Shown piece after piece: positions 1 to 64,000 of a DNA stretch of 64,000 nucleotides (positions are counted from its first letter, which is position 1; the number at the start of each line of letters is the position of its first letter). Both the position numbers and the translations under genes were made by a program. The stretch spans positions 39,121 to 103,120 of the forward strand of contig JAUYJT010000061.1 of NCBI GenBank assembly GCA_030700225.1. The letters are read 5' to 3'. This DNA is from Candidatus Nanopelagicales bacterium (GTDB taxonomy: Bacteria; Actinomycetota; Actinomycetes; S36-B12; GCA-2699445). The notes under the pieces are model-generated. The model searched no databases and was not told the DNA's origin. It was given only the letters and a program-made list of their open reading frames with translations.

Positions 1-984
1 CCCCAAGACCGTCGCGGTAAGTCCAACGGGCAGCATCGCGGCCCTCGTTACCCCCCAAAAGTCGCCACGAACAGCCGCGAGGAGGTGTATCCCGACGCCC
101 CGCACAAGTGTCTTGACCACGTATGAACGCTCGCTACTAAGACCGGACTGCGTCCCAACGAGGGCCGCTACGGCTTCCTTCGAGCGACCCTCGTGATAGC
201 AGCGCCTCCAGAAGTACGAAACACGCTGCCGAGACTTCGGGACAAGATGCTTCACGACGGGTCGCGTGTCGCGCAGGATCCGGCTACCGGGAAGGGCTTG
301 GCTGAGCCGGATCGACAGCTCGGTCTCCTCGCAGCCAACGGGCAACTCGCCGACACGGCCTATCTGCGACCGGAAACGGCCAACCACGTCGAAGGACGTC
401 CGCCGGATTGCCATGCTGGCTCCAATTGGATTGCGGATCGACTCGCCGGATTTCGGCATGCCGGTGTAGTCGCATCCCACGACCCAGCCGAATTCTGGCG
501 GGAACCACTGCGGGGCCGATCCTCCTTCCCAGTTTGGTTCGACCGCGCCGCCCACGGCCACTACGTCCGGCGACTCGGCGAAGCGTTCACGATAGGCGGT
601 GATCCACTCCGGTTGTGGGAAGGCGTCGTCATCCAGGAATAGGACAAGATCGTTCCCGCACGCGTCGATTCCCGTGTTGCGCGCCGACGACAGTCCGGGT
701 GCTCCCTGGCTGCTCAGCACGTTCGAACCCTGAGGGGCGAGCTCGGCGAGTGCGCGTGCCAGGAGAGCGTCGTTGTGATCGATCACGACAATGACTTGAT
801 CGCCCGTCTCGAGCTGCGCTGTCAGTTCGCTGACCCCAGAGGCGAGCTCGTCCCACCGCTTCTGGGTGTAGGCGCAGACGATGATCCCCGCCGTCAAGCT
901 GCTCAGTGGGTTCTCTACAGGGGGGATGCCCGCGCTCGCGGGGGAACAGCCGTCCGCGGCATCGCCCGCATCCGCAGCGCTCAT
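1..984 (-). CDS. family-2 glycosyltransferase (GT-A fold), C-terminus cut by window edge
   Basis: The reverse-strand frame is open from ATG (complement of 982-984) to position 1. It is absent from the ORF track because it has no stop in the window. My translation: MSAADAGD..IIVCAYTQKRWDEL..VIVVIDHND..LSSARNTGIDACGNDLVLFLDDDAFPQPEW..GASMAIRR. This is a typical GT2 layout with a DDD (DxD) motif. Confidence 0.75.
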   Translation of the reverse strand, partial: MSAADAGDAADGCSPASAGIPPVENPLSSLTAGIIVCAYTQKRWDELASGVSELTAQLETGDQVIVVIDHNDALLARALAELAPQGSNVLSSQGAPGLSSARNTGIDACGNDLVLFLDDDAFPQPEWITAYRERFAESPDVVAVGGAVEPNWEGGSAPQWFPPEFGWVVGCDYTGMPKSGESIRNPIGASMAIRRTSFDVVGRFRSQIGRVGELPVGCEETELSIRLSQALPGSRILRDTRPVVKHLVPKSRQRVSYFWRRCYHEGRSKEAVAALVGTQSGLSSERSYVVKTLVRGVGIHLLAAVRGDFWGVTRAAMLPVGLTATVLG

Positions 985-1107
985 GGCTGGCCGTTCTCTC
1001 GTCAGGGACTCGTGGCCTTGCTCAAACTTACAGAAGCCAAGCCACCATCCGCACATGGGAAACGGCGACAGCTAGAGCCGCCCCCGTTCCTGGGGGAGCG
1101 TTCCCCT

Positions 1108-2319
1108 CTACGCAGGGGAGTACGTGTAGGCCTTGACCCAGTCCACTTGCACGTGACCCTCGGCCGACTTCGACGGAGCGGTCGACTCGATCTGGGTTTC
1201 CATCTGCAGTACCCAGTGCATCGGCTTGGACGGCACGTACTTCGTGCTGGATCCGATGGACTTGCCATCTACCAGGAACTCGACCTTGCCCGGCGACCAA
1301 AGCGTCTCGTACACGTGCCAGGCGCCCGGCTTCACACCTGCGCTGAACTGATCTTGCCCACCAGCCGCGCGAGCGTAGTGGTGGAATGCCTTTAGCGGAT
1401 CTCCGGTCAGGTCTCCTTCGGGGAAGTCGATCTCTCCGTCGTCCGGCCAACTCTCAGAGTCCGGCCAAAGCAGCGGGGCAATCTTGTACCCGGGGATCTT
1501 CTCGGCGCGCAGGCGCATGCTGAACCGGCCATACGTCATCTCCGGGAGGCTAGGAGTCGGTGCGGCGACAAGGTAGCGGCCCAGTTCCGAGTCATAGTGC
1601 AGCCACGCGTCCAGAACGCCACTAGCCACGGAGAGCGTCTTGCCCGGGTGGTAGTAGCCGGGGTTGGAGCGCTCTTGGCGGCTGGTGTCGGTCCACGGGT
1701 ACGGGTACGCACCGAAGTTGGAGTATGTGCTCAAGAAGGAACCGAGCGGTGCCGTGGTGTTGAAGTCCTCGGCGAAAACGCTCTTCCAGCCGGGCAGATC
1801 GCCTACCGGCATGCCCGATGGCACCGGTGGCGCCTTCTTTGGCTTCCTCTTGACGTTGACGAGCTTCACCTTGTATTTCGTTCGGCAGGACGCGGAAGTA
1901 ACGGCCACGTTGAGCTTTCCCTTCTTCACGCGGGCCTTCGCCTTCAACTGTCCGCTGCCCGCCTCCCGGGCCACCTTGGTCCCGTTTTGCCCAAGTCGCA
2001 CGGACACGGGGGCGCAGCGGTCCTTCGCGAACTTCGCGGTCGCCGAGACCGTTCCGGCCACCACGCGACGCTTCGTCTTGCGCTTGGACACGGCGCTCTT
2101 CGCGGCCACACGGCTAGCTTTGGCTGACTTGCCCCGCCCGATCTTGCCCTTGAGCAGGTAGACCCGCCGACCGGTGGGACTGGCAGCGGATAGGTCCGCT
2201 GATACAGCCGCAGCCGGGGTTGGCGCCACAGCCGCCGCGCTCGCGCTGGCCCCCACAACAGGGAACGCGATGGCGGTGCTCGCCAACAACGCTGTCGCAA
2301 TCCGTAGTTTCTCGCTCAC
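1108..2319 (-). CDS. secreted GH16 / ConA-like glucanase-fold protein
   Basis: 403-aa ORF with a signal-like N-terminus (MSEKLRIATALLASTAIAFPVVGASASA) and a Lys-rich linker. The C-terminal domain carries WPDDGEIDFPEGD, the ExDxxE catalytic pattern of GH16. Confidence 0.65.
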   Translation of the reverse strand: MSEKLRIATALLASTAIAFPVVGASASAAAVAPTPAAAVSADLSAASPTGRRVYLLKGKIGRGKSAKASRVAAKSAVSKRKTKRRVVAGTVSATAKFAKDRCAPVSVRLGQNGTKVAREAGSGQLKAKARVKKGKLNVAVTSASCRTKYKVKLVNVKRKPKKAPPVPSGMPVGDLPGWKSVFAEDFNTTAPLGSFLSTYSNFGAYPYPWTDTSRQERSNPGYYHPGKTLSVASGVLDAWLHYDSELGRYLVAAPTPSLPEMTYGRFSMRLRAEKIPGYKIAPLLWPDSESWPDDGEIDFPEGDLTGDPLKAFHHYARAAGGQDQFSAGVKPGAWHVYETLWSPGKVEFLVDGKSIGSSTKYVPSKPMHWVLQMETQIESTAPSKSAEGHVQVDWVKAYTYSPA

Positions 2320-2655
2320 GCATGGCTAATCGGCAGTGTGCGGTTGGGTTCTTGAGCGCAATGCACCCATCGAGTTCCGGTACTGAGGCCTGATTCACGT
2401 CAGGGGGAGAGAGCGGATGGGAAATCGTGGGTTAGGTGACCCTAACCACGAACGGCGCCACATGACTCGGTGCGAGCGACCAGGGGGATTCGCTCACACA
2501 TCGTAGTTCTGTGTGATTCATGTCTCTAGCTGGTCATCGAATGGTCGCAGATGTGTCGCAGGAATTGGCCTACGTTGCTCAAGTTGCCGTGCCGCAGTCC
2601 GGTCCGGCACTCGGTGGTCGCAGATGGCCGCCGGGACGTCGACCCAAGGGAAAAC

Positions 2656-3372
2656 ATGCCCAGCAAGTCGAAAATCCTGTCCGCCGCGGCCGCGTCAGTA
2701 ATGGCTGCCTCACTTCTGCCGGGCGTTCCGTTGGCGCCAGCGTCCGCTCAAGGACCGATCACAGTGTCCGCCGCCTATCAGGGCCCCGCCAAGTGGTCCA
2801 CGTCGCGGATGAAGCGGGCCAAGCGGGCCGTGCGCTCGATGAGAGTGGCCCAGCTCCGCCAACTCGCGCCCGTAGTACCAACGGGACTCTTGTCAAAGAA
2901 GGTCGACCGCGTCCCCGGATACCAGGGCCAGCGTTCTTGTCAGCGCGGTGCGCGCCCGGGCACCCGGGCACTGGCTCGCTTGCTGCGAAGGACCTACGCG
3001 TCGGGCATTCCCATCGGAATTTCGCGTCGGTGCGCGGGTGACACGAGTGAGCACTATGACGGGCGTGCGCTCGACTGGATGGTCAACTCACGGAAACCTC
3101 GTCAGGCCGCGATGGGTGACGCATTCACGAGATGGCTGACCAAGCGCGGACATGGAGTACGCGGCGAGATGGCTCGCAGGTTGGGCGTGATGTACATCAT
3201 CTGGCGGGGCCGGTCGTGGGCGTCATATCGACCTGGCTGGTCCGACTACCGGGGCTGCTCACGCGGTGGGGGCTCGAGATGGAACGCAACAGCGTGCCAC
3301 TTCGATCATGTGCATATCTCGCTGAATTGGCCGGGAGCCCGAAAGAAGACCTCCTGGTACCGGGCGCTCTAA
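2656..3372 (+). CDS. secreted LAS-superfamily (peptidase M15 / D-Ala-D-Ala carboxypeptidase-like) protein
   Basis: Internal ATG at 2656 preceded by AAGGGA. Signal-like start MPSKSKILSAAAASVMAASLLPGVPLAPASAQG. Zn-ligand-like pattern SEHYDGRALDW ... HFDHVHISL (H..D ... HxH). Confidence 0.6.
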   Translation: MPSKSKILSAAAASVMAASLLPGVPLAPASAQGPITVSAAYQGPAKWSTSRMKRAKRAVRSMRVAQLRQLAPVVPTGLLSKKVDRVPGYQGQRSCQRGARPGTRALARLLRRTYASGIPIGISRRCAGDTSEHYDGRALDWMVNSRKPRQAAMGDAFTRWLTKRGHGVRGEMARRLGVMYIIWRGRSWASYRPGWSDYRGCSRGGGSRWNATACHFDHVHISLNWPGARKKTSWYRAL

Positions 3373-3803
3373 CCTGTTCCGCAGGTGTGGCTGGGCTGGT
3401 TCGGAAGACAACGTTCCGCCGCGGGCTAGTGGTTCCGGTGGCGCGGCGGAATTCCGAGATGGCCGGGGGTGACAGTCGGAGCGAGCTCAACGGTGGCGGG
3501 TTCAAGGCAACCAGATGATTCCAGTCCCCTTCCAATCTCGGTCGGGCGCTGGAGTTAGCTGGGAAGACCGCTGACGAGCGTGGTCAAGAGGGGATCTGCA
3601 CCGTCGCACCTGTGGCGTGGACACGTGGCCGCCTGGGTCCAGCCACTGCCCCGCCCCCTGTCAGAAGCGGCCGCTAACGCAAGAAGCACCCGTTAGGTAA
3701 GGAAACTGCCGTTGCAACGGGCGCGCCTGTACCTCAACGGTCGCGTTTGTCGGAAACGGCCGCAACGAACGTCAACTCAGGGCGTGGGCTGGGTGGGGTC
3801 GCG

Positions 3804-4676
3804 TCAGGCAGATGGCAGCGTGAGTATCTCGGAGCCGGTGCGTGTAACCAGGATGGTGTGTTCGGACTGGGCGCTGCGGCGGCGGTCCTTGGTGACGACG
3901 GTCCAGTTGTCATCCCACACTTCGTAGTCGTAGGTCCCCAGGGTCAGCATCGGCTCGATCGTGAACGTCATTCCCGCCTCCATGACGAGCCTTCGCCCCG
4001 GTTCGTCGTAGTGCGGCACAATCAGGCCGGTGTGGAATGCCGTTGAGATTCCGTGGCCGGTGAAGTCCCGCACAACCTGGTACCCGAAACGTTTCGCGTA
4101 GCTCTCGATCACGCGCCCAATCGCGTTGATCGGTCTGCCGGGAGCCACGACCCTGATCCCCCTCATCATGGCTTCGTGCGTGCGTTCGACGAGGAGCCTG
4201 GACTCGTCATCCACCTCACCTACCAGGAACGTCGCGTCCGTGTCGCCGTGGACGCCGCCGATGTAGGCAGTGACATCGACGTTGCAGATATCGCCTTCCA
4301 GCAAGACAGTGGAATCGGGGATTCCGTGGCAGATGACTTCGTTGATCGACGTACACAGTGACTTCGGGAAGCCCCGGTATCCCAGAGTCGACGGATATGC
4401 TCCGTGGTCGGTCATGTAGTCGTGACCGATCCTGTCCAGCTCGTCGGTCTTGACGCCCGGCTGTACGGCACGTCCGACCTCGTACAAGCAGTCAGCGGCG
4501 ACCCGGCAGGCCACTCGCATGCGTTCGATCGTCTCGGCGTCCCTGATCTCTGAGCCTCGGAATCGGGCGGGGGAGCGACGGCCAACGTACTCGGGACGCT
4601 CGATCTCCGGCGGCACCGCACGGGTCGGCCCGACGCGACCGGGGACGAGCAAACGGGGACCCGCGCTGGAGGGCAT
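3804..4676 (-). CDS. map: methionine aminopeptidase, type I
   Basis: The C-terminal 291 aa of the 441-aa ORF read as MetAP ([37 protein letters not shown]). I trimmed the start to [10 protein letters not shown] (ATG, complement of 4674-4676). The upstream extension is Arg/Ser/Pro-rich high-GC read-through. Confidence 0.9.
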
Positions 4677-4743
4677 GCCGGATTGTGGCACAGTTTGGCC
4701 AGCGGGTTCCGGCCAGTGGCGGGACCGTGGGGAGGAGATCGCG

Positions 4744-4944
4744 ATGGCCGGGCGCTGGTGGTACTGCCTGAAGCATGACCGGGTGGAGCCGGACGCCGCC
4801 TGCCCTAACTCGGACCGACTCGGTCCCTTCGACACGGAAGGAGACGCCGCCGGCGCTCTCGAAGTGGCGAGGAAGCGTAACGAGGCGTGGGAACGCAGCG
4901 ACAAGGAGTGGGAGCAGGGCCCCGCGACGGGGCAGTCTGAATGA
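4744..4944 (+). CDS. small conserved-looking hypothetical protein (66 aa)
   Basis: [58 protein letters not shown]. Its stop overlaps the next gene's start (ATGA at 4941-4944), suggesting translational coupling. The rest of the 164-aa ORF is antisense to map. Confidence 0.55.
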
Positions 4945-6089
4945 CCGAGACAGCCCAGGAGCCGCCCGAAAGATGCGGGCCGCTTGTCGGGCTGCGCGTG
5001 CTGGAGATGGGTGCCATCGGACCGGTGCCATTCGCAGCTGGACTTCTGGCCGATCTTGGAGCGGAATGCCTCAGGATTGAATCTCCCGGTCCCGAGATCG
5101 GGGTGGCCGACGAGAAGTCCGCCATCCACTTGCGCGGACGATCCTGGGTGAGGCTGAACTTGCGCGAACCCAGTGCTGTTGATCTCGTAAGGGAACTTGC
5201 CGCCACGTCCGATGTGCTTCTCGAGGGATTCCGTCCGGGGGTCATGGAACGTCTGGGTCTTGACCCCGCGGATCTCATCGCCGCGAACCGTGGCCTGATC
5301 GTCGGCCGGATGACTGGGTGGGGGCAGTCAGGACCGATGTCGGACGTAGCTGGCCACGACATCAACTACATAGCGGTAGCTGGTCCTTTGCGGCATTTCG
5401 CACGGGCGGGGCAGACACCCGTCGCGCCGCTGAACCTGGTTGGAGATCTCGGCGGGGGAGCGATGTTCCTGGTCACCGGCGTCCTGGCGGCATTGTTCGA
5501 GCGCTCGCGTTCCGGCCGGGGTCAGGTCATCGACGCGGCCATGGTCGACGGCTCCGCCTATCTGATGAACTTGATCTACGCGATGGCAGCACAGGGCATG
5601 TGGGCGGTGGACCGCCCAGGGACAAACCTGCTGGACACCGGAGCGCCCTTCTATGACGTGTACCGCTGCTCGGATGGGGAGTACCTGGCGGTCGGATGCC
5701 TTGAGCCGAAGTTCTACGCCGAGTTCGTCGCCGGGCTCGGGCTCGCCGATGAGGACCTTCCCGCCCAGTATGACGCCGACGGATGGGATGAACTAAGACG
5801 GGTGTTCACGCGAGTGATCGCGTCGCGTCCCAGAGACGAGTGGGATCGTGCTTTCGAGGGCAAGGACGCGTGCGTCGCCGGTGTCCGGTCAATGGCTGAG
5901 GCGACTACTCACCCCCACATGACTGCCCGCGGAACCTTCCTTGAGGGCCCGCCCATTCAGCCAGCGCCAGCGCCGAGATTCTCGCGCACTCCCGGGATGG
6001 CAGTCCCGAGGGGCTCCCTGCCCAGCGGTGCCGAGGCACTGATCGCGTGGGGCGTCGACGCCGACCGAGCCAGCCAGATGTGCCCGTGA
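4941..6089 (+). CDS. family III CoA-transferase (CaiB/BaiF; alpha-methylacyl-CoA racemase-like)
   Basis: 382 aa. N-terminus [30 protein letters not shown] and [21 protein letters not shown] are typical of the CaiB/BaiF/MCR family. Confidence 0.8.
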
Positions 6090-6102
6090 CAAGATCCCCG
6101 GC

Positions 6103-6798
6103 ATGAACCAGCCATCGACGCTATGGGAGAACATCGCTGGGCGACTCCCACTTGAACCAACCGTCGCGATCCTAGGAGGCACTGGGGACCAGGGCATGGG
6201 GCTGGCGTATCGACTCGGAGCATCCGGAGTTCCCGTGCTCATCGGCTCCCGTGACCAGGACCGGGCGCGGGCTGCGGCAACAGCCGTCGGGCAAGGCGTT
6301 TCGGGGATGTCGAACCTGGAGGCGGCAGCGAAGTGCGACATAGGCCTAGTGGCAGTGCCCTGGGGCGGGCATGAGTCGCTGCTGAGGACCATGGTCGAGG
6401 CTCTAGAGGGGAAGATTGTCATCGACTGCGTCAATCCTCTGGGGTTCGACAAGCGCGGGGCCTTCGCGATCCCGGTTCCCGAGGGGTCAGCTGCGCAGCA
6501 GGCCCAGGAGATCCTCGTCGGCAGCGTCGTCGTGGGCGCGTTCCACAACGTCAGTGCCGTAGTGCTGCTGGATAGACAACGGGTCGAGGTGCGGTCAGAC
6601 GTCTTGGTTCTCGGGGACGTGCGCGGCGCGACCGATGTCGTGTGCGCGCTCGCGGACCGGATCCCCGGAATGCGTGGTGTCTACGCCGGGCGGCTTCGCA
6701 ACTGCGGTCAGGCCGAAGCGCTGACGGCGAACCTCATCTCCATCAACCGGCGCTACAAATCACACGCGGGAATCCGTATCACTGACCTGCCGAGGTAG
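6103..6798 (+). CDS. NADPH-dependent F420 reductase (F420H2:NADP oxidoreductase family)
   Basis: 231 aa. Rossmann N-terminus VAILGGTGDQGMGLAYRLGASGVPVLIGSRD is typical of NpdG/Fno-type enzymes. Confidence 0.75.
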   Translation: MNQPSTLWENIAGRLPLEPTVAILGGTGDQGMGLAYRLGASGVPVLIGSRDQDRARAAATAVGQGVSGMSNLEAAAKCDIGLVAVPWGGHESLLRTMVEALEGKIVIDCVNPLGFDKRGAFAIPVPEGSAAQQAQEILVGSVVVGAFHNVSAVVLLDRQRVEVRSDVLVLGDVRGATDVVCALADRIPGMRGVYAGRLRNCGQAEALTANLISINRRYKSHAGIRITDLPR

Positions 6799-6809
6799 CC
6801 CGCGCCGAC

Positions 6810-7679
6810 TCAGTCGTAGGAGTGGTCAAGGTCCGGGTAGCGCCCAGCGACGACATCGGCCGCCCACGCTGCCACAGCCTCCGTCATGACGGTCCGAAGG
6901 TCGGCGTAGCGCTTGACGAACTTCGGAGGGGGACCGGCGGTGAGTCCCATTAGGTCCTGCCACACGAGCACCTGAGCATCGGTGCCGCTACCGGCGCCTA
7001 TGCCAATCGTCGGTATGTGGAGTTCCTTGGTAACGAGCTCGGCGAGATCGTGCGGGACCGCTTCAAGAACGAGGGAGAAGGCACCGGCGTCCTGAACGGC
7101 GTGAGCGTCATCGAGCAGATCGTGGGCCGCCTCGCCTCGCCCCTGGACTCTGTAGCCGCCCAGGACGTTGACAGACTGGGGAGTCAGTCCCAAATGCGCC
7201 ATCACTGGGATGCCAGCCTCGACTAAGGCGCGGATCTGGGGCACCACTCGTCGGCCGCCTTCGAGCTTCACCGCGTGTGCGCCTGTTTCCTTCAGGAACC
7301 TGGTCGCGGTACGCAGCGCCAAAGCGGGCGACTCTTGGTACGAGCCGAAAGGCAGGTCCGCGACAACCATGGCCCTAGTGCTGCCGCGCACAACCGCTGC
7401 GGTGAGGGGAATCAGCTCGTCGACCGTCACAGGTAGCGTTGACGAATGACCCAGCACGACCATCGCGGCTGAGTCCCCGACCAGCAGGACAGGTACCCCG
7501 GCCTCGTCCAGCAGGCCTGCCACTGTGGCGTCATACGCGGTCAGCATGGGCCACCGCTCACCGGTCAGTTTGGCTGCGGCCAGATCCCTAACCGTGATGC
7601 GGTGTTGCTGAACCCCTCCGTAGAGAGCCTTCGGGGCGCGAGCGGAACCGCCCGGGTTTGGGGCACGCGATAATGACAT
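6810..7679 (-). CDS. panB: 3-methyl-2-oxobutanoate hydroxymethyltransferase
   Basis: PanB hallmarks: MLTAYD, VLLVGDS, VVADLPFGSY, HAVKLEGG, GHLGLTPQS. Start trimmed to MSLSRAPN (ATG, complement of 7677-7679). Confidence 0.9.
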   Translation of the reverse strand: MSLSRAPNPGGSARAPKALYGGVQQHRITVRDLAAAKLTGERWPMLTAYDATVAGLLDEAGVPVLLVGDSAAMVVLGHSSTLPVTVDELIPLTAAVVRGSTRAMVVADLPFGSYQESPALALRTATRFLKETGAHAVKLEGGRRVVPQIRALVEAGIPVMAHLGLTPQSVNVLGGYRVQGRGEAAHDLLDDAHAVQDAGAFSLVLEAVPHDLAELVTKELHIPTIGIGAGSGTDAQVLVWQDLMGLTAGPPPKFVKRYADLRTVMTEAVAAWAADVVAGRYPDLDHSYD

Positions 7680-7841
7680 CAATCCTCCAGCGCCGTCGAC
7701 GCATCGTCGCCGCGACGGTTCTATTGTGCCATCGCTCGCGGATTCTGACTGGCGCCAGTCGGGTGGCAGGGGCCTTGCCGAGCGCGCAGTAGCCTGTGGT
7801 GGCTGCCGCGGGCGGCCACGCTCTAGAGAATCGAGCCCCGA

Positions 7842-9566
7842 ATGCAGTCTGAGTCGCGCCACCCCGAGGTAGCGGATAGCTCGGCTCCGCCGCAGGATTG
7901 GTCAATCAGCGGCGAAGGGCACCCTCGCCGCTGGGCGATCCTGGCGGTGCTCGTCGTCAGCTTGCTAGTCGTGGTTCTGGACAGCACAGTGCTGAACATC
8001 GCGCTGCCGACCATTCAGGGCGAACTTCACGCGACCCAGAGCGAACTGACGTGGGCGGTTGACTCCTACATCGTGGTGTTCGCCGCACTTCTGTTCACAT
8101 GGGGAGTGCTGGGGGACAGGTTCGGCCGCAAGAGGATCCTGATCGTCGGTCTGCTGATCTTCGGGTCCGCCAGCGCGTTTTCGGCCTTCGCGGCGACTCC
8201 GCTTTGGCTGACGGGATCACGAGGGTTGATGGGTGTCGGCGGCGCGGCCGTTATGCCAGCGACTCTCGCCATAATCACGGTTGTGTTCCCGCCGCACGAG
8301 CGTGGCCGGGCGATCGGCACATGGGCTGGAGCGGTGGGAGCGGCGATCTCGCTTGGGCCTGTGCTTGGCGGGCTGTTGCTTGCGCACCCAGAGTGGACCA
8401 GATGGCTGACTGGGAATAGCTGGGGCTCGGTGTTCCTGATAAACGTGCCGATAGTGATCGTTGGCACTATCGGGATACTGCGCATCGTCCCAGAAACGCG
8501 GAACCCGCGTCGGCAGCGAGTGGACATCGTGGGGCTTGTCCTGTCGTTCACGGGACTGCTATCTCTGGTCTACGGAATCATTCACGCCTCGTCCGTTGGC
8601 GGTTGGCGTAACCCGGAGGTGCTCGGTCCGGTCGGCTTGGGCCTGTTGTTGATCGTGGGCTTCCTGGTCTATGAGTGGCGCAGTTCTGGACGGTCATTCG
8701 ATGTCGGACTCTTCCGGAACAGGGGCTACGCGGTCAGCCTGGGCGCGGTCAGCCTGACGTTCTTCGCGATGACGGGGATCATGTTCTCGCTGCCGTTCTA
8801 CCTCCAGGTGCTGCGGGGGTACGGCACTCTCCAGGCCGGATTGGCGTTCATGCCGTTCGCCGTTGGTCAGCTAATCGCCGCTCCCAACAGCGCCAGGATG
8901 GTCGAACGATTCGGGTACCGGGCTGTGATGACGACTGGGCTGGCGATCGTGGCGACCTCGCTTGCCGCGCTGACGCGGCTGAACATGGACACAAACATGG
9001 TGCTCGTCCTCGTCGGGTTCTTCGCTTTCGGGCTGGGCATGGGAAACGTCATCGCGCCATCCACGTCGGTGATGCAGAACATCCTGCCCCTGTCGCGGGC
9101 CGGCGCGGGTTCGGCTGTGCAGAACACGGTGCGACAGGTATTCGGGGCGCTTGGGGTCGCGACGGTCGGCGCGGTGCTAGGAACCCAGTACGCGTCCCGC
9201 TCCGCGGAGGTGTTCGCTGCGCTGCCTCCCGAGTTCCCCAGGGCTAAAGCCGAGGAGTCGGTCGTGGCCACGAATCAGATTCTGTCTGCTTGGGAGAGCC
9301 AGGGCGGCGTTCCCACCGACCAGATCGAGCTCATCCGAGCGGGGGCGTTCGAAGCGTTCCTGGGCGCGTCGCAAGTCGCCGTGGCGATTTCGACTGTGAT
9401 GGTTGTGATCGCGGCGCTGCTAGTGGCGTTCCTATTGCCGCGCATCCGTCCGCCGCGTGTGGGGGATCGCAGTCCCCGTGACACGTGGGATCAGCCGCAG
9501 GAAGTCACCGAGCGGGAGATTGAGAATGTCATGGGTCTAGCGCCGGATGCTCCCGCCAGCGATTAG
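7842..9566 (+). CDS. MFS transporter, DHA2 (14-TMS EmrB/QacA-like) family
   Basis: 574 aa and highly hydrophobic. VVVLDSTVLNIALPTIQ and LGDRFGRKR motifs. The exact start is uncertain. The 3' end overlaps convergent nadE by 38 nt. Confidence 0.8.
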   Translation: MQSESRHPEVADSSAPPQDWSISGEGHPRRWAILAVLVVSLLVVVLDSTVLNIALPTIQGELHATQSELTWAVDSYIVVFAALLFTWGVLGDRFGRKRILIVGLLIFGSASAFSAFAATPLWLTGSRGLMGVGGAAVMPATLAIITVVFPPHERGRAIGTWAGAVGAAISLGPVLGGLLLAHPEWTRWLTGNSWGSVFLINVPIVIVGTIGILRIVPETRNPRRQRVDIVGLVLSFTGLLSLVYGIIHASSVGGWRNPEVLGPVGLGLLLIVGFLVYEWRSSGRSFDVGLFRNRGYAVSLGAVSLTFFAMTGIMFSLPFYLQVLRGYGTLQAGLAFMPFAVGQLIAAPNSARMVERFGYRAVMTTGLAIVATSLAALTRLNMDTNMVLVLVGFFAFGLGMGNVIAPSTSVMQNILPLSRAGAGSAVQNTVRQVFGALGVATVGAVLGTQYASRSAEVFAALPPEFPRAKAEESVVATNQILSAWESQGGVPTDQIELIRAGAFEAFLGASQVAVAISTVMVVIAALLVAFLLPRIRPPRVGDRSPRDTWDQPQEVTEREIENVMGLAPDAPASD

Positions 9567-11283
9567 TTATCGGCAGCCGCCGGTCACGGCCGAATGCTCG
9601 AAGGCTGATCTTGGTTCCAGGCGGGTACTGGCGGCGTTTGTACTCGGCCGCGTCGGTGAGGCCGAGAACGCGGGAAACGAGGTCAGGGGCGAATCCGTCG
9701 GCGACGAGTCCTGCCGCGCTCCTGTCGTGTTCGACGTAGTCGTCGAGAACGTCATCGAGGAGCGCGTAATCCGGCAAGGTATCCGTGTCGAACTGATCGG
9801 GCCGAAGCTCGGCGCTAGGGGCCTTGGCGATACTGGACTCCGGGATCGGCGGCGTCAGGCCGAGGCGGACGGCTTCGGCATTCCGCCACTTGGCCAGGCG
9901 CCACACCGCTGATTTTGGTACGTCCTTGATGGGGGCGAATCCGCCGACCGCGTCACCGTAGATCGTCGTATACCCGACCGAGATCTCTGTCTTGTTCCCC
10001 GTGGCCAGCACCAGATGACCTTCGGAGTTCGAGATTCCCATCAGGATCACTCCGCGGATTCGGGCCTGTATGTTCTCCGCTGCCAGACCAGCCAGGGGCA
10101 GCGCTTGGTGAATCTGTGTGACGATCGGCTCGATCGGGATCTGCCTGTACGTCAGACCTGTACGCGTCGCCAGGTCGGCGGCGTCGTCTTGGGAGTGCTG
10201 CGATGAGTAGCGGCTCGGCAGGCCCACCCCGTGGACGCACGATTCGCCGAGCGCGTCGCAGGCGATAGCCGCGGTCAGGGCCGAGTCGATTCCGCCGGAT
10301 AGTCCCAGGACCACCGACTCGAATCCGTTCTTGCGCACGTAGTCGCGCAGGCCCATGACGAGCGCGGCGTACACCTGCGCGTCGCCCGAGAGCTGGGGCG
10401 CGACCGGCGCCGCAGCCAGCGGCGCGAGTGTCCCCGGGCGCGGCGCTGCGGTGAGCACGATGACTTCACCAGAGTCCGCGAGGCGGGTATCCGCCGTGGC
10501 TGGAGCGACTTCCACATCGGCGACGAGCAGGTCTTCGGCGAATTGGGGCGCGCGGGCCAGCACCTGCCCGTCGGCGCCCACGATCATGGAATCCCCGTCG
10601 AAGACCAGCTCGTCCTGTCCGCCGACCATGTTCACGTAAGCCAGTGGGCAATCAGCTTCGGCCGCTCGCTGACGGCAGAGGTCAAGCCGGATGTCCTCCT
10701 TGGCGTGCTCGTATGGCGAACCGTTCAGGACGAGCAGTAGTCCAGACTTGTTCTCGCGCACCCGCGAGACCGGACCGCCCTCTTGCCAGAGGTCTTCGCA
10801 AATGGCCAGGCTGACGTCAGCGCCCCCGGTTCGGAAGACGCACGACGAGTCGCCCGGCACGAAGTACCTGTATTCATCGAAGACGCCATAGTTGGGCAAG
10901 TGGTGTTTGGCGTACCGGCCACGGACTTCACCGTCGTGCAGCACCCACGCGGCGTTGAGCGGGTCGTTGCGAGGCCGTCCCGGCGTGCGCTGTCGAGGCT
11001 CGCTACGGTCAAGCAGGCCTACCACGACAGCCAGATTCCCGAGGCCCTGGCCACCCAGAGACCTGGTCAGATCCTCCGCCGCGGCCCGTGAGGCGTCCTG
11101 GAATGAGGGCCGCAAGGCCAGGTCCTCGATCGGGTATCCGGTCAGGGACATCTCTGGGAAGGCGACGATGTCGGCACCGGCGTCCCGTGCCCTGTGGCAC
11201 CAGTCGACGATCATCCCGGAGTTGCCCGAGATGTCGCCCACGGTGGGATTCATCTGGGCGAGAGCGAGGCGCAGGACTGGCAC
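9529..11283 (-). CDS. nadE: glutamine-dependent NAD+ synthetase
   Basis: 584 aa. N-terminal nitrilase/CN-hydrolase domain (LRLALAQMNPTVGD, AICEDLW) followed by a C-terminal NAD synthetase domain (VLGLSGGIDS). Confidence 0.92.
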   Translation of the reverse strand: MPVLRLALAQMNPTVGDISGNSGMIVDWCHRARDAGADIVAFPEMSLTGYPIEDLALRPSFQDASRAAAEDLTRSLGGQGLGNLAVVVGLLDRSEPRQRTPGRPRNDPLNAAWVLHDGEVRGRYAKHHLPNYGVFDEYRYFVPGDSSCVFRTGGADVSLAICEDLWQEGGPVSRVRENKSGLLLVLNGSPYEHAKEDIRLDLCRQRAAEADCPLAYVNMVGGQDELVFDGDSMIVGADGQVLARAPQFAEDLLVADVEVAPATADTRLADSGEVIVLTAAPRPGTLAPLAAAPVAPQLSGDAQVYAALVMGLRDYVRKNGFESVVLGLSGGIDSALTAAIACDALGESCVHGVGLPSRYSSQHSQDDAADLATRTGLTYRQIPIEPIVTQIHQALPLAGLAAENIQARIRGVILMGISNSEGHLVLATGNKTEISVGYTTIYGDAVGGFAPIKDVPKSAVWRLAKWRNAEAVRLGLTPPIPESSIAKAPSAELRPDQFDTDTLPDYALLDDVLDDYVEHDRSAAGLVADGFAPDLVSRVLGLTDAAEYKRRQYPPGTKISLRAFGRDRRLPITNRWREHPALDP

Positions 11284-11355
11284 GGTTTCAGGTTAGGGCG
11301 TGCCATTAGTGGGTTGAGCAGCGACTTCCGGCCGTAGTGCGGGCAAGATGGGTCC

Positions 11356-12693
11356 ATGGACAAGCAGACCGAGTTCGTACTGCGCACGATCGAAGAGCGT
11401 GACATCCGCTTCCTGAGGCTGTGGTTCACGGACGTTTTGGGGACCCTGAAGTCGGTGGCGGTCGCGCCGGCCGAACTGGAGGGCGCGTTCGAGGAGGGGA
11501 TCGGGTTCGACGGATCGGCTATCGAGGGATTCGCCAGGGTGTCCGAGTCGGACATGATCATGCGGCCAGACCCAGCCACGTTTCAGATCCTGCCGTGGGG
11601 CGGAGAATCGCGTGGGACGGCGAGGATCTTCTGCGATATTCACATGCCGGACGGGTCTCCCTCCTACGCCGACCCACGGCATGTGCTGAAGCGGACCTTG
11701 GCGAAGGCGGCCGATCTGGGGTTCACGTTCTACACCCATCCGGAGATTGAGTTCTTCCTGCTGAAGGGCCCGCACGAAGCTGGCAGCGCGCCGGTTCCCA
11801 TCGACCGCTACGGCTACTTCGACCATGCACCGCACGGCGTCGCCCAGAACTTCCGCAGGGCAACGATTGACATGCTGGAATCGATGGGGATTTCGGTCGA
11901 GTTCAGCCATCATGAGGCGGCACCGGGCCAGCAGGAGATCGATCTGCGCTACGCCGACGCTCTCAGCACCGCCGACAACATCATGACGTTCCGAATCGTG
12001 GTGAAGGAGATGGCGTTGAGGAACGGCGTCTTCGCGACATTCATGCCCAAGCCTTTCCGAGACCACGCGGGATCGGGAATGCACACGCACTTGTCACTGT
12101 TCGAGGGCGACCGCAACGCGTTCTACGAGCCAGGTTCGGAGTATCAGCTGTCGAGGGTTGGGCAGTCGTTCATCGCTGGTCTCCTCGAGCACGCGACTGA
12201 GATCACCGCGGTCACCAATCAGTGGGTCAACTCATACAAGCGGTTGTACGGCGGCGGGGAGGCGCCCGCTGGGGTTTGCTGGGGCCACAACAATCGTTCG
12301 GGCCTAGTCAGGATCCCCATGTACAAGCCACACAAGGGCGGATCGACGCGGGTTGAGGTGCGGTCACTGGACGCGGCGTGCAACCCGTACTTGGCATTGG
12401 CTGTGATGTTGGCCGCGGGTCTTAAGGGGATCGAATCCGGATACGAGCTGCCGCCAGGCGCCGAGGATGACGTTTGGGCGCTAACCGATGCTGAGCGGCG
12501 CGCCATGGGCATGCGGCCGCTTCCGGCGAGTTTGGGGGAGGCGCTGGACCAGATGCAGGATAGCGAGCTTGTAGCGGAGACGCTGGGCGAGCACGTATTC
12601 GATTTCTTCCTACGGAACAAGCGGGCCGAGTGGCGCGAATACCGAAGTGAAGTGACCCAGTTCGAGTTGGACAGGTACCTACCGTTGCTGTGA
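11356..12693 (+). CDS. glnA2: type I glutamine synthetase paralogue (GlnA2-type)
   Basis: 445 aa. IRFLRLWFTDVLG, FDGSAIEGF, GSGMHTHLSL, NSYKRL. It lies immediately upstream of, and overlaps, glnE, as in the mycobacterial and streptomycete arrangement. Confidence 0.88.
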   Translation: MDKQTEFVLRTIEERDIRFLRLWFTDVLGTLKSVAVAPAELEGAFEEGIGFDGSAIEGFARVSESDMIMRPDPATFQILPWGGESRGTARIFCDIHMPDGSPSYADPRHVLKRTLAKAADLGFTFYTHPEIEFFLLKGPHEAGSAPVPIDRYGYFDHAPHGVAQNFRRATIDMLESMGISVEFSHHEAAPGQQEIDLRYADALSTADNIMTFRIVVKEMALRNGVFATFMPKPFRDHAGSGMHTHLSLFEGDRNAFYEPGSEYQLSRVGQSFIAGLLEHATEITAVTNQWVNSYKRLYGGGEAPAGVCWGHNNRSGLVRIPMYKPHKGGSTRVEVRSLDAACNPYLALAVMLAAGLKGIESGYELPPGAEDDVWALTDAERRAMGMRPLPASLGEALDQMQDSELVAETLGEHVFDFFLRNKRAEWREYRSEVTQFELDRYLPLL

Positions 12694-15665
12694 ACGCCAG
12701 CTCCAACCCCCGGGCAGCGACGACTGGGGGCATGTTGGCCCGCCTGGGCTTCGTGGAACCCGATCGCGCGGAGCAACTGTTGGCGTCGCCGACGCTCGCG
12801 GACTGCGTCAGCAGTGAGGTCCTAGAAGCCATCGCTGACGTCGCTGAACCTGATCTGGCTCTTCTCTCACTTTCACGCGTGCTCGACGCGGCCGATGATC
12901 AGGTAGCCGCGAAGCTTCGCGCTGCGCTGGCGACAGACCCGGGCACGCGCGACCGACTCTTGAGCGTCCTGGGGGTGTCGGAGGCCGTGGGCGACCACCT
13001 CGTGCGGCACCCCAGCGACTGGGAGGTACTCAGTGCCCCTGCGAAGCGGGTCGGAGCCGGGCGAGTCCGCTCCGAGCTTCTGACGGCGGTGGGTGCTGAC
13101 CCGGAACGCGCCGTGCCCGTCGCGGCGGGCCATGGGTCAGAGCAGCTCGACGCGCTGCGACGGGAGTACCACAGGCAGCTGATCCGGATTGTGTGCGCGG
13201 ACGTGGCTGAGGGGTTGCCCTTCGACAGCGTCGCGGAGGATCTGTCGGATGTCGCGGATGCGGCACTTGAGACGGCGCTGGCCATCGCGCAGTCGGAAGC
13301 CGGTTCCCCTCCGTGCCGTTTCGCCGTAATAGCGCTTGGGAAGTGCGGCGGGCGCGAGCTGAACTACGCGTCCGATGTGGATGTTGTGTTCGTTGTGGCA
13401 TCAACGTCTGGCGACGATGATGGCGCGGTTCGGGACGGCACTCGGCTCGCGACCGCCTTGATGCGCGCCTGCAGCGCGACTACGCGTGAAGGATCGTTGT
13501 GGGAGGTCGACGCGGCGCTTCGCCCAGAAGGCAAATCCGGGGCGCTCGTCAGGACACTGGACAGCCACGTTGGCTACTACGAACGCTGGGCGCAAACCTG
13601 GGAGTTTCAGGCGCTGCTCAAAGCCCGCCCGGCCGCCGGTGACATGGAACTCGGACGTCGGTACGCGGATGCTGTCTCGCAGTTCGTTTGGTCCGCGGCC
13701 GGTCGGCCGAACTTCGTCGATGACGTGCAGGCGATGCGACGACGAGTGGAGCACTCCGTCGTGGGCGCCGCGGCTGCGCGCCAACTCAAGCTGGGTCCAG
13801 GCGGTCTGCGTGATGTCGAGTTCAGCGTGCAGCTGCTGCAACTGGTTCACGGTCGCAGCGATGTGATGCTCCGCAGCCCCAACACGATGAGGGCGCTCGA
13901 GGCGTTGTCCATCCACGGATACGTGGGGCTGAAGGACGCGGCACAGATGGCTGCCGCCTACCGGTTCCTGCGCACCATGGAACACAGGATCCAGATGTAC
14001 CGCTTGAAGAGGACACACCTCGTGCCGGAGTCTGAGCGGGATCTGCGGCGCATCGCCCGCTCGATGGGCATGCGCGCTCACCCCCAGGCGCAGTTGGAGT
14101 CCGCCTGGGGGTCTAGCGCCCTTGACGCACGCAGGTTGCACGAGAAGTTGTTCTACAGGCCGCTGCTGCAGGCCGTTGCCCGCCTCGACAGTGGTGAGGC
14201 CCGCCTGACGCCGGATGCCGCCCGCCAGCGACTGGCGGCACTTGGATTCGCCGACCCAGCATCGGCGCTGCGCCACATCGAAGCGCTGACGTCCGGAATC
14301 ACTAGGCGATCGGCCATCCAGCGCACGCTGTTGCCTGTGATGTTGTCCTGGTTCGCGGACGGTCCGGATCCGGATGCGGCTCTGCTGGGCTTCCGGCAGG
14401 TGAGCGAGGCGCTCGGCGGATCGCCATGGTTCCTGGGGATGCTGCGTGATGAGTCGGTGACCGCTCAACGCCTGGCGAAGGTCCTGGGCAGCAGTCGATA
14501 CGCCAGCGAGCTGCTCCAGCGGGCTCCGGAAGGCGTCAGGATTCTGGGGTCAGACGATGAGCTGGTTCCGTTCGGGCGGGAGCAGATGGAGGTCGAGGCC
14601 CTTGGAGCCGCGAGTCGTCATGATGAGCCTGAGGCTGCGATCCAGGCGATTCGTGGGATCCGCCGCCGTGAACTGTTCCGGCTGTCGGTCGGCGATGTCC
14701 TGCGGCTCACTGATGTGGAGCAGGTGGGCCGTGGACTGTCCGACGTGACGATGGCCTCGCTGGCTGGGGCGCTGTCGATTGCGGGGAAGGGCCGGAAGCC
14801 GGCCGTGAGATTCCTAGTCGTGGCGATGGGCAGGATGTCGGCGGGTGAGGCCTCGTATTCGTCAGACGCGGACGTCATGTTCGTCTATGAGGCGGTTTCG
14901 GGGGTCCAGGATGAGGAAGCTGGTCAGATCGCGCTCGGTTTGGCCAATGAGATGGCCAGACTGCTGACGTTGCCTTCGGCCGACCCCGCGCTGGTCATGG
15001 ACGCGGACCTGCGCCCCGAGGGGCGCAACGGGCCGGTTGTCCGATCGCTCGATTCGTACCGTGCCTACTACTCGCGCTGGTCGAGTACATGGGAAGCCCA
15101 GGCGCTGTTGCGGGCCGGGCGAGCATGTGGAGACGGGGGACTTTGGAAGAGATTCGTCCAGGTGATCAACCCGCTGCGCTATCCCGATGGCGGTCTGGCG
15201 TCCGAGCAGCGGCGGGAGATACGCAAGCTCAAGGCTCGGGTGGAGGCCGAGCGGCTTCCTCGTGGCGCCGACCCGACGCTTCACACCAAGCTCGGGCGGG
15301 GCGGACTGTCTGACGTGGAGTGGACCGTGCAGCTACTTCAGATGGATCACGCCTACGCGGTTGAAGGACTTCGGACAACGAGCACCCTGGAAGCGTTGGC
15401 CTGCGCCAAGGACAACGACTTGATCGCCGAACAGGATGCCGAGCAGTTGGCGTCAGCTTGGACTCTGGCCGCCAGAGTGCGCAACGCCATAATGTTGGCA
15501 ACAGGCAGGCCGGGGGACGTTGTGCCCGGCGACGCCCGGTCTCTGGCCAGGACAGCGCACGTCATGGGTTATGGCCCGGGGGAGAGTCAGGAACTCGTTG
15601 AGGATTACCGGCGTACAGCTCGGCGGGCTCGTCGAGTAGTCGAGAGGATCTTCTACGGCGAGTGA
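12690..15665 (+). CDS. glnE: bifunctional glutamine-synthetase adenylyltransferase / adenylyl-removing enzyme
   Basis: 991 aa with two nucleotidyltransferase halves (ALGKCGGRELNYASDVDVVFV and AMGRMSAGEASYSSDADVMFV). GTGA overlap with the glnA2 stop. Confidence 0.92.
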   Translation: MNASSNPRAATTGGMLARLGFVEPDRAEQLLASPTLADCVSSEVLEAIADVAEPDLALLSLSRVLDAADDQVAAKLRAALATDPGTRDRLLSVLGVSEAVGDHLVRHPSDWEVLSAPAKRVGAGRVRSELLTAVGADPERAVPVAAGHGSEQLDALRREYHRQLIRIVCADVAEGLPFDSVAEDLSDVADAALETALAIAQSEAGSPPCRFAVIALGKCGGRELNYASDVDVVFVVASTSGDDDGAVRDGTRLATALMRACSATTREGSLWEVDAALRPEGKSGALVRTLDSHVGYYERWAQTWEFQALLKARPAAGDMELGRRYADAVSQFVWSAAGRPNFVDDVQAMRRRVEHSVVGAAAARQLKLGPGGLRDVEFSVQLLQLVHGRSDVMLRSPNTMRALEALSIHGYVGLKDAAQMAAAYRFLRTMEHRIQMYRLKRTHLVPESERDLRRIARSMGMRAHPQAQLESAWGSSALDARRLHEKLFYRPLLQAVARLDSGEARLTPDAARQRLAALGFADPASALRHIEALTSGITRRSAIQRTLLPVMLSWFADGPDPDAALLGFRQVSEALGGSPWFLGMLRDESVTAQRLAKVLGSSRYASELLQRAPEGVRILGSDDELVPFGREQMEVEALGAASRHDEPEAAIQAIRGIRRRELFRLSVGDVLRLTDVEQVGRGLSDVTMASLAGALSIAGKGRKPAVRFLVVAMGRMSAGEASYSSDADVMFVYEAVSGVQDEEAGQIALGLANEMARLLTLPSADPALVMDADLRPEGRNGPVVRSLDSYRAYYSRWSSTWEAQALLRAGRACGDGGLWKRFVQVINPLRYPDGGLASEQRREIRKLKARVEAERLPRGADPTLHTKLGRGGLSDVEWTVQLLQMDHAYAVEGLRTTSTLEALACAKDNDLIAEQDAEQLASAWTLAARVRNAIMLATGRPGDVVPGDARSLARTAHVMGYGPGESQELVEDYRRTARRARRVVERIFYGE

Positions 15666-15680
15666 AGCAAGCGCTCCGCG

Positions 15681-16859
15681 TCAGGGGCGGGCTCTGCGCA
15701 GCCTTCGCCTGGCGAGCAGCATCACCGAAGCGCCCGCGAACGCAGCCGCAGCCGAGGTCATCCAGGCCAGACCCCACCCCAGAGATGTGGCGATAACGCC
15801 GATGAGCACCGGACCGGTCAGCAGGCCCAGCGACACCCCGGTCTGAGTGATACCGCTGGCGGCGGCGGTGGATTCCGGGAAGCGGCGGGCCACGGCCAGG
15901 TGGATCAGGCCGGGCCAACCCCAGCCGAACGCGTTGGCTGCCAGGAGCCCGACGAGGAAGGGCCAGGGGGACATTGTGGACATCATCAGCCACCCCACCG
16001 CTCCGGCGGCGCAGAGTGCGGCGGCCGCGATGAGCGCACCTCCCTGGACCCGGTCGGCTCGCCAGCCCGCAGCCAGGCGGACGGCCAGTCCGGCGGCCCC
16101 TCCCGCGGCGACCAGATAGCCGGCTGTGGATTCCGAGAAGCCGACCGCCACGGCAGATGAAGCGGCGTGAGCCCCTATTGACGTGGCCGCGATCGCCGCA
16201 GCGGCCAGTCCCGCCGCGAGCAGCCAGGCTCCGCCGCGCTCCCCAGGCGCGACGGGCCGCTCGGCGCGACCAGCGGAAGGCTGGACGTTGGCCGGAACAA
16301 GGAACCCGGCGAGCAGCGACAGCAAGGCCGCGGCGACATAGGCGGCGCGCCAATGCAGAGTCAGGGCGATGGCCGGCACCGCCAGGCCGCCGAGCAGGAT
16401 CGAAAGCGGTATCGCGGACTGCTTGATCGCATATGCCATGCCGAACCTTGATGTCGGCACTCTCGCGGCGACCAGCGCGTTGGAGGCGGGTTGCCCGAGT
16501 GAGTTGCTCAGGCCGCCGATCGCTAGCGCGGCGGCGAGCAGCACAGGCGTCGGCGCAGCCGCGGCGGCGGTCAGGGCCATGCATGACACGGCGGCGGCCG
16601 TGCGCATGGAAGTAGTGATGCCGAGCGATCCGACTGCGCGACCCAACGGCGCGCTTGTCAGCAGGGATACGGACGCGAACGCCGCGACAACGAATCCAAT
16701 CCCTCCAGGGCCGAGTGCCATGTCCTTGCCGATCTGGACAGCCATCGCTCCAGTGAGGAACAGAGGTAGTACACCTGCGAGATTCACCCCAACGGCTGCC
16801 AGGAGGGCTCTGATGCTGCCCTTAGTCCAAGTCGCCGCCGGTGGACGCCTGTGGTGCAT
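15681..16859 (-). CDS. MFS transporter (12-TMS type)
   Basis: Hydrophobic throughout. Start trimmed to MHHRRPPAATW (ATG, complement of 16857-16859). The full ORF extends to 16979. Confidence 0.65.
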   Translation of the reverse strand: MHHRRPPAATWTKGSIRALLAAVGVNLAGVLPLFLTGAMAVQIGKDMALGPGGIGFVVAAFASVSLLTSAPLGRAVGSLGITTSMRTAAAVSCMALTAAAAAPTPVLLAAALAIGGLSNSLGQPASNALVAARVPTSRFGMAYAIKQSAIPLSILLGGLAVPAIALTLHWRAAYVAAALLSLLAGFLVPANVQPSAGRAERPVAPGERGGAWLLAAGLAAAAIAATSIGAHAASSAVAVGFSESTAGYLVAAGGAAGLAVRLAAGWRADRVQGGALIAAAALCAAGAVGWLMMSTMSPWPFLVGLLAANAFGWGWPGLIHLAVARRFPESTAAASGITQTGVSLGLLTGPVLIGVIATSLGWGLAWMTSAAAAFAGASVMLLARRRLRRARP

Positions 16860-16912
16860 CAACGCCCCTGCCCCCGCACCAATCGTGAGGGGATCACAAC
16901 TGGGCCTGACAC

Positions 16913-16950
16913 GTAACACGACGGAAACATTCGGGACACTGCCGGGAAAC
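16913..16950 (+). promoter_or_regulatory. putative GlnR operator (two a-site/b-site boxes) upstream of glnA
   Basis: GTAAC-n6-GAAAC-n6-GACAC-n6-GAAAC read directly at 16913-16950, about 125 bp upstream of the glnA start. It matches the published actinomycete GlnR consensus gTnAc-n6-GaAAc-n6-GtnAC-n6-GAAAc. Confidence 0.6.
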
Positions 16951-17074
16951 CCCGCCCTCCTAGATTGGACCGCAGCCACTGAGGGGACACTAGTGGTTGG
17001 CCGCGTTGGCCGGACACTTCGTCCAGGGGTCTGCGGATCTGAGTCGGCAGTCTGAACACCGTGAGGGAGACTGA

Positions 17075-18499
17075 ATGTTCAAGAACGCGCATGAAGCGCT
17101 GAAGTTCGTGAAAGACCACGATGTCCGGTTCATCGACATTCGGTTCTGTGATCTTCCTGGGGTCATGCAGCACTTCAACGTGCCGGCCGAGACCGTGGAC
17201 GAGTCGTTCTTCACCGAGGGTCAGATGTTCGACGGGTCATCGATCCGGGGCTTCCAGGCGATCCATGAGTCGGACATGAAGCTGATTCCGGACCCGGCGA
17301 CGGCGTTCGTGGACCCATTCCGGGCACAGAAGACCTTGGTCATGAACTTCTCAATCCGCGACCCGTTCACGGACGAACCCTATTCTCGCGACCCGCGCCA
17401 GGTGGCGGCGAAGGCTGAGGCATACCTGGCGTCGACCGGCATCGCCGACACCGCGTACTTCGGCGCTGAGGCTGAGTTCTACGTGTTCGATGATGTGCGA
17501 TTCGAGACGAAGCAGAACGCTTCCTACTACTACATCGACTCGATCGAAGCGGCTTGGAATACAGGCCGGGTCGAAGAGGGTGGCAACCGCGGATACAAGA
17601 CGCGGTACAAGGGCGGCTACTTCCCGGTACCGCCCGTGGACCACTTCGCGGACATGCGTGACGAGATGTCGCACGAGTTGCAGAAGGTCGGCATTGAGAT
17701 TGAGCGGGCCCACCATGAGGTCGGCGCCGCGGGTCAGGCCGAGATCAACTACAAGTTCAACACGCTGCTCCACGCGGCGGACCAGGCGATGCTGTTCAAG
17801 TACGTGATCAAGAACGTCGCCTGGCGAAATGGGAAGACGGCGACCTTCATGCCGAAGCCCGTGTTCGGGGACAACGGTTCTGGCATGCACTCGCACCAGT
17901 CGCTGTGGAAGGACGGAGTGCCGCTGTTCTACGACGAGCTCGGGTATGCGGGGCTGTCAGACGCTGCCCGGTGGTACATCGGCGGGCTCTTGGCCCACGC
18001 GCCCGCGCTGCTGGCGTTCACGAACCCGACGATGAACTCCTATCACCGCCTGGTTCCCGGCTTTGAGGCTCCGGTGAACCTGGTGTACTCGCAGCGCAAC
18101 CGATCCGCGTGCATCCGGATCCCGATCACCGGCGCGAACCCGAAGGCCAAGAGGATCGAGTTCCGGGTGCCGGACCCGTCCAGCAATCCGTACCTGGCGT
18201 TCTCCGCGATGATGATGGCGGGCCTGGACGGGATCAAGAACAGGATCGAGCCGGCGGCGCCGGTCGACAAGGACCTGTACGAGCTTCCGCCGGACGAGGC
18301 CGCTGGCATCCCACAGGTGCCATCTTCGCTTGAGGGTGCGCTTGCCGCTCTTGAGGGGGACAGCGAGTTCCTCTCCGAGGGAGGCGTGTTCACCTCAGAC
18401 CTGATTGAGACTTGGGTGGACTACAAGCGAGCCAACGAGATCGACCCGATCAGGCTGCGTCCGCATCCTCACGAGTTCGAGATGTACTACGACCTGTGA
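17075..18499 (+). CDS. glnA: glutamine synthetase, type I
   Basis: 474 aa. [33 protein letters not shown], and the adenylylation-loop region KDLYELPP. Confidence 0.95.
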
Positions 18500-18520
18500 C
18501 AGACGCCGTAGACCCGAAGT

Positions 18521-18570
18521 GGCCCCTGACCTGCGGAAACGCGGGATCGGGGGCCGCTTTCGTTTGCTCT
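18521..18570 (+). terminator. possible intrinsic terminator after glnA
   Basis: GGCCCC (18521-18526) pairs with GGGGCC (18550-18555) and is followed by GCTTTCGTTTGCTCT. The loop is long, so this is weak. Confidence 0.3.
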
Positions 18571-18610
18571 CGAGCAGCCAATTCGCGCGAGTGTCAGATA
18601 TAGTCGACAT

Positions 18611-18949
18611 GTGATCGTGGTTGTCCGCACCGACGACTTCGATGGCTGGATCCGGAAGCTCAAGGACAAGCAGGGCAAGCTCCGCATCCTCAAGCGCATC
18701 GACCGGCTGGCAAACGGCAATCCTGGCGATGTCGGTCCGATCGGCAAGGGCCTGTCGGAGCTGCGGCTCGATGTGGGACCGGGATACCGGGTCTACTGCC
18801 TGCAAGACGGTGACGCGCTGGTCCTCCTGCTCTGCGGCGGAGACAAGTCAACGCAACGGAAGGACATCGAGAAGGCGCGCGAGCTCGCCGATGAGTGGCG
18901 AGCACAGAAGGACAAAGACAAGGAGGAAGACGATGACCAAGAAGAGTGA
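18611..18949 (+). CDS. type II toxin, HigB/RelE-superfamily 'addiction module killer' type
   Basis: 112 aa. FDGWIRKLKD..RILKRIDRLANGNPGDVGPIGKGLSELRLDVGPGYRVYC..LLLCGGDKSTQ matches the addiction-module killer family pattern as I recall it. Confidence 0.8.
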   Translation: MIVVVRTDDFDGWIRKLKDKQGKLRILKRIDRLANGNPGDVGPIGKGLSELRLDVGPGYRVYCLQDGDALVLLLCGGDKSTQRKDIEKARELADEWRAQKDKDKEEDDDQEE

Positions 18950-19247
18950 GAAGTTCAAGCCGTTCGACGTGGCCGACTACCTTGACGACCTCAATGACGT
19001 CGCCGGCTACCTCGAACTTGCCCTCGGAGAGTCCGCCGAGGACCCGACCGCAGTTCCCCGCGCTCTCGGCGTCATCGCGCGTTCGCAGAACATGAGCGAG
19101 CTCGCTCGCAGAGTCGGCATGAGCCGTGACGGGCTCTACAAGGCGCTCTCCGAGGAGGGCAACCCGACCTGGTCGACGATTCTCAAGGTGACCAACGCGC
19201 TAGGACTGCGTTTCGAGCTGCACGCTGCTGCGCACGACGTGGCCTGA
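18933..19247 (+). CDS. HigA-type HTH antitoxin ('addiction module antidote')
   Basis: ATG at 18933 overlaps the toxin's 3' end. MTKKSEKFKPFDVADYLDD..IARSQNMSELARRVGMSRDGLYKALSEEGNP is an HTH_XRE-like antidote-protein pattern. Confidence 0.8.
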   Translation: MTKKSEKFKPFDVADYLDDLNDVAGYLELALGESAEDPTAVPRALGVIARSQNMSELARRVGMSRDGLYKALSEEGNPTWSTILKVTNALGLRFELHAAAHDVA

Positions 19248-19429
19248 CGGTTTCGCGGCACATCCGGCGGCGACTGCTGCCCGTGATAGGCGTCTTCGCT
19301 GTCGGGTCAGAGGTGGCCTACGTGCCGAGGGTGGTCATGGCCGGGGCAAGGCGGAGTCCGGCCCGTCGCCAAGCCTATGATCATTAGAACAGAAACTGGG
19401 AATGTATCAACTGACGATACGCTCCAAGT

Positions 19430-20548
19430 ATGAAAGCGAAGGATGCCCTCCGCGTGCTTGCCGAGGTCACCGCCTACCAGTGGGGCATGGTGACGTCGGC
19501 TCAAGCCAGCATCCACGGCATCACCCGACTGGACCTTTCGCGACTCGCCGCCGACGGGCTCCTGGAGCGACTCGCTCACGGCGTCTACAAGGATGCCGGT
19601 GCTCCCGGCGATCAGTTCGACGACATGCGGGCCGCATGGCTGAGCACCGACCCGAAGCGTCTCGCCTACGAGCGCAGCAAGAACCTCGCAGGCGACGCCG
19701 TCTTCGCGGGCGGGTCTGCTGCCCGTCTACACGGCATCGGTGACCTCTGGGATCGACACCACGACTTCATGGCGTCGACGCGCCGACAGAGCCAGCGGGC
19801 CGAGATTCGCTATCGCCAGTGCAGGCTGGACTCGCGCGACGTCACCATCGTCGAAGGACTCCCCACGCTGACGATGGAGGCGACGGTCGCCGATCTCTTC
19901 AACGTTGAGGCCGATCTGCGCCACATCGCCGACGCCCTTCGTGATGCAGCGGGAAGACGTCGTCTCGACTTCGCGAAGATTGAAGAGCTGCTGGCCCCGT
20001 ACGCCGCCCGCAACGGTTTCCGCAAGAGCGACGGCGCCGGACTGCTCCGGCACCTCATGGAGCTCGCCGGCCTTGATGTCGATTCGCTGGCTCGGGTCCT
20101 GGCCCGGTCGCCGACTTACGGCTCGCTGGCGGAGGTGGCCAAACTCGTCGGGAATGTTGATGCCTTCGTCGGCACCATGACCAAAGCCGACGTGTCGGGT
20201 CGCCGATACGATGGAGGCGTGGCCGATATCGCAGCGCCTGCCCGGAAGCCGCTCAGCGGCCCCACGGGTCGCCGTGTGGCCGCCCACCGTGGGGAGCTTC
20301 TCGATGTGCTGCGCCGTCACGGCGTCACGAACCCAGAGATCTTCGGCAGCGCCGCACGGGGCGACGATCGCGAAGACAGCGACGTCGACCTGCTTGTCGA
20401 TTTCGCACCCGGGACCGACATCATCGACGTCATCGGCATCAAGCGGGAACTGGAAGACGTGCTCGGTGTGCCCGTCGACTTGGTGCCACGCAACGGCCTC
20501 AAGGAGCGCCTGCGCTCACGCGCCGCGAAGGATCTGCTACCACTGTGA
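19430..20548 (+). CDS. fusion protein: AbiEi-like N-terminal domain plus MNT-type minimal nucleotidyltransferase C-terminal domain
   Basis: 372 aa in one uninterrupted frame. The N-terminus (LRVLAEVTAYQWGMVTSAQASIHGITRLDLSRLAADGLLERLAHGVY) resembles AbiEi-type antitoxin/regulators. The C-terminus (LLDVLRRHGVTNPEIFGSAARGDDREDSDVDLLVDF) carries the GSxxRGx(n)DxD Pol-beta NTase motif of MNT antitoxins. Confidence 0.7.
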   Translation: MKAKDALRVLAEVTAYQWGMVTSAQASIHGITRLDLSRLAADGLLERLAHGVYKDAGAPGDQFDDMRAAWLSTDPKRLAYERSKNLAGDAVFAGGSAARLHGIGDLWDRHHDFMASTRRQSQRAEIRYRQCRLDSRDVTIVEGLPTLTMEATVADLFNVEADLRHIADALRDAAGRRRLDFAKIEELLAPYAARNGFRKSDGAGLLRHLMELAGLDVDSLARVLARSPTYGSLAEVAKLVGNVDAFVGTMTKADVSGRRYDGGVADIAAPARKPLSGPTGRRVAAHRGELLDVLRRHGVTNPEIFGSAARGDDREDSDVDLLVDFAPGTDIIDVIGIKRELEDVLGVPVDLVPRNGLKERLRSRAAKDLLPL

Positions 20549-20694
20549 GCCGCTCCGACGCCGACCGACTCGATGACATCGCGACAGCCATCACGTCGAT
20601 CCGCTCTCACCTCCAGCTCACCGTCGACAACCGCCTGGCGCCTCTCGCTGACGCCATCGAACGCATGAAGGGCATCCTGCCGCCCGAGATATGA
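20545..20694 (+). pseudogene. truncated HepT (DUF86)-like toxin remnant, 49 codons
   Basis: GTGA overlap with the upstream stop. VSRSDADRLDDIATAITSIRSHLQLTVDNRLAPLADAIERMKGILPPEI has HepT-like N- and C-terminal helices. It lacks the central Rx4HxY RNase motif and is less than half the usual length. Confidence 0.5.
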
Positions 20695-20772
20695 GGCTTG
20701 CATCGCCAGGTGCCCTCGCTCGATCTCCTCCCGAATCGCCTTGATAGCACAGGCTGCGTGAGTCGCTGGCGC

Positions 20773-21465
20773 TCAGCGACCGCGCATCTGCGCCCGGGCG
20801 GCCTTCGCGCTCTTCGGCATGGGGCCCTTGGGGATCGGGGCTGGCTGCTTGGTCACAGCGTCCAGGCGCCGTCGCACAGCAGTGACTTCCGCCGGCCTCA
20901 ACGCCTTCGGGAGTCTCGAGAGTCGGCGTTGGAGTTTCGCGATCGGTACCTGTCCATCCTCGGTGCCGACCTGGATCTCGTGTATCGGGGTTTCGGGGAC
21001 ATACCGCTGGGTGCGCTTCTTCTCGCTTGTCAGGACGTGCTCAACACGCGCCGACGGGCCCTCGGAGACCAGAATCACGCCGGGTCTGCCGACGACTCGG
21101 TGAACGATGTCCTGGTTGCGAGTGACGCAAACTCCTGGGGTCGTAGTCCAGTTGCCACGCATCGCCTTCGCGACGGCGGCCGCACCGCCAGGCTGGTCCT
21201 CCACTTGACGGTAGGCGGCGCTCATGGCTTTGCGACTGAAGTAGAACATCGCCGCCAGTAGGCCAAGCGGGACGCCCATGATGATCAGCGTCGCCGGGTT
21301 CCCAATCAGGGCCCCGGCGAGGATGAACACGGCCAGCACGACGCAGAACAGACCGAGCATGATCCATCCCACGCTCGGATAGACCTGGCGAGTCATCTTG
21401 AAGTTGGCCCGCAACTGGGAAACCCAAGCGAAACGCTTCTTCTTCGGTTCAGGGGCTGGTGGCAT
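20773..21465 (-). CDS. DUF4191-family membrane protein
   Basis: 230 aa. [20 protein letters not shown], two TM helices, conserved position next to lipA in actinobacteria. Confidence 0.75.
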
Positions 21466-22384
21466 GGTCCCCAGGATAGGTCACGGCCGAGCGGTACAGG
21501 CGGCCAGCTCTGTACGACGAACGCACTAGCGGACCGCTCATGACCCCCCGGAATCCGGCAGACAGCGCGAAAGCGCGCCAAGCTTCGAAATCCTCGGGCG
21601 GAACCCAGCGGGCTACCGGGTGGTGGCGAGCACTGGGACGCAGATACTGAGTGATCGTGAGCAAGTCGCAACCCGCGGCGCGCAGATCCAAAATCGTCGC
21701 TACGACGTCTTCGTCCGTTTCGCCAAGCCCGAGGATCAGGTTCGACTTCGTGATGGCGCCGAGTCCCTTGGCATGCGTGATCACCGAGAGCGATCGCTCG
21801 AAGCTGAACGCGGGCCGTACCTCGCGCATGAGCCGGGGCACGGTCTCGACATTGTGGGCCAGCACCTGAGGACCAGCGTCGATAACCTCATCGAGCAGAT
21901 CGGACTTGCCGGAGAAGTCGGGGATGAGAACTTCAACGCCGACGTTGGGGACGGCGGAGTGGATCTGCCGCACGGTCTCGGAGTAGAGCCAGGCACCCTG
22001 ATCAGGCAGATCGTCGCGGGCCACTCCCGTGACAGTCGCATACTCCAGGCCCATCTTCAGCACTGCCGCGGCCACGCGCTCCGGCTCAGCGAGGTCCAGA
22101 GCATCCGGCCTTCCGGTGTCGATTTGGCAGAAGTCGCAGCGCCTCGTGCATCGTGATCCACCGACTAGGAACGTCGCCTCACGATCTTCCCAGCACTCGA
22201 AGATGTTCGGGCAGCGAGCTTCCTGGCAAACGGTGTGGAGCGAGTCGTGTCGGACGAGCTCTTGAATCTCCAAGTAGGTGGGACCCGTCGACAGCTTGGT
22301 CTTGATCCACTCTGGCTTGCGTTCGATCGGCGTCTCGGCGTTGTGGCGCTCTATCCGGCGCAGGGGCAGATCCGATGTGGCCAC
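21449..22384 (-). CDS. lipA: lipoyl synthase
   Basis: 311 aa. [13 protein letters not shown]-type cluster ([14 protein letters not shown]) and radical-SAM motif [10 protein letters not shown]. Confidence 0.95.
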
Positions 22385-22392
22385 ACGCGAGC

Positions 22393-23130
22393 CTAAGCGG
22401 TGGCCGGGCCGCTAACGGGCCACTGGCCGCCGAGTCGTCGCGTCAGTGCCGCAGCGGCATCACGCGCTGTGACCGCGGATCCGAGGACTCGCGTCAGCGA
22501 AGTCACGCCCGCGTCCGGAATGCCGCAAGGCACTATCCGGTCCGCCCAGGTGAGGTCGCAGTCGCAGTTGAGCGCGAAACCGTGCATGGTCACGCCCCGA
22601 GCGACCCGAACGCCGACGGCTGCGATCTTCGCGTCCCTGCCCGCTGCATCGTGCGTCCAAACTCCAGAGCGACCTTCGCGGCGCCCGGCCCGGACCCCGA
22701 AGCTGTCGCAGACAGCCAGGAGCAGCGACTCCATGCGCCGCACATGTGCCACTACGTCGAGAGGGTGTGGCAGGCGGACGATTGGGTAGCCGACGAGCTG
22801 CCCAGGGCCGTGCCACGTGATCCGGCCACCCCGGTCGACGTCGATCACGGGTGACCCGTCGACGGGGCGGTCCGTAGGGCGCGTCCGGGTTCCCGCCGTG
22901 AAGATCGGCGCGTGCTCCAGCAGGAGCAACGTGTCGGGCCGGGAGCCATCGGCCACCCGCGCGTGGATGGATCGCTGAAGCCGCCAGGCCTCCGGATAGG
23001 GGATGAGACGCGAGCCCAGCTCAAGCTCCACGATGTCGAGCGGCCGTGCCCTGGCGCCGCCGTCGGCAACTGGCGCCCTTGGACGCTTGTAGTGAGCCGT
23101 CTCGACGACGGCAGTACCCGCGGAAGTCAA
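22393..23130 (-). CDS. lipB: lipoyl(octanoyl) transferase
   Basis: 245 aa. [47 protein letters not shown]. The exact start is uncertain. Confidence 0.88.
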
Positions 23131-24785
23131 AGTCCCAGCTCCCCCTCGAACTCTCCTTCCTCAAGCCGCCGTTTGATGGCTGACATGAACCGCGCGGCGT
23201 CCGCTCCGTCTATGACCCGATGGTCGTAGGTCAGTGCCAGATAGGCCATTGACCTGATCGCCATGAGATCCCCGCCGTCCGAACCCTGGACGACAACCGG
23301 CCGCTTGACGACCGCTCCCGTGGCCAGGATGGCGACCTGTGGCTGGTTGATTATTGGGGTGTCGATCAGGGATCCCCGGCTGCCGGTGTTTGTCAGCGTG
23401 AATGTCGCGCCGGACAACTCGTCAGGTGAGACGCGGTTCGTTCGCGTGCGCTCGGCGAGATTCGCGATGTGCCGGGCGAGGCCAGCGATGTTGAGGTCGC
23501 CCGCGTCGCGGATCACGGGTGCGAGCAGACCGCGCTTGGTGTCGACCGCGATGCCCAGATGCTCGAAGTCGTGGTAAGTGATCTCGCCCTCCGCCATGTC
23601 AACCGAGGCGTTCAGGGACGGATGGGACTTCAGGGCTTCGACAGCGGCCTTGGCGAAGAACGGAAGGTATGAGAGCTTGACGCCTTCGTGGGACTCGAAG
23701 CGTTCCTTGACCCGGCTGCGCAGAGCGGCGATGCGGGACAGGTCCACCTCTGACACGGTCGTCAGTTGCGCGGAAACCTGGAGCGATTCCACCATTCGCT
23801 CGGCGATGAGACGTCGCAAGTTCGACATCTTCTCGGTTCTGCCGCGCAAGTCGGCCGCCGTGGGCTTCGGGGCGTCTGGCGTGGTCGGCGCTGGACGGGA
23901 CGGCGGCCGCTGGACGCGCGCCCCCGTCTGGCCAGGACTGGCCGTTGTCGGTTGTTGGCTGCCAACTCCCGCCGCTGCCAGGACATCCTGACGGCGGATT
24001 CGCCCGCCGATTCCCGTGCCGACTACAGAACCCAGGTCCACGCCGTGGTCGGCGGCGAGCTTACGGACCAGCGGCGTGACATAGGCGGGACTGGTGTCGG
24101 TGGCGGGTCCGGCGTCCGGGGCTGAGCCCGCGGGCGGCGGTCCCCCGGCGGTCCCGGTGCCGGGTCCCTTGGTCGGCCCAGCGGCTTCAAGCCTCACGCC
24201 GCTGGCTCCGACCCCGGCACCCGACACCGGGACCGAGGCGGGGGATTGAAGCGCGCTGGCTGATCCGACGACGCCAATCGCGCCACCTACCTCCACAACC
24301 TCGTCCTGCGCGGCGACGATCTGAAGAAGAGTCCCGGCGACGGGGCTGGGGATTTCGGTATCAACTTTGTCGGTCGAGATCTCCACGAGCGGCTCGTCGA
24401 CCTCAACGGTGTCGCCCACTGACTTCAGCCAACGGATAACGGTGCCTTCGGTGACGGACTCCCCAAGTTCGGGCAGCGTGATCACGGTCGGTGCATCGGA
24501 GGCTGGCGCAGCGGATGCTGGCGCGGGGGGCTGAGCCGACATCTGATCTGCCGCGCCTATCACCGCGAGTTCAGCTCCAACCGCCACGACGTCGTCCTCC
24601 GCCGCAGCGATCGACACGAGGACGCCGGACGCTGGGGCGGGGATCTCGGTATCCACCTTGTCTGTGGCAACTTCGACGATGGGTTCTCCGTCTGCGACCA
24701 TGTCTCCCACCTGCTTGAGCCAGCGGGTGACTGTGCCTTCTGTGACGTTCTCGCCGAGTTGCGGCATGGTGACGTTGACCGACAC
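23127..24785 (-). CDS. sucB: dihydrolipoamide acyl(succinyl)transferase E2 component
   Basis: Two lipoyl domains (2x ..[14 protein letters not shown]..), an Ala/Pro linker, a PSBD ([16 protein letters not shown]) and a catalytic domain ([16 protein letters not shown]). Start placed at GTG 24785 ([12 protein letters not shown]). ATG alternatives are at 24800 and 24767. Confidence 0.9.
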
Positions 24786-24892
24786 GCGTATCCACTCCAA
24801 TCCGTGGCTAGTGGCCAGCTCATCTTCCCCTGAGTCGGGCCTTCTGTCAGCTACCGGTTCGTGGCATGTGGGCGGCGCGTCTTCTCGGCGCG

Positions 24893-26290
24893 CTATCCGT
24901 GCGCGTGCAGGGGCTTCCCGGCTAGCGCGAGGTGGGCCTCGCCGAGGGCCTCGTTCTGCGTCGGATGCGCGTGGATCAGGGTCGCGACGTCCCCCGGGAT
25001 GGCTTCCCAGCCGCAGATCAACTGGGCCTCTCCGATCTGCTCGCCCATTCGACTGCCGACCATGTGGATACCCACGACCGGGCCGTCGGTCAGCTGCACG
25101 AGCTTGACGAAGCCCCGAGTTCCCAGGATCTGACTCTTGCCGTTCCCGGCCAGGTCGTACTCGTATGTGCTCACCGAATCATGCCCGAACTTGTCGCGCG
25201 CCTGAGCTTCCGTCAGCCCCACCGAGGCCACTTCGGGGTCGCAGTAAGTGACGCGCGGAATGGCGGTCTCAACGATCGGTTCGGGTCGCAGACCGGCGAT
25301 CTCCTCGGCGACGAATACCCCTTGCGCGAACCCGCGATGCGCCAACTGCGGCCCAGGCACGATGTCCCCGACAGCGAACACGTTCGGCAGATTCGTGCGC
25401 AGACGCTCATCTGTGATGACCCACCCACGGTCCATCGCCAGGCCACTGGCTTCGTAACCCATCCCCGACGTGTTGGGGCCTCGGCCCACAGCGACGAGCA
25501 ACAGGTCAGCGGTGAGTGTCGCTCCATCGGCCAGAGTCACGGTCACGCTGGATTCGTCCTGAGTCGCAGAGGTGAGCGCGACGCCGGTCTTGAACGCGAT
25601 CCGGCGCTTGCGGAAAGCGCGTTCAAGAGCCTTGGAGCACGCCTCGTCCTCAGCCGCTACGAGATTCGGTAGGGCTTCGACGATGGTCACGTCGGCGCCG
25701 AAGGACCGCCAGACGCTGGCGAATTCAACGCCGATGACCCCGCCTCCAAGCACGATCACCGAATCTGGAATCCAGTCCAGCTCCAGAGCCTCGTCGCTGG
25801 TGATGATGCGACCGCCGATCTCGAGGCCGGGGAGAGTGCGGGGCACCGAGCCTGAAGCCAGGACCAGATTCCGCCCCCGATAGCCGACTCCACCGACCGT
25901 GATCTCATCGGGTCCGGTCAGGGCGCCCGTGCCCGCGACGTAAGTGATGGCCTTGCTTTCCACCAATCCCCGCAGGCCCTTGTACAGCCGCGCGACTACG
26001 GAGTCCTTGTAACGGTTGACGCCCGGCAAGTCGATCCCGTCGAAGGTCGCCGACACTCCGAAGGCCGCCGAGCCGCGCGCGGTATCGGCGACTTCCGCGG
26101 CATGCAGGAGCGCCTTGGTCGGGATGCAGCCGCGGTGCAGACAAGTTCCGCCCAGCTTGTCCTTCTCAATCAGCGCCACCGACAGTCCCAGCTCGGAGGC
26201 CCGAAGCGCACACGCGTACCCGCCGCTGCCACCGCCCAGGATGACGACATCGAACAACTCGCCCGCCGCCTCGCCGGTTTCGTCAGTCAT
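24893..26290 (-). CDS. lpd: dihydrolipoyl dehydrogenase (E3)
   Basis: FDVVILGGGSGGYA, redox-active GGTCLHRGCIPTK, C-terminal HAHPTQNEALGEA. Start trimmed to MTDETGE (ATG, complement of 26288-26290, GAGGAG upstream). The 590-aa ORF is read-through. Confidence 0.92.
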   Translation of the reverse strand: MTDETGEAAGELFDVVILGGGSGGYACALRASELGLSVALIEKDKLGGTCLHRGCIPTKALLHAAEVADTARGSAAFGVSATFDGIDLPGVNRYKDSVVARLYKGLRGLVESKAITYVAGTGALTGPDEITVGGVGYRGRNLVLASGSVPRTLPGLEIGGRIITSDEALELDWIPDSVIVLGGGVIGVEFASVWRSFGADVTIVEALPNLVAAEDEACSKALERAFRKRRIAFKTGVALTSATQDESSVTVTLADGATLTADLLLVAVGRGPNTSGMGYEASGLAMDRGWVITDERLRTNLPNVFAVGDIVPGPQLAHRGFAQGVFVAEEIAGLRPEPIVETAIPRVTYCDPEVASVGLTEAQARDKFGHDSVSTYEYDLAGNGKSQILGTRGFVKLVQLTDGPVVGIHMVGSRMGEQIGEAQLICGWEAIPGDVATLIHAHPTQNEALGEAHLALAGKPLHAHG

Positions 26291-26394
26291 TGCCCCGCTC
26301 CTCTTCGCCCCATGGGGGTCCCCCTGCCCTGCGGGGGATGGGCTGCCATTGGAATCCTGGCATTCGGCGGAGGCAGGCGACGAGCCGCCCCAGT

Positions 26395-27879
26395 TCAGTC
26401 CTGGAGCGACTGGCGCCTGAGTAGTTCCACGAGCGACCGGACCCCGAAGCCGGTGCCGCCCTTTGGCGTGTACCCATAGCGGCTCTCGGGATTGAAGGCC
26501 GGTCCGGCGATGTCGAGGTGTGCCCACGCGGTGCCCCGGGGAATGAACTCGCGCAGGAAGATCCCGGCCGCCAGCATCCCGCCGTTGCGGTCGCCGGTGT
26601 TCGTCAGGTCGGCGACCGATGATTTCAGCCCGGCTCGCAGGTGTTCGGGCATCGGCATCGCCCACATGTCCTCGCCCGCGGCATCGGCGGCCGCCACCAC
26701 GCGTGACCGCAGACCGTCGTCGTTGGCCATAACGGCTGCGGTCCTCATGCCAAGAGCGATCATCGCCGCGCCCGTCAGAGTAGCTACGTCGATTATCGAG
26801 TCGGGGGAGTCTTCGCAGGCTCTGGCCAGCGCGTCGGCCAGGACAAGCCGCCCCTCGGCGTCAGTGTTGAGGACTTCGACGGTCTTGCCGCCCCGAATCT
26901 TGATTACGTCTCCTGGCCTTTGGGCGCTGCCGCCGGGCATGTTCTCCGCTGCCGCCAGCCATCCGGTGACGTTGATCGGCAGGCCGAGCTTGGAGACGGC
27001 CGACACCGTCGCGAGCACGCAGGCCGCGCCGGCCATGTCGTGCTTCATGGTCTCCATCGACTTGGCGGGCTTGAGCGAAAGGCCCCCGGAGTCGAACGTG
27101 ATGCCCTTGCCCACCAGCGCGGTGTGGAGCCGGGCCTTCGGATGGCGGTGCTGGAGCTGGATCAGGCGCGGGCCGTCGTGGGAGCCTTGACCGACTGCCA
27201 GGATCCCGCCGAACTCCCCGCGCCGCAGGTCGTGCTGGTCGAGGATCTCGACGCCGACGTCGGTGTGCTTGAACAGCTTGTCGGCCTGGCTGGCCAGGGC
27301 GGCGGGGTTGAGGTTGTTCGCCGGGGTGTTCACAAGATCGCGGCCCAAGTTCACGGCCGCCGCGACTGTCGTGGCTTCGGCGACAGCTTCCTTGACCGGA
27401 GAGTCGTCGGCTGTGGGGACCACGAGGATGATCTCGGACGGTGCGGGGCCGTCAGGGTCGGAGCTGTCGCCTCGGTAGGCGTCGAACCTGTATGCGCCCA
27501 GCAAGGCACCCTCCGCCACACAGGCCACGGTGACCGGATCGGAGTCAGGCGCGAGGACCGCGATCCGCGCTAGCCCCCATGTGTCGCGCAGGGTGCCGCC
27601 GACGGCATCGCGGAGATCCTCCGATGAAGGCTGGGCTGCGATCGTGGTCAAGATGGTCACCCGGCCGGGGCCGCGCTGAGAGCTCGGGATCCGGATCGGC
27701 CCCGTGTCGGCGCCAGTGGGCGCTAGGTCGGAGGCCGCCTGTGCGATCAGTCGTTCAGCCGCGCGTCCCAGCGTCTTGGGCGGCACAAGCAGGTCCATTC
27801 GCCCGTCAGACCTGATGGCGAACACGACGAGGGCGTCGACATCCGCAGGGGCCTCAATGCTGAGCCGTAGCGCGGTCAT
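26395..27879 (-). CDS. pepA: leucyl aminopeptidase (M17)
   Basis: 494 aa. VGKGITFDSGGLSLKP, NTDAEGRLVLADAL, M17 signature. Confidence 0.92.
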   Translation of the reverse strand: MTALRLSIEAPADVDALVVFAIRSDGRMDLLVPPKTLGRAAERLIAQAASDLAPTGADTGPIRIPSSQRGPGRVTILTTIAAQPSSEDLRDAVGGTLRDTWGLARIAVLAPDSDPVTVACVAEGALLGAYRFDAYRGDSSDPDGPAPSEIILVVPTADDSPVKEAVAEATTVAAAVNLGRDLVNTPANNLNPAALASQADKLFKHTDVGVEILDQHDLRRGEFGGILAVGQGSHDGPRLIQLQHRHPKARLHTALVGKGITFDSGGLSLKPAKSMETMKHDMAGAACVLATVSAVSKLGLPINVTGWLAAAENMPGGSAQRPGDVIKIRGGKTVEVLNTDAEGRLVLADALARACEDSPDSIIDVATLTGAAMIALGMRTAAVMANDDGLRSRVVAAADAAGEDMWAMPMPEHLRAGLKSSVADLTNTGDRNGGMLAAGIFLREFIPRGTAWAHLDIAGPAFNPESRYGYTPKGGTGFGVRSLVELLRRQSLQD

Positions 27880-27962
27880 GCGTTTCCTTTCGAGTCGGAT
27901 GACTCCCCCAGTCGTGGCACCAGGTTGATCGCAGGCTACCGGGCGGGCGGTAGCTTCATGCC

Positions 27963-29069
27963 ATGACCGAAGATCGGCGTGACAGTCGGCGGCAGGAACT
28001 GAAGGAAACGCCGATCACCGCATGGAACCGGGCGGCCGGAGCCAAGATGGCCGATTTCGCCGGATGGGCGATGCCGATTGAGTACCCGGCCGGCACGATC
28101 TCCGAGCATCGCGCGGTGCGCTCAGGCTGCGGACTGTTCGACGTCTCGCACATGGGAACCGTGCGGATCTCGGGGGGGCCGGCCGTTGCCCGGCTCAACG
28201 AGACCCTCACGAACGACTTGGCTGTTCTGGATGACGGACAAGTGCAGTACACGTTGCTGTGCGACGAGAACGGCGGCGTTGTCGACGACATGCTCGCGAC
28301 GCGCATGCGTGCCGATGAAGTGTTGCTTGTGCCAAATGCCTCCAACACCGCCGCTGTACTGGCTGTGCTGCGCGAGGCTCTTGGCGACGAGGCCGTGGTG
28401 GACGAGGGTGACGTTGCCGCGATTCTGGCGGTCCAAGGTCCCGCATCCCCGGGCGTTCTTGAGAGTCTTGGACTGCCCTCGCGGCACAGGTACTTGACGG
28501 TGGAGACGGCCAAGTTCGAGGGCGTCCCGGTGATCGTCTCCAGGACTGGCTACACCGGCGAAGTCGGATTCGAGATCTTCGTTCCGGTGGCAGCGGCAGC
28601 GAGGCTTTGGGAAAGCCTGATCCAGGTTCCCGCAGTGACCCCGGCTGGGCTTGGTGCTCGCGACACCTTGCGCACCGAGATGGGGTACCCGCTGCATGGA
28701 CACGAGCTGTCGGCATCCATCGGGCCGGTTGAGGCTGGCCTGGCGTGGGCCGTCGCGTGGGACAAGCCGCATTTCATCGGGGACGCTGAGCTTCGGCGGC
28801 AGCGGGCCGAGGGGCCGAAGCGGCGGCTGCGTGGCGTTCGCGTGACGGGGCGGGGCGTGCCCAGGCCGGGCATGGTCGTGCGGGAGGGCGGACGGGATAT
28901 CGGATTGCTGACCAGCGGCACGTTCTCGCCCACGCTCGGTACTGGTATTGGTCTGGCTCTGGTGGAGCCGGATGTTCCGCTGGACAGCGAAGTCGATGTC
29001 GACATCCGCGGCAAGTCCGTAGCTGGGCTGCTCGTGCGGCCGCCTTTCGTCGACTCGTCTCCGAAGTAG
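27963..29069 (+). CDS. gcvT: glycine cleavage system aminomethyltransferase T
   Basis: 368 aa. GWAMPIEY, GLFDVSHMG, SRTGYTGEVGFEI, GLGARDTLR. Confidence 0.93.
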   Translation: MTEDRRDSRRQELKETPITAWNRAAGAKMADFAGWAMPIEYPAGTISEHRAVRSGCGLFDVSHMGTVRISGGPAVARLNETLTNDLAVLDDGQVQYTLLCDENGGVVDDMLATRMRADEVLLVPNASNTAAVLAVLREALGDEAVVDEGDVAAILAVQGPASPGVLESLGLPSRHRYLTVETAKFEGVPVIVSRTGYTGEVGFEIFVPVAAAARLWESLIQVPAVTPAGLGARDTLRTEMGYPLHGHELSASIGPVEAGLAWAVAWDKPHFIGDAELRRQRAEGPKRRLRGVRVTGRGVPRPGMVVREGGRDIGLLTSGTFSPTLGTGIGLALVEPDVPLDSEVDVDIRGKSVAGLLVRPPFVDSSPK

Positions 29070-29080
29070 AGCGGGGTCTT
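28998..29080. repeat. direct repeat copy A (functional 3' end of gcvT plus 11 nt)
   Basis: 83 bp, 78/83 identical by manual alignment to 38992-39074. Covers the last 23 codons and stop of gcvT. Confidence 0.9.
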
Positions 29081-29141
29081 GGGGCGGCTGCTCCCCGATC
29101 CGATGCACCGCCGCGCAGCGGTTGTCTGCTGCCAACTCCGG

Positions 29142-29599
29142 GAGTAGCTTGAAGCTGCTAAGTGGACGTCAAGTGGAAGGGATGGGCCGATCATGTCTCA
29201 GGAACAGATCGCAGTGCTTGTCACCAGGGTGAAGGAAGATGAGGTCTTCGCCGCGGCGCTTGCCGTCGCGACCGACGCGCAGGATGCGCAGCGGATCGCC
29301 TCGGAAGCTGGAATCGAAGTCAGCGCCGAGGAGCTTCTGACGTTGAAAGCTCAGGCGAGCGAGGACGTCTCGGACGCCGAACTTGAGGCTGCCTCCGGCG
29401 GACGTCGTTTCTCCACCCTCGACGTCTGCCCGCCAACGCAGCTGTGCACCTTCGGCTGGATTTGCGGATAGCGGATCCGCGCCACCGCCACTGTCTAGTG
29501 ACACGACGGCGTTTCCGGGGTGGCCGCCAGTGACGGTTGATGCGGCTATCGGTACTCACGGCTGGCCTTGGCACGAGCGTTTGGAGCGCGCTGGGCGAT
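29142..29599. repeat. tandem segmental duplication, copy 1 (lanA upstream region + leader; lanM 5' stub)
   Basis: 29142-29405 matches 29849-30112 (offset 707): the upstream 51 nt are identical and I counted about 17 substitutions in the 213-nt leader part. 29530-29599 matches 30187-30256 (69/70). The core-encoding stretch between them cannot be aligned. Confidence 0.9.
29193..29471 (+). CDS. class II lanthipeptide precursor with Nif11-type leader (LanA1), 92 aa
   Basis: The 70-aa leader MSQEQIAVLVTRVKEDEVFAAALAVATDAQDAQRIASEAGIEVSAEELLTLKAQASEDVSDAELEAASGG ends in a double-Gly. Core RRFSTLDVCPPTQLCTFGWICG (4 Ser/Thr, 3 Cys). GGAAGGGA lies ahead of the ATG. Confidence 0.85.
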   Translation: MSQEQIAVLVTRVKEDEVFAAALAVATDAQDAQRIASEAGIEVSAEELLTLKAQASEDVSDAELEAASGGRRFSTLDVCPPTQLCTFGWICG

Positions 29600-29688
29600 T
29601 GGCACATGTGTCGATCGGTCCGGTGTCCCTGGTTTTGTTGGGTGTGTCGACGCTGTGCTTCGTGGCCGACACCGCTGACGAGGTCTAG
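29530..29688 (+). pseudogene. lanM 5' remnant (first 23 codons conserved, then unrelated, stop after 52 codons)
   Basis: VTVDAAIGTHGWPWHERLERAGR is identical to the LanM N-terminus at 30187. Homology ends abruptly at 29599. Confidence 0.8.
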
Positions 29689-29848
29689 GGCGGGGATGTG
29701 ACCTTGATCCACACAGATGACGGGCCGCTGTATTCCCCCGCACGCTAGGGGTATCCGTCCCTCGCACGCGGGGGGACCCCCCGGGGAAGAGGGATCCATG
29801 GGCTCATCAGAGACCCTCGCGTGGCGGTTGCGTCCTTGGAGTTTTCGT

Positions 29849-30256
29849 GAGTAGCTTGAAGCTGCTAAGTGGACGTCAAGTGGAAGGGATGGGCCGATCA
29901 TGTCTCAGGAACAGATCGCAGTGCTTGTCACCAGGCTGAAGGAAGATGAGGCCTTCGCCGCGGCGCTCGCCGTCGCGACCGACGTGGCCGACGCGCAGCG
30001 AATCGCCTCGGAAGCTGGAATCGAAGTCAGCGCTGACGAGTTTCTGACGTTGATCCCTCAGGCGAGCGAGGACGTCTCAGACGCCGAACTGGAGGCTGCC
30101 TCCGGCGGACGTACTGGACCCGACACCTGCCTTCCCGGGTCGATTCTGTGCACCATCCCCGTGGTTTGCTCATATCAATATCATCCGTGACGGTTGATGC
30201 GGCCATCGGTACTCACGGCTGGCCTTGGCACGAGCGTTTGGAGCGCGCTGGGCGAT
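29849..30256. repeat. tandem segmental duplication, copy 2
   Basis: See copy 1. Contains lanA2 and the authentic lanM start. Confidence 0.9.
29900..30190 (+). CDS. class II lanthipeptide precursor with Nif11-type leader (LanA2), 96 aa
   Basis: The leader is 62/70 identical to LanA1 and ends in AASGG. Core RTGPDTCLPGSILCTIPVVCSYQYHP (5 Ser/Thr, 3 Cys). Its stop overlaps the lanM GTG (GTGA). Confidence 0.85.
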   Translation: MSQEQIAVLVTRLKEDEAFAAALAVATDVADAQRIASEAGIEVSADEFLTLIPQASEDVSDAELEAASGGRTGPDTCLPGSILCTIPVVCSYQYHP

Positions 30257-33200
30257 CCGCTGTATCGACGCAGGCGGACCCTCGCGACGATGCCGAACAA
30301 CCTGAGGTGGTCGCGCAATGGCGGGCTTCGGTCGATCCAGACAACGCCGGATTGTTCGCTAAACGACTGGCTTGGGCAGGGTTGAGCAGCCGCGATGTGG
30401 CGCCGCTGCTGGTCTTGGATGCCGCTCCTCGGGCGGACGCGACCGACTGGTGGGCCGATCTGGAAGCCATGCGCGACGCTTGCCGCCGATCGCAGCAATC
30501 AGCCGGCGGTTCGAACCGCGTCGATCCGGTGGATCCGGGCATCCCGTTCGCGGCGCTCCTGGATCCACTAGTGCGGTGGAACTGGACCAAAGCTCGCCAG
30601 CGTAGTCCTGAACTGCGCGGCCTGGCCATCGGCGCGCAGGAATCGGCCCGAAGGGCGTTGCTGCAAGGGCTGTCCTCGCTGTGCTCACAGGCGCTCGCCG
30701 CTGACTTCGAGGACACCCGACCGATGGGCGCCACACTCTTGCTCAAGCTGGGTTCGCTCCCCGTGGGCCAGGAGCATCCCACAGCCGTCTATGACGAATG
30801 GTGTCGTCGCCACCTCGCTGACGGCCTCACCCGCATGCTCGGTCGCTTTCCGGTGCTGGGTCGCCTGGTCTCGGTTTCTTGCGCTCAGTGGAGCTCGAAC
30901 TTGGTCGCCATGATGCAACGGGTGGACGGCGATCGAGAACTGCTGCAAGCGCATTTCGGCATCCCCGGGCAGGAGCCGATATCCCAAGTGAAGTGGGGGC
31001 TCAGCGATCCCCATCGACGTGGTCGAAGCGTCGCCATCGTTCACTTCGGAGTCGGTGCGCAGCGGCGAAGCATTGTGTACAAGCCCAAGGACATGCGCAT
31101 TGAGGAACGGTTCCAGCAGCTCGTCAGACAAGTCGGGAACTGGCTTGACGACCCCGACTGGAAGTCACTTGCGGTTGTGGCCCGTGGAACGGAGTACGGG
31201 TACGCGGCGCTCGCGGAGCACCGGCACTGCGCCAACGACGACGAGTTGGCGATGTTCTATCGAAACACCGGTCGGCTACTTGCCCTGCTTCACCTGCTCG
31301 GGGCAACGGACGCCCACTTCGAGAACCTGATCGCCGACGGGACCTCACTGCACTTGATCGACGCGGAGACCTTGTTCCAGGGCGGGATGGTTGATCCGAT
31401 CGAACTCAACCCGGCATCGGCAGACCCGCCAGAGAGCGTGTTGGCCGCCTCAGTCCTTCGGGTAGGGCTGCTCCCGTGCTGGCTACTCGGCGGCAGCCCA
31501 ATGCGGGCCTACGACGTCAGCGCGCTGGGCATCAAATCCGTGGAAGGTCCGATGTCAATCCTGGGCTGGGCGCACGTCAACACCGACGACATGGTCTGGG
31601 CGAGAGTCGATTACCTTCCCGACCAACCTGGATCGCTGCCTGTTCCGGCGGGCGTTTCGAACCCCTTGGCCTCACATGTGGACGATGTGACTGCGGGCTT
31701 CGAGCAGGTGTACCGACTGGCCATGGTGCCCGAGTATCGCGAGAGTCTGGTTGCCTCAGTCGCGGCGTTCACCGGGGTTACGCGCCGGATCGTGCTGCGA
31801 GCTACCCGCGTGTACGCCAAGGTGCAGGAGAGCGCCTTGAGCGCCGAGGCGCTCGCCGATGCCAACTGTCGGGCATTCGCGCTGGAGAAACTGTCGCGCA
31901 ACAGTCTGTTGACCGATTCGAAGCGCGCTCAGTGGCAGGTGTTCCTGTCGGAGCTCTTCGACATGGAGAACCTAGACATCCCGTACTTCGAGTATCCGTT
32001 GGGTTCCGATGAGGTGATCTCGTCGACTGGGGCGATTCCCGGCTTACTCGCAGGCAACGAGATCAGCGAAGCGATCGAACGCATCAACAATCTGTCGGAC
32101 ACCGATAGGGCATGGCAGGTGCGACTGATCCGCGGTTCGATTCGGGCTCGCTACCACGCCATCAATCGCGTCGAAGAGCAGCCGCCGATAGTGGATGTCA
32201 CCGCGCCGGGCGATTCGAGTGCCATGACTGTCGGTGCGGTGGCTGACGGACTTCTGACTGGTCTGGCGGAGTCAATGATCGACGACGGCGCTTCGGACCG
32301 CTCGTGGCTCACATTGTCTCTGATCCCGGGCGCGGACAAAGTCAGGCTAGGCCTGATCGGTGATGGGCTGTATGACGGCCGTGCCGGGGTGGCCGCGTTT
32401 CAATTCCTGATGGCAGATCTCGGTCGCGATGGGGCAGTTCGGGCCGATGCAGAGTCCACTGTGGCGCCGGTGCTCCGGCGGCTGGACGACCCCGATCAGT
32501 ACACGCGATTCCGTTGCCTTCGCGATTTCGGCCTCGGCTGGGCAGGTCTGGGTGGGTTGCTCCGACTGTTCGACCTGCGTATGCGCAGCAGTGCTCCGGG
32601 CGACATGTTCGGTGCCCCCGAGGCAGTGAGTCGCTTGGTCTGCCAGGTGTCCGCGGACCTGATCGGGCGGGACCTCCACCGCGACCTGCTGGCGGGCGTC
32701 GCCGGGCTGATAGGTCCGATCGCCCGGATTCATCGCCGGACCCCCACTGAGCGGACGGCCTCCATCCTGCGGGCAGCAGCGGAGCACCTGATGTCGGAGC
32801 AGAGTGGTGATGGGGGCTGGCCGGTCGCTGACGCCAGAGCACCGCTCACTGGACTCGCGCACGGCGCTAGCGGCATGGGTATGGCACTGCTGGAAGCGGG
32901 GACGGTATTGGACGACGATCGGATTGTCGAAGCTGGCACCCGGGCGTTCACCTATGAACGCAGCGTCTTCGATGTCGGCGTCGGTAACTGGCCCGATTTC
33001 CGCGAGCACCCGGGTCGGGAACCAGGCGACTCGTCTTTCATGGTGGCGTGGTGTCACGGTGCTCCGGGCATCGGGCTGGCTCGCATGCGCGCGCTGCAAC
33101 TGCTCCCCGAACATCCGCAGGCCAGTGCGTGGGACGAGGAGTTGCGCCTGGCCATGGATACGACGGTGCGCAGTCCGATCGGAATGATGGACCACCTTTG

Positions 33201-33459
33201 CTGCGGATCCATGGGACGCGCGGCCGTGCTACGGGTCGCTGGGCGTTGGGCTCGAGAGCCAGAATGGGTGGGCGCCGCAGATGAGTTGACCTTCGACGTG
33301 ATCGCACGGGCACGCGTCAGGGGCCGCTTCACGCTGCAGCTCGACGATCCACGCACGGCCGCGACAACCGCACCGGGCCTGATGACAGGGGTCGCAGGAG
33401 TGGGGGCGCACTTGGCGAGCATGATGAGTGACGGTGATCTGTCCACTCTGCTGCTTTGA
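30187..33459 (+). CDS. lanM: class II lanthipeptide synthetase LanM (ProcM-like, CCG zinc-site variant)
   Basis: About 1090 aa. Dehydratase-domain motifs IVYKPKDMRIE, GATDAHFENLIADG, LHLIDAETLF. LanC-like cyclase motifs GLAHGASGMG, WCHGAPGIGLAR, DHLCCGSMGR. Start set at GTG 30187, where homology with the duplicated stub begins. An alternative GTG is at 30148. Confidence 0.9.
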   Translation: MTVDAAIGTHGWPWHERLERAGRSAVSTQADPRDDAEQPEVVAQWRASVDPDNAGLFAKRLAWAGLSSRDVAPLLVLDAAPRADATDWWADLEAMRDACRRSQQSAGGSNRVDPVDPGIPFAALLDPLVRWNWTKARQRSPELRGLAIGAQESARRALLQGLSSLCSQALAADFEDTRPMGATLLLKLGSLPVGQEHPTAVYDEWCRRHLADGLTRMLGRFPVLGRLVSVSCAQWSSNLVAMMQRVDGDRELLQAHFGIPGQEPISQVKWGLSDPHRRGRSVAIVHFGVGAQRRSIVYKPKDMRIEERFQQLVRQVGNWLDDPDWKSLAVVARGTEYGYAALAEHRHCANDDELAMFYRNTGRLLALLHLLGATDAHFENLIADGTSLHLIDAETLFQGGMVDPIELNPASADPPESVLAASVLRVGLLPCWLLGGSPMRAYDVSALGIKSVEGPMSILGWAHVNTDDMVWARVDYLPDQPGSLPVPAGVSNPLASHVDDVTAGFEQVYRLAMVPEYRESLVASVAAFTGVTRRIVLRATRVYAKVQESALSAEALADANCRAFALEKLSRNSLLTDSKRAQWQVFLSELFDMENLDIPYFEYPLGSDEVISSTGAIPGLLAGNEISEAIERINNLSDTDRAWQVRLIRGSIRARYHAINRVEEQPPIVDVTAPGDSSAMTVGAVADGLLTGLAESMIDDGASDRSWLTLSLIPGADKVRLGLIGDGLYDGRAGVAAFQFLMADLGRDGAVRADAESTVAPVLRRLDDPDQYTRFRCLRDFGLGWAGLGGLLRLFDLRMRSSAPGDMFGAPEAVSRLVCQVSADLIGRDLHRDLLAGVAGLIGPIARIHRRTPTERTASILRAAAEHLMSEQSGDGGWPVADARAPLTGLAHGASGMGMALLEAGTVLDDDRIVEAGTRAFTYERSVFDVGVGNWPDFREHPGREPGDSSFMVAWCHGAPGIGLARMRALQLLPEHPQASAWDEELRLAMDTTVRSPIGMMDHLCCGSMGRAAVLRVAGRWAREPEWVGAADELTFDVIARARVRGRFTLQLDDPRTAATTAPGLMTGVAGVGAHLASMMSDGDLSTLLL

Positions 33460-33465
33460 CTGCTC

Positions 33466-35967
33466 CTACAGCTGTTGGCGTTCGATGAGGTCGTGGAACG
33501 GTCCGGGTCTAGCCATGAGTTCGGCGAACTTGCCTTCGGCAACGACGACTCCGTCTGTGAGCATGACCACCAGATCGGCTTGTTCGATAGTGGACAAGCG
33601 GTGTGCCACAACCACGCGGGTGATGTTCAGTCGGTCCAGGTTGGCTACGACCGCAGCCTGGCTGACGTTGTCCAGCGCAGACGTAGCCTCGTCGAGAATC
33701 AGGATCCGGGGCTTGCCCGCCAGCGCGCGCGCCAGCAGGATTCGCTGGCGCTGGCCACCTGATACCGCACCGGTGCCTTCCACTACGACGGTCGCCAGTC
33801 CCATCGGCATGGCGCGCACATCTTCAGCCACTGCCGCGTCCGCTAGGGCCTGCCAGATTTGTGCCGCCGACAAGCCCCGGCCCAGGTCGACGTTCTCTCT
33901 GATGCTGCCGGGCATGAGGGCCGAGGACTGCATCACCGATCCGATCTGGCGACGCACGGACGAGCGATCGAGAGCCGACAGGTCGCGTCCGTCGAAGGAC
34001 ACGATTCCTGACTCCGGATTCTCCAACCCCAGCACGAGGCGCAGCAGTGTGCTCTTGCCGCAACCGGACGGTCCGACGATCGCCACGTGCGCCCCTGCTG
34101 GAATGGCGAAGCTGACACCCCGCAGCACCGGCGGAGTGTCGGGCCGGTAGGAGAACACCAGGTCGCGCAGGTCGATCGAACCAGCCAGTTGCGCGACCTC
34201 CTGGCCAGTGCCGGACTCGGGCTCAGCGCGCAGCACGGACCGGGCACGCTCAAGCACGGCCCGTGCGCTCAGACCCGCGCCGACCGATGCGACCGCAGCA
34301 GCAACCGCAGATGTCGCCGCCGTCAAGGCAGTCTGGGCGGTGACCAGGCTGCCCACACTTGTCCCTGCCGCAGCCGTGACTGCGAGCAGGACAGCTAGCC
34401 CCGCCGAAGGCCACAGCGCTCCGGTCATCTGTTGGGCCACAGTGAGTCGACGCTGGCGCACTTCGGTCGCCGTTGTGCGGGTCTGGGAAGTGGCCCACAG
34501 GGCGAAGGCGCGCCCGGTCGCGCCTGACACCCGCAGGCGGCTAACCCCGGCGATCAGGCCGAGCGTGACTGACTGGCTTTCCGTGCTCGCGTCGAGGACT
34601 TCCCGGGTCAGTCGCGCCGCGCGGCGCACGAGCAGCAGCTCGACGACGGCTCGTACAACCAGGAACGCCAGCAGTGCGGTCGCCAGCGACAAACTCGTCG
34701 TTGCCACACCAAGCATGGCGCCCACCACGGCGGAGATGTCCAGCAGGGAGGTAATGACCGAGTTCGACATGCTCATCGAGGCCGTGTCAACAGCGTTGGC
34801 GTCGGTCATGCGCGAGGCAACGGTGCGCTGGTTCTGCCACGACATTGGAAGGCGTATCAACCGATCCCAAACCGCGGTCGCCGTCACGGCCACTCCGCGG
34901 CCACGAATGCGCAACATGGCGTACAACCGCACGGCCCGAAGCGCCATATCGCCAGCGGCGAAAGCCACCAGGGCAACGCCGACGACCAGGAGCGTCGACC
35001 CGGTCTGGCTAGCCACGGTCGAGGTGAGCTGTCCGGCCACAATCGGGATGACGGCGGCCAGCACTCCCACGATCGCTGTCAGCATCGCGACCAGCCACAG
35101 ACTCTTCTTGCTGCCTCGCAAACCCAGGCGCACCAGGTCGCGGATCCGAGCCGGGCGATTCGGATCCAACAGGGGCTCGAAAAGAATCGCCTCGCGCGAC
35201 CACGGCGCAGCGGTGGCCGCGTCGAGGGCGGCGTGCAGGCCTAGGGTCGGCTCCCACACGTGGTAGGCACCCCTGCGCCAGACAGCCGCACCGTAAGTCG
35301 CCCGGTGGCGGTCCTGTAGCAACAGCGGGGGCCCCTCCTGACGCCACCAACCGGGCGTCAGTCCAACCCGCCGCACGGCCGCACCGGACGCGGCGGCCAG
35401 GGATGTGATCGTGTCGCGGCCGGTGATCTCAACGTCGGCGACGGCCCGGCGAAGGAGCAAAGGATTCGGCCGCAGCCCAATCTGTCGCGCCATGAATTCC
35501 ACTACCGCGACATCGTCGGGAAGATCACCGGAGGTGAGCAAATCCGGCTTCTGGCCCGGAACCGCCGCCGCCAGGCCCAGCAGGGCATCGTCGATCAATC
35601 GCTCATCGTGGCGCGCGGACAACCGCAGCAGGTCAGCCGCCGACAGGTTTCGGTCGTTTGCCGCGCTGAGCGCCTCGCGAGCCGATCGGGCCATCGCCTG
35701 CTCGGCAGCATCGTCCGTGGCGGAGACCGGCTCGACTTGCGTGCCCGGCAACCCAACGCCAACCAGGTCAGCCCCTTCCACCTGCGCGCCAGTCAGTTGG
35801 CTAGGGGGAGTGACCTCGCACACCGGGATGCGCCGACCCGGACCGGCATCCGTGCGGGGAACAACGAACACCACAACCGTCCCCGTCACAACCCGCACTG
35901 TCGTGCCGGGGGTCAAGTGCAGGATCTCCGTGGCGTCGAGGGTGTGACGGATGTCAGCGGTGTTCAC
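33466..35967 (-). CDS. bacteriocin-export ABC transporter, permease/ATPase with N-terminal cNMP-binding-like barrel (NHLP/Nif11 system 'ABC2' type)
   Basis: 833 aa. The N-terminal ~150 aa domain has no peptidase Cys. It is followed by a 6-TM permease, then Walker A GPSGCGKST, signature LSGGQRQR and Walker B LILDEATSALD. Confidence 0.8.
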   Translation of the reverse strand: MNTADIRHTLDATEILHLTPGTTVRVVTGTVVVFVVPRTDAGPGRRIPVCEVTPPSQLTGAQVEGADLVGVGLPGTQVEPVSATDDAAEQAMARSAREALSAANDRNLSAADLLRLSARHDERLIDDALLGLAAAVPGQKPDLLTSGDLPDDVAVVEFMARQIGLRPNPLLLRRAVADVEITGRDTITSLAAASGAAVRRVGLTPGWWRQEGPPLLLQDRHRATYGAAVWRRGAYHVWEPTLGLHAALDAATAAPWSREAILFEPLLDPNRPARIRDLVRLGLRGSKKSLWLVAMLTAIVGVLAAVIPIVAGQLTSTVASQTGSTLLVVGVALVAFAAGDMALRAVRLYAMLRIRGRGVAVTATAVWDRLIRLPMSWQNQRTVASRMTDANAVDTASMSMSNSVITSLLDISAVVGAMLGVATTSLSLATALLAFLVVRAVVELLLVRRAARLTREVLDASTESQSVTLGLIAGVSRLRVSGATGRAFALWATSQTRTTATEVRQRRLTVAQQMTGALWPSAGLAVLLAVTAAAGTSVGSLVTAQTALTAATSAVAAAVASVGAGLSARAVLERARSVLRAEPESGTGQEVAQLAGSIDLRDLVFSYRPDTPPVLRGVSFAIPAGAHVAIVGPSGCGKSTLLRLVLGLENPESGIVSFDGRDLSALDRSSVRRQIGSVMQSSALMPGSIRENVDLGRGLSAAQIWQALADAAVAEDVRAMPMGLATVVVEGTGAVSGGQRQRILLARALAGKPRILILDEATSALDNVSQAAVVANLDRLNITRVVVAHRLSTIEQADLVVMLTDGVVVAEGKFAELMARPGPFHDLIERQQL

Positions 35968-38126
35968 GCCATCACCAATCGTCGGTACGGGCCGTCCACC
36001 GCGACCAGGTCGACGTGACGCCCGCGCTGCACGACTTGACCCTTGTCGAGGACGATGATCTCGTCCGCGTCGCGCACCGTGGACAGCCGATGGGCAATGA
36101 TGAGACTCGACGCGCCTCTTCGTCGGATCGCGGCGTCGATGTGCGCCTCGGTTGCCGCGTCCAACGCCGAGGTGGCTTCATCCATGATCAGCAGGGCCGG
36201 GTTGCGCACCAGAGCGCGGGCGATCTCGAGCCTTTGCCGCTGTCCACCCGACAGGTCCCCGCCGCCCTCGCGCAGTTGCGCCTCGTAGGAACCCGGGCGG
36301 CGCGCGATCTCGTCGTGTAGGGCCGCGTCCTTGACTGCCTGAACGACGGCGGCGTCATCGATGGTGGGATCCCACAGGGTGATGTTGTCGCGGAAGGTGC
36401 CAGCGAAGATCACCGGATCTTGGTCGACTATTGCCATGTCGTGATGCAGGACCTCCTCCGGCCACCACTGGCGCGGCTTGCCGTCGACCATCACCGCCCC
36501 CTCCCACGGTTGATACAGCCCGATCACCAACCGCGCCACTGTCGACTTCCCGCACCCGCTGGGTCCAACCAGCGCCACGCGAGAACCAGGGGCGATGTGT
36601 AGGTCCAAATCGGTCAACAGAGGCGGCCGATTGCGGTCGTATCCAAAGACCAAACCATCCAGCCGCAGGTCTCCCACGACAAAGGCCGGCCGGGGCTCGC
36701 CGGATGCATCGACCTGAATGTCAGGCAGTTTGGTTTGCAGAACGTCGTCGATCTGATCGAGTTCGCCGGATAGCATCTCGGCTTGCTGGAACTGCGCGAC
36801 CACCATGGCCGCGGGTGCCAGTGCCAATCCCAGCAGCGTCTGTACAGCGACGAACCCGGCCAGCGTTAGCTGCCCTTTCGTGACGCCGAGGAGTCCGACA
36901 ACCGTTACCGCCGCATCCGCAACTGTGATCAGGAAGACGGGCAGCAGATCGATGCCGACCGTGCGCTCACCCAACTGCTGCAGTGCCGCCAGAAAGCGGT
37001 TATGGGCAGCCGTCCATCGAGCGCCGAGGTGGTCTTCGGCACCGGACGCCTTGATTACCTCGAGCTGACTCAAGGAGGTAACGGCAATCGTCGCGACCTC
37101 GGTCTGTTCTCTGACCATTCTCATGGCCAGAGTGCGTCGCCTTCTGGATGCTGACGCCATCGCCAAGACGACGAATGCGACGGCGGCGACAGCAACCGCC
37201 CCCGCCGGCGGGTAGGCGAAGACCATCAGCGCCACCGCGGTCGAGCTGCTGATGACTCCAACTACCATCGTGGAGAACATGGTGGACACGGTCGCGGCCA
37301 CCCGAGCCGGTTGGAGGGCTCTTTGCGCCAAGGCGCCAGCGCCTCGCATGGCGTGGAAGTTCGCCGGGAGGAGGAACAGGCGAGCGACCAGCTTGGACTG
37401 CAGAACCACTGACAACTTCGTAGCCAAACGCATTCCGACGGCGCCCTGCAGTCCGATCAGAGCGGCCTGCATCAGGGCTGCGAAGGCTAGCGCTGCGAGC
37501 AGACTCGGCACCTGCACCACCGGGCCGCCCTGAAGCCAATCCACGAACAGCCGGGCGATCCCCGGCACCAGAATCTGGGGAATAACCAGCAGCAGCCCCA
37601 GCAGCGCGATGAGGAGAACGCCGTCGCGGGATCCTGTGAGGTAGCTGGCGAGTCTCGAAACCAGCCGTGGAGGCCGACCGCCCCTGACGAACTCGGGGCC
37701 GGGCGTCATCTCCAACACGATCCCGGTGAACGACTCGTCGAATTCCTCGTCGCTGCAGGTGCGGTGGCCGAGCGCCGGATCGTTCAGATACCAGCCATCC
37801 GGTGACCACCCTTCCACCACGAGGAAATGGTCAAAGCGCCAGAAGACTATGGCGGGAAGCGTGCGGGTCTTCAGGGTCTCGGGCTGGCTGCGGCGAGCCA
37901 TAACCTCCATCCCATACTTCTGGGCGGCGATCTTGACCGCGAGGGCGTTGCTCCCGTCTCGGGAGATACCGCACGCATCGCGCAGCTCCTCCAGCGGCAC
38001 CCACTTTCCATAGTGGGCCAAGACGATGCCGAGCGACGCCGCACCGCACTCGGTGGCCTCCATCTGCAGGCGTGCCGGCGTCTTCTCACGGTGGCGCCTT
38101 GACGCCGCAGCAGTGCTGGTACTCAC
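35964..38126 (-). CDS. bacteriocin-export ABC transporter with N-terminal C39 peptidase domain (NHLP/Nif11 system 'ABC1' type; LanT-like)
   Basis: 720 aa. C39 residues are visible (QMEATECGAASLGIV Cys; FDHFLVVEG His; LNDPA Asp). GPSGCGKST, LSGGQRQR, LIMDEATSALD. ATGA overlap with the downstream ABC gene. Confidence 0.88.
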   Translation of the reverse strand: MSTSTAAASRRHREKTPARLQMEATECGAASLGIVLAHYGKWVPLEELRDACGISRDGSNALAVKIAAQKYGMEVMARRSQPETLKTRTLPAIVFWRFDHFLVVEGWSPDGWYLNDPALGHRTCSDEEFDESFTGIVLEMTPGPEFVRGGRPPRLVSRLASYLTGSRDGVLLIALLGLLLVIPQILVPGIARLFVDWLQGGPVVQVPSLLAALAFAALMQAALIGLQGAVGMRLATKLSVVLQSKLVARLFLLPANFHAMRGAGALAQRALQPARVAATVSTMFSTMVVGVISSSTAVALMVFAYPPAGAVAVAAVAFVVLAMASASRRRRTLAMRMVREQTEVATIAVTSLSQLEVIKASGAEDHLGARWTAAHNRFLAALQQLGERTVGIDLLPVFLITVADAAVTVVGLLGVTKGQLTLAGFVAVQTLLGLALAPAAMVVAQFQQAEMLSGELDQIDDVLQTKLPDIQVDASGEPRPAFVVGDLRLDGLVFGYDRNRPPLLTDLDLHIAPGSRVALVGPSGCGKSTVARLVIGLYQPWEGAVMVDGKPRQWWPEEVLHHDMAIVDQDPVIFAGTFRDNITLWDPTIDDAAVVQAVKDAALHDEIARRPGSYEAQLREGGGDLSGGQRQRLEIARALVRNPALLIMDEATSALDAATEAHIDAAIRRRGASSLIIAHRLSTVRDADEIIVLDKGQVVQRGRHVDLVAVDGPYRRLVMA

Positions 38127-38974
38127 TGCTTCCCCAGCAACTGCTCCAACAGGCTCCGCTCGCTGACCAGGATGACCCCCTCGAACTCGTCGCTGGACGG
38201 AGCGGGCTCGTCAAGCAGCACTTCGATGACAACCCGCGGCCCTGGCGGGGGATCAAGTGTTCCCATGCCTTCCTGAACTAGGGCGGGTGACAGCGCCGGA
38301 CTGCGATCGGGCCCGATCCGCCCGGCCAGCACAGGCCCGCCGCTAACGGACACGGTCACCGACTGACCCTCAACCACTTTTCCCGCCTCGTCCGGCAGCA
38401 CGGTGATCAGGCCGACGCGGCCGTCATCAACCTTCAGTGACACCTGCGCAAGCCATTCGCCGGTATGTATCGGAGCCCCGGGCGACGAAAGGTAGCCCAG
38501 CAGCGTTCCTTCGACTTGCGAAAACTGGGGCACGGCGCGTTTGCCCGCGATGACATCCGCAACCCGCTGGCCGACGGTGACGCGCTCACCAGGCTTGACG
38601 GCGAAACTGCCGAACTGCCCCTTCGCGCTGGAGGTGACAAGGCCGATGCCGTTGAGTCCGACGACCCGACCCGAACCCGACACGGTGACGTTGCGCGGGG
38701 TGATCGCCGTGTAGGCGATGGCGGCGCCGATCAGGATGACAGCCGAAACAACAAGCAGCCAGATGCGCAGAGACGTCACCGGCAGCAGCTGGTCGAGTCG
38801 GTTGCTGGACTCATTCGCCTCCAGCGCTGCGGTTCGGTAACTAACCGCGAGTGGAGACGACGATGGCGATGTTCGCGATTGCGGCGAAGGGGCTGTCTGA
38901 TCAGCCGGCTGATTCGTGATGAGAAACCTCCCTCTGGCTGGCTTGGCTATCCTCGCCCACAGTAACGCGATCAT
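38123..38974 (-). CDS. short HlyD-family / membrane-fusion-like secretion protein of the bacteriocin exporter
   Basis: YRTAALEANESSNRLDQLLPVTSLRIWLLVVSAVILIGAAIAY (N-terminal motif plus single TM as in NHLM-system HlyD proteins), then beta-barrel-like repeats (VKPGERVTVGQRVADV, VVEGQSVTV). Start trimmed to ATG (complement of 38972-38974). The 486-aa ORF runs antisense through the gcvT remnant and the next gene. Confidence 0.7.
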   Translation of the reverse strand: MIALLWARIAKPARGRFLITNQPADQTAPSPQSRTSPSSSPLAVSYRTAALEANESSNRLDQLLPVTSLRIWLLVVSAVILIGAAIAYTAITPRNVTVSGSGRVVGLNGIGLVTSSAKGQFGSFAVKPGERVTVGQRVADVIAGKRAVPQFSQVEGTLLGYLSSPGAPIHTGEWLAQVSLKVDDGRVGLITVLPDEAGKVVEGQSVTVSVSGGPVLAGRIGPDRSPALSPALVQEGMGTLDPPPGPRVVIEVLLDEPAPSSDEFEGVILVSERSLLEQLLGKQ

Positions 38975-38991
38975 GTCGGCAATGGCTGGGA

Positions 38992-39074
38992 GTCGACATC
39001 CGCGGCAAGGCCGTAGCCGGGCTGCTTGTGCGGCCGCCTTTCGTCGACTCGTCCCCGAAGTAGAGCGGAGTCTT
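38992..39074. repeat. direct repeat copy B = orphan gcvT 3' fragment (23 codons + stop, no upstream gene body)
   Basis: Would encode VDIRGKAVAGLLVRPPFVDSSPK*, against VDIRGKSVAGLLVRPPFVDSSPK* in gcvT. Homology starts abruptly at 38992. Confidence 0.9.
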
Positions 39075-39135
39075 CCCAGGTCGAGGATGGAAGCGGACTC
39101 GCGTACGCACGGGTTGGACGACTTCCTAGCCTCCC

Positions 39136-40578
39136 GTGTTACAGTCCGCCGTGGCTGTCGGCGCGGAGGAATCTCAGGGGCTCCAGCCCTCCGAGCCGGG
39201 CATCGAGTCGGCATGGCTGAACCGCCAGCGGGCTTGGCTTGAGAGCCGAGCGAACATCCTGGGTCTTGTCGGGTTTTGTTTCGCCGTCGGGATCGGACTG
39301 GCAAATCAGCTCGCGTTTGGATTCGCCGGAGATCTGGATCTGCTCGGTAGCGGCCTGACCCTGGCAGTGGCCGGCCTCGTCGCCGGGGCTGGTATCGCGG
39401 TCGCCCTGACTCGCCGCCTCGGCAGGTGGCATCTGGCGATCGCAGCGACGGCCTTCGGCACGACGATCGCGCCGGTGGTGTCGGCCATGGCGCACTCCGA
39501 GCGCGTCTTGCCACAGGCCATCGCTCTAAGCCTCGCCGCCTCAGGCGCAGTTCTCTGCGCGGGTGCGGCGAAGCCCGGCACAATCCGCTCGGTCGCGTTC
39601 TGGACTCTGGCCGCGATCATCTGGGTGAGCCTGGCGTTGGCTGTCGCGAACCTGCTCTTCGGGGGCGAGGCCGCGTTCCGCAACCACTACTACCCCAGAT
39701 ACAGCGAGTACCTGGGACTTCCGGTCCTGTCCGGCATCACGGGACATCAGAACACGTTGGGATTCATCGCGGCCATCGCTCTGCCGGTCCAGTGGGTTAT
39801 CGCGGACGGCAAGTCAGTGATCCGCCGCCGCCTGCGTGCCGAACCTCGAACGCTTCTGCTGGTAGCGCTCGGCCCGGTCGCGACCGCGATCGCGCTCCTG
39901 TGGTCCCAGAGCCGGACGTCGCTCGCGGCCGCCGTCCTTGGCTTGATCGTTGTCTCACTCCCGCTGCGTCGCCTGGCAGGCCGGACTTGGGCGTTCGCCT
40001 GGGCTGGGCTCCTCGCGGTGCTCGCACTCGGCCCGCTCGCGGTTGGTTTGGTCGGCATCACGACCTTCACCGGCCGCGTGGAGATGTGGACCTACGCGTT
40101 CGCGGACTTCCGCGCGAATCCACTCTTCGGCTACGGCTCAGCGTTCATGGGCAGGGACGGCTACTGGCGCGACAAGCCGACGTTCCCCGACCTATTCGGG
40201 GCCCACAACCAGCTCATGGAGATGCTGGGCCGCACCGGAATGATTGGGGCCATTTCGTTCACCGCTATGGCCGTCGTCCTCGCGGTGGCGGCATGGAAGG
40301 TGCACCAACGCGACGGGGGAGTCGCGGCGGCGATCATCGTCGTCTACGCGCTCATTGGCAGCCTGGAGACCCTGATTCCTCTAGCGCAAGCTCAGGCCGT
40401 TGGGCTGAGGGAGGTCTTCACCCCAATGATCCTGGCGCTGGGGTTGATCGCCTCGTCACTGGCGCTCGTCTCGCGTCGCGGGGATGGGAAGGACAATCAG
40501 GACGCGCCCGTCAGCCGGAACGCACCGCACGACGTCGGGCGGCCCGCGCGTAGAAGGCTCCCAGGACAGCCGTCGTGA
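39136..40578 (+). CDS. O-antigen ligase / polymerase-like (Wzy_C) integral membrane protein
   Basis: 480 aa, polytopic. LLWSQSRTSLAA and FGAHNQLMEMLGRTGMIG are typical of the O-antigen ligase family. Start uncertain. Confidence 0.65.
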   Translation: MLQSAVAVGAEESQGLQPSEPGIESAWLNRQRAWLESRANILGLVGFCFAVGIGLANQLAFGFAGDLDLLGSGLTLAVAGLVAGAGIAVALTRRLGRWHLAIAATAFGTTIAPVVSAMAHSERVLPQAIALSLAASGAVLCAGAAKPGTIRSVAFWTLAAIIWVSLALAVANLLFGGEAAFRNHYYPRYSEYLGLPVLSGITGHQNTLGFIAAIALPVQWVIADGKSVIRRRLRAEPRTLLLVALGPVATAIALLWSQSRTSLAAAVLGLIVVSLPLRRLAGRTWAFAWAGLLAVLALGPLAVGLVGITTFTGRVEMWTYAFADFRANPLFGYGSAFMGRDGYWRDKPTFPDLFGAHNQLMEMLGRTGMIGAISFTAMAVVLAVAAWKVHQRDGGVAAAIIVVYALIGSLETLIPLAQAQAVGLREVFTPMILALGLIASSLALVSRRGDGKDNQDAPVSRNAPHDVGRPARRRLPGQPS

Positions 40579-41743
40579 CCGCGTAGCCAAAGAAGGTCCC
40601 GATGGCTCCCGCGATCACGCCCAGGTTTCCGACCAGGGCCAGCAATACGGCTGCGCCAGTGATCACACCGGCCAGCGAAGCCATGGCCACTTCCGCGGTC
40701 CGCCCGTCGAGCACCGCGACTTGGTTCTCCAGCGGCACATACAACGGGATCGGCAGCAAGCTGGCGACAAGGATCGCGGTCATCCAGCCGATGTCAGGGT
40801 AGGTCGGTCTGAACAGGAGCAACGCACCAAGCACGGAGACCGCGCCGCCTGACAGGAGAACCAGCAGGTAGCGGCCCGACTCTGCCGCCAGCCTCGCCAC
40901 GGCGCCGGACACGGACTGGCGAATGATCCGGCCATAGCGGGCCTTGTTGTACTCCGAAACCAGGATGTTCGCGATGTTCGCGAGCTGATAGCTGAGCGCG
41001 TAGACGCCGAATGTCTCGGATGAGACCAGTCCGTACAGGAGGAACTTGTCGAGGTTCGCCAAGGCGCCCTGCAGCCCAGCGGTCAAAACCCACGGCCCGG
41101 ACCTCCGCGTGGTCGCGACTCCATCCCTGACTGTCTGGCGAGAGGGAACGCGCAGTCCCGCGAGACCGATGCGGCGGATCGCGAAGATGATCACGATCGC
41201 GGCCTGAGCCACGTCACCCGAGACCCACAGCCACAAGACATCCAGCGACGACCCCGAACCGACAACGATCAGGGCCGCGATGCGCAGTAGGCCGGCGGCG
41301 AGGAAGGGAATGAACACGAACTCGATCAACGCCCTCTTGTCGTGTCTGATTCGCGCCCGGCCCAGCACTGGCATCTGGCACAGCCCCAGAACTACCGCGG
41401 AACCGATCATCACAGCCCACTGCCAGAAGGGGAAACCAACCAGGATCGCGAATCCGGCGAAGCACAGCCCGGCCAGTGCCGCCACCGGCAACGCGACGAA
41501 CCAGGCGGGGGCCAAGGGCCTGGGCGGGCGCCCGTCCAGGCGCCTGCGTTCCTCGTAGATCGCGGTGAACTCCAGTCCGCCGCTCGACAGCAGAGTCAGC
41601 CAGGCACTCGCGACCGCCAGCATCGCCACCTGGGCGAACTCGCCGGGACCGATCTGGCTAGCGAAAAGAAGCAAAGCCAGAAAAGGCATGCCGCGCGTCA
41701 CGCCGCCGGCGCCGAGGCTTGCCGCGTACCACGTCATCCGCAC
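40511..41743 (-). CDS. polysaccharide flippase-like (Wzx/MOP superfamily) membrane protein
   Basis: 410 aa, about 12 predicted TM segments, no soluble domain. Lies among glycan-synthesis genes. Confidence 0.55.
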   Translation of the reverse strand: MRMTWYAASLGAGGVTRGMPFLALLLFASQIGPGEFAQVAMLAVASAWLTLLSSGGLEFTAIYEERRRLDGRPPRPLAPAWFVALPVAALAGLCFAGFAILVGFPFWQWAVMIGSAVVLGLCQMPVLGRARIRHDKRALIEFVFIPFLAAGLLRIAALIVVGSGSSLDVLWLWVSGDVAQAAIVIIFAIRRIGLAGLRVPSRQTVRDGVATTRRSGPWVLTAGLQGALANLDKFLLYGLVSSETFGVYALSYQLANIANILVSEYNKARYGRIIRQSVSGAVARLAAESGRYLLVLLSGGAVSVLGALLLFRPTYPDIGWMTAILVASLLPIPLYVPLENQVAVLDGRTAEVAMASLAGVITGAAVLLALVGNLGVIAGAIGTFFGYAVTTAVLGAFYARAARRRAVRSG

Positions 41744-41781
41744 AGCGACCCTTTCTCCCGCTCCCGCAGTCGTTCGCGCCG

Positions 41782-42738
41782 CTAGTCCGTGCGGTTCGCC
41801 CCCGCCAGGCTACGGACCCAGGACCTACTCCGGAAGCGTTCCCGGACGGCTGCGACGCAGCCCCTAGCAACCGTCAAGATCCCGCGCGAATAGCGCTCAT
41901 TCGTTCGACGGAAGTCAGTGGCCCACCTCCACAAGAATTCCAGGTGGATTCGCAGCAGCCACCTAGGTGCGCGACTCTGCTCGCCAGAGAGCAGGCGGAA
42001 CCAACCCCCGCAGCTGATCACAAGGGCTGGGGGAAGTTCGTCGCGCCAGCGTTGCGCCCAGAACGCCTCCAAGGGCATGCCCAATCCGACAAAGACCAGA
42101 TCCGGTTCCGCGCGGCACAACTCCTGAAGCACAGATGTCCAGTCGTCGTGGAATCCATGTGCGGTGAAGACCGGGCATACACAGTGGGAACTGACCAGGG
42201 CCTCCACCCCCGCCTCAGCGCTGCCTGGAGGACCACCAATGAGGGCGACACGGGGCGGACGGCCCCAGCGCTCGGCGAAGGCTTCGAGGAGCTTCGGAGC
42301 GAGATCGGTGGTTGGCATGGGCGCGATCGCTCGCGCTCCAGCGAGCTTGGCGATGATCGCGACTGAGACCCCGTCAGCGTGCAGGTAGTCAGCTTCCGCG
42401 AGCGCGGCTCGCACGCCGGGTTGTTCGATCGAGTTCAGCGCGGTGATGTGCATGGCAAGCACTGTCCGGCACTCTCGACGCTCCTCGAAGTCCGCGAGGG
42501 CCCTGGTGACGAGATCCGTGGGCGCTTCGTCGCTGAGTTCGATGCCGAAAACCGGGACCGTCGGGACACTGTGACGCGGGACGCTCAGGAGGATCTCCGG
42601 GTACTTCACCGAGATTTCGTCCGATCCAGTCTCGGGGCCGTCCCAGACAACGTCGAGGAGGTCGTCCCGGACGAGTGACAGAACGGGGTCCGGCGCCTGG
42701 TCCGCTCGCTCAGTTGCCACTTCGCCCCAAGTCATCAT
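41782..42738 (-). CDS. WecG/TagA/CpsF-family glycosyltransferase (GT26)
   Basis: 318 aa. ADYLHADGVSVAIIAKL, RVALIGGPPGSAE, LVFVGLGMPLEAFWA, GGWFRLLSGEQSRAPRW. Confidence 0.75.
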   Translation of the reverse strand: MMTWGEVATERADQAPDPVLSLVRDDLLDVVWDGPETGSDEISVKYPEILLSVPRHSVPTVPVFGIELSDEAPTDLVTRALADFEERRECRTVLAMHITALNSIEQPGVRAALAEADYLHADGVSVAIIAKLAGARAIAPMPTTDLAPKLLEAFAERWGRPPRVALIGGPPGSAEAGVEALVSSHCVCPVFTAHGFHDDWTSVLQELCRAEPDLVFVGLGMPLEAFWAQRWRDELPPALVISCGGWFRLLSGEQSRAPRWLLRIHLEFLWRWATDFRRTNERYSRGILTVARGCVAAVRERFRSRSWVRSLAGANRTD

Positions 42739-42816
42739 TCATCGCGGGACGCCATCAAAGAGTTCCGGTCCCTCCCGGGATTCTACGATCAGCGCGCGAG
42801 AGTCGTGCTGTCCCGG

Positions 42817-43551
42817 TCACTCCTCGAGTCTGGCGGAGAGCTGCTTGGCCGCAGCGACAGTAGCCGGCCCCCAGCGCTTGCCGGGCGAGCGCCCGATGCG
42901 CTCGATCGGGCCGGAAACGCTGATCGCGGCGAGTACGCGGCCCGCAGGGCCGAACACCGGCGCGGACACCGATGCGACACCTTGCTCGCGCTCGGCCACA
43001 CTCTGCGCCCACCCGCGTTCGCGGACCTGGGCCAGGGCGTCGAAGTTGAAGGCCGCGTCCGCCAGAAACCGTTCCTGGACACTCGCGGATTCCCAGGCCA
43101 GTAGGACCTGAGCTGCGGACCCAGCGAGCAACGTCATCGACGCGCCCAGCGGAACGGTGTCCCTCAGCCCGGACGGCAGGTCGGCGACGGCGACGCAGAG
43201 GCGTCTCCCCGCGCGGCGCCGGTAGAGCTGTGCGCTCTCGCCAGTAGTGTCCCGCAGCCCTTCGAGGACAGGCCGAGCCACAGCGACCAGGCGGTCCGCG
43301 ACGGCTGAGGCCGCGAGTTGGCTGATGCGCGCCCCCAGGATGAATCTGCCGTCGGAGTCGCGCCCGGCCATCCCGTGGGACTCCAGCGCCACTGCGAGCC
43401 TGTGCGCGGTGGGGCGGGTCAGCCCCGTTTCGTGCGTAAGGTCCGACAAGTCGTGAGGGCCAAGTTCAAGGGCGTCCAGGATCCGCTGCGTCTTGTCCAG
43501 CACGCCGACTCTGCTAGCATGGTCCACGATGTGAGCATAGCATCTCACCAT
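42817..43551 (-). CDS. IclR-family transcriptional regulator (LtbR-like, divergent from leuCD)
   Basis: [41 protein letters not shown], then an IclR effector domain. Divergent from leuC as in other actinobacteria. Start ambiguous (43581, 43551 or GTG 43527). Confidence 0.8.
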
Positions 43552-43628
43552 GTGAGATCGCCGGAATGAGTCAGGCGTCATCAGAAGACGGCGGGTTGGA
43601 CTCCGGCGGCACGGCTAGGAGGCAGAGC

Positions 43629-45035
43629 ATGGGACGAACTCTGGCGGAGAAGGTGTGGGACTCCCACGTCGTGGGGGAGCGCTCTGGCGGCCCGGATCTT
43701 CTGTACATCGACCTGCACCTGGTCCACGAGGTCACCAGTCCGCAGGCCTTTGACGGGCTTCGCATGGCAGGGCGTCGAGTCCGACGGCCGGACCTCACCG
43801 TGGCCACCGAGGACCACAACGTCCCAACCAGCGACATCGACAAACCGATCGCCGACCCCGTCAGCCGTGCGCAAGTCGAAGCGCTACGGGCGAACTGCGC
43901 TGAGTTCGGTGTCCCCCTGTACTCCCTCGGCGACGTCGAGCAAGGCATCGTGCACGTTGTCGGCCCCCAGCTTGGCCTGACCCAGCCGGGCATGACCGTA
44001 GTCTGCGGCGACTCGCACACTTCCACGCACGGAGCGTTCGGCGCGCTGGCGTTGGGCATCGGAACCAGCGAGGTTGAGCACGTACTGGCGACGCAGACTC
44101 TGTCGCTGAAGCCCTTCAAGACGATGTCGATCACCGTAAGGGAGGAGTTGCCGCAAGGCGTCACCGCCAAGGACCTGATCCTGGCCACGATCGCTCAGAT
44201 CGGTACTGGCGGGGCACAGGGCCACGTCATCGAGTATCGCGGCCCGGCGATCCGTTCTCTGACGATGGAAGAGCGGATGACCGTGTGCAATATGTCGATC
44301 GAGGCCGGGGCTCGCGCGGGGATGATCGCCCCGGACGAAACGACCTTCGACTACCTCAAGGGCCGGCCCCGCGCGCCCACGGGGGATCAGTGGGACAAGG
44401 CGGTTGAGTACTGGCGATCTCTGGCAAGCGATGACGATGCTCAGTTCGACACCGAAGTCGTCGTCGACGCCTCGCGTCTCGAGCCGTTCGTCACGTGGGG
44501 CACGAACCCAGGTCAGGGACTGCCGCTGTCGGGACGCGTTCCGGATCCATTCGACTTCGATGACGAGGGCGAGAGGATGGCGACTGAGCGGGCGTTGGAC
44601 TACATGGGTCTGGCCCCTGGCACTCCACTTCGTCAGATCGGCGTCGACGTCGTCTTCGTTGGGTCATGCACGAACGGGCGAATAGAGGATCTTAGGGCCG
44701 CTGCCAACGTGATGCGCGGCCGCGAAGTTGCCCCCGGAGTGCGCATGCTGGTTGTGCCGGGTTCGGTGCGCGTGAAACAGCTCGCCGAAGCCGAAGGACT
44801 GGGGGAGGTGTTCATCGCGGCGGGCGCCGAATGGAGGGAAGCTGGTTGTTCGATGTGCCTGGCCATGAACCCGGACAAGCTGGCTCCCGGCCAACGATGC
44901 GCATCGACGTCCAACCGGAACTTCGAGGGCCGACAGGGTCCCGGTGGGCGGACCCACCTAGTGTCACCGCAAGTCGCCGCTGCCACGGCTGTCAAGGGGA
45001 CGTTCGCATCACCCGAGGATCTGGTACGGGACTAG
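43629..45035 (+). CDS. leuC: 3-isopropylmalate dehydratase large subunit
   Basis: [15 protein letters not shown].., [33 protein letters not shown]. Start trimmed to ATG 43629. Confidence 0.95.
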
Positions 45036-45045
45036 GGAGCAAGCG

Positions 45046-45666
45046 ATGGATGAATTCACCGTCCACGTCGGGACCGGCGCGCCGTTGAGGCGCAGCTATG
45101 TCGATACCGACCAGATCATTCCGGCGGAGTATCTGAAGAGGATCACCAAGACCGGATTCGCCGACGGGCTCTTCGCGGCCTGGCGGCTAGATCCGGACTT
45201 CGTGCTGAACAAGCCGGAATTCGCGGCAGCGACGATCCTCGTCGCTGGTTCGGACTTCGGCACTGGGTCTTCACGTGAGCACGCTGTGTGGGCACTTCAG
45301 GATTACGGTTTCCGGGTCGTGATCTCTTCCCGGTTCGCTGACATCTTCAGGGGCAACGCCGGGAAGAACGGACTGCTACCGGCGATCGTCGAAGCTGACG
45401 CGGTCGAGCGCCTGTGGCAGCTGATCGAGGCGGATCCGCTGCTTGAGATCGAGGTCGACCTCGACGCGCGGACGATTCGCGCTGGGGTGGGGGACCCCCA
45501 GCGAAGTGGGGGAGAGGTCATCGAATTCCAGGTGGACGCCGACATTCGGCAGCGCCTCCTGAGCGGCCTGGACGACATCGCCGCGACGTTGGAGCTGGGG
45601 GCTTCGATCAGTGAGTTCGAGTCAACTAGGCCTGAGTTCATGCCGACGACGACCCTGGCGACTTGA
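45046..45666 (+). CDS. leuD: 3-isopropylmalate dehydratase small subunit
   Basis: 206 aa. [30 protein letters not shown]. Confidence 0.93.
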
Positions 45667-45753
45667 GCAAATCGGCGTGGCGTTCGCATTGGCCCGCACT
45701 CTCCACTAGGGTTCGCTGAAGCGGACTACCGCCGCTCACAAGGGAGGGATCCT

Positions 45754-46080
45754 GTGAACAGGGCTGAGTTGATCGACGCGCTGGCCGAGCGTCTAGAGAA
45801 AGGCCGCAAGGAAGCGTCAGAGACGCTTGACGCAGTACTAGATGAGATCAAGAAGGCTGTAGCTGCCGGCGAGAAGGTTTCGCTTGGCGGTTTCGGGGTT
45901 TTCGAGAACCTCGCCCGTACAGCTCGCGACCCCCAGACGGGGGAGGCTGTGAAGCTCAAGGCTCAGGAGATTCTGAAGTTCAGGCCGGGCGCGGATTTCA
46001 AGGCGCTCGTGGCGAGCGCGCAGAAGGCAGTCGCGGATCGGATCGCGGCGGCGAAGAAGGCCCCGGCGAAGAAGGCCTGA
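45754..46080 (+). CDS. hup: HU-family nucleoid-associated DNA-binding protein with short Ala/Lys tail
   Basis: MNRAELIDALAE..VSLGGFGVFE..RTARDPQTGEAV..FRPGADFK, tail AAAKKAPAKKA. GTG start. Confidence 0.9.
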   Translation: MNRAELIDALAERLEKGRKEASETLDAVLDEIKKAVAAGEKVSLGGFGVFENLARTARDPQTGEAVKLKAQEILKFRPGADFKALVASAQKAVADRIAAAKKAPAKKA

Positions 46081-46087
46081 TCTGGCG

Positions 46088-46738
46088 TCAGCTGGGGTCG
46101 ACAAGTCCCAGCGCGCGCGCAAAGGCTGAGGTCTGTGTTCCTGCGCCGCTGACGACTGCGGCGCGCAGGTGCGCAAGGGTGTCGACGTCGCGGCGCAAAC
46201 GTTGCCATCGGTCATCAACGAGTTCAATGGCGCCCGTGTCTGCGTGCGTTGCGCGCGAGCGGCGGCCCATGCTGGGTCTCAGTCCTGCGGGGTTTCGGGA
46301 TCCCAGCATCACGGTCCCAATCGAGTCAGCGTCCGGCACGAACCAGCGCTCCTGGTCGCCTGCCCGATTCAGGATGGCATCGAGTTGTTCTCCGCTGGCG
46401 CATGGAATGTCCGCCACCATCACTGCCACCGGGCCGCACAGCCCGGCTTGCTTGATCGCCGACGTGATGGCTTGGTTCACTCCGCGATCGTCGTCTTGCA
46501 GGATCAGCTTGATCTTGTTGTCCAGAAGATCCGACAGCATGGTCTCTGCGGAGACGACTACCACTTCGCCGATCAGACAGGATTCTCGACAGGCGGCCAG
46601 GACATCCAACAGCAGGGCTCTAGCCAGATCGGCGCGTACTGACGGCGGTGCTTGGAGCCGGGTCTTGGCCCGCGCGAATGTCTTGACGGGTATAACTGCA
46701 GACCGCTGCGCGGCCTCGGAAGCGGAGTCTGGTGGCAT
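46088..46738 (-). CDS. cofC: 2-phospho-L-lactate / phosphoenolpyruvate guanylyltransferase (F420 biosynthesis)
   Basis: 216 aa. AVIPVKTFARAKTRL, ARALLLDVL, VMVADIPC. Conserved position between hup and plsC/gpsA. Confidence 0.75.
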   Translation of the reverse strand: MPPDSASEAAQRSAVIPVKTFARAKTRLQAPPSVRADLARALLLDVLAACRESCLIGEVVVVSAETMLSDLLDNKIKLILQDDDRGVNQAITSAIKQAGLCGPVAVMVADIPCASGEQLDAILNRAGDQERWFVPDADSIGTVMLGSRNPAGLRPSMGRRSRATHADTGAIELVDDRWQRLRRDVDTLAHLRAAVVSGAGTQTSAFARALGLVDPS

Positions 46739-46857
46739 TTCGTTTCGTGGATTCTCCGTTTCCAGCGGTCTTGATGATCAAGATAGTGGTCAATCGCGTC
46801 GACACCCGGCGTCGCTAGGGCGAGGATAGGCGCACAGCACAGGGAAAGGCGTTTGCG

Positions 46858-47745
46858 ATGTTATTCCCCAAGGGCCAGGCACTGGGCCCCTGGTACAGGT
46901 TCGCTGTTTGCGTCCTGTGGCCGCCCATGATGGGCCTGACCCGCCGGGACTGGCGCGGGGCGGAGCATCTGGGTAAGCCAGGCGAAGGATGCGTGGTGGC
47001 TGCCAATCACCTGTCTTGGTTCGACCCCATCGTTGTGGCGCACTTCCTCAATGACAACAATCGCGCCCCGCGTTTCCTCGCCAAGGACAGGATCTTCGAG
47101 ATGCCCGTGGTTGGTTCGATCGTGGGTAACTCGGGCCAGATCCCCGTCTATCGCGCCACTGACAACGCCTCGGACGCTGTTCGGGCGGCGGTCGATGCGG
47201 TCGAACAGGGCGAGGCGGTCCTCGTGTACCCCGATGGCACCCTCACCCGAGATCCCGATCTTTGGCCCATGACGGGGAAGACAGGTGCGGCCCGGATCTC
47301 ATTGCTGAGTGGGTGTCCTGTGATTCCAGTCGCGCATTGGGGGGCTCAGGATGTGATGCGCCCGTACAAGAAGGAACTCCGGGTGCTACCTCCCAAGACC
47401 ATGCGCGTTGCGGCTGGGCCTCCGGTGGATCTCGATGACCTGCGTGGTCTTCCTATGACCACGGAGGTCGTGGAGGAAGCGACGACGAGGATCGTTGACG
47501 CGATCACGGATCTGCTGGCCGACCTACGGAACGAACGCCCGCCGACCGAGCGCTGGAGCAGGCGACTCGGAAAGCGTGTGCCCGTTCACAGGGGCCTGGG
47601 CAAGGCGAAGAGTCCGCCGCCCAAGACGGTCGCGAACCAGGGAAGCAAGAAGGCCCCACGCAGGAACGACGCATCCCCTCCGAGACCTAGAACGAGTACC
47701 GGCCCGAGTCGCAAACCACACTCGGCCGCCGCAGACGCTAGTTGA
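46858..47745 (+). CDS. 1-acyl-sn-glycerol-3-phosphate acyltransferase family protein
   Basis: 295 aa. HxxxxD motif VAANHLSWFDP, FLAKDRIF, YPDGTLTRD. Basic Pro-rich tail. Confidence 0.8.
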   Translation: MLFPKGQALGPWYRFAVCVLWPPMMGLTRRDWRGAEHLGKPGEGCVVAANHLSWFDPIVVAHFLNDNNRAPRFLAKDRIFEMPVVGSIVGNSGQIPVYRATDNASDAVRAAVDAVEQGEAVLVYPDGTLTRDPDLWPMTGKTGAARISLLSGCPVIPVAHWGAQDVMRPYKKELRVLPPKTMRVAAGPPVDLDDLRGLPMTTEVVEEATTRIVDAITDLLADLRNERPPTERWSRRLGKRVPVHRGLGKAKSPPPKTVANQGSKKAPRRNDASPPRPRTSTGPSRKPHSAAADAS

Positions 47746-47768
47746 CGCCAGTTGTCGCAAGTTAGGGA

Positions 47769-48785
47769 GTGAGCATGACACGTATCGCGGTAATGGGAGC
47801 CGGCTCGATGGGCACGTGCTTCGGCATGATCATGTCAGACGCCGGGGGAGAAGTTGGCCTTTGGGCGCGCGAGACGGAGGTCGCGGAGGACATCAACCGC
47901 AACCACCGGAACGAGATGTTCCATCCAGGATTCGACCTGCCTCGCCCCCTGTGGTGCAGTAACGACGCTGAGGAGGTCATGAGCAGGGCTGAGATCGTCG
48001 TCCTGGCTTTGCCAGCTCAAGTCCTCCGTTCGAATTTGGAGCTATGGCGCGATGTGATCCCGGCCGACGCCTTGCTCGTCACGCTGATCAAGGGCATAGA
48101 GCAGGGCACCAAGATGCGCATGACCCAGGTGATCGCGGAGGTCGCCGATGTACCGGCGGAACGTGTCGCCGTTGTGTCAGGGCCGAACCTGGCCCGGGAG
48201 ATCATCCAGCGGCAACCGGCGGCGACGACCGTTGCCTGTGTGGACAAGGGTGCTGCCCAGAAACTGCAGGAAGCGGCCAGTACGGGGTACTTCCGCCCAT
48301 ACTTCACGACCGACGTCGTTGGTGTGGAACTGGGCGGATCGGTGAAGAACGTGATCGCCCTGGCGAACGGAATGGCCGTCGGGCAGGGCTTCGGTGAGAA
48401 CTCCCAGGCCGCGCTGGTTACTCGAGGGCTGGCCGAGATGGTTCGACTGGGTGTGGCCATGTCAGCGAATCAGCTCACCTTCATCGGCTTGGCGGGCGTC
48501 GGTGACCTGCTGGCCACGTGCAATTCGCCTCTCTCGCGCAACCGAACGTTTGGGGAGAATCTCGGAAAGGGCCTGACGGTAGAAGAGACCGTCGCCGTCA
48601 CGAAGCAGACGTGTGAAGGGGTCAAGAGCTGCCAACCGATTCTCGAGATGGGCCAGGACGCCGGCGTGGAGATGCCGATCACTCAGCAGGTCGTTGAGGT
48701 GGTTCATCACGGTATGAAGCCGCGCGACATGCTCTACAACCTGATGTCGCGGCCCGTTCGCGCGGAACAGGGCCAGTCCTCGTAG
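47769..48785 (+). CDS. gpsA: NAD(P)H-dependent glycerol-3-phosphate dehydrogenase
   Basis: 338 aa. IAVMGAGSMGT, SGPNLAREI, GGSVKNVIALANG, SRNRTFG. Confidence 0.93.
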   Translation: MSMTRIAVMGAGSMGTCFGMIMSDAGGEVGLWARETEVAEDINRNHRNEMFHPGFDLPRPLWCSNDAEEVMSRAEIVVLALPAQVLRSNLELWRDVIPADALLVTLIKGIEQGTKMRMTQVIAEVADVPAERVAVVSGPNLAREIIQRQPAATTVACVDKGAAQKLQEAASTGYFRPYFTTDVVGVELGGSVKNVIALANGMAVGQGFGENSQAALVTRGLAEMVRLGVAMSANQLTFIGLAGVGDLLATCNSPLSRNRTFGENLGKGLTVEETVAVTKQTCEGVKSCQPILEMGQDAGVEMPITQQVVEVVHHGMKPRDMLYNLMSRPVRAEQGQSS

Positions 48786-48810
48786 TGGCTCCAAGCGCGA
48801 GGGAGACACG

Positions 48811-49497
48811 ATGGAATCTCGCGGGTGCATTGTCCTGATCCGCCATGGGCAGACGGAGTGGAGCCTGAGCGGTCAGCACACAGGGCGCACCGACATGCCG
48901 TTGACTCCAGCGGGCGCGGCGGATGCGGCCGCGCTTCGTCCCGTCCTAAGGCGTTGTGACTTTGGCCTGGTCTTGATCAGTCCACTGCGGCGGGCGCGCG
49001 ACACGGCGCGGATGGCCGGCCTGTCCGGCCAGACAGACGCTGACCTGCTCGAGTGGGATTACGGCGCGTGGGAGGGCAGGACGAGCGCAGACATTCGCGG
49101 TGACCTGAAGGATCCCTCGTGGACGATTTGGAACCGACCGATCCCGCCAGGCGCGACGCCCGGGGAGCAGTGCGAAGACGTCGCGACTAGGGCCCGACGG
49201 GTGCTGGGTCGTTGCACTCCGGTTCTGGAGTCGGGCGAAGATTGCGCCCTGGTGGCTCACGGTCACTTTCTGCGGATACTGACAGCCACCTGGCTGGGCA
49301 TGCCCGCGATCGGCGGACGGCTGTTCACTCTGGACGCTGGATCACTGTCGCGTCTGGGTTTCGAGAATCAACAAGAAGTGATCCTCTCGCTCAACGCCAG
49401 GCCAGACAGGCCGTCCGGGTCGTCTCCCCCTCCTCCCCCACTTCATGGGGGAGCGGGCGGTACCCCCAGGTCGGGCGCGCCTCATCCCCACATGTAG
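48811..49497 (+). CDS. histidine phosphatase (phosphoglycerate-mutase-like) family protein
   Basis: LIRHGQTEWSLSGQHTGRTD (RHG motif), LVAHGHFLR. The last ~35 codons (Pro/Gly-rich) look like read-through into intergenic DNA. Confidence 0.75.
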   Translation: MESRGCIVLIRHGQTEWSLSGQHTGRTDMPLTPAGAADAAALRPVLRRCDFGLVLISPLRRARDTARMAGLSGQTDADLLEWDYGAWEGRTSADIRGDLKDPSWTIWNRPIPPGATPGEQCEDVATRARRVLGRCTPVLESGEDCALVAHGHFLRILTATWLGMPAIGGRLFTLDAGSLSRLGFENQQEVILSLNARPDRPSGSSPPPPPLHGGAGGTPRSGAPHPHM

Positions 49498-50625
49498 TTG
49501 AGTCTGTATGGTCCGAGTGTGCGGACACCACGAGCGCGCGTCGCGGTCTTGTTCGGGGGGCGCAGCAGTGAGCACGCGATCTCCTGCGTGAGTGCTGGCG
49601 GAATCCTGAAGGCGATCGACCGCACTATCTACGACGTCGTTCCGATCGGTATCACCCCGAGCGGCCAGTGGGTCCGCGAATCCGACAACGCCGATCGGTT
49701 GGCCATCATCGATGGCGTGCTGCCGAGCGTAGCCCCAGACGGGCATCGGGCCATCTTGTCCCTTGACCACAGCACTCGCGGAATCTGGTTCGAGACGCCC
49801 GGGGGAGAGCGCCAGTTCGAGGCCGTGGACGTCGTGTTCCCCGTGCTGCATGGCGCGAATGGCGAGGACGGGACGATTCAGGGTGTCTTCGAGATAGCCG
49901 GGCTTCCATACGTTGGCTCTGGGGTCTTCGCCTCGGCGGCATGCATGGACAAGGGGCATGCCAAGCCGCTGCTCGCCAGCCAGGGGATCCCGGTAGGAAG
50001 CTGGTACGCGTTTCATGCCAGAAGCTGGGCCGTCGCACCGGAGCAGATGCTCGATCGCATCTCGCAGCTGGGCATGCCGTTGTTCGTCAAGCCATCGCGC
50101 GCCGGGTCGAGCGTCGGGGTGTCGAAGGCTCACGACCAGCAGGAGCTGGTGTCCGCGATCGAGCTTGCCCTGCGGCACGATCCGCGTGTGATCGTTGAGG
50201 CAGCGGTCGAGGGCGCACGGGAGATCGAGTGCGGTGTGCTGGTCGGGCCAGATGGTGTGGCCAGAGCCAGTGTCTGCGCTGAGATCCGCGTCAGGGAAGG
50301 CCACGAGTTCTATGACTTCGGCGCCAAGTACCTGGACGACTCAGCGGAGTTGATCGTCCCCGCGCGGTTGCCGGGTCAGGTCGAGAAGACGGTGCAGGAC
50401 CTGGCACTTCAGGCGTTCGCGGTAATGGGATGCGAAGGACTGGCCCGGGTCGACTTCTTCGTGGGGGCAGACGGGCGGGTGGTGTTGAACGAACTCAACA
50501 CGATGCCCGGCTTCACGCCGATCTCGATGTATCCCAGGATGTGGGCTGCCAGCGGCGTCGAATACGCGGATCTGATCGACACCCTGATCCAGGAGGCACT
50601 GTCCCGTTCGCCGGGTCTTCGGTGA
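49498..50625 (+). CDS. ddl: D-alanine--D-alanine ligase
   Basis: RVAVLFGGRSSEHAISCVS, VFPVLHGANGEDGTIQG, KPSRAGSSVGV, LNELNTMPGFT. The start is TTG 49498 or, more likely, GTG 49519. Confidence 0.92.
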   Translation: MSLYGPSVRTPRARVAVLFGGRSSEHAISCVSAGGILKAIDRTIYDVVPIGITPSGQWVRESDNADRLAIIDGVLPSVAPDGHRAILSLDHSTRGIWFETPGGERQFEAVDVVFPVLHGANGEDGTIQGVFEIAGLPYVGSGVFASAACMDKGHAKPLLASQGIPVGSWYAFHARSWAVAPEQMLDRISQLGMPLFVKPSRAGSSVGVSKAHDQQELVSAIELALRHDPRVIVEAAVEGAREIECGVLVGPDGVARASVCAEIRVREGHEFYDFGAKYLDDSAELIVPARLPGQVEKTVQDLALQAFAVMGCEGLARVDFFVGADGRVVLNELNTMPGFTPISMYPRMWAASGVEYADLIDTLIQEALSRSPGLR

Positions 50626-50706
50626 CTGCTGGCCGCGTGGCGGCCCGCGCTGCGCTCTCCACTACCGTGGAACCGGCGTGAACCGGCCTAAGCGAGAGGT
50701 GCAGCA

Positions 50707-51663
50707 GTGGGCGAAACCGTGGCGGAGGTAGGCGAGTTCGGGCTCATCGATCGGATCCGGGAGAGGCTGTCCGGGTCCCCGGGAGTTTCCGTCGGTGTGG
50801 GCGACGACGCCGCGGTCCTGGCCATGCCGGGGGAGACGGTGCTGTGCACAGACGCGCTCGTTGAGGGCAAGCACTTCAAGCTCGATTGGTGCTCGGCCGC
50901 TGACGTCGGTCACCGTGCCGCCGCCGCGAGCATGTCTGACATCGCCGCTATGGGAGCCAGGCCACGGGCGCTGGTCGTGTCACTCTGCCTTCCCGCTGAC
51001 GCGTCGGTTGACTGGGTCATGGAGCTCGTCGACGGCATGTCCGATGAGGCCGCGGAAACCGGGGCATCGCTAGTGGGTGGCGACCTGGCTCGCTGCGACA
51101 CGGTCGTTGTCTCAGTGGCGGCAGTCGGGGGCGTGGCTCCTGGACGGGCGGTTACTCGCTCTGGTGCGCGGCCCGGCGACGTCGCAGCTATCGCGGGCAG
51201 GCAGGGTTGGGCTGCGGCCGGGCTCACGGTCCTGTCCCGAGGATTCCGATCGCCTCGGGCACTCGTGCAGGCCTATCAGCGCCCAAATCCTCCTTACTCC
51301 AGCGGGCCAGGGGCCATGGAAGCCGGGGCGACGTCAATGATCGACGTCAGCGACGGACTCCTGGCAGACCTGCGACACATCGCGGTGGAGTCGAAGGTGC
51401 TGGTAGATCTGGAGTCGGGTCTGATTCCGCTGGCTGATCAGCTCAGCGAAACCTCGTCAGCTTTCAACGTTGATCCCCTCACCTGGGTGCTCGGCGGTGG
51501 CGACGATCATTCGCTAGTAGCAACGTTCCCCTCAGGCGCCCGATTGCCGGAGATGTTCACGCGAATCGGACGGGTCGTCGACCTGGCTGGCGGGCCGGCA
51601 GGGGTGTCGGTTGACGGACGGCTCTGGAGCGGGCAAGGCGGAGGTTACGACCACTTCCGCTGA
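50707..51663 (+). CDS. thiL: thiamine-monophosphate kinase
   Basis: 318 aa. GEFGLIDRI, GDDAAVL, ALVEGKHF, LVGGDL, DVSDGLLADL. Confidence 0.9.
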   Translation: MGETVAEVGEFGLIDRIRERLSGSPGVSVGVGDDAAVLAMPGETVLCTDALVEGKHFKLDWCSAADVGHRAAAASMSDIAAMGARPRALVVSLCLPADASVDWVMELVDGMSDEAAETGASLVGGDLARCDTVVVSVAAVGGVAPGRAVTRSGARPGDVAAIAGRQGWAAAGLTVLSRGFRSPRALVQAYQRPNPPYSSGPGAMEAGATSMIDVSDGLLADLRHIAVESKVLVDLESGLIPLADQLSETSSAFNVDPLTWVLGGGDDHSLVATFPSGARLPEMFTRIGRVVDLAGGPAGVSVDGRLWSGQGGGYDHFR

Positions 51664-51687
51664 CGCCTCTGGACGCCCGCAGCCCGT

Positions 51688-51709
51688 AGGGGCCGCAGGG
51701 TGCGCCCCT
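51688..51709. terminator. possible bidirectional hairpin between convergent thiL and rpmB
   Basis: AGGGGC (51688-51693) pairs with GCCCCT (51704-51709) around a 10-nt loop. No U-tract. Confidence 0.25.
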
Positions 51710-51898
51710 CTAGCTGGGCGTGACCTTCCCGGCCTTCAGACAAGAAGTGCACACGCGGACCCGCGTGACCGCGCCTTTCACCTTCGTACGTACCGTCTGG
51801 ATGTTCGGGTTCCACCGTCGCTTGGTCCGGCGGTGGGAGTGGGAGATGGCGTGACCGAATCCAGGGCCTTTGCCACACACGTCACACTTGGCTGCCAC
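51710..51898 (-). CDS. rpmB: 50S ribosomal protein L28
   Basis: (V)[36 protein letters not shown].. Start trimmed to GTG (complement of 51896-51898). Confidence 0.92.
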
Positions 51899-52048
51899 TT
51901 GGCACACTCCATCCATGCTCAGCCAGGCATCCTGGCTAGGGGAACGATCCAGGGTATCCGAGCGCAACGGCGGGGCGAAATCGCCATGGTCAGATCGCTC
52001 ACAGTAGCGTGATGTCTGTCCGCGGGTCTGCCAGAGGAAGGCTGTGCG

Positions 52049-53665
52049 ATGTCAGAGGTCGTCGGTGCCGGACTGCTGCGTTCCTGGGTGAGTGCGGCCG
52101 TTACCGCGTTGGGGGAGTCTCGTGCGGAGATTGACGCCCTGAACGTGTTCCCGGTTCCGGACGGGGACACCGGGACCAACATGTACTTGACCATGGAAGC
52201 CGCCGAGTTGGCCATGGCCGAGGTTGATGAGCACCTACCGCCCGTGGGCGAAGCACGCACCATGACTGGGCTGGCGGCAGCACTGACCAGGGGCGCGTTG
52301 CTCGGTGCCCGTGGAAACTCTGGAGTGATTCTGTCGCAGATTCTGCGCGGGATGGTTCGCATGGATCCTGTGACAGGCGGGCATCTGCGAGACGCGGCGG
52401 ACGCGATTAGGACTGGGCTCGATGAGGCTTCCACACTCGCCTACTCGTCGGTGGCCAGGCCCGTGGAGGGCACGATGCTGACGGTTGTGCGGGCCGCGGC
52501 GGAATCGGCCGCGTCCTGCGAATCGTCCGAAGTGGCTGACGTCGTGATCGCGGCCGCGGATGGAGCCTCGCGAGCGTTGGCGGCGACACCGGAGATGCTG
52601 CCGGTCCTGGAGCAGGCCGGCGTCGTCGATGCTGGCGGCAAGGGTGTCTGCGTGATCCTGGACGCCCTCGCGGAGGTTGTGACTGGAGTCCGCAAACCCC
52701 GTTCGCTCGAGCACGCGAAACTGCCGACCGTGATCATGCCAGCGGACGGATACGAAGGACCTAGATACGAGGTCATGTACCTGCTGGAAGCCGACGATGA
52801 CCGCGTGCCTGACCTGAAGCGGGATCTGGATTCGCTGGGCGAATCGCTGGTCGTGGTCGGGGGTGATCGGCTATGGAACATCCACGTGCACGTCGACGAC
52901 GCTGGCGCGGCCATCGAGGCCGGGATGGCGTGCGGTCGTCCCTACCGGCTGAGGGTCACCTGGCTGACCGACACGGGGGCAGCCGTACGGCAGCGTGGAT
53001 TGGAGGGACGCGGGGTCGTCGCGGTGGCTCACGGCCCAGGAGTGGTGGCTCTCCTGGAGAAGTTGGGCGTTGAGCCAGTGCCGTCACAGCCGAGGATCGC
53101 TCCCTCGACGGGTGAGATCCTCGCCGCCGTGGCCAAATGCGGAGCCGGCGAGGTCGTGATCTTGCCCAGCGACAAGGACACAAGACCAGCAGCGGAGGCA
53201 GCGGCGGTGACCGCTCGCCAGCAGGGCACGCGGGTGGCTGTCGTTCCTACCCGGTCGATCGTGCAGTCGTTGTCCGCGATAGCGGTTCACGACCCGGGGC
53301 TGGCCTTTGATGATGACGTCGTGTCGATGTCACGGGCCTCCGGCGCGACCCGGTACGGCGCCGTGACCGTCTCATCTCGTGACGCCATGACTTCAGCCGG
53401 CCTGTGCAATACCGGCGACATCCTGGGCGTCGTGGACGGGGACATCATCGAGGTCGGCTCCGATGTGTTTGATGTGGCCGTGAACACCATTGAGCGCCTG
53501 ATGTCGGCTGGCGGCGAGCTGGTGACAATCGTTACCGGAGCCGATGCCGAGGAGTCCGCCGTCGATGAGCTGAAGCGCTCCATCTGTGAGTCTCACCCTG
53601 GGGTAGAGGTCGAAGTATTCGAAGGCCTACAGCCGTACTGGCCGCTCATCTTCGGCGTTGAGTAG
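52049..53665 (+). CDS. DAK2 domain-containing protein (YloV family)
   Basis: 538 aa. [26 protein letters not shown]. Conserved position upstream of recG. Confidence 0.88.
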
Positions 53666-53702
53666 GACCCGCGATCCAGCGACACGGGCTGTCCACAGCG
53701 GC

Positions 53703-53713
53703 GAGCGGTACCG
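53703..53713. repeat. 11-bp direct repeat, left copy (GAGCGGTACCG)
   Basis: Identical 11-mer at 58766-58776. Together they bracket the mod-res unit. Confidence 0.6.
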
Positions 53714-53777
53714 GCCTAGTGTCGGCCCCAGCGGCTAGGCTCAGGCGCAACCGGCCAGATAGCGCAGGGGGGGTGCC

Positions 53778-55763
53778 ATGACCATTGAGCCGATCGAAGC
53801 TGACGATCCCGAGAGCCACTCGGCCGACATTGTCAGCGCCAACATTGACACACTCCGGACCATCCTCCCCGACGCCTTCACTGAGGACGGCGTCGACTTT
53901 GACGTGCTGCGGCAGCTTCTTGGGGACGACATCGCCGACAGTGATGAGAAGTACGGACTGACATGGCACGGCAAGCGCAACGCCCGCAAAGCGGCACTCA
54001 CTCCCAGCACGGGGACACTGCGACCGGCACCCGAGGACAGCCTCGACTGGGACACCACAGGCAACCTCATGATCGAAGGCGACAACCTTGAGGTTCTGAA
54101 GCTTCTGCAGAAGTCCTACTCCGGCCGCGTCAAGCTCATCTACATCGACCCGCCGTACAACACCGGCAACGACTTCGTCTACAAGGACGACTTCCGCAAC
54201 CCCATCGGCCACTACCTCGACGTCACACAGGGCCGCCTCACCAGCAACCCCGAGACCTCCGGCCGGTTCCACACCGACTGGCTCAACATGATGTACCCGC
54301 GGCTCATGCTCGCCAGGAATCTGTTGCGGGACGACGGAGTGCTCTTCGTCAGCATTAACGGCGGGGAGTTGGCCAATCTCAAGCTCTCTCTGGACGCCGT
54401 TATTGGTGCGGAGAATGCCGTGGCCACGGTCACTTGGCTGAAGCGAGTATCGCCCGCAAACGATGCCAAGTGGTTCAGCTCGGACCATGACTACATCGTG
54501 GCTTACTCAAGAAGCAAGTCGTCCCTGTCTCCTGAGTGGAAGACGTCCGCGTCGGATGTATAGGAAGTCCTGCTTGAAGTGGAACGGGACCTGCTCGATC
54601 GGTTTGACGACCTGGATGAGTTGGGGGCCGAGTACAGGACGTGGTTCTCCGAACACAAGAGAGAGCTGCGACCGATGGATCGATACAAGTACATCGACTC
54701 TGACGGCATATACATCGGCAGTCAGAGCGTGCACAACCCAGGCAAGGAGGGGTACCGCTACGACGTCATCCACCCAATCACTGGGCGTCCATGCAAGCAG
54801 CCACTGATGGGCTACCGCTTTCCCGAGACGACGATGTGCGAACTGCTGGACGCCGACAAGATCCTGTTCGGCGATGACGAATCCAAGATTATCGAGCTGA
54901 AGGTCTATGCCCGGGACTACACGGACAAACTGCCCAGCGTCCTGACCTTGGACGGCCGCCTGGGAGCCTACGACCTTCGTGACCTGTTCCCCGAGGTATC
55001 GAAAGCCTTCACGAACCCGAAACCAGTTCGACTGCTGAAATCAATCTTCTCCTTCGTGCTCCATGATGACGACATCGTCCTGGATTTCTTTGCTGGCTCG
55101 GGAAGTACTGCACATGCTGTGATGAACATGAATGTCTCCGGGGAACACAATCTTCGATTCTTCCTGGTCCAACTAGACGAATCGCTGGACGAGACAGCAA
55201 CCAATTCCCAGGCGGCAGCGGTCCTTTCGAAACTTGGGAAGCCGCTCAACATAGCCGAGATTACGAAGGAGAGATTGCGCCGTGCGGCTCGGAAGGTCAC
55301 GGCCGGTGCAACCAGCGGGCCGCCGGAGTTGTTCGGATTCCGGGTCTTCAAGCTCGACTCCTCGAACATTCGGGCTTGGGACCCGGACCCGGCCGACCTT
55401 GAGGAGGCCCTGAGGCTGAGCGTCGAGCACGTAGTAGAGGGCCGCACGGAGCAGGATCTGCTGTACGAGGTGCTGCTGAAGCGGGGGCTGGACCTGTGCG
55501 TTCCGATTGAGACGCGCGAGATCGGTGGCAAGAATGTCCACTCGATCGGCGGTGGAGTGCTCATGGTTTGCCTCGCTGAGGAGTTGACTGGGTCCGATGT
55601 CGAGGCCGTGGCGAAGGCGATCGTGACCTGGCGCCGCGAGCTAGAGACGTCAAGCGACATGGCCATCGTGTTCCGGGACAGTGCCTTCGTCGACGACGTG
55701 GCCAAGACGAACATGGCCGAGATCCTCAAGCAGAACGACCTGACCAACGTGCGCAGCGTCTAG
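53778..55763 (+). pseudogene. mod: Type III R-M DNA methyltransferase (Mod, beta-class N6-adenine) interrupted by an in-frame TAG at 54561-54563
   Basis: ORFs 53778-54563 and 54579-55763 are in the same frame, separated only by TAG (GAT GTA TAG GAA GTC). The upstream half has motif IV (LIYIDPPYNTGNDF). The downstream half has motif I (LDFFAGSGSTAHA). The stop falls in the intervening target-recognition region. Confidence 0.85.
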
Positions 55764-55773
55764 GGCACTGGTA

Positions 55774-58767
55774 ATGGCGACCATGAAGCTCCGCTTCGAG
55801 GCCGACCTGGAGTATCAGGCCGACGCCATCGACGCCGTGTGCGGCCTGTTCACGGGCCAGGAGATCTGCCGGACGGAGTTCACGGTGACCAGCGCGGCCC
55901 TCGGCGGGCAGGCGGTCCTTGGTCCGGATCAAGTGGACACGGGCCTGGGAATCGGGAACCGGCTGGCTTTGGGGGATGGGCAGTTGCTCGCCAATCTCAA
56001 CGTAGTCCAGGCTCGCCACAGCTTGGCCCCGAGCGAGGAACTCCCAGCCCGGGACTTCACGGTCGAGATGGAGACCGGCACCGGCAAAACGTACGTCTAC
56101 TTGCGGACTGTGTTCGAACTCAACAAGCGCTACGGCTTCACCAAGTTCGTCATCGTCGTGCCGTCGATCGCCATCAAAGCGGGTGTGTACAAGACGCTTC
56201 AGATCACCCGGGACCACTTCAGGGCGCTGTACTCCGGTATCCCCTACGACTACTTCCTGTACGACTCGGCAAAGCTCGGCAACGTCCGCAACTTCGCTAC
56301 CAGTTCCCAGATCCAGATCATGGTGATGACGGTCGGCGCCATCAACAAGAAGGACACCAACAACCTCTACAAGGACACCGAGAAGACAGGCGGAGACAAG
56401 CCGATCGACCTGATCCGGGCGACCAACCCCATCGTCATCGTTGACGAGCCCCAGAGCGTCGATGGGGGCTTGAAGGGCGCCGGGAGGAAAGCCCTCGACG
56501 GCATGAACCCCCTGTGCACGCTGCGCTACTCCGCGACCCACGTCGACAAGCACGCCATGGTCTACCGCCTCGACGCGGTGGACGCATACGAGCAGGAACT
56601 GGTCAAGCAGATCGAAGTCGCCTCGGCGACGATCCAGGCAGCGCACAACCGGCCCTACATCAAGCTACTGTCCACGAGCGGGCGCGGCGCTACCATCACG
56701 GCGTCGGTGGAACTGGACGTGGTCGCGGCGGGCGGGAAGGTATCCCGGAGAGCAGTCACTGTGCGCGATGGGGACGACCTGCGGCAAACCACGAGACGTG
56801 ACGTGTACGCCGACATTTCCATCGGCGAGATCAAGGTCGGCCGGGGGAGACAGACCATTGAGGTGCTAGCTCCGGGTGACGCTCGCTGGCTGGCGGTCGG
56901 CGAGTCCATTGGCGATGTGGACCCCGCCCTACTCCATCGAGAGATGATCCGCCGCACGATCCGTGAACACCTGGACAAGCAGTTACGCCTGCGCGACCGT
57001 GGAGTCAAGGTCTTGAGCCTGTTCTTCGTGCCCCACGTTGCCCTGTACCGGGAGTACACGGACGAGGGGCCAGTGAAGGGCCCGTACGCCCTGATATTCG
57101 AGGAGGAGTACCTCCGGCTGGCCAAGCACCCGGACTACAAGGGCCTGTTCGACGATGCCGAAGACCTCGCTGAGACCGTTGAGAAGGTCCACAACGGGTA
57201 CTTCTCCATGGACAGGTCCGCCCGGTGGACCGACACCGCGGAGAGCAACGAGACAGGACGCGAAGCGGCAGGACGTGCCTACGACCTGATCATGAAGGAC
57301 AAGGAGAAGCTGCTTTCCCTGGACACCCCGCTGCAGTTCATCTTCAGCCACTCAGCCCTCAAGGAGGGCTGGGACAACCCCAACGTGTTCCAGATCTGTT
57401 CGCTCCGGGACATGAGCAGCGAGATCCAGCGCCGCCAGACCATCGGCCGGGGACTGCGGTTGTGCGTGGATCAGAACGGTGACCGCCTACGCGGTTTCGA
57501 CACCAACACACTCACTGTCATCGCTACCGAGAGCTACGAGGACTTCGCGGCGAACCTTCAACGCGAGATCGAGGATGACACCGGAATCCGGTTCGGCGTG
57601 GTCGAAGCACACGCTTTCGCCGGCATCGCCGTCGTGGATCCAGCCGGAGCCGTGACCTCACTCGGCTACGAGAAATCAATCAAGCTATACGGCTACCTCC
57701 GCGAGGAGGATTACGTTACCGCTGATGGCAGGATCAAAGCCTCCTTGCGCGAGGCACTCCGGGACGACACTCTCGCGGTTCCGCGGGACTTCGCGGGCCA
57801 GCGTGACGCGATCGCCGAGGTCCTGAAGAAGCTGGCAGGGCGGTTGACCGTGAAGGATGCCGATGAACGGCAACAGGTCAAGCCGCATGCGCAGGTCCTG
57901 GACAGTGAAGAGTTCCAGGCGCTGTGGGAGCGCATCAAACACAAGACGGCCTACCGCGTGAAGTTCGACAACGACAAGCTCATCGCCGAGTGCGTAGCGG
58001 CACTGCGCGACGCTCCTGAGGCGAGCGTCTCCACGCTGCGTTGGCGGAAGGCCACTGTTGGACAAGACCGGGCGGGCATTGACACCGCCGAGGTCGAAGG
58101 CGCTCAGACGGTGCGCTTGAAGGAGGCCCCCGATGCTTTGCCGGATCTTGTTACCGAACTTCAAGACCGCACCCATCTGACCCGACGTACCATCGCCCAG
58201 ATCCTGACCGGCTCCGGTCGGCTCAGCGATTTCCGCCTGAACCCGCAGGAGTTCATCTCTGTAGCAGCCGATGCGATCAACCGGTGCAAGCGGCTCGTCC
58301 TCGTGGACGGCATCAAGTACGAACGGCTCGGCGCCGACGAGTACTACCACCAGACGTTGTTCCGCACCGAGGAACTGCGGGGCTACGTCAAGGGCCTGAT
58401 CCCGGCCACCAAGGCGGTCTACGAACAGCTAGTGCTGGACTCCGGCATCGAGCGGAGATCCGCGGCCGAGCTCGAAACCGTTAGCGCCGTCAAGGTGTAC
58501 GCGAAGCTCCCGGGCTGGTTCAAGGTCCCGACTCCTTTGGGGCCCTACAACCCGGACTGGGCCGTGCTGATCCTGAACGATGAAGGGGAACGCGTGTACT
58601 TCGTGGTCGAGACGAAGGGGTCCATGGACGTTCTGGACCTGCGCACGACTGAGAGAGGCAAGATCGGCTCAGCGAAGGCCCACTTCGACGAGTTGGCGGC
58701 CACAACATCTACGCCGCCGGCCGCTTCGTACCGGCAAGCGAAAACGCTGGGTGACATCTGGCCATGA
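55774..58767 (+). CDS. res: Type III restriction endonuclease Res subunit (SF2 helicase + endonuclease)
   Basis: 997 aa. MKLRFEADLEYQADAIDAV N-terminus, Walker A METGTGKTYVY, motif II IVIVDEPQS, helicase C (QRRQTIGRGLRL), C-terminal nuclease-like region (YNPDWAVL..YFVVETKG). Confidence 0.88.
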   Translation: MATMKLRFEADLEYQADAIDAVCGLFTGQEICRTEFTVTSAALGGQAVLGPDQVDTGLGIGNRLALGDGQLLANLNVVQARHSLAPSEELPARDFTVEMETGTGKTYVYLRTVFELNKRYGFTKFVIVVPSIAIKAGVYKTLQITRDHFRALYSGIPYDYFLYDSAKLGNVRNFATSSQIQIMVMTVGAINKKDTNNLYKDTEKTGGDKPIDLIRATNPIVIVDEPQSVDGGLKGAGRKALDGMNPLCTLRYSATHVDKHAMVYRLDAVDAYEQELVKQIEVASATIQAAHNRPYIKLLSTSGRGATITASVELDVVAAGGKVSRRAVTVRDGDDLRQTTRRDVYADISIGEIKVGRGRQTIEVLAPGDARWLAVGESIGDVDPALLHREMIRRTIREHLDKQLRLRDRGVKVLSLFFVPHVALYREYTDEGPVKGPYALIFEEEYLRLAKHPDYKGLFDDAEDLAETVEKVHNGYFSMDRSARWTDTAESNETGREAAGRAYDLIMKDKEKLLSLDTPLQFIFSHSALKEGWDNPNVFQICSLRDMSSEIQRRQTIGRGLRLCVDQNGDRLRGFDTNTLTVIATESYEDFAANLQREIEDDTGIRFGVVEAHAFAGIAVVDPAGAVTSLGYEKSIKLYGYLREEDYVTADGRIKASLREALRDDTLAVPRDFAGQRDAIAEVLKKLAGRLTVKDADERQQVKPHAQVLDSEEFQALWERIKHKTAYRVKFDNDKLIAECVAALRDAPEASVSTLRWRKATVGQDRAGIDTAEVEGAQTVRLKEAPDALPDLVTELQDRTHLTRRTIAQILTGSGRLSDFRLNPQEFISVAADAINRCKRLVLVDGIKYERLGADEYYHQTLFRTEELRGYVKGLIPATKAVYEQLVLDSGIERRSAAELETVSAVKVYAKLPGWFKVPTPLGPYNPDWAVLILNDEGERVYFVVETKGSMDVLDLRTTERGKIGSAKAHFDELAATTSTPPAASYRQAKTLGDIWP

Positions 58768-58776
58768 GCGGTACCG
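58766..58776. repeat. 11-bp direct repeat, right copy (GAGCGGTACCG)
   Basis: Overlaps the res stop codon (TGA 58765-58767). Confidence 0.6.
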
Positions 58777-58882
58777 CGCCTGGACCACTGACCTCAGGCA
58801 GCCCGGGCCCGGTGCGGACCCAGAAGCCGGAGCGTGCGGCGTTGCCGACAGGGCATCAGGGTCGGGTGAGAGGCTTGGACAC

Positions 58883-61081
58883 GTGGCGGATATCAATGAT
58901 CGGTTGACGTCGGTCGTTGGGGGCCGCACGGCCAAAGCCCTGTCGGAATCATTCGGGATGAAGACCGTCGCGGATCTGCTAGATCACATCCCCCGGCGAT
59001 ATGTCCGCAGGGGAGAGCTGACGGACCTGGACAGTCTGCGCGTGGATGAGCACGTCACCGTCATGGCGCAGATCGACGGAGTGAAGCTGATTCCGTTCCG
59101 CGGGAGTCGGAATCGCACGCGCATCGAGGCCGTCGTTACGGACGGGACCGCCAAGCTCAATCTGACCTTCTTCAATCAGCCGTGGCGCGTGAAGGACCTC
59201 GTACCCGGTCGGCGCGCCCTGTTCACCGGGAAGGTGGGCACTTTCCGTGGGAAGCGTCAGTTGGCTCATCCGGACTACCTGCTCCTGCCGGCAGATGGTG
59301 ACACGGGTGACATCGCGCGGATGTTCGCTGGCTCGCTAGTCGCCGTCTATCCGGCAACTGCCCGAGTGTCGAGTCTGACCATCATGCGGACGGTCGACCT
59401 TGTCCTGGCCGGGCTCGGCGACGTGCCGGATCCGGTGCCGGACGCCATACGCGCCAAACATGGGCTGCTACCGCTTCGCGAAGCTCTGGAGGGGATCCAC
59501 AAGCCATACACAGACGCCGAAGTCGCCGCCGCCCGGCGCAGGTTGAAGTACGACGAGGCGTTCGTGCTTCAGGCGGTGCTCGCGCAGAGACGGCTTCACA
59601 CAGAGAGCCTGTCCGCGACGCCGCGTCCGGCGACGGAGGATGGCCTGCTGGCCGCCTTCGACGCTAAGTTGCCGTTCGAGCTGACTGCGGGGCAGCTCGA
59701 GGTGGGAGACGTTGTTCGTCGCGGCCTCGCGTGCTTCTACCCGATGCACCGGCTACTCCAAGGCGATGTCGGGTCGGGCAAGACGGTTGTGGCTCTACGG
59801 GCGATGCTCCAGGTCGTCGATGACGGCGGCCAGGCAGCGATGTTGGCGCCGACGGAGGTCTTGGCGCAGCAGCACTACCGCTCACTTCTCAACTTCCTCG
59901 GGCCACTCGCGGGCGGCGGCATGCTCGGTGGTAGCGACAAGGCGACGTGCGTGGCCTTGCTGACGGGCTCGCTGTCGGCGGCTGCCAGGAAGCAAGCTCT
60001 GTTGGACATCGCGTCCGGTGCCGCGGGGATCGCGGTCGGCACTCACGCGTTGCTTCAGGACAAGGTTCAGTTCGCCGACCTCGGACTGATAGTCGTGGAC
60101 GAGCAGCACAGGTTCGGAGTCGAGCAACGTTCCGCGCTGCTAGACCGAGTCTCGGGGGAACGGCCACACCTCCTTGTCATGACCGCGACTCCGATTCCTC
60201 GCACGGTCGCAATGACCGTGTTCGGAGACCTCGAGACGAGCACGCTGCGCGAGCGACCCGCGGGACTTCAGGTCATCGAGACGCACGTCGTTGGCGAGAT
60301 CGACCAGCCGTCGCACCTTGAGCGTGTTTGGCTAAGGGCGGCCGAGGAAGTCCGGTCCGGTCAGCGTGTATTCGTGGTGTGTCCGCGCATTGATGACACT
60401 GGGCAGGCTGAGGATCTCCAGGACGAGGAAGGCGATCCGGATGCGGAACGCCCGTCGCTGAGAACCGTGGTCGAAACCCTGGCGGCGCTGAAGGATGGCC
60501 CGCTGTCAGGTTGCCGTATCGCCGCCCTTCACGGCCGCCTGCCCTCCGATGAGAAGGATGCCGTCATGCGTCGCTTTGGGGCTGAGCGCGGTGCGGCGGA
60601 CGCTCTTGACGTTGTCGTGGCCACGACCGTGATCGAAGTCGGCGTTGACATAGCCCAAGCTTCAACAATGGTGATCATGGACGCGGACCGCTTCGGGGTT
60701 TCGCAGTTGCATCAGCTACGCGGACGAGTTGGCAGGCGCGGGCAACCGGGGCTGTGTCTGCTTGTGACGCGGTCCGAGCCGGGGTCTCCCGCGCGCGAGC
60801 GCCTGGAGGCCGTAGCTGCGACGAGCGACGGGTTCGAGCTCGCCCGCATCGATCTGCAGCAGAGGCGGGAGGGCGACGTCCTCGGAACAGCCCAGTCGGG
60901 TTTGCGTTCCTCACTGCGGTTGCTGTCGGTTCTGCGGGACGAAGACGTGATTCAGGACGCCCGGCGGGACGCGAGCGAAGTGCTACAGAAATCCCCTGAC
61001 CTGGCGGCCCACCAGGCCCTCCTTGCCGCGATCAGCCGCTTCCAGTCAGAGGATCGAGCAGAGTACCTGGACAAGACGTGA
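58883..61081 (+). CDS. recG: ATP-dependent DNA helicase RecG
   Basis: Wedge domain, then GDVGSGKT, VVDEQHRFG, TATPIPRT, HQLRGRVGR. Start trimmed to GTG 58883 (VADINDRLTSVVG). The ORF-track start at 58580 overlaps res. Confidence 0.92.
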   Translation: MADINDRLTSVVGGRTAKALSESFGMKTVADLLDHIPRRYVRRGELTDLDSLRVDEHVTVMAQIDGVKLIPFRGSRNRTRIEAVVTDGTAKLNLTFFNQPWRVKDLVPGRRALFTGKVGTFRGKRQLAHPDYLLLPADGDTGDIARMFAGSLVAVYPATARVSSLTIMRTVDLVLAGLGDVPDPVPDAIRAKHGLLPLREALEGIHKPYTDAEVAAARRRLKYDEAFVLQAVLAQRRLHTESLSATPRPATEDGLLAAFDAKLPFELTAGQLEVGDVVRRGLACFYPMHRLLQGDVGSGKTVVALRAMLQVVDDGGQAAMLAPTEVLAQQHYRSLLNFLGPLAGGGMLGGSDKATCVALLTGSLSAAARKQALLDIASGAAGIAVGTHALLQDKVQFADLGLIVVDEQHRFGVEQRSALLDRVSGERPHLLVMTATPIPRTVAMTVFGDLETSTLRERPAGLQVIETHVVGEIDQPSHLERVWLRAAEEVRSGQRVFVVCPRIDDTGQAEDLQDEEGDPDAERPSLRTVVETLAALKDGPLSGCRIAALHGRLPSDEKDAVMRRFGAERGAADALDVVVATTVIEVGVDIAQASTMVIMDADRFGVSQLHQLRGRVGRRGQPGLCLLVTRSEPGSPARERLEAVAATSDGFELARIDLQQRREGDVLGTAQSGLRSSLRLLSVLRDEDVIQDARRDASEVLQKSPDLAAHQALLAAISRFQSEDRAEYLDKT

Positions 61082-61671
61082 CTCGCGTCATCGCCGGATC
61101 GGCGAAGGGTCGCAGATTGAAGGTACCGCCCAGCGGGACCAGGCCGACTTCCGATCGCGTCCGCGAGGCGATGCTCAGCGCCGTGGAGAGCCAGATGGGT
61201 TCCGTTTCAGGGCGGCGAGTTCTGGACCTGTTCGCCGGCACAGGTGCCCTCGGGATCGAGGCGCTGAGCCGAGGCGCGGCCAGCGCCTTGTTCGTCGAGT
61301 CGGACCGCGCGTGCGCCAGGGTGCTTGGCGAGAACCTGAGAAACCTGAGGCTGACCGGTGGAAGTGTCTGTGTGATGCGCGTGGACAAGCTCACAGGCAT
61401 GGCCGTCGGCGAGCCAGTGGACCTGGTCTTCGCCGATCCGCCGTACGAGACCGATCCAGCCGAACTGTCGGCCCAGATCGGTCGGCTCGCGCTGGGCGGA
61501 TGGCTGAACACGCCGTGTCTTGTCGTCGTTGAAGGCTCGGCGCGCTGGGCCGACTGGTCGTGGCCATCGTCTGTGCGGCCGCTGCGTGAACGCCGGTACG
61601 GGCAGACGCGGGTTTGGTACGGTCTAACGGGAACGCCGCAGGTCCAGGAAGGGGCTGAGCCCACATGGTGA
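61078..61671 (+). CDS. rsmD: 16S rRNA (guanine966-N2)-methyltransferase
   Basis: RVIAGSAKGRRL..PTSDRVREA, LDLFAGTGALGIEALSRG, ADPPY. Confidence 0.88.
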   Translation: MTRVIAGSAKGRRLKVPPSGTRPTSDRVREAMLSAVESQMGSVSGRRVLDLFAGTGALGIEALSRGAASALFVESDRACARVLGENLRNLRLTGGSVCVMRVDKLTGMAVGEPVDLVFADPPYETDPAELSAQIGRLALGGWLNTPCLVVVEGSARWADWSWPSSVRPLRERRYGQTRVWYGLTGTPQVQEGAEPTW

Positions 61672-62150
61672 CGGCTGTTTGCCCAGGCTCGTTCGATCCG
61701 GTGACCAATGGGCACATGGACGTGTTCGCGCGAGCCTCAGCCCTGTTCGAAGAAGTCACAGTCGCCGTCTTGATCAACAAGACGAAGGCCGGACTGTTCA
61801 CGGTGCAGGAGCGGATCGAGATGCTGACCGACTGTCTTGAGCCGTTCCACAACGTGAAGGTCGACTGCTTTCACGGGCTGTTGGTCGAGTACTGCCTGGA
61901 ACACGACATCTCGATCATCGTCAAGGGCCTGCGAGCGGTGTCTGACTTCGACTACGAGCTACAGATGGCCCAGATGAACTACAGACTGTCCGGGGTTGAG
62001 ACCCTGTTCCTGTCGACGAACCCTGTCTACGGGTACCTTTCGTCGAGCCTGGTGAAGGAGGTGGCCAATCATGGTGGTGACGTCAGCGGACTCATCCCCG
62101 ATTCTGTGCTGCCCCAGCTGCTGGGGAAGCTGCGAGCCGATACGACCTAG
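61665..62150 (+). CDS. coaD: pantetheine-phosphate adenylyltransferase
   Basis: AVCPGSFDPVTNGHMDV, KGLRAVSDFDYELQMA, SSSLVKEV. Confidence 0.93.
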   Translation: MVTAVCPGSFDPVTNGHMDVFARASALFEEVTVAVLINKTKAGLFTVQERIEMLTDCLEPFHNVKVDCFHGLLVEYCLEHDISIIVKGLRAVSDFDYELQMAQMNYRLSGVETLFLSTNPVYGYLSSSLVKEVANHGGDVSGLIPDSVLPQLLGKLRADTT

Positions 62151-62159
62151 GGGTGACAG

Positions 62160-62657
62160 ATGAGCACAGCATCGGACGGTCCCGATTCAACAGCACCGGG
62201 CATCCTTGAGCAGATGGACTCTCTAGCCGAGTTCATCAGCTCCGCTCGACCCAGGGCCCTGGGTGGAGGCGTGATCATCGACAGGGCCCGGGCCTCGGAG
62301 CTGATTCTGGCCGCACGGGCGGCTATTCCCGATGCGATTCGGGCGGCCAAGGACGTAGTGTCCCGCCGGGACGAGATCATCGCGGCCGCTGCGGATGAAG
62401 GCAAGACGATCCTGGCCGCTGCGCGCGACGAGCGCGATCGGCTGCTCGCCGAGCACGAGGTCACGCTTGTCGCCCATCAGAAGGCTGATGAGATCCTCGC
62501 CGCGGCGAGCCGCGAATCCGCGAACAAGCGGGCCGAAGTGGACGCCTACGTGGATGGGAAGCTGGCCGCGTTCGAGGCGACCCTGAGCCAGACTCTTGAG
62601 GCGATCGCCCATGGGCGCCGTCGGTTGGCCGATCGAGCGGAATCTGGAGAACGCTAG
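62160..62657 (+). CDS. conserved-position hypothetical protein, predicted coiled-coil
   Basis: 165 aa, Ala/Glu/Arg-rich heptad-like sequence. Sits between coaD and yceD as in many actinomycetes. Confidence 0.5.
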   Translation: MSTASDGPDSTAPGILEQMDSLAEFISSARPRALGGGVIIDRARASELILAARAAIPDAIRAAKDVVSRRDEIIAAAADEGKTILAAARDERDRLLAEHEVTLVAHQKADEILAAASRESANKRAEVDAYVDGKLAAFEATLSQTLEAIAHGRRRLADRAESGER

Positions 62658-63247
62658 TGGCGGGCCGGACGGTGAGGCAGCGCACCGAGGCCGATGCCAA
62701 CGACCCCTTGGTGATCGACAGCAGGAGCCTGACGCGTCAACCCGGCTCTTCGGACGTGCGCACAGCGGAATTCCCAGTGCCGGAGAAGGTGGGCAACGAC
62801 GTCGCTTGGGTTGAGCCTGGCGCGCTGGCCCGGCTGAGGATACTGCTGGAGTCGGTCCTGGACGGAATCCTCGTCACGGCCGACGGCGTAGTTGGGGCGC
62901 GCGGGGAGTGTGTTCGATGCCTGGAGCCCTTGAAATGGGACCAGGAGATCTCGTTCAGGCAGTTCTTCACTTACCCCGGCGTCGGCGATGGCGCCGGTGA
63001 CGACGAGGCCGAAGACGTCGCCGAGATGCACGGTGACTTGATGGACGTTCGACCAGCGTTTCACGATGCGGTAGTGCTGGCACTACCCTTGACTCCGTTG
63101 TGTCGGCCGGACTGCGCTGGGCTCTGCGCCGAGTGCGGTTTCAAGCTCGCGGATGACCCGCAGCACCGACACACCAAGATCGATCCAAGGTGGTCGGCGC
63201 TGGCTGGGTTGCCGGAGGCTGGCTCCCAGGTGAAGGAGAGTGACTGA
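62657..63247 (+). CDS. yceD: YceD / DUF177 family protein
   Basis: 196 aa. CVRCLEP ... [13 protein letters not shown] Cys motifs. Immediately upstream of rpmF. Confidence 0.85.
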
Positions 63248-63248
63248 C

Positions 63249-63422
63249 GTGGCCGTACCTAAGAGGAGACAGTCCCGCGCGAACACGCATGCCCGGCGCT
63301 CGCAGTGGAAGGCCGCGCCGGTGACTTTGACAGCGTGTGACCGTTGTGGCTCGGCCAAGCTCCCTCACACCGCATGTCCGACCTGCGGTACGTACAAGAA
63401 GCGTCCAGTCCTGAACGTGTGA
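63249..63422 (+). CDS. rpmF: 50S ribosomal protein L32
   Basis: (V)[46 protein letters not shown] 63249 is preferred over the ORF-track start at 63240. Confidence 0.9.
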
Positions 63423-64000
63423 TCGGCGTGGGCGTACAGCCGGGTTCGAACACTTCCGAGCTGTGCGACCGGCTCGGTGTGAATATCGCGCCCGAGGTCC
63501 TGAACGAGGCGCTCACTCACCGCTCCTACGCGTATGAACGCGGGGGTTTGCGGCCCAACGAGAGGTTGGAGTTCCTCGGAGACGCTGTGCTGAGCATCGT
63601 GGTGACGGACGCGCTGTACCGCCGCAACCCCGAGGCTCCCGAAGGACGGCTCGCCAAGATGAGATCAGCTTTGGTGAACGCCAAGGCCCTGGCCTGCCTC
63701 GCCGAGAGCCTCCAACTCGGCGAATTCATCTTGCTTGGCAAGGGAGAGTCGGCGACGGGCGGCGCCGCCAAGACGTCGATTCTCGCGGACACCATGGAGG
63801 CCGTCATGGGGGCCGTCTACATCGATCAGGGCCTGGAAGTCGCGGCCGCGATGATCCGCCGCCTAATCGACCCGATGATGGAAGAGACAGAGGCGCTTGG
63901 AGCCGCGCTGGACTGGAAGACGAGTCTGCAGGAGTTGGCGGCGCGACTCGGCCTTGGAGCTCCGGAATACGTGCTGCGGGCGGAGGGCCCAGATCACGAC
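63419..64000 (+). CDS. rnc: ribonuclease III, 3' end cut by window edge
   Basis: My translation from GTG 63419: ..[34 protein letters not shown].. (RNase III signature). The frame is open to position 64000. GTGTGA overlap with the rpmF stop. Confidence 0.88.

Follow-up and report, generated by a model that had tools for sequence, protein, structure and literature searches.

The fused abiEi::mntA gene described here very probably encodes an antitoxin that belongs to a type VII HepT/MntA module and carries an AbiEi regulatory module, and its copy in the window (the whole stretch of 64,000 nt analyzed, from a Candidatus Nanopelagicales bacterium) would be an orphan antitoxin next to a dead toxin stub in a decaying remnant. 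The coupling to HepT, together with a slot adjacent to a relaxase gene in related loci, indicates that the fusion is the antitoxin of a HepT/MntA module which took over the AbiEi regulatory module along with its promoter-operator. For the HepT/MntA pair of Shewanella oneidensis, the motifs GSX10DXD and RX4HXY and the poly-AMPylation of a tyrosine were described, and the pair was counted among the toxin-antitoxin (TA) families of highest abundance (PMC7641770). The regulation of HepT/MntA operons is poorly known, and the fusion family may represent a natural solution, in which an enzymatic antitoxin is joined to the AbiE repressor/antitoxin and inherits its operator.

Architecture of the fused gene

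The fusion is encoded by a single uninterrupted open reading frame (ORF) on the forward strand, which starts with ATG and contains the stretch GSAARGDDREDSDVDLLV (Table 1). The AbiEi profile PDLC02231 of PADLOC matched residues 1–234 over profile positions 1–226 of 280 (E 6.5e-85), and the winged helix-turn-helix was recognized by Pfam AbiEi_4 at residues 10–53 (E 1e-8; 35.6 bits against a cut-off of 25). The C-terminal (antitoxicity) domain of AbiEi is present, as it is covered by the PADLOC match, although Pfam AbiEi_1 alone remained below its cut-off at residues 85–167 (15.7 versus 22.2 bits). The nucleotidyltransferase part was identified by Pfam NTP_transf_2 at residues 293–367 (E 4.9e-12; 46.5 bits against a cut-off of 21) and by PADLOC PDC-S09 (E 4.5e-29), and the minimal nucleotidyltransferase (MNT) structure 1WOT aligns with residues 284–372 (E 2e-17). 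The NCBIfam MntA equivalog also matched the fusion (E 1.5e-10), at 40.9 bits and thus under its cut-off of 60. The GSX10DXD motif reads GS-AARGDDREDS-DVD (residues 306–320) and is invariant in 35 fused proteins. An AbiEi domain fused in frame to an MNT antitoxin, as proposed by the sequence-only reading, is therefore supported by the profile searches for both of its halves.

Table 1. Features of the fused locus in the window.
Feature	Position	Strand	Remarks
Inverted repeat CTGGGAATGTATC-N7-GATACGCTCCAAG	19396..19428	+	ends one base before the start codon; putative AbiEi operator
abiEi::mntA fusion gene	19430..20548	+	372 aa, intact; 89% identical to the fused gene of locus L011
AbiEi part	19430..20131	+	residues 1–234; wHTH at residues 10–53 plus AbiEi C-terminal domain
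Linker	20144..20242	+	residues 239–271; predicted disordered, pLDDT <50
MntA-type minimal nucleotidyltransferase domain	20276..20545	+	residues 283–372
GSX10DXD motif	20345–20389	+	G306–D320
hepT remnant	20545..20694	+	49 codons, equivalent to residues 1–24 and 88–112 of full HepT; Rx4HxY deleted
TCCAGC	20612..20617	+	sole surviving copy of the 6-bp repeat at the deletion site (DNA alignment, seven loci)
3'-terminal scrap of a convergent 303-aa gene of the element	20695..20762	-	reads ...AIKAIREEIERGHLAM, stop lost; aligned with L011, L012, L042 and L043

Taken together, the protein would consist of a full AbiEi antitoxin/repressor (residues 1 to approximately 243), a flexible linker of approximately 30 residues and an MntA-type domain. 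An AlphaFold model of the whole fusion, which is of low confidence (mean pLDDT 60.4, pTM 0.36), was used only for the linker and for Foldseek leads. The top Foldseek match of the AbiEi part is AbiEi itself (6Y8Q, E 1.2e-4), with a low TM-score (0.29) that is explained by the poor model.

Short AbiEi proteins end in ...VENVG and a stop codon exactly where the fusion reads on, and the 3' part of the linker shares homology with the 5' leader found in stand-alone MNT genes. The start codon of these genes aligns with codon 264 of the fusion, a GTG at 20219–20221, and a methionine occupies this column in at least 88% of the 35 fused proteins. The stand-alone start had previously been placed at VAAHRGELL; this position has to be corrected, as the relatives start with M-S/T-E-T-A-A-P, which corresponds to codon 264 and lies 19 codons upstream. 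The anatomy is also consistent with the suggestion that the fusion arose by loss of an upstream stop codon. In this data set, however, several of the MNT-only genes seem to have been derived from the fusion by deletion and not to represent its ancestor.

The hepT remnant and its deletion

A second ORF of 49 codons begins within the end of the fused gene, and the four shared bases, GTGA, comprise its GTG start and the TGA stop of the fusion (...CTGTGAGC...), an overlap already seen by the sequence-only reading. In Pfam, NCBIfam and PADLOC, no domain match of its own was obtained for the 49-aa product. Residue by residue, it corresponds to the first 24 and the last 25 positions of the full HepT of relatives, among which the HepT of L011 is assigned to the HepT-like family by Pfam (E 1.8e-15). 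DNA alignment with seven loci revealed one 189-bp in-frame gap in the window hepT, by which residues 25–87, including RDFLAHHY (Rx4HxY), were lost; consequently, neither an RNase nor an AMPylation site is left. In relatives with CAG at the 5' position (L012, L013 and L014), TCCAGC is present at both deletion ends. Contigs of relatives diverge from the window at exactly 20612 and 20617, running on into the deleted segment, and soil relatives carry this segment. Judged by these alignments, the 49-aa ORF is what a single clean deletion, bounded by two TCCAGC repeats, has left of a hepT gene, and a 6-bp repeat of this kind at a deletion is typical of replication slippage.

The earlier description of the downstream ORF as a gutted HepT without Rx4HxY is thereby confirmed. 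A search for short homologues among proteins of 26–86 aa recovered only the window's own sequence (one of one candidate), and the relatives carry a HepT of 112–115 aa, which argues against a complete and conserved protein of 49 aa. In six of seven fused loci, this longer hepT ORF includes Rx4HxY and overlaps the stop codon of the fused gene by four bases. As the window ORF lacks the motif that these relatives keep, the window copy is a broken member of the HepT/MntA family in ordinary decay. As six of seven fused relatives keep an intact HepT, the decayed toxin is not part of the architecture, which corrects the sequence-only reading. Decayed chromosomal TA loci with orphan antitoxins are a general phenomenon, and the window, where the toxin is inactivated and the antitoxin ORF survives in the remnant of a mobile element, shows no particular difference from them.

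A putative AbiEi-type operator upstream of the fusion

The 13-bp inverted repeat in front of the fused gene is interpreted as an AbiEi operator that would overlap a leaderless promoter, for which the hexamer TACGCT at positions -12 to -7 from the ATG, read from the alignment, is a candidate. Besides the window, 15 of 24 AbiEi-bearing loci have the repeat motif in its strict form and the other nine have variants of one to three mismatches, whereas it occurs in none of the 13 MNT-only loci. The arms are separated by 9–10 nt in the 15 strict-motif loci (the N9 form being CTTGGAATGTATC-N9-GATACACTCCAAG) compared with 7 nt in the window, a spacing 2 bp shorter and unlike that of the other 24 AbiEi-bearing loci. 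The exact core of the window repeat spans only 5 bp, and a general repeat search missed the operator. The motif occurs once in the genome, indicating that no wider regulon exists, and the idea of a domesticated regulator receives no support.

A scan for the sigma-70 consensus between 18500 and 20900 returned no promoter-like site. The single terminator-like site, at 18548–18562, is no more than is found in shuffled sequences, and an Rfam scan of 18400–20900 gave no match at E up to 0.1.

Distribution and genomic context of the fusion family

At least 50 protein clusters among 120 clusters listed combine AbiEi with a nucleotidyltransferase domain in proteins of 360–385 aa that share 60–100% identity, and the fusion architecture recurs in two clusters of the ESM Atlas, with 53 and 143 members. 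A frameshift or read-through artefact of this one genome is thereby rejected as the origin of the fusion. On the basis of sequence comparison, the AbiEi::MntA fusion is a conserved actinobacterial family and a conserved variant on mobile elements. The sequence-only reading had suggested an uncharacterized TA arrangement, in agreement with a search of the main texts of freely accessible papers, in which no description of an AbiEi-MNT fusion was found.

The GTGA overlap, with the antitoxin gene 5' of the toxin gene, exists in the window and in all of 16 other loci examined except L037. Among 13 MNT-only relatives, five possess a HepT with Rx4HxY and in eight the toxin is decayed beside a surviving MNT gene. 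AbiEi-only genes in relatives are followed by AbiEii (E 6.2e-21), and the 238-position AbiEii profile that matches these partners has no match in the nucleotidyltransferase half of the fusion. The AbiEi part of the fusion is 57–70% identical to the AbiEi of AbiEi/AbiEii pairs located in the same slot of the element.

In relatives, the fusion usually follows directly on a TrwC-type relaxase gene within an integrated conjugative element, and glnA is often its neighbour. A relaxase with TrwC (E 4.7e-45) and AAA_30 domains, either whole or in fragments, lies upstream in 23 of 37 loci, and glnA in 12 of 37. In a group of actinobacterial conjugative elements, the slot behind the relaxase holds AbiEi and AbiEii, AbiEi::MNT and HepT, or MNT and HepT, a clear example of TA types exchanging cassettes on a single regulatory chassis. 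The trees of AbiEi and MNT conflict. In addition, MNT is 91–92% identical in loci whose glnA is only 69–74% identical (L013, L035 and L036), a contrast that points to horizontal spread.

In the window, the relaxase and the rest of the conjugative element are absent. Directly 3' of the fusion, no AbiEii gene is present and the hepT remnant is found instead. It is followed by a scrap of the convergent 303-aa gene (L012 4459–5370, minus strand), which belongs to no Pfam family and where homology of the window to the element stops. No tRNA was detected between 14000 and 26000, and thus no tRNA attachment site exists there. The base composition of the insert is unremarkable (0.64–0.69 GC compared with 0.60–0.66 in the flanks). 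The listed RNA runs contain only 6–9% of the sampled words.

Comparison with known toxin-antitoxin systems

As in the HepT/MntA system described in PMC7641770, the MNT gene of the window and its relatives precedes the HepT gene and shares an overlap with it; the GSX10DXD motif is intact, and the HepT of relatives carries RX4HXY (RDFLAHHY) and matches the Pfam HepT-like family. In Foldseek, the nucleotidyltransferase domain of the fusion aligns with chains of MntA (7BXO; E 0.037, with an rmsd of 1.8 over 68 columns). In contrast to HepT/MntA, the fused antitoxin has an N-terminal AbiEi module of 260 residues and a linker, an AbiEi-type inverted repeat stands in front of the operon, and the window HepT is devoid of residues 25–87. 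The resemblance to AbiE, a type IV TA system of abortive infection, consists in the end-to-end match of the N-terminal 234 residues to the AbiEi profile and in an inverted repeat at the putative promoter, as reported for AbiEi of S. agalactiae (PMC3985639). The geometry of the repeat differs, with 13-bp arms, N9 and a position abutting the start codon in the fusion family versus 11-bp arms and N27 in S. agalactiae (PMC3985639). Unlike in AbiE, no AbiEii (DUF1814) partner is present and the downstream cargo consists of MNT and HepT. FhepTA, an MNT-HEPN fusion from Shewanella, is likewise a fusion variant of HepT/MntA on a mobile element with highly similar fused and split forms (PMC13000451). 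However, the antitoxin in FhepTA is fused to its own toxin (PMC13000451), whereas its fusion partner here is the antitoxin/regulator of a different TA type and the toxin remains a gene of its own.

The sequences show the anatomy of the fusion, its homologies, the deletion and the genomic contexts, and from them we infer that intact copies bind DNA, are transcribed without a leader, AMPylate HepT and encode a toxic HepT. In such copies, the winged helix of AbiEi would bind the inverted repeat over the leaderless promoter and thereby repress the operon, and the MNT domain would AMPylate the tyrosine of RDFLAHHY in HepT, so that the RNase stays inactive. HepT would then be set free once the element or the antitoxin is lost. 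In the window, deletion between the TCCAGC repeats removed the catalytic and AMPylation motif in a locus whose relaxase is gone and whose operator is 2 bp shorter. The family offers a testable system in which one protein contains two separable antitoxin modules and faces a defined 13-bp operator. The window copy is of lesser weight and provides a well-resolved case in which slippage at a 6-bp repeat cost a decaying element its toxin.

Alternative readings of the window copy

The orphan fused antitoxin might have been kept because it is useful, namely as a chromosomal anti-addiction or immunity factor that silences the promoter and neutralizes the HepT of incoming elements, and perhaps AbiEii via the AbiEi C-terminal domain. 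The ORF and its catalytic motif are intact, with a dN/dS of 0.21 against L011 (0.24 between two loci with intact toxin), a pairwise value that averages both lineages and does not isolate the time since the deletion. Of 102 nearly invariant columns, 8 differ in the window protein, compared with 1–19 across the family, and conserved positions thus show no excess of changes. Being an enzyme, the antitoxin is able to act in trans, and related elements whose corresponding slot contains HepT or AbiEii are frequent in Actinomycetota. The undecayed ORF, however, fits a very recent toxin loss and retained function equally well, and the frequent decay of the toxin beside a surviving MNT gene (8 of 13 MNT-only loci) requires no selection. 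Moreover, the operator spacing departs from that of the other 24 AbiEi-bearing loci, and the genome contains no related element or close AbiEii elsewhere, the best candidate being 30% identical to slot-type AbiEii. This explanation is therefore considered unlikely. The same holds, with a lower probability again, for its extension to a bifunctional antitoxin, which would have kept operator binding and the anti-AbiEii domain, gained an enzymatic anti-HepT activity and possibly yielded a free MNT from a conserved internal start at codon 264, so that the window orphan would serve as an anti-addiction immunity factor disarming and silencing incoming elements with an AbiE or HepT/MntA cassette.

A functional, domesticated mini-protein of 49 aa, acting for example as a co-repressor or MNT-binding partner, is very improbable. 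The deletion is in frame and retained the GTGA coupling and both terminal helices, and the remnant codons have a dN/dS of 0.31–0.40, whereas these codons give 0.28 when intact genes are compared. By chance, however, every third deletion preserves the frame, and the 6-bp repeat suggests slippage. No other short homologue was recovered among proteins of 26–86 aa, the junction pattern had no matches in the metagenome contigs searched (a search that may omit the window's own records), and the operator motif, single in the genome, offers no wider regulon.

Still less credit is given to the proposal that the nucleotidyltransferase half is an AbiEii-like toxin checked in cis by the AbiEi half, with HepT as an accessory and the window as a complete single-gene system. 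It draws on the Pol-beta-type nucleotidyltransferase toxin that is the usual partner of AbiEi (PMC3985639) and on the existence of fused toxin-antitoxin proteins (PMC13000451). The domain, however, is a minimal one of 90 residues without a match to the AbiEii profile, its best matches are 1WOT, MntA and other MNT antitoxins of HepT pairs, and in six of seven relatives it is coupled by GTGA to a HepT with the AMPylation tyrosine.

The least probable explanation is that the organism has a full hepT and that the deletion stems from faulty assembly or from a minority variant: the window does come from a metagenome-assembled genome of 85 contigs, and the comparison was made with contigs rather than raw reads from two runs that are not independent, as they are possibly the source of this assembly, but the region contains no long repeat to mislead an assembler, only the 6-bp one, neither run holds an alternative contig, and Logan contigs from the two runs and two samples (11,432 bp at depth 97 and 6,411 bp at depth 154) show 0 differences across the junction.

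Domain architecture of the fused protein

The product of the fused gene joins an AbiEi-type domain to a minimal nucleotidyltransferase (MNT) in one frame, as proposed by the sequence-only reading and borne out by profile searches. The PADLOC AbiEi profile aligns almost end to end with residues 1-234 (E 6.5e-85), AbiEi_4 covers residues 10-53 (35.6 bits; Pfam cut-off 25) and AbiEi_1 matches residues 85-167 under its Pfam cut-off. The N-terminal half is a true AbiEi, which here has no AbiEii partner. The C-terminal part is recognized by NTP_transf_2 (Pfam; residues 293-367, 46.5 bits; cut-off 21) and the PADLOC PDC-S09 profiles (E 4.5e-29), and residues 284-372 align with the minimal nucleotidyltransferase of PDB 1WOT (E 2e-17); the NCBIfam MntA equivalog matches residues 304-367 at 40.9 bits, under its cut-off of 60. 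The catalytic signature GS-X10-DXD is intact (G306 to D320) and invariant across the family. An AlphaFold model computed with 35 family members as input was poor overall (pLDDT 60.4), with confident wHTH and MNT parts and disordered residues 239-271. The top three Foldseek matches to this model were two Streptococcus agalactiae AbiEi chains (6Y8Q, E 1.2e-4, low TM-score) and 1WOT, with MntA chains ranking after these.

Features of the fusion locus and its surroundings (window coordinates)
Feature	Position	Strand	Remarks
glnA	17075-18499	+	
HigB/HigA-like pair	18611-19247		between glnA and fusion; TIGR02683 E 3.3e-37; TIGR02684 E 1.2e-29
abiEi::mntA fusion ORF	19430..20548	+	single open frame, 372 aa, ATG start
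hepT remnant ORF	20545..20694	+	49 codons, GTG start
TCCAGC, one remaining copy	20612-20617		
DUF4191 gene	20773-21465	-	Pfam E 1.8e-78

Deletion within the toxin gene

The fused gene and the short ORF behind it share a GTGA overlap. In six related loci (L011, L012, L013, L014, L023 and L026), the ORF behind the fused gene has the same overlap and is 112-115 aa long; it contains RDFLAHHY and is HepT-like according to Pfam (E 1.8e-15). When aligned at the DNA level with seven loci, the window shows a single 189-column gap in otherwise unbroken homology, and its product consists of HepT residues 1-24 joined to residues 88-112. The 63 deleted codons take in the entire Rx4HxY motif. The short ORF is therefore a gutted HepT, as had been suggested, and the HepT toxin of the window cannot be active. 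The opposing view, a complete and conserved small protein, did not hold: among proteins of 26-86 aa, the window's own sequence was the sole find (1/1 candidate) and a degenerate pattern of the deletion junction had 0 matches among metagenome contigs, indicating that the short form is private to the window's lineage.

In L012, L013 and L014, the hexamer TCCAGC bounds the missing segment on either side, which is the signature of slippage or a microhomology-mediated deletion. Logan contigs from two runs (two samples, one study) cross positions 19380-20780 without difference (11,432 bp at depth 97 and 6,411 bp at depth 154); as the assembly may derive from these very runs, the agreement shows consistency and is not independent proof. 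Contigs of relatives from two soil runs leave the window match at exactly 20612 and 20617 and continue with ...HHYFATNPEII and HGPISVEIV..., both ends of the missing hepT segment.

Junction anatomy and history of the fusion

Short AbiEi proteins terminate at ...VENVG*, at the very point where the fusion has ...VGNVD and runs on. The last part of the linker (RRYDGxM; DNA CGCCGATACGATGGAG) shares homology with the untranslated leader found in MNT-only genes, whose products begin with M-S/T-E-T-A-A-P, corresponding to codon 264 of the fusion. Consequently, the junction alignment resolves the fusion into an entire AbiEi, a bridge of about 16 codons, an MNT leader and the MNT. At codon 264, at least 88% of the 35 aligned fused proteins have Met; the window has GTG there (20219-20221). 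Internal initiation at this codon may yield a free MNT. The nearly invariant linker Met was also observed to be preceded by the conserved leader of stand-alone MNT genes.

In the DNA tree of the MNT part, nine MNT-only rows are nested among fused rows, one starred clade comprising three fused and nine MNT-only rows, and the fused locus L011 clusters with L038 and L039 at 95/98. Starred branches of this unrooted tree force at least two changes. Similarly, the AbiEi tree divides the fused rows between two starred clades that both contain AbiEi-only rows as well, and at least two changes are forced. The two trees are discordant, indicating different histories of the two halves and cassette exchange by recombination more than once. 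In addition, 3' scraps of the AbiEi part remain before the MNT in L035, L036 and L037.

Mobile context and insertion site

Comparison of 37 genomic loci (L011-L046 and L064) revealed three cassettes in the slot behind the TrwC-type relaxase gene of an integrated conjugative element: (a) an AbiEi of roughly 244-370 aa ahead of AbiEii (Pfam E 6.2e-21 and 1.3e-19), (b) AbiEi::MNT ahead of HepT and (c) a 109-aa MNT ahead of HepT. These alternate in the slot (L016-L034 and L035-L046 versus L011-L015, L023 and L026). A whole or fragmentary relaxase gene lies directly upstream in 23/37 loci, the large upstream gene encoding TrwC relaxase (E 4.7e-45) and AAA_30 (E 1.3e-57) domains. MNT sequences of L013, L035 and L036 are 91-92% identical to that of the window, versus 69-74% for glnA, which indicates that the module moved horizontally. 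It repeatedly lands beside glnA, found within 3 kb upstream of the cassette in 12/37 loci. HepT is intact in six of seven fused and five of 13 MNT-only loci, and its decay is common in this family. In the fused locus L015 (4114-4431), hepT past codon 13 is replaced by a relaxase gene fragment (residues 476-561, 69% identity), a recombination scar.

The genes around the window locus are housekeeping genes; the ORFs after the DUF4191 gene, named from their translations, are presumably lipA, lipB and sucB. Within the window's family, the spacer that separates the convergent glnA and DUF4191 genes serves as a variable insertion site. Its length is 413 bp for G008, roughly 730 bp for both G012 and G005, 1.1 kb for G001, 2.3 kb for the window (18500-20772) and 14.7 kb for G007. 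A scan around the locus found no tRNA gene near the spacer. Directly upstream of the fusion, overlapping ORFs encode an apparently intact pair of HigB/RelE-like toxin and HTH antidote, so that the spacer carries two toxin-antitoxin modules.

Element homology in the window starts at the putative operator (about 19396) and stops about 65 bp beyond the hepT stop, in the final codons of a convergent gene of the element (303 aa), the scrap of which has lost its stop; no relaxase remnant is present at the locus. The fused ORF looks healthy by sequence measures, with dN/dS values of 0.21 (window-L011), 0.23 (window-L012) and 0.24 (L011-L012) and departures at 8/102 nearly invariant columns (family range 1-19). 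The window's 2.6-Mb genome contains one other HepT-like match (C84:12264-12404) and four AbiEii genes (contigs C42, C45, C15 and C46), none close to the slot-type AbiEii (best 30% identical). Several more MNT-like genes were observed on contigs C35, C16, C23 and C84. The window antitoxin is an orphan, either bound for decay or retained to act in trans.

Putative operator and proposed mode of action

An inverted repeat with the consensus CTTGGAATGTATC-N9-GATACACTCCAAG ends 1-2 bases before the start codon in 24/24 AbiEi-bearing loci and in 0/13 MNT-only loci. The strict pattern fits the window and 15/24 AbiEi-bearing loci, the remaining nine being off by 1-3 bases by eye. TACACT is located at -12 to -7 from the A of the ATG and TTGGAA 17 bases further upstream. 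As there is no space for a ribosome-binding site, the transcript would be leaderless and its promoter covered by the repeat; a sigma-70 consensus scan of the window did not call this candidate. The window repeat has an inter-arm spacer of 7 nt, versus 9-10 elsewhere, and one changed arm base. The core motif occurs once in the genome (control 0), so that nothing points to a wider regulon.

In intact relatives, the AbiEi wHTH would repress the operon at the inverted repeat and the MNT domain would AMPylate the RX4HXY tyrosine of HepT, thereby silencing the RNase. The latter step is suggested by motif identity with the Shewanella oneidensis system, in which MntA uses GSX10DXD to attach three AMPs to Y104 (PMC7641770). 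The fusion system would resemble HepT/MntA in its action, and the module probably stabilizes the conjugative element or aborts phage infection.

Relation to known systems

Owing to the hepT deletion, the window copy lacks the toxin that is a criterion of HepT/MntA systems, and this copy is rated as ordinary decay. The AbiEi-MNT architecture is rated as a variant of the known HepT/MntA theme for which full-text searches found no description. Known fusions of this theme join MNT to HEPN, as in FhepTA (PMC13000451). Passages of a HEPN census describe fusions of MNT to HEPN, and of wHTH to other HEPN families, and do not mention AbiEi-MNT (PMC3710099). Databases carry the fusion under automatic labels (JGI and ESM Atlas names). 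AbiEi and NTase Pfam domains occur together in 50 of the best 120 clusters (344-385 aa, 60-100% identity), and two ESM Atlas clusters with this architecture hold 53 and 143 members, mostly from Actinomycetota. The 50 proteins of a further ESM Atlas cluster combine DUF6577 with NTP_transf_2, suggesting that N-terminal additions to MNT antitoxins may be a wider theme.

What the first reader, a model, noticed from the sequence alone, without database searches (positions are those of the whole stretch)
28998..39074. The whole lanthipeptide cluster is bracketed by an 83-bp direct repeat of the gcvT 3' end
The last 23 codons plus stop and 11 downstream nt of gcvT (28998-29080) recur at 38992-39074, with 78/83 identity by my alignment. 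The second copy has no gene body upstream. All ~9.9 kb between the copies belongs to the lanthipeptide system. This resembles an island integrated into the 3' end of a gene that carries a replacement terminus, yet no integrase or transposase is visible. Of the four differences inside the coding part, three are synonymous third-position changes (GCT/GCC, CTC/CTT, TCT/TCC) and one is Ser/Ala. That is the pattern expected if both copies evolved as functional gcvT ends in different lineages before being joined, meaning acquisition from a relative together with its gcvT terminus. It is not the pattern of a fresh target-site duplication followed by random decay. Four sites is too few for statistical support.
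Basis: partly seen in the sequence, partly recalled or inferred. Interest (0 to 1): 0.7.

Follow-up and report, generated by a model that had tools for sequence, protein, structure and literature searches.

The report
Duplicated gcvT end flanking lanthipeptide island
A 10-kb antimicrobial-peptide gene cluster in an uncultured freshwater-type actinobacterium sits between two copies of the last 83 bases of the housekeeping gene gcvT; this is a real recombination scar at a known kind of insertion hotspot, it has no integrase, and it is of ordinary interest.

Summary
Bases 28998-29080 (the last 23 gcvT codons, the stop codon and 11 nt) recur at 38992-39074 with 78/83 identity, sharp edges and only two copies in the window. 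Between them lies a complete Nif11-leader class II lanthipeptide cluster with NHLM-type export genes. A second strain (about 97% identical) has the same island and both repeat copies. No empty site was found at strain level. Three more distant lineages keep the synteny pepA-gcvT | iclR-leuCD. In two of them gcvT and iclR are only 3-16 nt apart. So the whole of 29081-42816 is inserted: the lanthipeptide module plus a Wzy/flippase/WecG module, with repeat B as the seam between them. No integrase, transposase or tRNA occurs anywhere in the 64-kb window, and island codon usage equals that of core genes. In strain 2 the coding parts of the two copies are identical. Three strain-specific bases are shared by both copies within each strain, which indicates gene conversion between the repeats. 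Best reading (about 0.45): an integrase-free, homology-anchored addition of a relative's cassette at the gcvT/iclR hotspot. Main rival (about 0.35): a decayed, CIME-like, att-flanked integrative element.

The parts
26395..27879 (-). pepA (M17 leucyl aminopeptidase), core gene on the left flank
   Evidence: Pfam Peptidase_M17 in the gene tables. The synteny is conserved in L001, L048 and L060.
27963..29069 (+). gcvT (glycine cleavage T protein), intact; its last 72 nt form the coding part of repeat A
   Evidence: Pfam GCV_T 2e-80 plus GCV_T_C 6e-18. The product is named GcvT in NCBI MAG records.
28998..29080 (+). Repeat copy A: the last 23 codons of gcvT, the stop codon and 11 nt
29081..38991 (.). 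Lanthipeptide module (the 'island') between the two repeat copies
   Evidence: It is absent from related lineages.
29193..29471 (+). lanA1, a Nif11-leader precursor (92 aa, GG cleavage motif, Cys/Thr-rich core)
   Evidence: Pfam Nif11 9e-8. TIGR03798 scores 50.3 bits, above the cut-off of 32.3.
29530..29599 (+). Orphan copy of the first 70 nt of lanM (99% identical to 30187-30256), a rearrangement scar
   Evidence: Repeat family D3.
29600..29845 (.). 246-nt spacer of unknown origin between the two precursor units. In strain 2, IS (rve) fragments abut the equivalent of position 29676/29677.
   Evidence: It has no significant structure.
29900..30190 (+). lanA2, a second Nif11-leader precursor (96 aa). 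Its leader is 93% identical to lanA1 at DNA level and its core peptide is different.
   Evidence: Repeat family D1. Pfam Nif11. TIGR03798 scores 43.6 bits.
30187..33459 (+). lanM, class II lanthipeptide synthetase (1090 aa)
   Evidence: DUF4135 plus LANC_like. TIGR03897 scores 620.9 bits, above the cut-off of 304.
33466..35967 (-). ABC permease/ATPase, NHLM 'ABC2' type
   Evidence: The best NCBIfam hit is TIGR03797 at 552 bits, below the equivalog cut-off of 709.
35964..38126 (-). C39-peptidase ABC transporter, NHLM 'ABC1' type (leader cleavage and export)
   Evidence: Peptidase_C39 plus ABC domains. TIGR03796 scores 801 bits against a cut-off of 853.
38123..38779 (-). Short HlyD-like secretion protein. 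The start is uncertain: annotators place it at 38779 (218 aa) or 38974 (283 aa).
   Evidence: Only the N-terminal 89 of 421 positions of TIGR03794 match, E = 3e-10.
38992..39074 (+). Repeat copy B: an orphan gcvT terminus in the intergenic region between the HlyD-like gene and the Wzy_C gene
39151..40578 (+). Wzy_C / O-antigen-ligase-like membrane protein, the first gene of the second inserted module
   Evidence: Pfam Wzy_C 2.5e-14. Exact look-up.
40511..41743 (-). Polytopic membrane protein, a weak match to a polysaccharide-synthesis (flippase-like) family
   Evidence: Pfam Polysacc_synt 2e-4, below the cut-off.
41782..42738 (-). WecG/TagA/CpsF-family glycosyltransferase, the last gene of the second inserted module
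   Evidence: Pfam 7.6e-35. TIGR00696 scores 83.5 bits, above the cut-off of 69.
42817..43581 (-). iclR-family regulator, the core gene that directly abuts gcvT in related lineages (right edge of the hotspot)

Best explanation
The 83-bp repeat is the seam left by an additive recombination event at a cassette hotspot. The hotspot lies between two convergent core genes, gcvT and iclR.

Inferred origin. In the common ancestor of the two known strains, DNA came in from a compositionally similar relative. That relative carried a different accessory cassette next to its own gcvT. The incoming DNA was added to the resident cassette instead of replacing it. There are two possible routes. (a) A circularised fragment made of the gcvT terminus plus the lanthipeptide cluster crossed over once with the resident gcvT terminus (Campbell topology). 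(b) A linear fragment made of the gcvT terminus plus the Wzy/flippase/WecG module plus iclR recombined homologously in iclR and joined illegitimately behind the lanthipeptide cluster. Either route gives the structure seen: an intact gcvT (copy A), then the lanthipeptide module, then an orphan terminus (copy B), then the polysaccharide module, then iclR. No dedicated integrase is needed. The right edge of the repeat, 11 nt after the stop codon, is where the two lineages' sequences stop being homologous inside the tiny ancestral spacer. The left edge is the end of the fragment or the illegitimate joint.

Shown. Since the event the two copies have interacted by gene conversion, and the surrounding region is reshuffled by frequent homologous exchange between strains.

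Inferred. The repeats should also allow rare RecA-mediated loss of the island.
For: The repeat is real and has sharp edges.

Conserved synteny pepA-gcvT | iclR-leuC-leuD shows the hotspot. The spacer is 3 nt in L001 and 16 nt in L060-62. L048 has other cargo there (a VCA0040-like gene plus an antitoxin) and no gcvT-end duplication. So the spot takes up different cassettes, and 29081-42816 in the window is inserted.

Repeat B sits exactly between the two functional modules.

No integrase, transposase, tRNA or terminal inverted repeats were found in the island or anywhere in the 64 kb.

GC3 and codon usage of the island genes fall within the range of core genes. GC is 0.63-0.68 against 0.66-0.68 in the flanks.

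No attP-like copy of the 83 bp was found in IMG/VR, INPHARED phages, PLSDB plasmids or JGI metagenomes.

Homologous recombination is demonstrably active here. Divergence between the strains is mosaic, ranging from 0% to 11%. The two copies share three strain-specific bases at repeat positions 15, 21 and 24.

Experimental precedent: single crossovers of circular molecules gave 109-950-bp duplications of a gene end. These outnumbered true homology-facilitated illegitimate events in E. coli (PMC3240628).
Against: No donor lineage, empty site or circular form was observed.

Only two strains exist in the databases, and both have the final structure.

Route (a) needs an illegitimate circularisation plus a crossover on only 83 bp. 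Route (b) needs an illegitimate joint whose microhomology cannot be checked.

The architecture, a gene 3' end with its stop codon restored next to the insert, is also the classic signature of site-specific integration.

An 83-bp identity block is within the range I recall for actinomycete integrative elements (my own knowledge, not tested here).
Confidence: 0.45

Rival explanations
1. This is a decayed integrative element, CIME-like. An ICE, AICE, IME or prophage with a tyrosine integrase specific for the gcvT 3' end integrated by attP x attB recombination and brought a replacement terminus. It later lost its integrase and transfer genes by deletion. What remains is cargo (the lanthipeptide cluster) flanked by attL (copy A) and attR (copy B). 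It could still be mobilised in cis if a related element integrates next to it.
For: There are direct repeats, one of which restores the 3' end of a housekeeping gene including the stop codon. At 9.9 kb the insert falls within the 1.2-13 kb reported for cargo-bearing CIMEs. Those elements sit at the 3' ends of rpmG, rpsI, fda and rplL, and are described as very prevalent (PMC7563491). Bacteriocin genes are typical cargo (same paper). A reduced island with att repeats next to gcvT is known in V. cholerae, the Aux3 island (PMC7721734).
Against: No integrase, excisionase, relaxase or remnant of one was found, and the non-coding space in the island is only 58 + 246 + 212 nt. No related autonomous element or attP turned up in any collection searched. 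Composition is host-like. The other lineage with cargo at this hotspot has no gcvT-end repeat. Independent integrations of one element into the two strains cannot reproduce the observed allele pattern of the four copies (reasoning).
Confidence: 0.35
2. This is an in-situ target duplication. The lanthipeptide DNA was inserted by end-joining at a staggered break whose 83-nt overhangs were filled in. Both copies would then derive from the resident gcvT end and would have been identical at first. Later differences would come from allelic replacement of copy A.
For: In strain 2 the copies are identical over positions 1-77. All four coding differences in the window are private to copy A.
Against: 83 bp is far beyond the target duplications I know for bacterial transposases (my own knowledge). 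No transposase or inverted repeats are present. The G/A difference at position 78 is fixed between A and B in both strains, so the copies already differed, or diverged, before the strains split. The identity in strain 2 is equally explained by gene conversion.
Confidence: 0.07
3. The arrangement is ancient and vertically inherited, or it is an assembly artefact.
For: All close relatives found carry both copies and composition is host-like.
Against: Three more distant lineages lack the whole insert. An untranslated orphan 83-mer that stays 94-98% identical to the gene end cannot be old without homogenisation. Four independent assemblies reproduce both junctions.
Confidence: 0.03

Closest known systems
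Cis-mobilizable elements (CIMEs) at the 3' ends of fda, rpsI, rpmG and rplL in Streptococcus (PMC7563491)
   Same: A cargo-only island of 1-13 kb, flanked by direct repeats, one of which completes the 3' end of a housekeeping protein gene. It has no integrase and no transfer genes.
   Different: CIMEs are defined by descent from an ICE or IME that has the same att sites. No such parent element, integrase specificity or tandem accretion is known here. The host is an uncultured high-GC actinobacterium.
Campbell-type single-crossover integration and homology-facilitated illegitimate recombination (PMC3240628)
   Same: Inserted DNA is bracketed by a direct duplication of a gene-end fragment. No site-specific recombinase is needed. 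The repeat length is comparable to the 109-950 bp seen in experiments.
   Different: Those are laboratory events with plasmids. Here no replicon backbone is present, and neither the donor nor the intermediate has been observed.
Vibrio cholerae T6SS Aux3 island between gcvT and thrS (PMC7721734)
   Same: A small competition-related island (about 6 kb) immediately downstream of gcvT, flanked by direct att repeats. It was derived by reduction from a larger mobile element.
   Different: Aux3 keeps its integrase. Its att sites lie in the intergenic region rather than in the gcvT coding end, and naive strains with a single attB are known. The shared gcvT neighbourhood is coincidental.
Prochlorosin-type class II lanthipeptide systems with Nif11 leaders and NHLM export (TIGR03798, TIGR03897, TIGR03794/6/7)
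   Same: Several Nif11-leader precursors with different cores, one LanM, a C39-ABC exporter, a second ABC subunit and a HlyD-like protein.
   Different: The transporter and HlyD scores are below the NCBIfam equivalog cut-offs, and the HlyD-like protein is only about half length. The nearest LanM outside this species is 56% identical.

Membership tests
Site-specifically integrated genomic island (ICE/IME/MGI) | Direct repeats (attL/attR) at both ends, one overlapping the target gene's 3' end | tested here: met
   83-bp repeats with 78/83 identity. Copy A includes the gcvT stop codon.
Site-specifically integrated genomic island (ICE/IME/MGI) | An integrase or recombinase gene inside the element, next to an att site | tested here: not met
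   Pfam and NCBIfam scans of all island ORFs, and of long ORFs across the 64-kb window, show none. The gene tables agree.
Site-specifically integrated genomic island (ICE/IME/MGI) | An unoccupied attB in related genomes | tested here: inconclusive
   No empty site was found at strain level, where both strains are occupied. Lineages with 59-62% GcvT identity have gcvT abutting iclR, but they are too distant for the site to be aligned.
Site-specifically integrated genomic island (ICE/IME/MGI) | Excision to a circular form carrying attP | not testable with these tools
   This needs the raw reads of SRR13727534, SRR26726065 and SRR26726070, or an experiment.
CIME (decayed att-flanked element) | Retains att sites but lacks all recombination and transfer genes | tested here: met
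CIME (decayed att-flanked element) | Derives from, or can be accreted by, an ICE or IME with the same att specificity | tested here: not met
   No element carrying this sequence was found in IMG/VR, INPHARED, PLSDB or JGI metagenomes. Sampling of this lineage is very thin, so this is weak negative evidence.
Campbell-type or homology-anchored insertion | The insert is bracketed by a direct duplication of the homologous segment, and the gene stays intact if the segment is its 3' end | tested here: met
Campbell-type or homology-anchored insertion | The two copies are of donor and recipient allelic type | tested here: inconclusive
   In the window, A and B differ at 4 mostly synonymous coding sites. 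In strain 2 they differ at none. Gene conversion and allelic exchange have blurred the signal.
Transposon insertion with target-site duplication | A short target duplication, terminal inverted repeats and a transposase | tested here: not met
   The repeat is 83 bp. The ends show no inverted repeat above shuffled controls. There is no transposase in the window.
Class II (LanM) lanthipeptide cluster with Nif11 leader | A LanM synthetase plus Nif11-leader precursors scoring above the curated cut-offs | tested here: met
   TIGR03897 scores 620.9 bits against a cut-off of 304. TIGR03798 scores 50.3 and 43.6 bits against 32.3.
NHLM bacteriocin export system | TIGR03796, TIGR03797 and TIGR03794 equivalogs scoring above their cut-offs | tested here: not met
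   These are the best hits, but all fall below the cut-offs: 801 vs 853, 552 vs 709 and 39.5 vs 156 bits. The proteins are related to the family but are not certified equivalogs.

The most novel reading that the evidence does not exclude
The duplicated gcvT terminus may act as a portable homology handle that makes the lanthipeptide cluster an integrase-free mobile cassette. RecA-mediated crossover between the 83-bp copies would pop the island out as a circle carrying one copy. That circle could re-enter any relative's gcvT end by a single crossover. This would explain why the island body is four times less diverged between the two strains than its flanks (0.68% against 2.4-2.7%) and why the two copies are homogenised.
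Probability: 0.15. Interest if true: 0.55.

Novelty: new member of a known kind. Interest (0 to 1): 0.3.

Why it matters
The finding documents how a ribosomal-peptide (bacteriocin-type) cluster is stacked onto another accessory module at a hotspot between convergent core genes. The host is a poorly sampled aquatic actinobacterial lineage, and no mobility gene is involved. It also gives a clean small example of concerted evolution between 83-bp repeats 10 kb apart. Practically, it warns that synonymous-biased differences between a functional gene end and its orphan copy do not show that the orphan was once functional elsewhere. The living copy keeps evolving, and being replaced, under selection. 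If the repeats turn out to mediate excision and re-entry, this would be a minimal integrase-free island. As it stands, it is an ordinary direct-repeat-flanked island without an integrase.

Tried and rejected
(1) Empty-site search.
- The single genome-contig scan with GcvT returned nothing closer than 62% identity.
- Exact-protein look-ups of GcvT, Wzy_C and their cluster members gave only the window strain and one sister strain, both occupied.
- The 'third strain' contig L051 proved 100% identical to strain 2.
- The nearest other GcvT (84% identity, L044) lies on a 2.3-kb contig. Its 119-nt tail matches neither flank and encodes no iclR end.

(2) Two metagenome scans and two viral scans with repeat-derived patterns found nothing, or only GcvT ends of 44-57% identity, each in single copy.

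(3) Searches for an attP in the phage and plasmid collections gave no match. LanM homologues on plasmids are at most 31% identical.

(4) I looked for a third, degenerate repeat copy at the WecG/iclR junction, which would indicate tandem accretion. None scored above shuffled controls.

(5) Related loci have no gcvT-end duplications.

(6) Compositional foreignness: GC, GC3 and codon usage are indistinguishable from core genes.

(7) The sequence at about 29730-29790 looked like a CRISPR repeat by eye. There is no array in the window and no significant fold, so I dropped the idea.

(8) Promoter and terminator scans, RNA folding around the repeat edges and a full Rfam scan found nothing.

(9) I considered independent site-specific integration of one element into each strain. 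No crossover position can reproduce the allele pattern of the four copies (reasoning), so I rejected it.
Full report
**Observation.** The 83-nt segment 28998-29080 recurs at 38992-39074 with 78/83 identity and no gaps. The blastn E-value within the window is 8e-32, and there is no other copy in the 64 kb. Similarity ends abruptly on both sides. Copy A consists of the last 23 codons of gcvT (27963-29069; GCV_T plus GCV_T_C), the stop codon and 11 nt. A 361-nt probe of the gcvT 3' region matches only those 83 nt at the second site, so copy B has no gene body. Independent Logan assemblies from two sequencing runs reproduce both copies with their flanks at 100% identity. The duplication is therefore not an assembly artefact.

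**What lies between the copies.** The interval holds the following features.
- Two Nif11-leader precursors, lanA1 (29193-29471) and lanA2 (29900-30190).
- lanM (30187-33459).
- An ABC permease/ATPase (33466-35967, minus strand).
- A C39-peptidase ABC exporter (35964-38126, minus strand).
- A short HlyD-like protein (38123-38779 or up to 38974, minus strand).

LanM and the leaders pass the NCBIfam cut-offs. The three export proteins have the NHLM families as best hits but score below the equivalog cut-offs. The left end carries a rearrangement scar. The lanA unit is duplicated (267 nt, 93% identity). An orphan copy of the first 70 nt of lanM (99% identity) follows lanA1, and then comes a 246-nt spacer.

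**Source and relatives.** The window matches a MAG labelled Candidatus Nanopelagicales bacterium (GCA_034376245.1). A second MAG, GCA_034523275.1 ('strain 2'), has a LanM 97% identical and DNA 96-98% identical. It carries the same island at the same place with both repeat copies. Its assembly breaks inside the lanA region, where it has an extra lanA unit and nested IS fragments (rve domains). A Logan contig from a third run is 100% identical to strain 2. It starts exactly at repeat position 48. A k=31 assembly graph must branch there if A and B are identical up to position 77. Beyond these two strains the nearest GcvT is 84% identical and sits on a 2.3-kb contig that is uninformative. The nearest other LanM is 56% identical. 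The 51%-identical LanM whose neighbourhood could be read sits in an unrelated context.

**The site is a hotspot between convergent core genes.** In a Micrococcales MAG (L001, GcvT 62%) the gcvT stop is followed within a few nucleotides by the stop of a convergent iclR-family gene. After that come homologues of window genes from 43571 onward. In another clade (L060-62, 59%) the spacer is 16 nt and iclR, leuC and leuD follow. In a third lineage (L048, 62%) two unrelated small genes sit between gcvT and iclR, and there is no gcvT-end duplication. In the window, iclR is at 42817-43581. The inserted DNA therefore spans 29081-42816, about 13.7 kb. It has two modules: the lanthipeptide module, and a Wzy_C / flippase-like / WecG module at 39151-42738. 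Repeat B is exactly the seam between them. No third copy exists at the WecG/iclR junction.

**No mobility genes, and host-like composition.** No integrase, recombinase, transposase or tRNA gene occurs in the island or anywhere else in the 64 kb. The island ends have no inverted repeats. GC, GC3 and codon usage of the island genes fall inside the range of the flanking core genes. The 83-mer, or its codon-degenerate form, was not found in IMG/VR, in phage or plasmid collections, or as a second copy in JGI metagenome contigs.

- Position 78 separates A (G) from B (A) in both strains. The duplication therefore predates the strain split and arose once.
- Positions 15, 21 and 24 are strain-specific but shared by A and B within each strain: C, C, A in the window and G, T, G in strain 2.
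- If three random substitutions struck B, the chance that they would hit the same sites and bases that distinguish the A alleles is roughly (8/83 x 1/3)^3, or about 3e-5.
- The simplest account is one gene-conversion event from A to B in strain 2. After it, the copies are identical over positions 1-77.
- Positions 19, 27, 36 and 63 are private to the window's copy A.
- Copy A lies in a tract (gcvT codons 224-366 through lanA1) that differs 5.8-11% between the strains, while codons 21-223 are identical. Over the whole gene the alleles differ at 28 synonymous and 6 non-synonymous codons.

Purifying selection on the living copy A, together with allelic exchange, is therefore enough to produce the '3 synonymous plus 1 conservative' pattern. 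The pattern does not show that copy B was once a functional terminus in another lineage, and it does not exclude that either.

**Population context.** Divergence between the two strains is strongly mosaic.

| Segment | Divergence |
|---|---|
| Left core | 2.4% |
| gcvT 3' tract | 5.8% |
| Copy A | 9.6% |
| Left part of the island | 6-11% |
| Island body, 30877-38991 | 0.68% |
| Copy B | 3.6% |
| Second module | 2.7% |

The island body is significantly less diverged than the second module (Fisher p = 3e-17). The 8-kb island body was therefore exchanged between the lineages more recently than its surroundings. One boundary of that block falls at or next to copy B. This shows active homologous recombination in the region, but it does not prove any special mobility of the island.

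**Mechanism.** I favour (0.45) an integrase-free, homology-anchored addition of a relative's cassette at the hotspot. Two routes are possible. In the first, a circularised fragment (gcvT terminus plus lanthipeptide cluster) crossed over once with the resident terminus. In the second, a linear fragment (gcvT terminus plus polysaccharide module plus iclR) recombined in iclR and joined illegitimately behind the lanthipeptide cluster. The right repeat edge, 11 nt past the stop, is then simply where the two lineages cease to be homologous inside the ancestral 3-16-nt spacer. No coincidence of insertion points is required. Laboratory precedent exists: single crossovers of circular molecules produced 109-950-bp duplications of a gene end and outnumbered classical homology-facilitated illegitimate events (PMC3240628).

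The main rival (0.35) is a decayed integrative element of the CIME kind. These keep their att repeats but have lost all recombination and transfer genes. They are described as prevalent at the 3' ends of housekeeping genes, with cargo of 1.2-13 kb (PMC7563491). The architecture fits perfectly. What is missing is any parent element, any integrase remnant, or any other occurrence of this att sequence. Independent integrations into the two strains cannot reproduce the allele pattern. An in-situ staggered-break duplication (0.07), and ancient inheritance or an artefact (0.03), are unlikely for the reasons given in the Rival explanations section.

**Verdict.** It is corrected on three points. The island is one of two stacked modules at a gcvT/iclR hotspot. 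No empty site exists among known strains. The synonymous-site argument is not diagnostic because the copies undergo gene conversion and copy A undergoes allelic replacement. This is a new member of a known kind, a direct-repeat-flanked and integrase-less genomic island at a gene 3' end, and it is of modest interest.

Noticed in passing
window 29139-29405 / 29846-30112 and 29530-29599 / 30187-30256: The precursor unit is duplicated. The leaders are 93% identical and the core peptides are unrelated. An orphan copy of the first 70 nt of lanM (99% identical) follows lanA1, and a 246-nt spacer of unknown origin comes next. This is not a simple tandem duplication. It looks like the scar of an older rearrangement or of a second cluster copy.
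   Followed up: partly
L047 5974-6459 and L046 1-783 (strain 2), equivalent to window position about 29676/29677: The sister strain has an extra lanA unit with a third, different core peptide. It also has nested IS fragments inside the island: rve-domain transposase pieces and an HTH fragment. Its MAG contigs break there. The window strain has no IS at this spot.
   Followed up: partly
window 24150-43486 compared with L047 and L046: Divergence between the two strains is strongly mosaic. Blocks of 400-800 nt with zero differences alternate with blocks of 6-11%. This indicates frequent homologous exchange among diverged lineages of this uncultured actinobacterium. The 8-kb island body is the longest low-divergence block (0.68%).
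   Followed up: partly
window 38123-38974 (minus strand): The HlyD-like export protein is only 218-283 aa, and only positions 4-89 of the 421-position NHLM HlyD profile match it. Annotators disagree on its start (38779 or 38974). A strong AGGGAGG motif at 38933-38927 sits 6 nt upstream of an in-frame ATC. If the long form is real, its ribosome-binding and promoter region would abut or include repeat B.
   Followed up: no
window 53763-58767: A type III-like restriction-modification module lies between the fakA-like gene and recG. It has two adjacent N6_N4_Mtase ORFs, possibly one methylase gene split in two, followed by a 1007-aa ResIII/DEAD helicase with an endonuclease domain. It is a second accessory insertion among core genes.
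   Followed up: no
window 18611-20548: Two toxin-antitoxin-like modules (Gp49/HI1420-type and AbiEi plus nucleotidyltransferase) lie between glnA and the DUF4191-lipA-lipB block. This is another small accessory patch in an otherwise core region.
   Followed up: no
window 27880-27962: No glycine riboswitch, and no other Rfam family, reaches its gathering score upstream of gcvT or anywhere in the window. No tRNA gene is present in the 64 kb.
   Followed up: yes
L045 4873-6620 (GCA_036269055.1, Pseudonocardiaceae MAG): This record annotates a 582-aa partial 'GcvT' that consists of two consecutive GCV_T folate-binding domains. It is either a tandem internal duplication or a fusion of gcvT in another actinobacterial lineage.
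   Followed up: no

What the first reader, a model, noticed from the sequence alone, without database searches (positions are those of the whole stretch)
29142..38974. ProcM-like class II lanthipeptide system with two Nif11-leader precursors embedded in core actinobacterial genes
Seen directly: (1) Two small ORFs (92 and 96 aa) have first 70 residues that read like a Nif11-type leader and end in ELEAASGG, a double-glycine cleavage motif. (2) Their short Cys/Ser/Thr-rich cores are RRFSTLDVCPPTQLCTFGWICG and RTGPDTCLPGSILCTIPVVCSYQYHP. (3) A ~1090-aa LanM has dehydratase motifs (DAHFENLI, LIDAETLF) and LanC-like cyclase motifs. (4) A convergent operon encodes a HlyD-like protein, an ABC transporter with an intact-looking C39 peptidase (Cys in ECGAASL, His in FDHFLVV, Asp in NDPA) and a second ABC protein with a cNMP-binding-like N-domain. 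Established knowledge: this part list matches the prochlorosin-style LanM pathway and the NHLP/Nif11 export trio (TIGRFAMs TIGR03794/03796/03797, from memory). Inference: the cores resemble no characterised lanthipeptide I can recall. The island has no LanFEG/LanI-type immunity gene, no regulator and no additional protease. The products, self-protection and biological role are therefore open.
Basis: partly seen in the sequence, partly recalled or inferred. Interest (0 to 1): 0.85.

Follow-up and report, generated by a model that had tools for sequence, protein, structure and literature searches.

The report
Prochlorosin-type lanthipeptide island in a freshwater actinobacterium
This is a complete, intact-looking gene island for making and exporting small ring-closed peptides (class II lanthipeptides of the ProcM/Nif11 type); the kind is known and already named by automatic annotation, but here it sits as a 10-kb insertion in an uncultured actinobacterium and swaps its peptide "cores" between close strains.

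Summary
HMMs place both small ORFs in the Nif11-leader family and the 1090-aa enzyme in LanM, above the curated cut-offs. The enzyme has the ProcM-type CCG zinc site. The C39 domain of the first ABC protein aligns to LahT150 with its catalytic residues intact.

Corrections and additions:
- The three export proteins hit the NHLP/Nif11 trio models best, but all score below their cut-offs.
- The HlyD-like protein is a short form of 283 aa.
- The second ABC protein carries a CRP-like beta-roll, visible only at fold level, followed by a C39-like domain without the catalytic Cys.
- An 83-nt duplication of the gcvT 3' end brackets the island (29081-39074). In a Micrococcales relative, gcvT abuts iclR-leuCD directly.
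- A 70-nt copy of the lanM start follows lanA1.
- A sister genome about 97% identical carries different cores at the same sites.
- Three of the four cores share one predicted three-ring scaffold.

NCBI already names the precursors and the enzyme in "Candidatus Nanopelagicales" genomes assembled from metagenomes (MAGs). Verdict: a new member of a known kind. Interest is moderate, resting on the host phylum and the cassette turnover. Products and role remain untested.

The parts
28998..29080 (+). Left copy of an 83-nt direct repeat. It is the last 23 codons and the stop of gcvT plus 11 nt, and marks the left border of the island.
   Evidence: the repeat finder family D2: 94% identical to 38992-39074, spacing 9994. 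Both copies are also present in the sister genome.
29139..29405 (+). Cassette repeat, copy 1. It covers 54 nt upstream (ribosome-binding region), the whole LanA1 leader and the first core codon.
   Evidence: 93% identical to 29846-30112. Identity stops abruptly right after the Gly-Gly codons.
29193..29471 (+). lanA1: Nif11-leader precursor, 92 aa. The leader is 29193-29402 and the core RRFSTLDVCPPTQLCTFGWICG is 29403-29468.
   Evidence: TIGR03798 50.3 bits (cut-off 32.3); PF07862. Identical to NCBI MDP4014894.1 / MDZ4250862.1.
29530..29599 (+). 70-nt copy of the 5' end of lanM, beginning exactly at its GTG. It is a scar of a former lanA-lanM junction and opens a 52-aa ORF (29530-29688).
   Evidence: 99% identical to 30187-30256. 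The same fragment follows the first precursor in the sister genome. The 52-aa ORF is called in the NCBI record.
29677..29845 (+). Spacer upstream of lanA2. It is also found upstream of the lanA2 copy in the sister genome, next to insertion-sequence fragments. No promoter, terminator or RNA family was recognised in it.
   Evidence: blastn window vs L001 and L003. RNA fold z-score 0.45. No Rfam match. No promoter-like sites.
29900..30190 (+). lanA2: Nif11-leader precursor, 96 aa. The leader is 29900-30109 and the core RTGPDTCLPGSILCTIPVVCSYQYHP is 30110-30187.
   Evidence: TIGR03798 43.6 bits; PF07862. The core DNA is 78/78 identical in the sister genome.
30187..33459 (+). lanM: class II lanthipeptide synthetase of the ProcM (CCG) type, 1090 aa. 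Its GTG start overlaps the lanA2 stop (GTGA).
   Evidence: TIGR03897 620.8 bits; DUF4135 plus LANC_like. Motifs DAHFEN, LIDAETLF, GLAHGASG, WCHGAPG and DHLCCGSMG. Aligns to LicM2 6st5 and CylM 5dzt.
33466..35967 (-). ABC2: ABC exporter half-transporter, 833 aa. The domain order is a CRP-like beta-roll plus long helix (aa 8-135), a C39-like domain without Cys (aa 151-265), a membrane domain and an ATPase. It converges on lanM with only 6 nt between the stop codons.
   Evidence: TIGR03797 552 bits, below the 709 cut-off. No Pfam hit on aa 1-290. AlphaFold model with pLDDT 80. Foldseek finds CRP/CprK/Vfr/PKA-R and also PCAT1, LahT and the HlyB C39-like domain. There is no Cys in aa 136-290.
35964..38126 (-). 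ABC1: peptidase-containing ABC exporter (PCAT), 720 aa, with an intact C39 domain (aa 17-144, nt 37695-38078). Its stop overlaps the ABC2 start by 4 nt.
   Evidence: TIGR03796 801 bits, just below the 853 cut-off; PF03412 107.8 bits. Against LahT150 6mpz, E 1.3e-41, with QMEATECGAASL, FDHF and NDPA aligned.
38123..38974 (-). Short HlyD-like adaptor, 283 aa from ATG 38974. It has a cytoplasmic N-terminus, one membrane helix and about 195 aa outside the cell. Its stop overlaps the ABC1 start by 4 nt.
   Evidence: TIGR03794 matches only profile positions 4-89, at 39.6 bits (cut-off 156); there are weak Biotin_lipoyl and HlyD_3 hits. Homologues of 248 and 276 aa occupy the same operon position in L045 and L044 and share the N-terminal motif YR..A...LD.LLPVTS.R.WLL. 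The 218-aa public gene call is therefore too short.
38992..39074 (+). Right copy of the 83-nt direct repeat, a detached gcvT 3' end that marks the right border of the island.
   Evidence: Its 5 differences from the left copy are 3 synonymous, 1 Ser/Ala and 1 after the stop. This suggests it came from a functional gcvT of a close relative (read directly).

Best explanation
The region 29081-39074 is a 10-kb genomic island. It is inserted at the 3' end of gcvT in an uncultured actinobacterium that NCBI labels 'Candidatus Nanopelagicales bacterium'. It encodes a complete prochlorosin-type class II lanthipeptide pathway.

Proposed mechanism (everything in this section is inferred from family knowledge):
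1. LanA1 and LanA2 are translated with a 70-aa Nif11-type leader.
2. LanM binds the leader. Its kinase-like domain phosphorylates core Ser/Thr and eliminates the phosphate to give Dha/Dhb.
3. Its cyclase domain, with a Cys3 zinc site, adds the three core Cys to form three thioether rings.
4. The LahT-like C39 domain of ABC1 cuts after ELEAASGG.
5. The peptide is exported by ABC1 together with ABC2 and the short membrane adaptor. ABC2 is probably a partner subunit that docks or regulates through its dead C39-like domain and its CRP-like domain.

Predicted products:
- A1 is a 22-mer with rings Ser4-Cys9, Thr12-Cys15 and Thr16-Cys21.
- A2 is a 26-mer with rings Thr2-Cys7, Ser11-Cys14 and Thr15-Cys20.
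- Both follow one pattern: ring spacings i to i+5, i to i+3 and i to i+5.

Origin and turnover. The island most likely entered by a single crossover of a circular molecule that carried an 83-nt gcvT 3' fragment. New cores are swapped in by recombination anchored on the conserved leader and the lanM 5' end.

Role. It is unknown. I lean towards a secreted, strain-specific antagonistic peptide (about 0.5) over a signal (about 0.3).
For: Shown here:
- Family assignments by HMM.
- The CCG zinc motif and the kinase-like motifs are present and align to solved LanMs.
- The C39 catalytic residues align to LahT150. The literature reports that this protease cleaves Nif11-type and prochlorosin leaders (PMC12328550).
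- The genes are coupled by 4-nt overlaps: lanA2/lanM, hlyD/ABC1 and ABC1/ABC2 (read directly).
- All ORFs are intact. dN/dS against the sister genome is 0.32 for lanM, 0.03 for ABC1 and 0.13 for ABC2.
- The same gene set recurs in other actinobacterial contigs: Nif11 LanA, CCG LanM, a 248-276-aa adaptor, a C39-ABC and a second ABC.
- Ring scaffold: the sister-genome core P0122 has exactly 3 Thr and 3 Cys, at spacings i+5, i+3 and i+5. A1 and A2 have Ser/Thr and Cys at the same spacings.
- Island borders: the 83-nt direct repeat, and gcvT directly next to iclR-leuCD in a Micrococcales MAG.
- Recent spread: positions 31200-38800 are about 99.5% identical to the sister genome, against 96-97% in the flanks. 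dS is 0.009-0.02 inside against 0.07-0.11 outside.
- Cassette exchange: leaders are 90-97% identical at DNA level and cores 49-64%, with the break right after the GG codons. Leaders are mosaics of one another, and a lanM 5' fragment follows lanA1.
Against: - Nothing is tested experimentally, and the organism is known only from MAGs.
- The three export proteins score below the curated cut-offs of their best families.
- No promoter or terminator was recognised. lanM and ABC2 converge with a 6-nt gap and no hairpin.
- There is no immunity gene, which is unusual for an antibiotic.
- No integrase lies in the island, so the insertion mechanism is inferred from the repeat alone.
- Ring patterns made by CCG enzymes are substrate-controlled and often not predictable from sequence.
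- lanA1 sits in a recombination scar and could be silent.
- A heterodimer of ABC1 and ABC2 is a guess. Both ATPase sites look canonical.
Confidence: 0.8

Rival explanations
1. LanA1 and LanA2 are the two halves of a two-component lantibiotic made by a single LanM, as in roseocin of Streptomyces roseosporus. The two modified peptides would act together on the cell envelope of Gram-positive competitors.
For: There are two adjacent precursors with near-identical leaders and different cores, one LanM and an actinobacterial host. Roseocin is the precedent (PMC10027976).
Against: - Roseocin-family clusters use NHLP leaders and CHG-type LanMs and carry immunity genes. This island has Nif11 leaders and a CCG LanM, and I found no immunity gene.
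- The sister genome has three precursors, with other cores at the same two sites.
- A1 and A2 share one ring scaffold rather than showing an alpha/beta division.
- By eye, there is no mersacidin-like CTxS/TxEC motif.
Confidence: 0.1
2. The locus is a decaying or partly silent remnant. lanA1 is a dead cassette left by recombination, and the island is no longer expressed.
For: A truncated lanM fragment and unrelated filler follow lanA1. The sister genome has IS3- and IS21-like fragments between cassettes. No promoter was found.
Against: - All six ORFs are intact in both genomes.
- lanA1 keeps the same 54-nt upstream region as lanA2.
- dN/dS is well below 1 for lanM, ABC1 and ABC2.
- The A2 core is 78/78 identical between genomes while its leader differs at 10 positions.
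Confidence: 0.08
3. The peptides are not antibiotics. They are a small diversity-oriented set with a signalling or other non-killing role, as suspected for prochlorosins. Export would be gated by a nucleotide or alarmone sensed by the CRP-like domain of ABC2, as in HetC.
For: No immunity gene is present. Prochlorosins have no detected antimicrobial activity (PMC11251773). HetC has the same domain order, and its cNMP-type domain binds ppGpp and is required in vivo (PMC10986499). The ABC2 N-domain has a CRP-like fold.
Against: - The beta-roll gets no Pfam cNMP_binding hit, and by eye it lacks a phosphate-binding cassette.
- Rapid strain-specific core turnover is also what bacteriocin arms races produce.
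- No cognate sensor lies in the island.
Confidence: 0.3

Closest known systems
Prochlorosin system (ProcA precursors and ProcM, Prochlorococcus MIT9313; also SyncM of Synechococcus)
   Same: It has Nif11-type leaders ending in Gly-Gly and a single class II LanM with the CCG (Cys3) zinc site. Leaders are conserved while cores differ sharply between close strains. No immunity gene is known.
   Different: - The host is an actinobacterium, not a cyanobacterium.
- Only 2 precursors (3 in the sister genome) were found, all next to the enzyme, rather than tens scattered over the genome.
- Three of the four cores keep one three-ring scaffold.
- LanM is only about 34% identical to the cyanobacterial group.
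- The exporter is encoded in the same island.
NHLP/Nif11 bacteriocin export trio of Haft et al. 2010 (TIGR03794 HlyD-like, TIGR03796 ABC with peptidase, TIGR03797 ABC without active peptidase)
   Same: The same three gene types sit next to Nif11 precursors, and these models are the best hits for all three proteins.
   Different: All three score below the curated cut-offs. The adaptor is 283 aa against a 421-position model, and only its N-terminal 86 residues match. That fits a cell without an outer membrane. NCBI did not give any of the three the trio names.
LahT / LahT150 (PDB 6mpz), double-glycine protease domain of a PCAT from a Lachnospiraceae bacterium
   Same: The C39 domain of ABC1 matches at E 1.3e-41, with the Gln, Cys, His and Asp positions aligned. 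LahT150 is reported to cleave Nif11 and prochlorosin leaders.
   Different: It belongs to a different organism and cluster. Substrate cleavage was not tested here.
HetC of Nostoc PCC 7120 (cNMP-binding domain, C39 peptidase, ABC exporter)
   Same: ABC2 has the same order of domains: CRP-like beta-roll, C39 fold, membrane domain and ATPase.
   Different: HetC's peptidase is active and its N-domain is recognised by sequence. The C39-like domain of ABC2 has no Cys, and its beta-roll gets no Pfam hit. In this respect it resembles the inactive C39-like domain of HlyB (3zua).
Roseocin family (Streptomyces roseosporus RosA1/RosA2 and RosM)
   Same: It is actinobacterial, with one LanM for two precursors that have conserved leaders and different cores, plus a peptidase-ABC exporter.
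   Different: Roseocin clusters have an NHLP leader, a CHG zinc motif and immunity genes.
Other actinobacterial and metagenomic CCG-LanM loci found here (L044, L045, L002)
   Same: L044 and L045 have the same set: Nif11 LanA, CCG LanM, short adaptor, C39-ABC and second ABC. L044 has WhiB nearby.
   Different: - LanM is 43-51% identical.
- In L044 and L045 the export genes run in the same direction as lanM, and a two-component regulator lies next to them.
- The cores are unrelated. L002 and L045 share YTFPxTDWIYCDNPWTNxxCTLKC.
- L002 has no exporter nearby.

Membership tests
Class II lanthipeptide synthetase (LanM, TIGR03897) | Whole-protein HMM score above the curated cut-off | tested here: met
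   620.8 bits against a cut-off of 304.
Class II lanthipeptide synthetase (LanM, TIGR03897) | One polypeptide with an N-terminal DUF4135 dehydratase and a C-terminal LanC-like cyclase, with kinase-like D-x-H-x-x-N and D-x-E motifs and zinc ligands | tested here: met
   PF13575 301 bits and PF05147 118 bits. DAHFEN, LIDAETLF, GLAHGASG, WCHGAPG and CCG align to LicM2 and CylM.
Class II lanthipeptide synthetase (LanM, TIGR03897) | Dehydration and cyclisation of the precursor | not testable with these tools
   Needs co-expression and mass spectrometry.
ProcM-like (CCG) LanM subgroup | Cys-Cys-Gly in place of Cys-His-Gly at the third zinc-ligand motif | tested here: met
   DHLCCGSMG, where LicM2 has LCHG at the aligned position. 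All full-length relatives retrieved carry CCG.
ProcM-like (CCG) LanM subgroup | Substrates with Nif11 (or NHLP) leaders | tested here: met
   TIGR03798 above cut-off for both precursors.
ProcM-like (CCG) LanM subgroup | Many precursors with unrelated cores, spread over the genome | tested here: inconclusive
   Only two leader-like sequences occur in the 64-kb window. Only four precursors with this leader exist among 5.8 billion proteins. Three of the four cores share a scaffold. The rest of the genome was not available.
Nif11-leader RiPP precursor (TIGR03798 / PF07862) | HMM above cut-off and a leader ending in a double-glycine cleavage motif | tested here: met
   50.3 and 43.6 bits against 32.3. 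PF07862 scores 32.7 and 29.8 against 23.8. Both leaders end in ELEAASGG.
NHLP/Nif11 export trio (TIGR03796, TIGR03797, TIGR03794) | Each protein scores above the curated equivalog cut-off | tested here: not met
   801.4 vs 853.3, 552.3 vs 709.4 and 39.6 vs 156.2 bits. They are best hits only. NCBI names are generic or 'hypothetical'.
NHLP/Nif11 export trio (TIGR03796, TIGR03797, TIGR03794) | Three adjacent genes (adaptor, ABC with peptidase, ABC without active peptidase) next to Nif11/NHLP precursors | tested here: met
   The operon 38974 to 33466 on the minus strand has 4-nt overlaps and lies 3.3 kb from lanA2.
Peptidase-containing ABC transporter (PCAT, C39) | Catalytic Cys and His, the Asp, and the oxyanion Gln | tested here: met
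   Q21, C27, H99 and D116 by my count, in QMEATECGAASL, FDHF and NDPA. They align to LahT150. PF03412 scores 107.8 bits.
HetC-like cNMP-domain PCAT | N-terminal cyclic-nucleotide-binding domain recognisable by sequence | tested here: not met
   No Pfam hit at E up to 10. Only one distant homologue has a sub-threshold PF00027 hit. The fold-level match to CRP-family proteins has E about 4e-4, probability 0.96-1.0 and low TM-score.
HetC-like cNMP-domain PCAT | Active C39 peptidase after the cNMP domain | tested here: not met
   The C39 fold is present (TM-score, normalised to the target, 0.56-0.62 to PCAT1, LahT and the HlyB C39-like domain). There is no Cys in aa 136-290.
Roseocin-type two-component lantibiotic | NHLP leader, CHG LanM and immunity genes | tested here: not met
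   This island has a Nif11 leader and a CCG motif, and I found no immunity gene inside it.
Integrative genomic island | Direct repeats of the target-gene end at both borders | tested here: met
   83 nt, 94% identical, 9994 nt apart.
Integrative genomic island | An integrase or recombinase inside the island | tested here: not met
   The borders enclose only six genes and one 52-aa ORF, and none is a recombinase.

The most novel reading that the evidence does not exclude
The locus may preserve the way RiPP cores are diversified in nature.
- The conserved leader and the first 70 nt of lanM act as recombination anchors. The segment between them (core plus 3' tail) is exchanged as a cassette between strains.
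- The whole 10-kb island moves without its own integrase, by single crossover at an 83-nt gcvT fragment.
- Export may be gated through the CRP-like domain of ABC2, as in HetC.

Together these would make a compact, tractable model of prochlorosin-style diversification, in a second phylum that shares the plankton with picocyanobacteria.
Probability: 0.25. Interest if true: 0.6.

Novelty: new member of a known kind. Interest (0 to 1): 0.36.

Why it matters
In the literature I could read, Nif11-leader lanthipeptides made by CCG-type LanMs are treated as a cyanobacterial speciality, and their function has been open since 2010.

This locus shows the same chemistry in aquatic Actinomycetota, together with the roughly 70 metagenomic LanMs more than 35% identical to it, several of them named as Actinomycetes, Micrococcales or freshwater. 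Here it comes as a small self-contained island with its own exporter. With two or three precursors on one scaffold, it is a simpler test bed than ProcM with its 29 substrates.

Comparing two genomes about 97% identical gives a direct view of core turnover: four cores at three sites, mosaic leaders and a lanM-start scar.

It does not open a new category. The practical value is limited because the host is uncultured and the products are unknown.

Tried and rejected
- **Close relatives by LanM:** the genome-contig scan found none. A second scan with GcvT gave only relatives of 62% identity or less. These were useful for synteny but did not give an empty site within the species.
- **Metagenome scans:** the exact direct-repeat pattern gave 0 hits. 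A narrower one gave 345 pattern matches but no relative.
- **ABC2 N-domain by sequence:** Pfam found nothing at E 10. BLASTP against the ABC1 C39 domain was not significant, E 5.6. PDB by sequence matched only the ABC core. The word-indexed protein search found one partial homologue. The exhaustive search found 59 relatives, of which one has a sub-threshold cNMP_binding hit. Only the predicted structure resolved the question.
- **HlyD-like protein:** The single-sequence model was unusable, pLDDT 39.
- **Spacer 29677-29899:** no Rfam family and no unusual RNA stability, z 0.45.
- **CRISPR idea:** the 28-mer at 29730-29757, which from memory looks like a type I-E CRISPR repeat, is a single copy with no array in the window. 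I rejected this as a CRISPR locus.
- **Regulatory signals:** the promoter scan found 0 sites, and terminator-like sites were at chance level. There is no hairpin between the convergent stop codons.
- **Literature:** Zhang et al. 2012 (PNAS) and 2015 (AEM), which may already describe CCG LanMs in Actinobacteria, are not held. Priority could not be checked.
- **Cores against MIBiG:** no tool was available, so this was not tested.

Full report

Yes.
- LanA1 (29193-29471, 92 aa) and LanA2 (29900-30190, 96 aa) have 70-residue leaders that end in ELEAASGG.
- The cores are RRFSTLDVCPPTQLCTFGWICG and RTGPDTCLPGSILCTIPVVCSYQYHP.
- NCBIfam TIGR03798 (Nif11-like leader) scores 50.3 and 43.6 bits against a cut-off of 32.3. 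Pfam Nif11 also passes.
- The large ORF scores 620.8 bits on TIGR03897 (cut-off 304) and has DUF4135 plus LANC_like domains.
- The real lanM start is GTG at 30187, giving 1090 aa. That is the length called in a 97%-identical public protein. It is also exactly where a duplicated copy of the lanM start begins. It overlaps the lanA2 stop by 4 nt.
- On the other strand, hlyD-like (38974-38123), ABC1 (38126-35964) and ABC2 (35967-33466) overlap each other by 4 nt and converge on lanM. Only 6 nt separate the two stop codons, and there is no hairpin.

**2. Tests of the specific labels**

*ProcM-like.* The third zinc-ligand motif reads DHLCCGSMG, where the solved class II enzyme LicM2 has LCHG at the aligned position. 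WCHGAPG, GLAHGASG and the kinase-like DAHFEN and LIDAETLF motifs are present. Every full-length relative retrieved, about 115 in all, carries CCG. So the nearest relatives of this enzyme are CCG-type enzymes, including one named Cyanobacteriota, and not the classical CHG LanMs of actinomycetes.

*Intact C39.* ABC1 residues 10-144 match LahT150 (PDB 6mpz) at E 1.3e-41. QMEATECGAASL, FDHF and NDPA align to the corresponding LahT motifs. LahT150 is reported to cut Nif11 and prochlorosin leaders (PMC12328550).

But all three proteins score below the curated cut-offs: 801 vs 853, 552 vs 709 and 39.6 vs 156 bits. NCBI's pipeline named them only 'C39 domain-containing', 'ATP-binding cassette domain-containing' and 'hypothetical'.

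*cNMP-binding-like N-domain of ABC2.*
- Sequence methods fail. Pfam finds nothing at E 10, and BLASTP against the ABC1 peptidase domain is not significant.
- An AlphaFold model built from seven sequences has a mean pLDDT of 80. It shows a beta-roll (aa 8-80), a 50-residue helix (86-135) and an alpha/beta domain (151-265).
- Foldseek against the PDB returns two sets of hits. One is CRP, CprK, Vfr, GlxR and PKA regulatory subunits, at E about 4e-4 and probability 0.96-1.0. The other is C39 domains: PCAT1 7n87/8vpb, LahT 6mpz and the inactive C39-like domain of HlyB 3zua, with target-normalised TM-scores of 0.56-0.62.
- There is no Cys anywhere in aa 136-290.
The domain order is that of HetC of Nostoc, whose cNMP-type domain binds ppGpp (PMC10986499), except that HetC's peptidase is active.

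*HlyD-like.* Only the first 86 profile positions of the 421-position model match. Homologues of 248 and 276 aa sit in the same operon position in two other actinobacterial loci. They share the N-terminal motif YR..A...LD.LLPVTS.R.WLL. This puts the start at ATG 38974 (283 aa), not at the public 218-aa call. A short adaptor fits a cell without an outer membrane; that is an inference. A single-sequence structure model failed.

**3. Whose genome, and how common?**

LanA1, LanA2, ABC1 and ABC2 are identical to proteins of NCBI MAGs named 'Candidatus Nanopelagicales bacterium' (taxonomy).

A sister MAG, GCA_034523275.1, is about 96-98% identical in DNA.

Only four precursors with this leader exist among 5.8 billion clustered proteins, all from these MAGs. 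None was found in JGI metagenome contigs.

The LanM has many metagenomic relatives at 40-56% identity. Several are named Actinomycetes, Micrococcales or freshwater metagenome. Two that I inspected carry the same gene set plus a two-component regulator (L044 with WhiB nearby, and L045).

**4.

(a) *The borders.* An 83-nt direct repeat, 94% identical, lies at 28998-29080 and again at 38992-39074. The first copy is the end of gcvT with its stop. The 5 differences are 3 synonymous, 1 Ser/Ala and 1 after the stop. The detached copy therefore looks like the end of a working gcvT from a close relative.

(b) *The insertion.* In the nearest species-level relative available, a Micrococcales MAG with 62% GcvT identity, the order is sucB-lpd-pepA-gcvT followed directly by iclR-leuC-leuD. 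In the window, 13.7 kb lie between gcvT and iclR. They are the lanthipeptide island and a three-gene envelope-polysaccharide module: Wzy_C, a Polysacc_synt-like gene and WecG.

(c) *The cassette repeat.* Positions 29139-29405 and 29846-30112 are 93% identical. Each covers 54 nt upstream plus the leader. Identity ends right after the Gly-Gly codons. After the LanA1 core and 58 unique nt comes a 70-nt copy (99%) of the lanM start (29530-29599). So lanA1 derives from a second lanA-lanM junction.

(d) *The sister genome.*
- It has the core GTGLTFCFCPPGVFTVIWCG at the lanA1 site.
- It has FGGLTAYVGCAPTLLCTVNWICGPRH at the next site, followed by IS3- and IS21-like fragments.
- It then has a third precursor whose core DNA is 78/78 identical to LanA2.
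- Leaders are 90-97% identical in DNA, while cores are 49-64%.
- The leaders are mosaics of each other. For example, P0122 has an A1-like N-terminal half and an A2-like C-terminal half.

(e) *Uneven divergence.* Positions 31200-38800 are about 99.5% identical between the two genomes, against 96-97% in the flanks. dS is 0.009 for ABC2 and 0.02 for ABC1, against 0.07-0.11 for lpd, pepA and gcvT. The island interior is therefore younger than, or was exchanged after, the split of the two lineages.

**5. How it most likely works**

Shown here: the family memberships, the intact motifs, the coupled gene arrangement and purifying selection (dN/dS 0.03-0.32).

Inferred from established knowledge of LanM, PCAT and ProcM systems:
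1. Leader-guided phosphorylation and elimination of Ser/Thr.
2. Zinc-assisted Cys addition to close the rings.
3. Cleavage after GG by ABC1.
4. Export by ABC1 with ABC2 and the adaptor.

The ring pattern is a prediction. The sister core P0122 has exactly three Thr and three Cys, at spacings i+5, i+3 and i+5 (T5-C10, T13-C16, T17-C22). A1 (S4-C9, T12-C15, T16-C21) and A2 (T2-C7, S11-C14, T15-C20) offer the same spacings. The cores are thus variants of one scaffold rather than a free library. The fourth core, P0123, departs from it.

The insertion is best explained by a single crossover of a circular molecule that carried the gcvT fragment. That needs no integrase, and none is present.

The role is open. 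Rapid strain-specific core change fits antagonism, while the lack of an immunity gene and the prochlorosin precedent fit a non-killing role.

**6. Comparison with what is known, and novelty**

The system works like the prochlorosin pathway combined with the NHLP/Nif11 export trio. It passes the membership tests for LanM, the CCG subgroup motif and the Nif11 leader. It fails the curated cut-offs for the three export families. It does not show the many scattered substrates typical of ProcM.

It is not a roseocin-type system, which has NHLP leaders and CHG enzymes.

The papers I could read list Nif11/CCG lanthipeptides as cyanobacterial. Haft 2010 lists LanM-adjacent Nif11 peptides only for cyanobacteria. 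Two key papers that may report actinobacterial CCG enzymes were not available.

Because the parts are all of known kinds and already carry correct public names, I rate this a new member of a known kind. The host phylum, the bracketed island and the visible cassette turnover give it moderate interest, which I score at 0.36.

Noticed in passing
window 53778-58767: A Type III restriction-modification system lies in the most GC-poor stretch of the window (GC 0.60-0.62). Two adjacent ORFs (261 and 394 aa) each carry part of an N6_N4_Mtase domain, which may be a split or frameshifted mod gene. A 997-aa ResIII helicase-endonuclease follows.
   Followed up: partly
window 19430-20548: A single 372-aa ORF combines an AbiEi_4 antitoxin-type N-terminus with an NTP_transf_2/Polbeta nucleotidyltransferase C-terminus. 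In AbiE systems these are usually two separate genes.
   Followed up: no
window 29530-29688: A 52-aa ORF starts at the duplicated lanM GTG. Its first 23 residues are the LanM N-terminus, followed by a hydrophobic stretch (VSIGPVSLVLLGVSTLCFVA). It is annotated as a gene in the NCBI MAG. In the sister genome the stop is TGG and the ORF runs to 106 aa. It is probably a by-product of the rearrangement, but a small membrane peptide cannot be excluded.
   Followed up: partly
window 29730-29757: From memory, the 28-mer GTATTCCCCCGCACGCTAGGGGTATCCG resembles a type I-E CRISPR repeat. It occurs once, next to a partial second palindrome. There is no array anywhere in the window.
   Followed up: yes
window 39136-42738: Three envelope-polysaccharide genes also lie between gcvT and iclR: Wzy_C-like, a weak Polysacc_synt-like 410-aa membrane protein, and a WecB/TagA/CpsF glycosyltransferase. 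They are absent from that position in the Micrococcales MAG L004. They form a second inserted module, outside the direct repeats.
   Followed up: partly
L001 1-783 and L003 6056-6459 (sister MAG GCA_034523275.1): Fragments of an IS3-type transposase and of an IS21 IstA N-terminus sit between the second and third lanA cassettes, where the assembly breaks into two contigs.
   Followed up: partly
window 28998-29080 / 38992-39074; L003 4865-4947 / L001 10097-10179: Within the sister genome the two copies of the 83-nt repeat are 97.6% identical and share variants (GGGAAGGCTGTGGCC) that differ from both window copies. This suggests gene conversion between the two borders.
   Followed up: no
L002 7379-7654 and L045 9648-9929: Two distant CCG-LanM loci (LanM 51% and 43% identical to the window's) encode nearly the same core, YTFP(R/A)TDWIYCDNPWTN(AW/YY)CTLKC. 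This is a conserved lanthipeptide family unlike the variable cores of the window.
   Followed up: no
window 33459-33466: lanM and ABC2 end 6 nt apart on opposite strands, with no terminator-like hairpin. The two transcripts must overlap or collide.
   Followed up: partly
window 29900-30190 vs L001 1005-1295: The A2 core is 78/78 nt identical between the two genomes, while its leader differs at 10 of 210 nt. This is the reverse of the pattern at the other cassettes.
   Followed up: no
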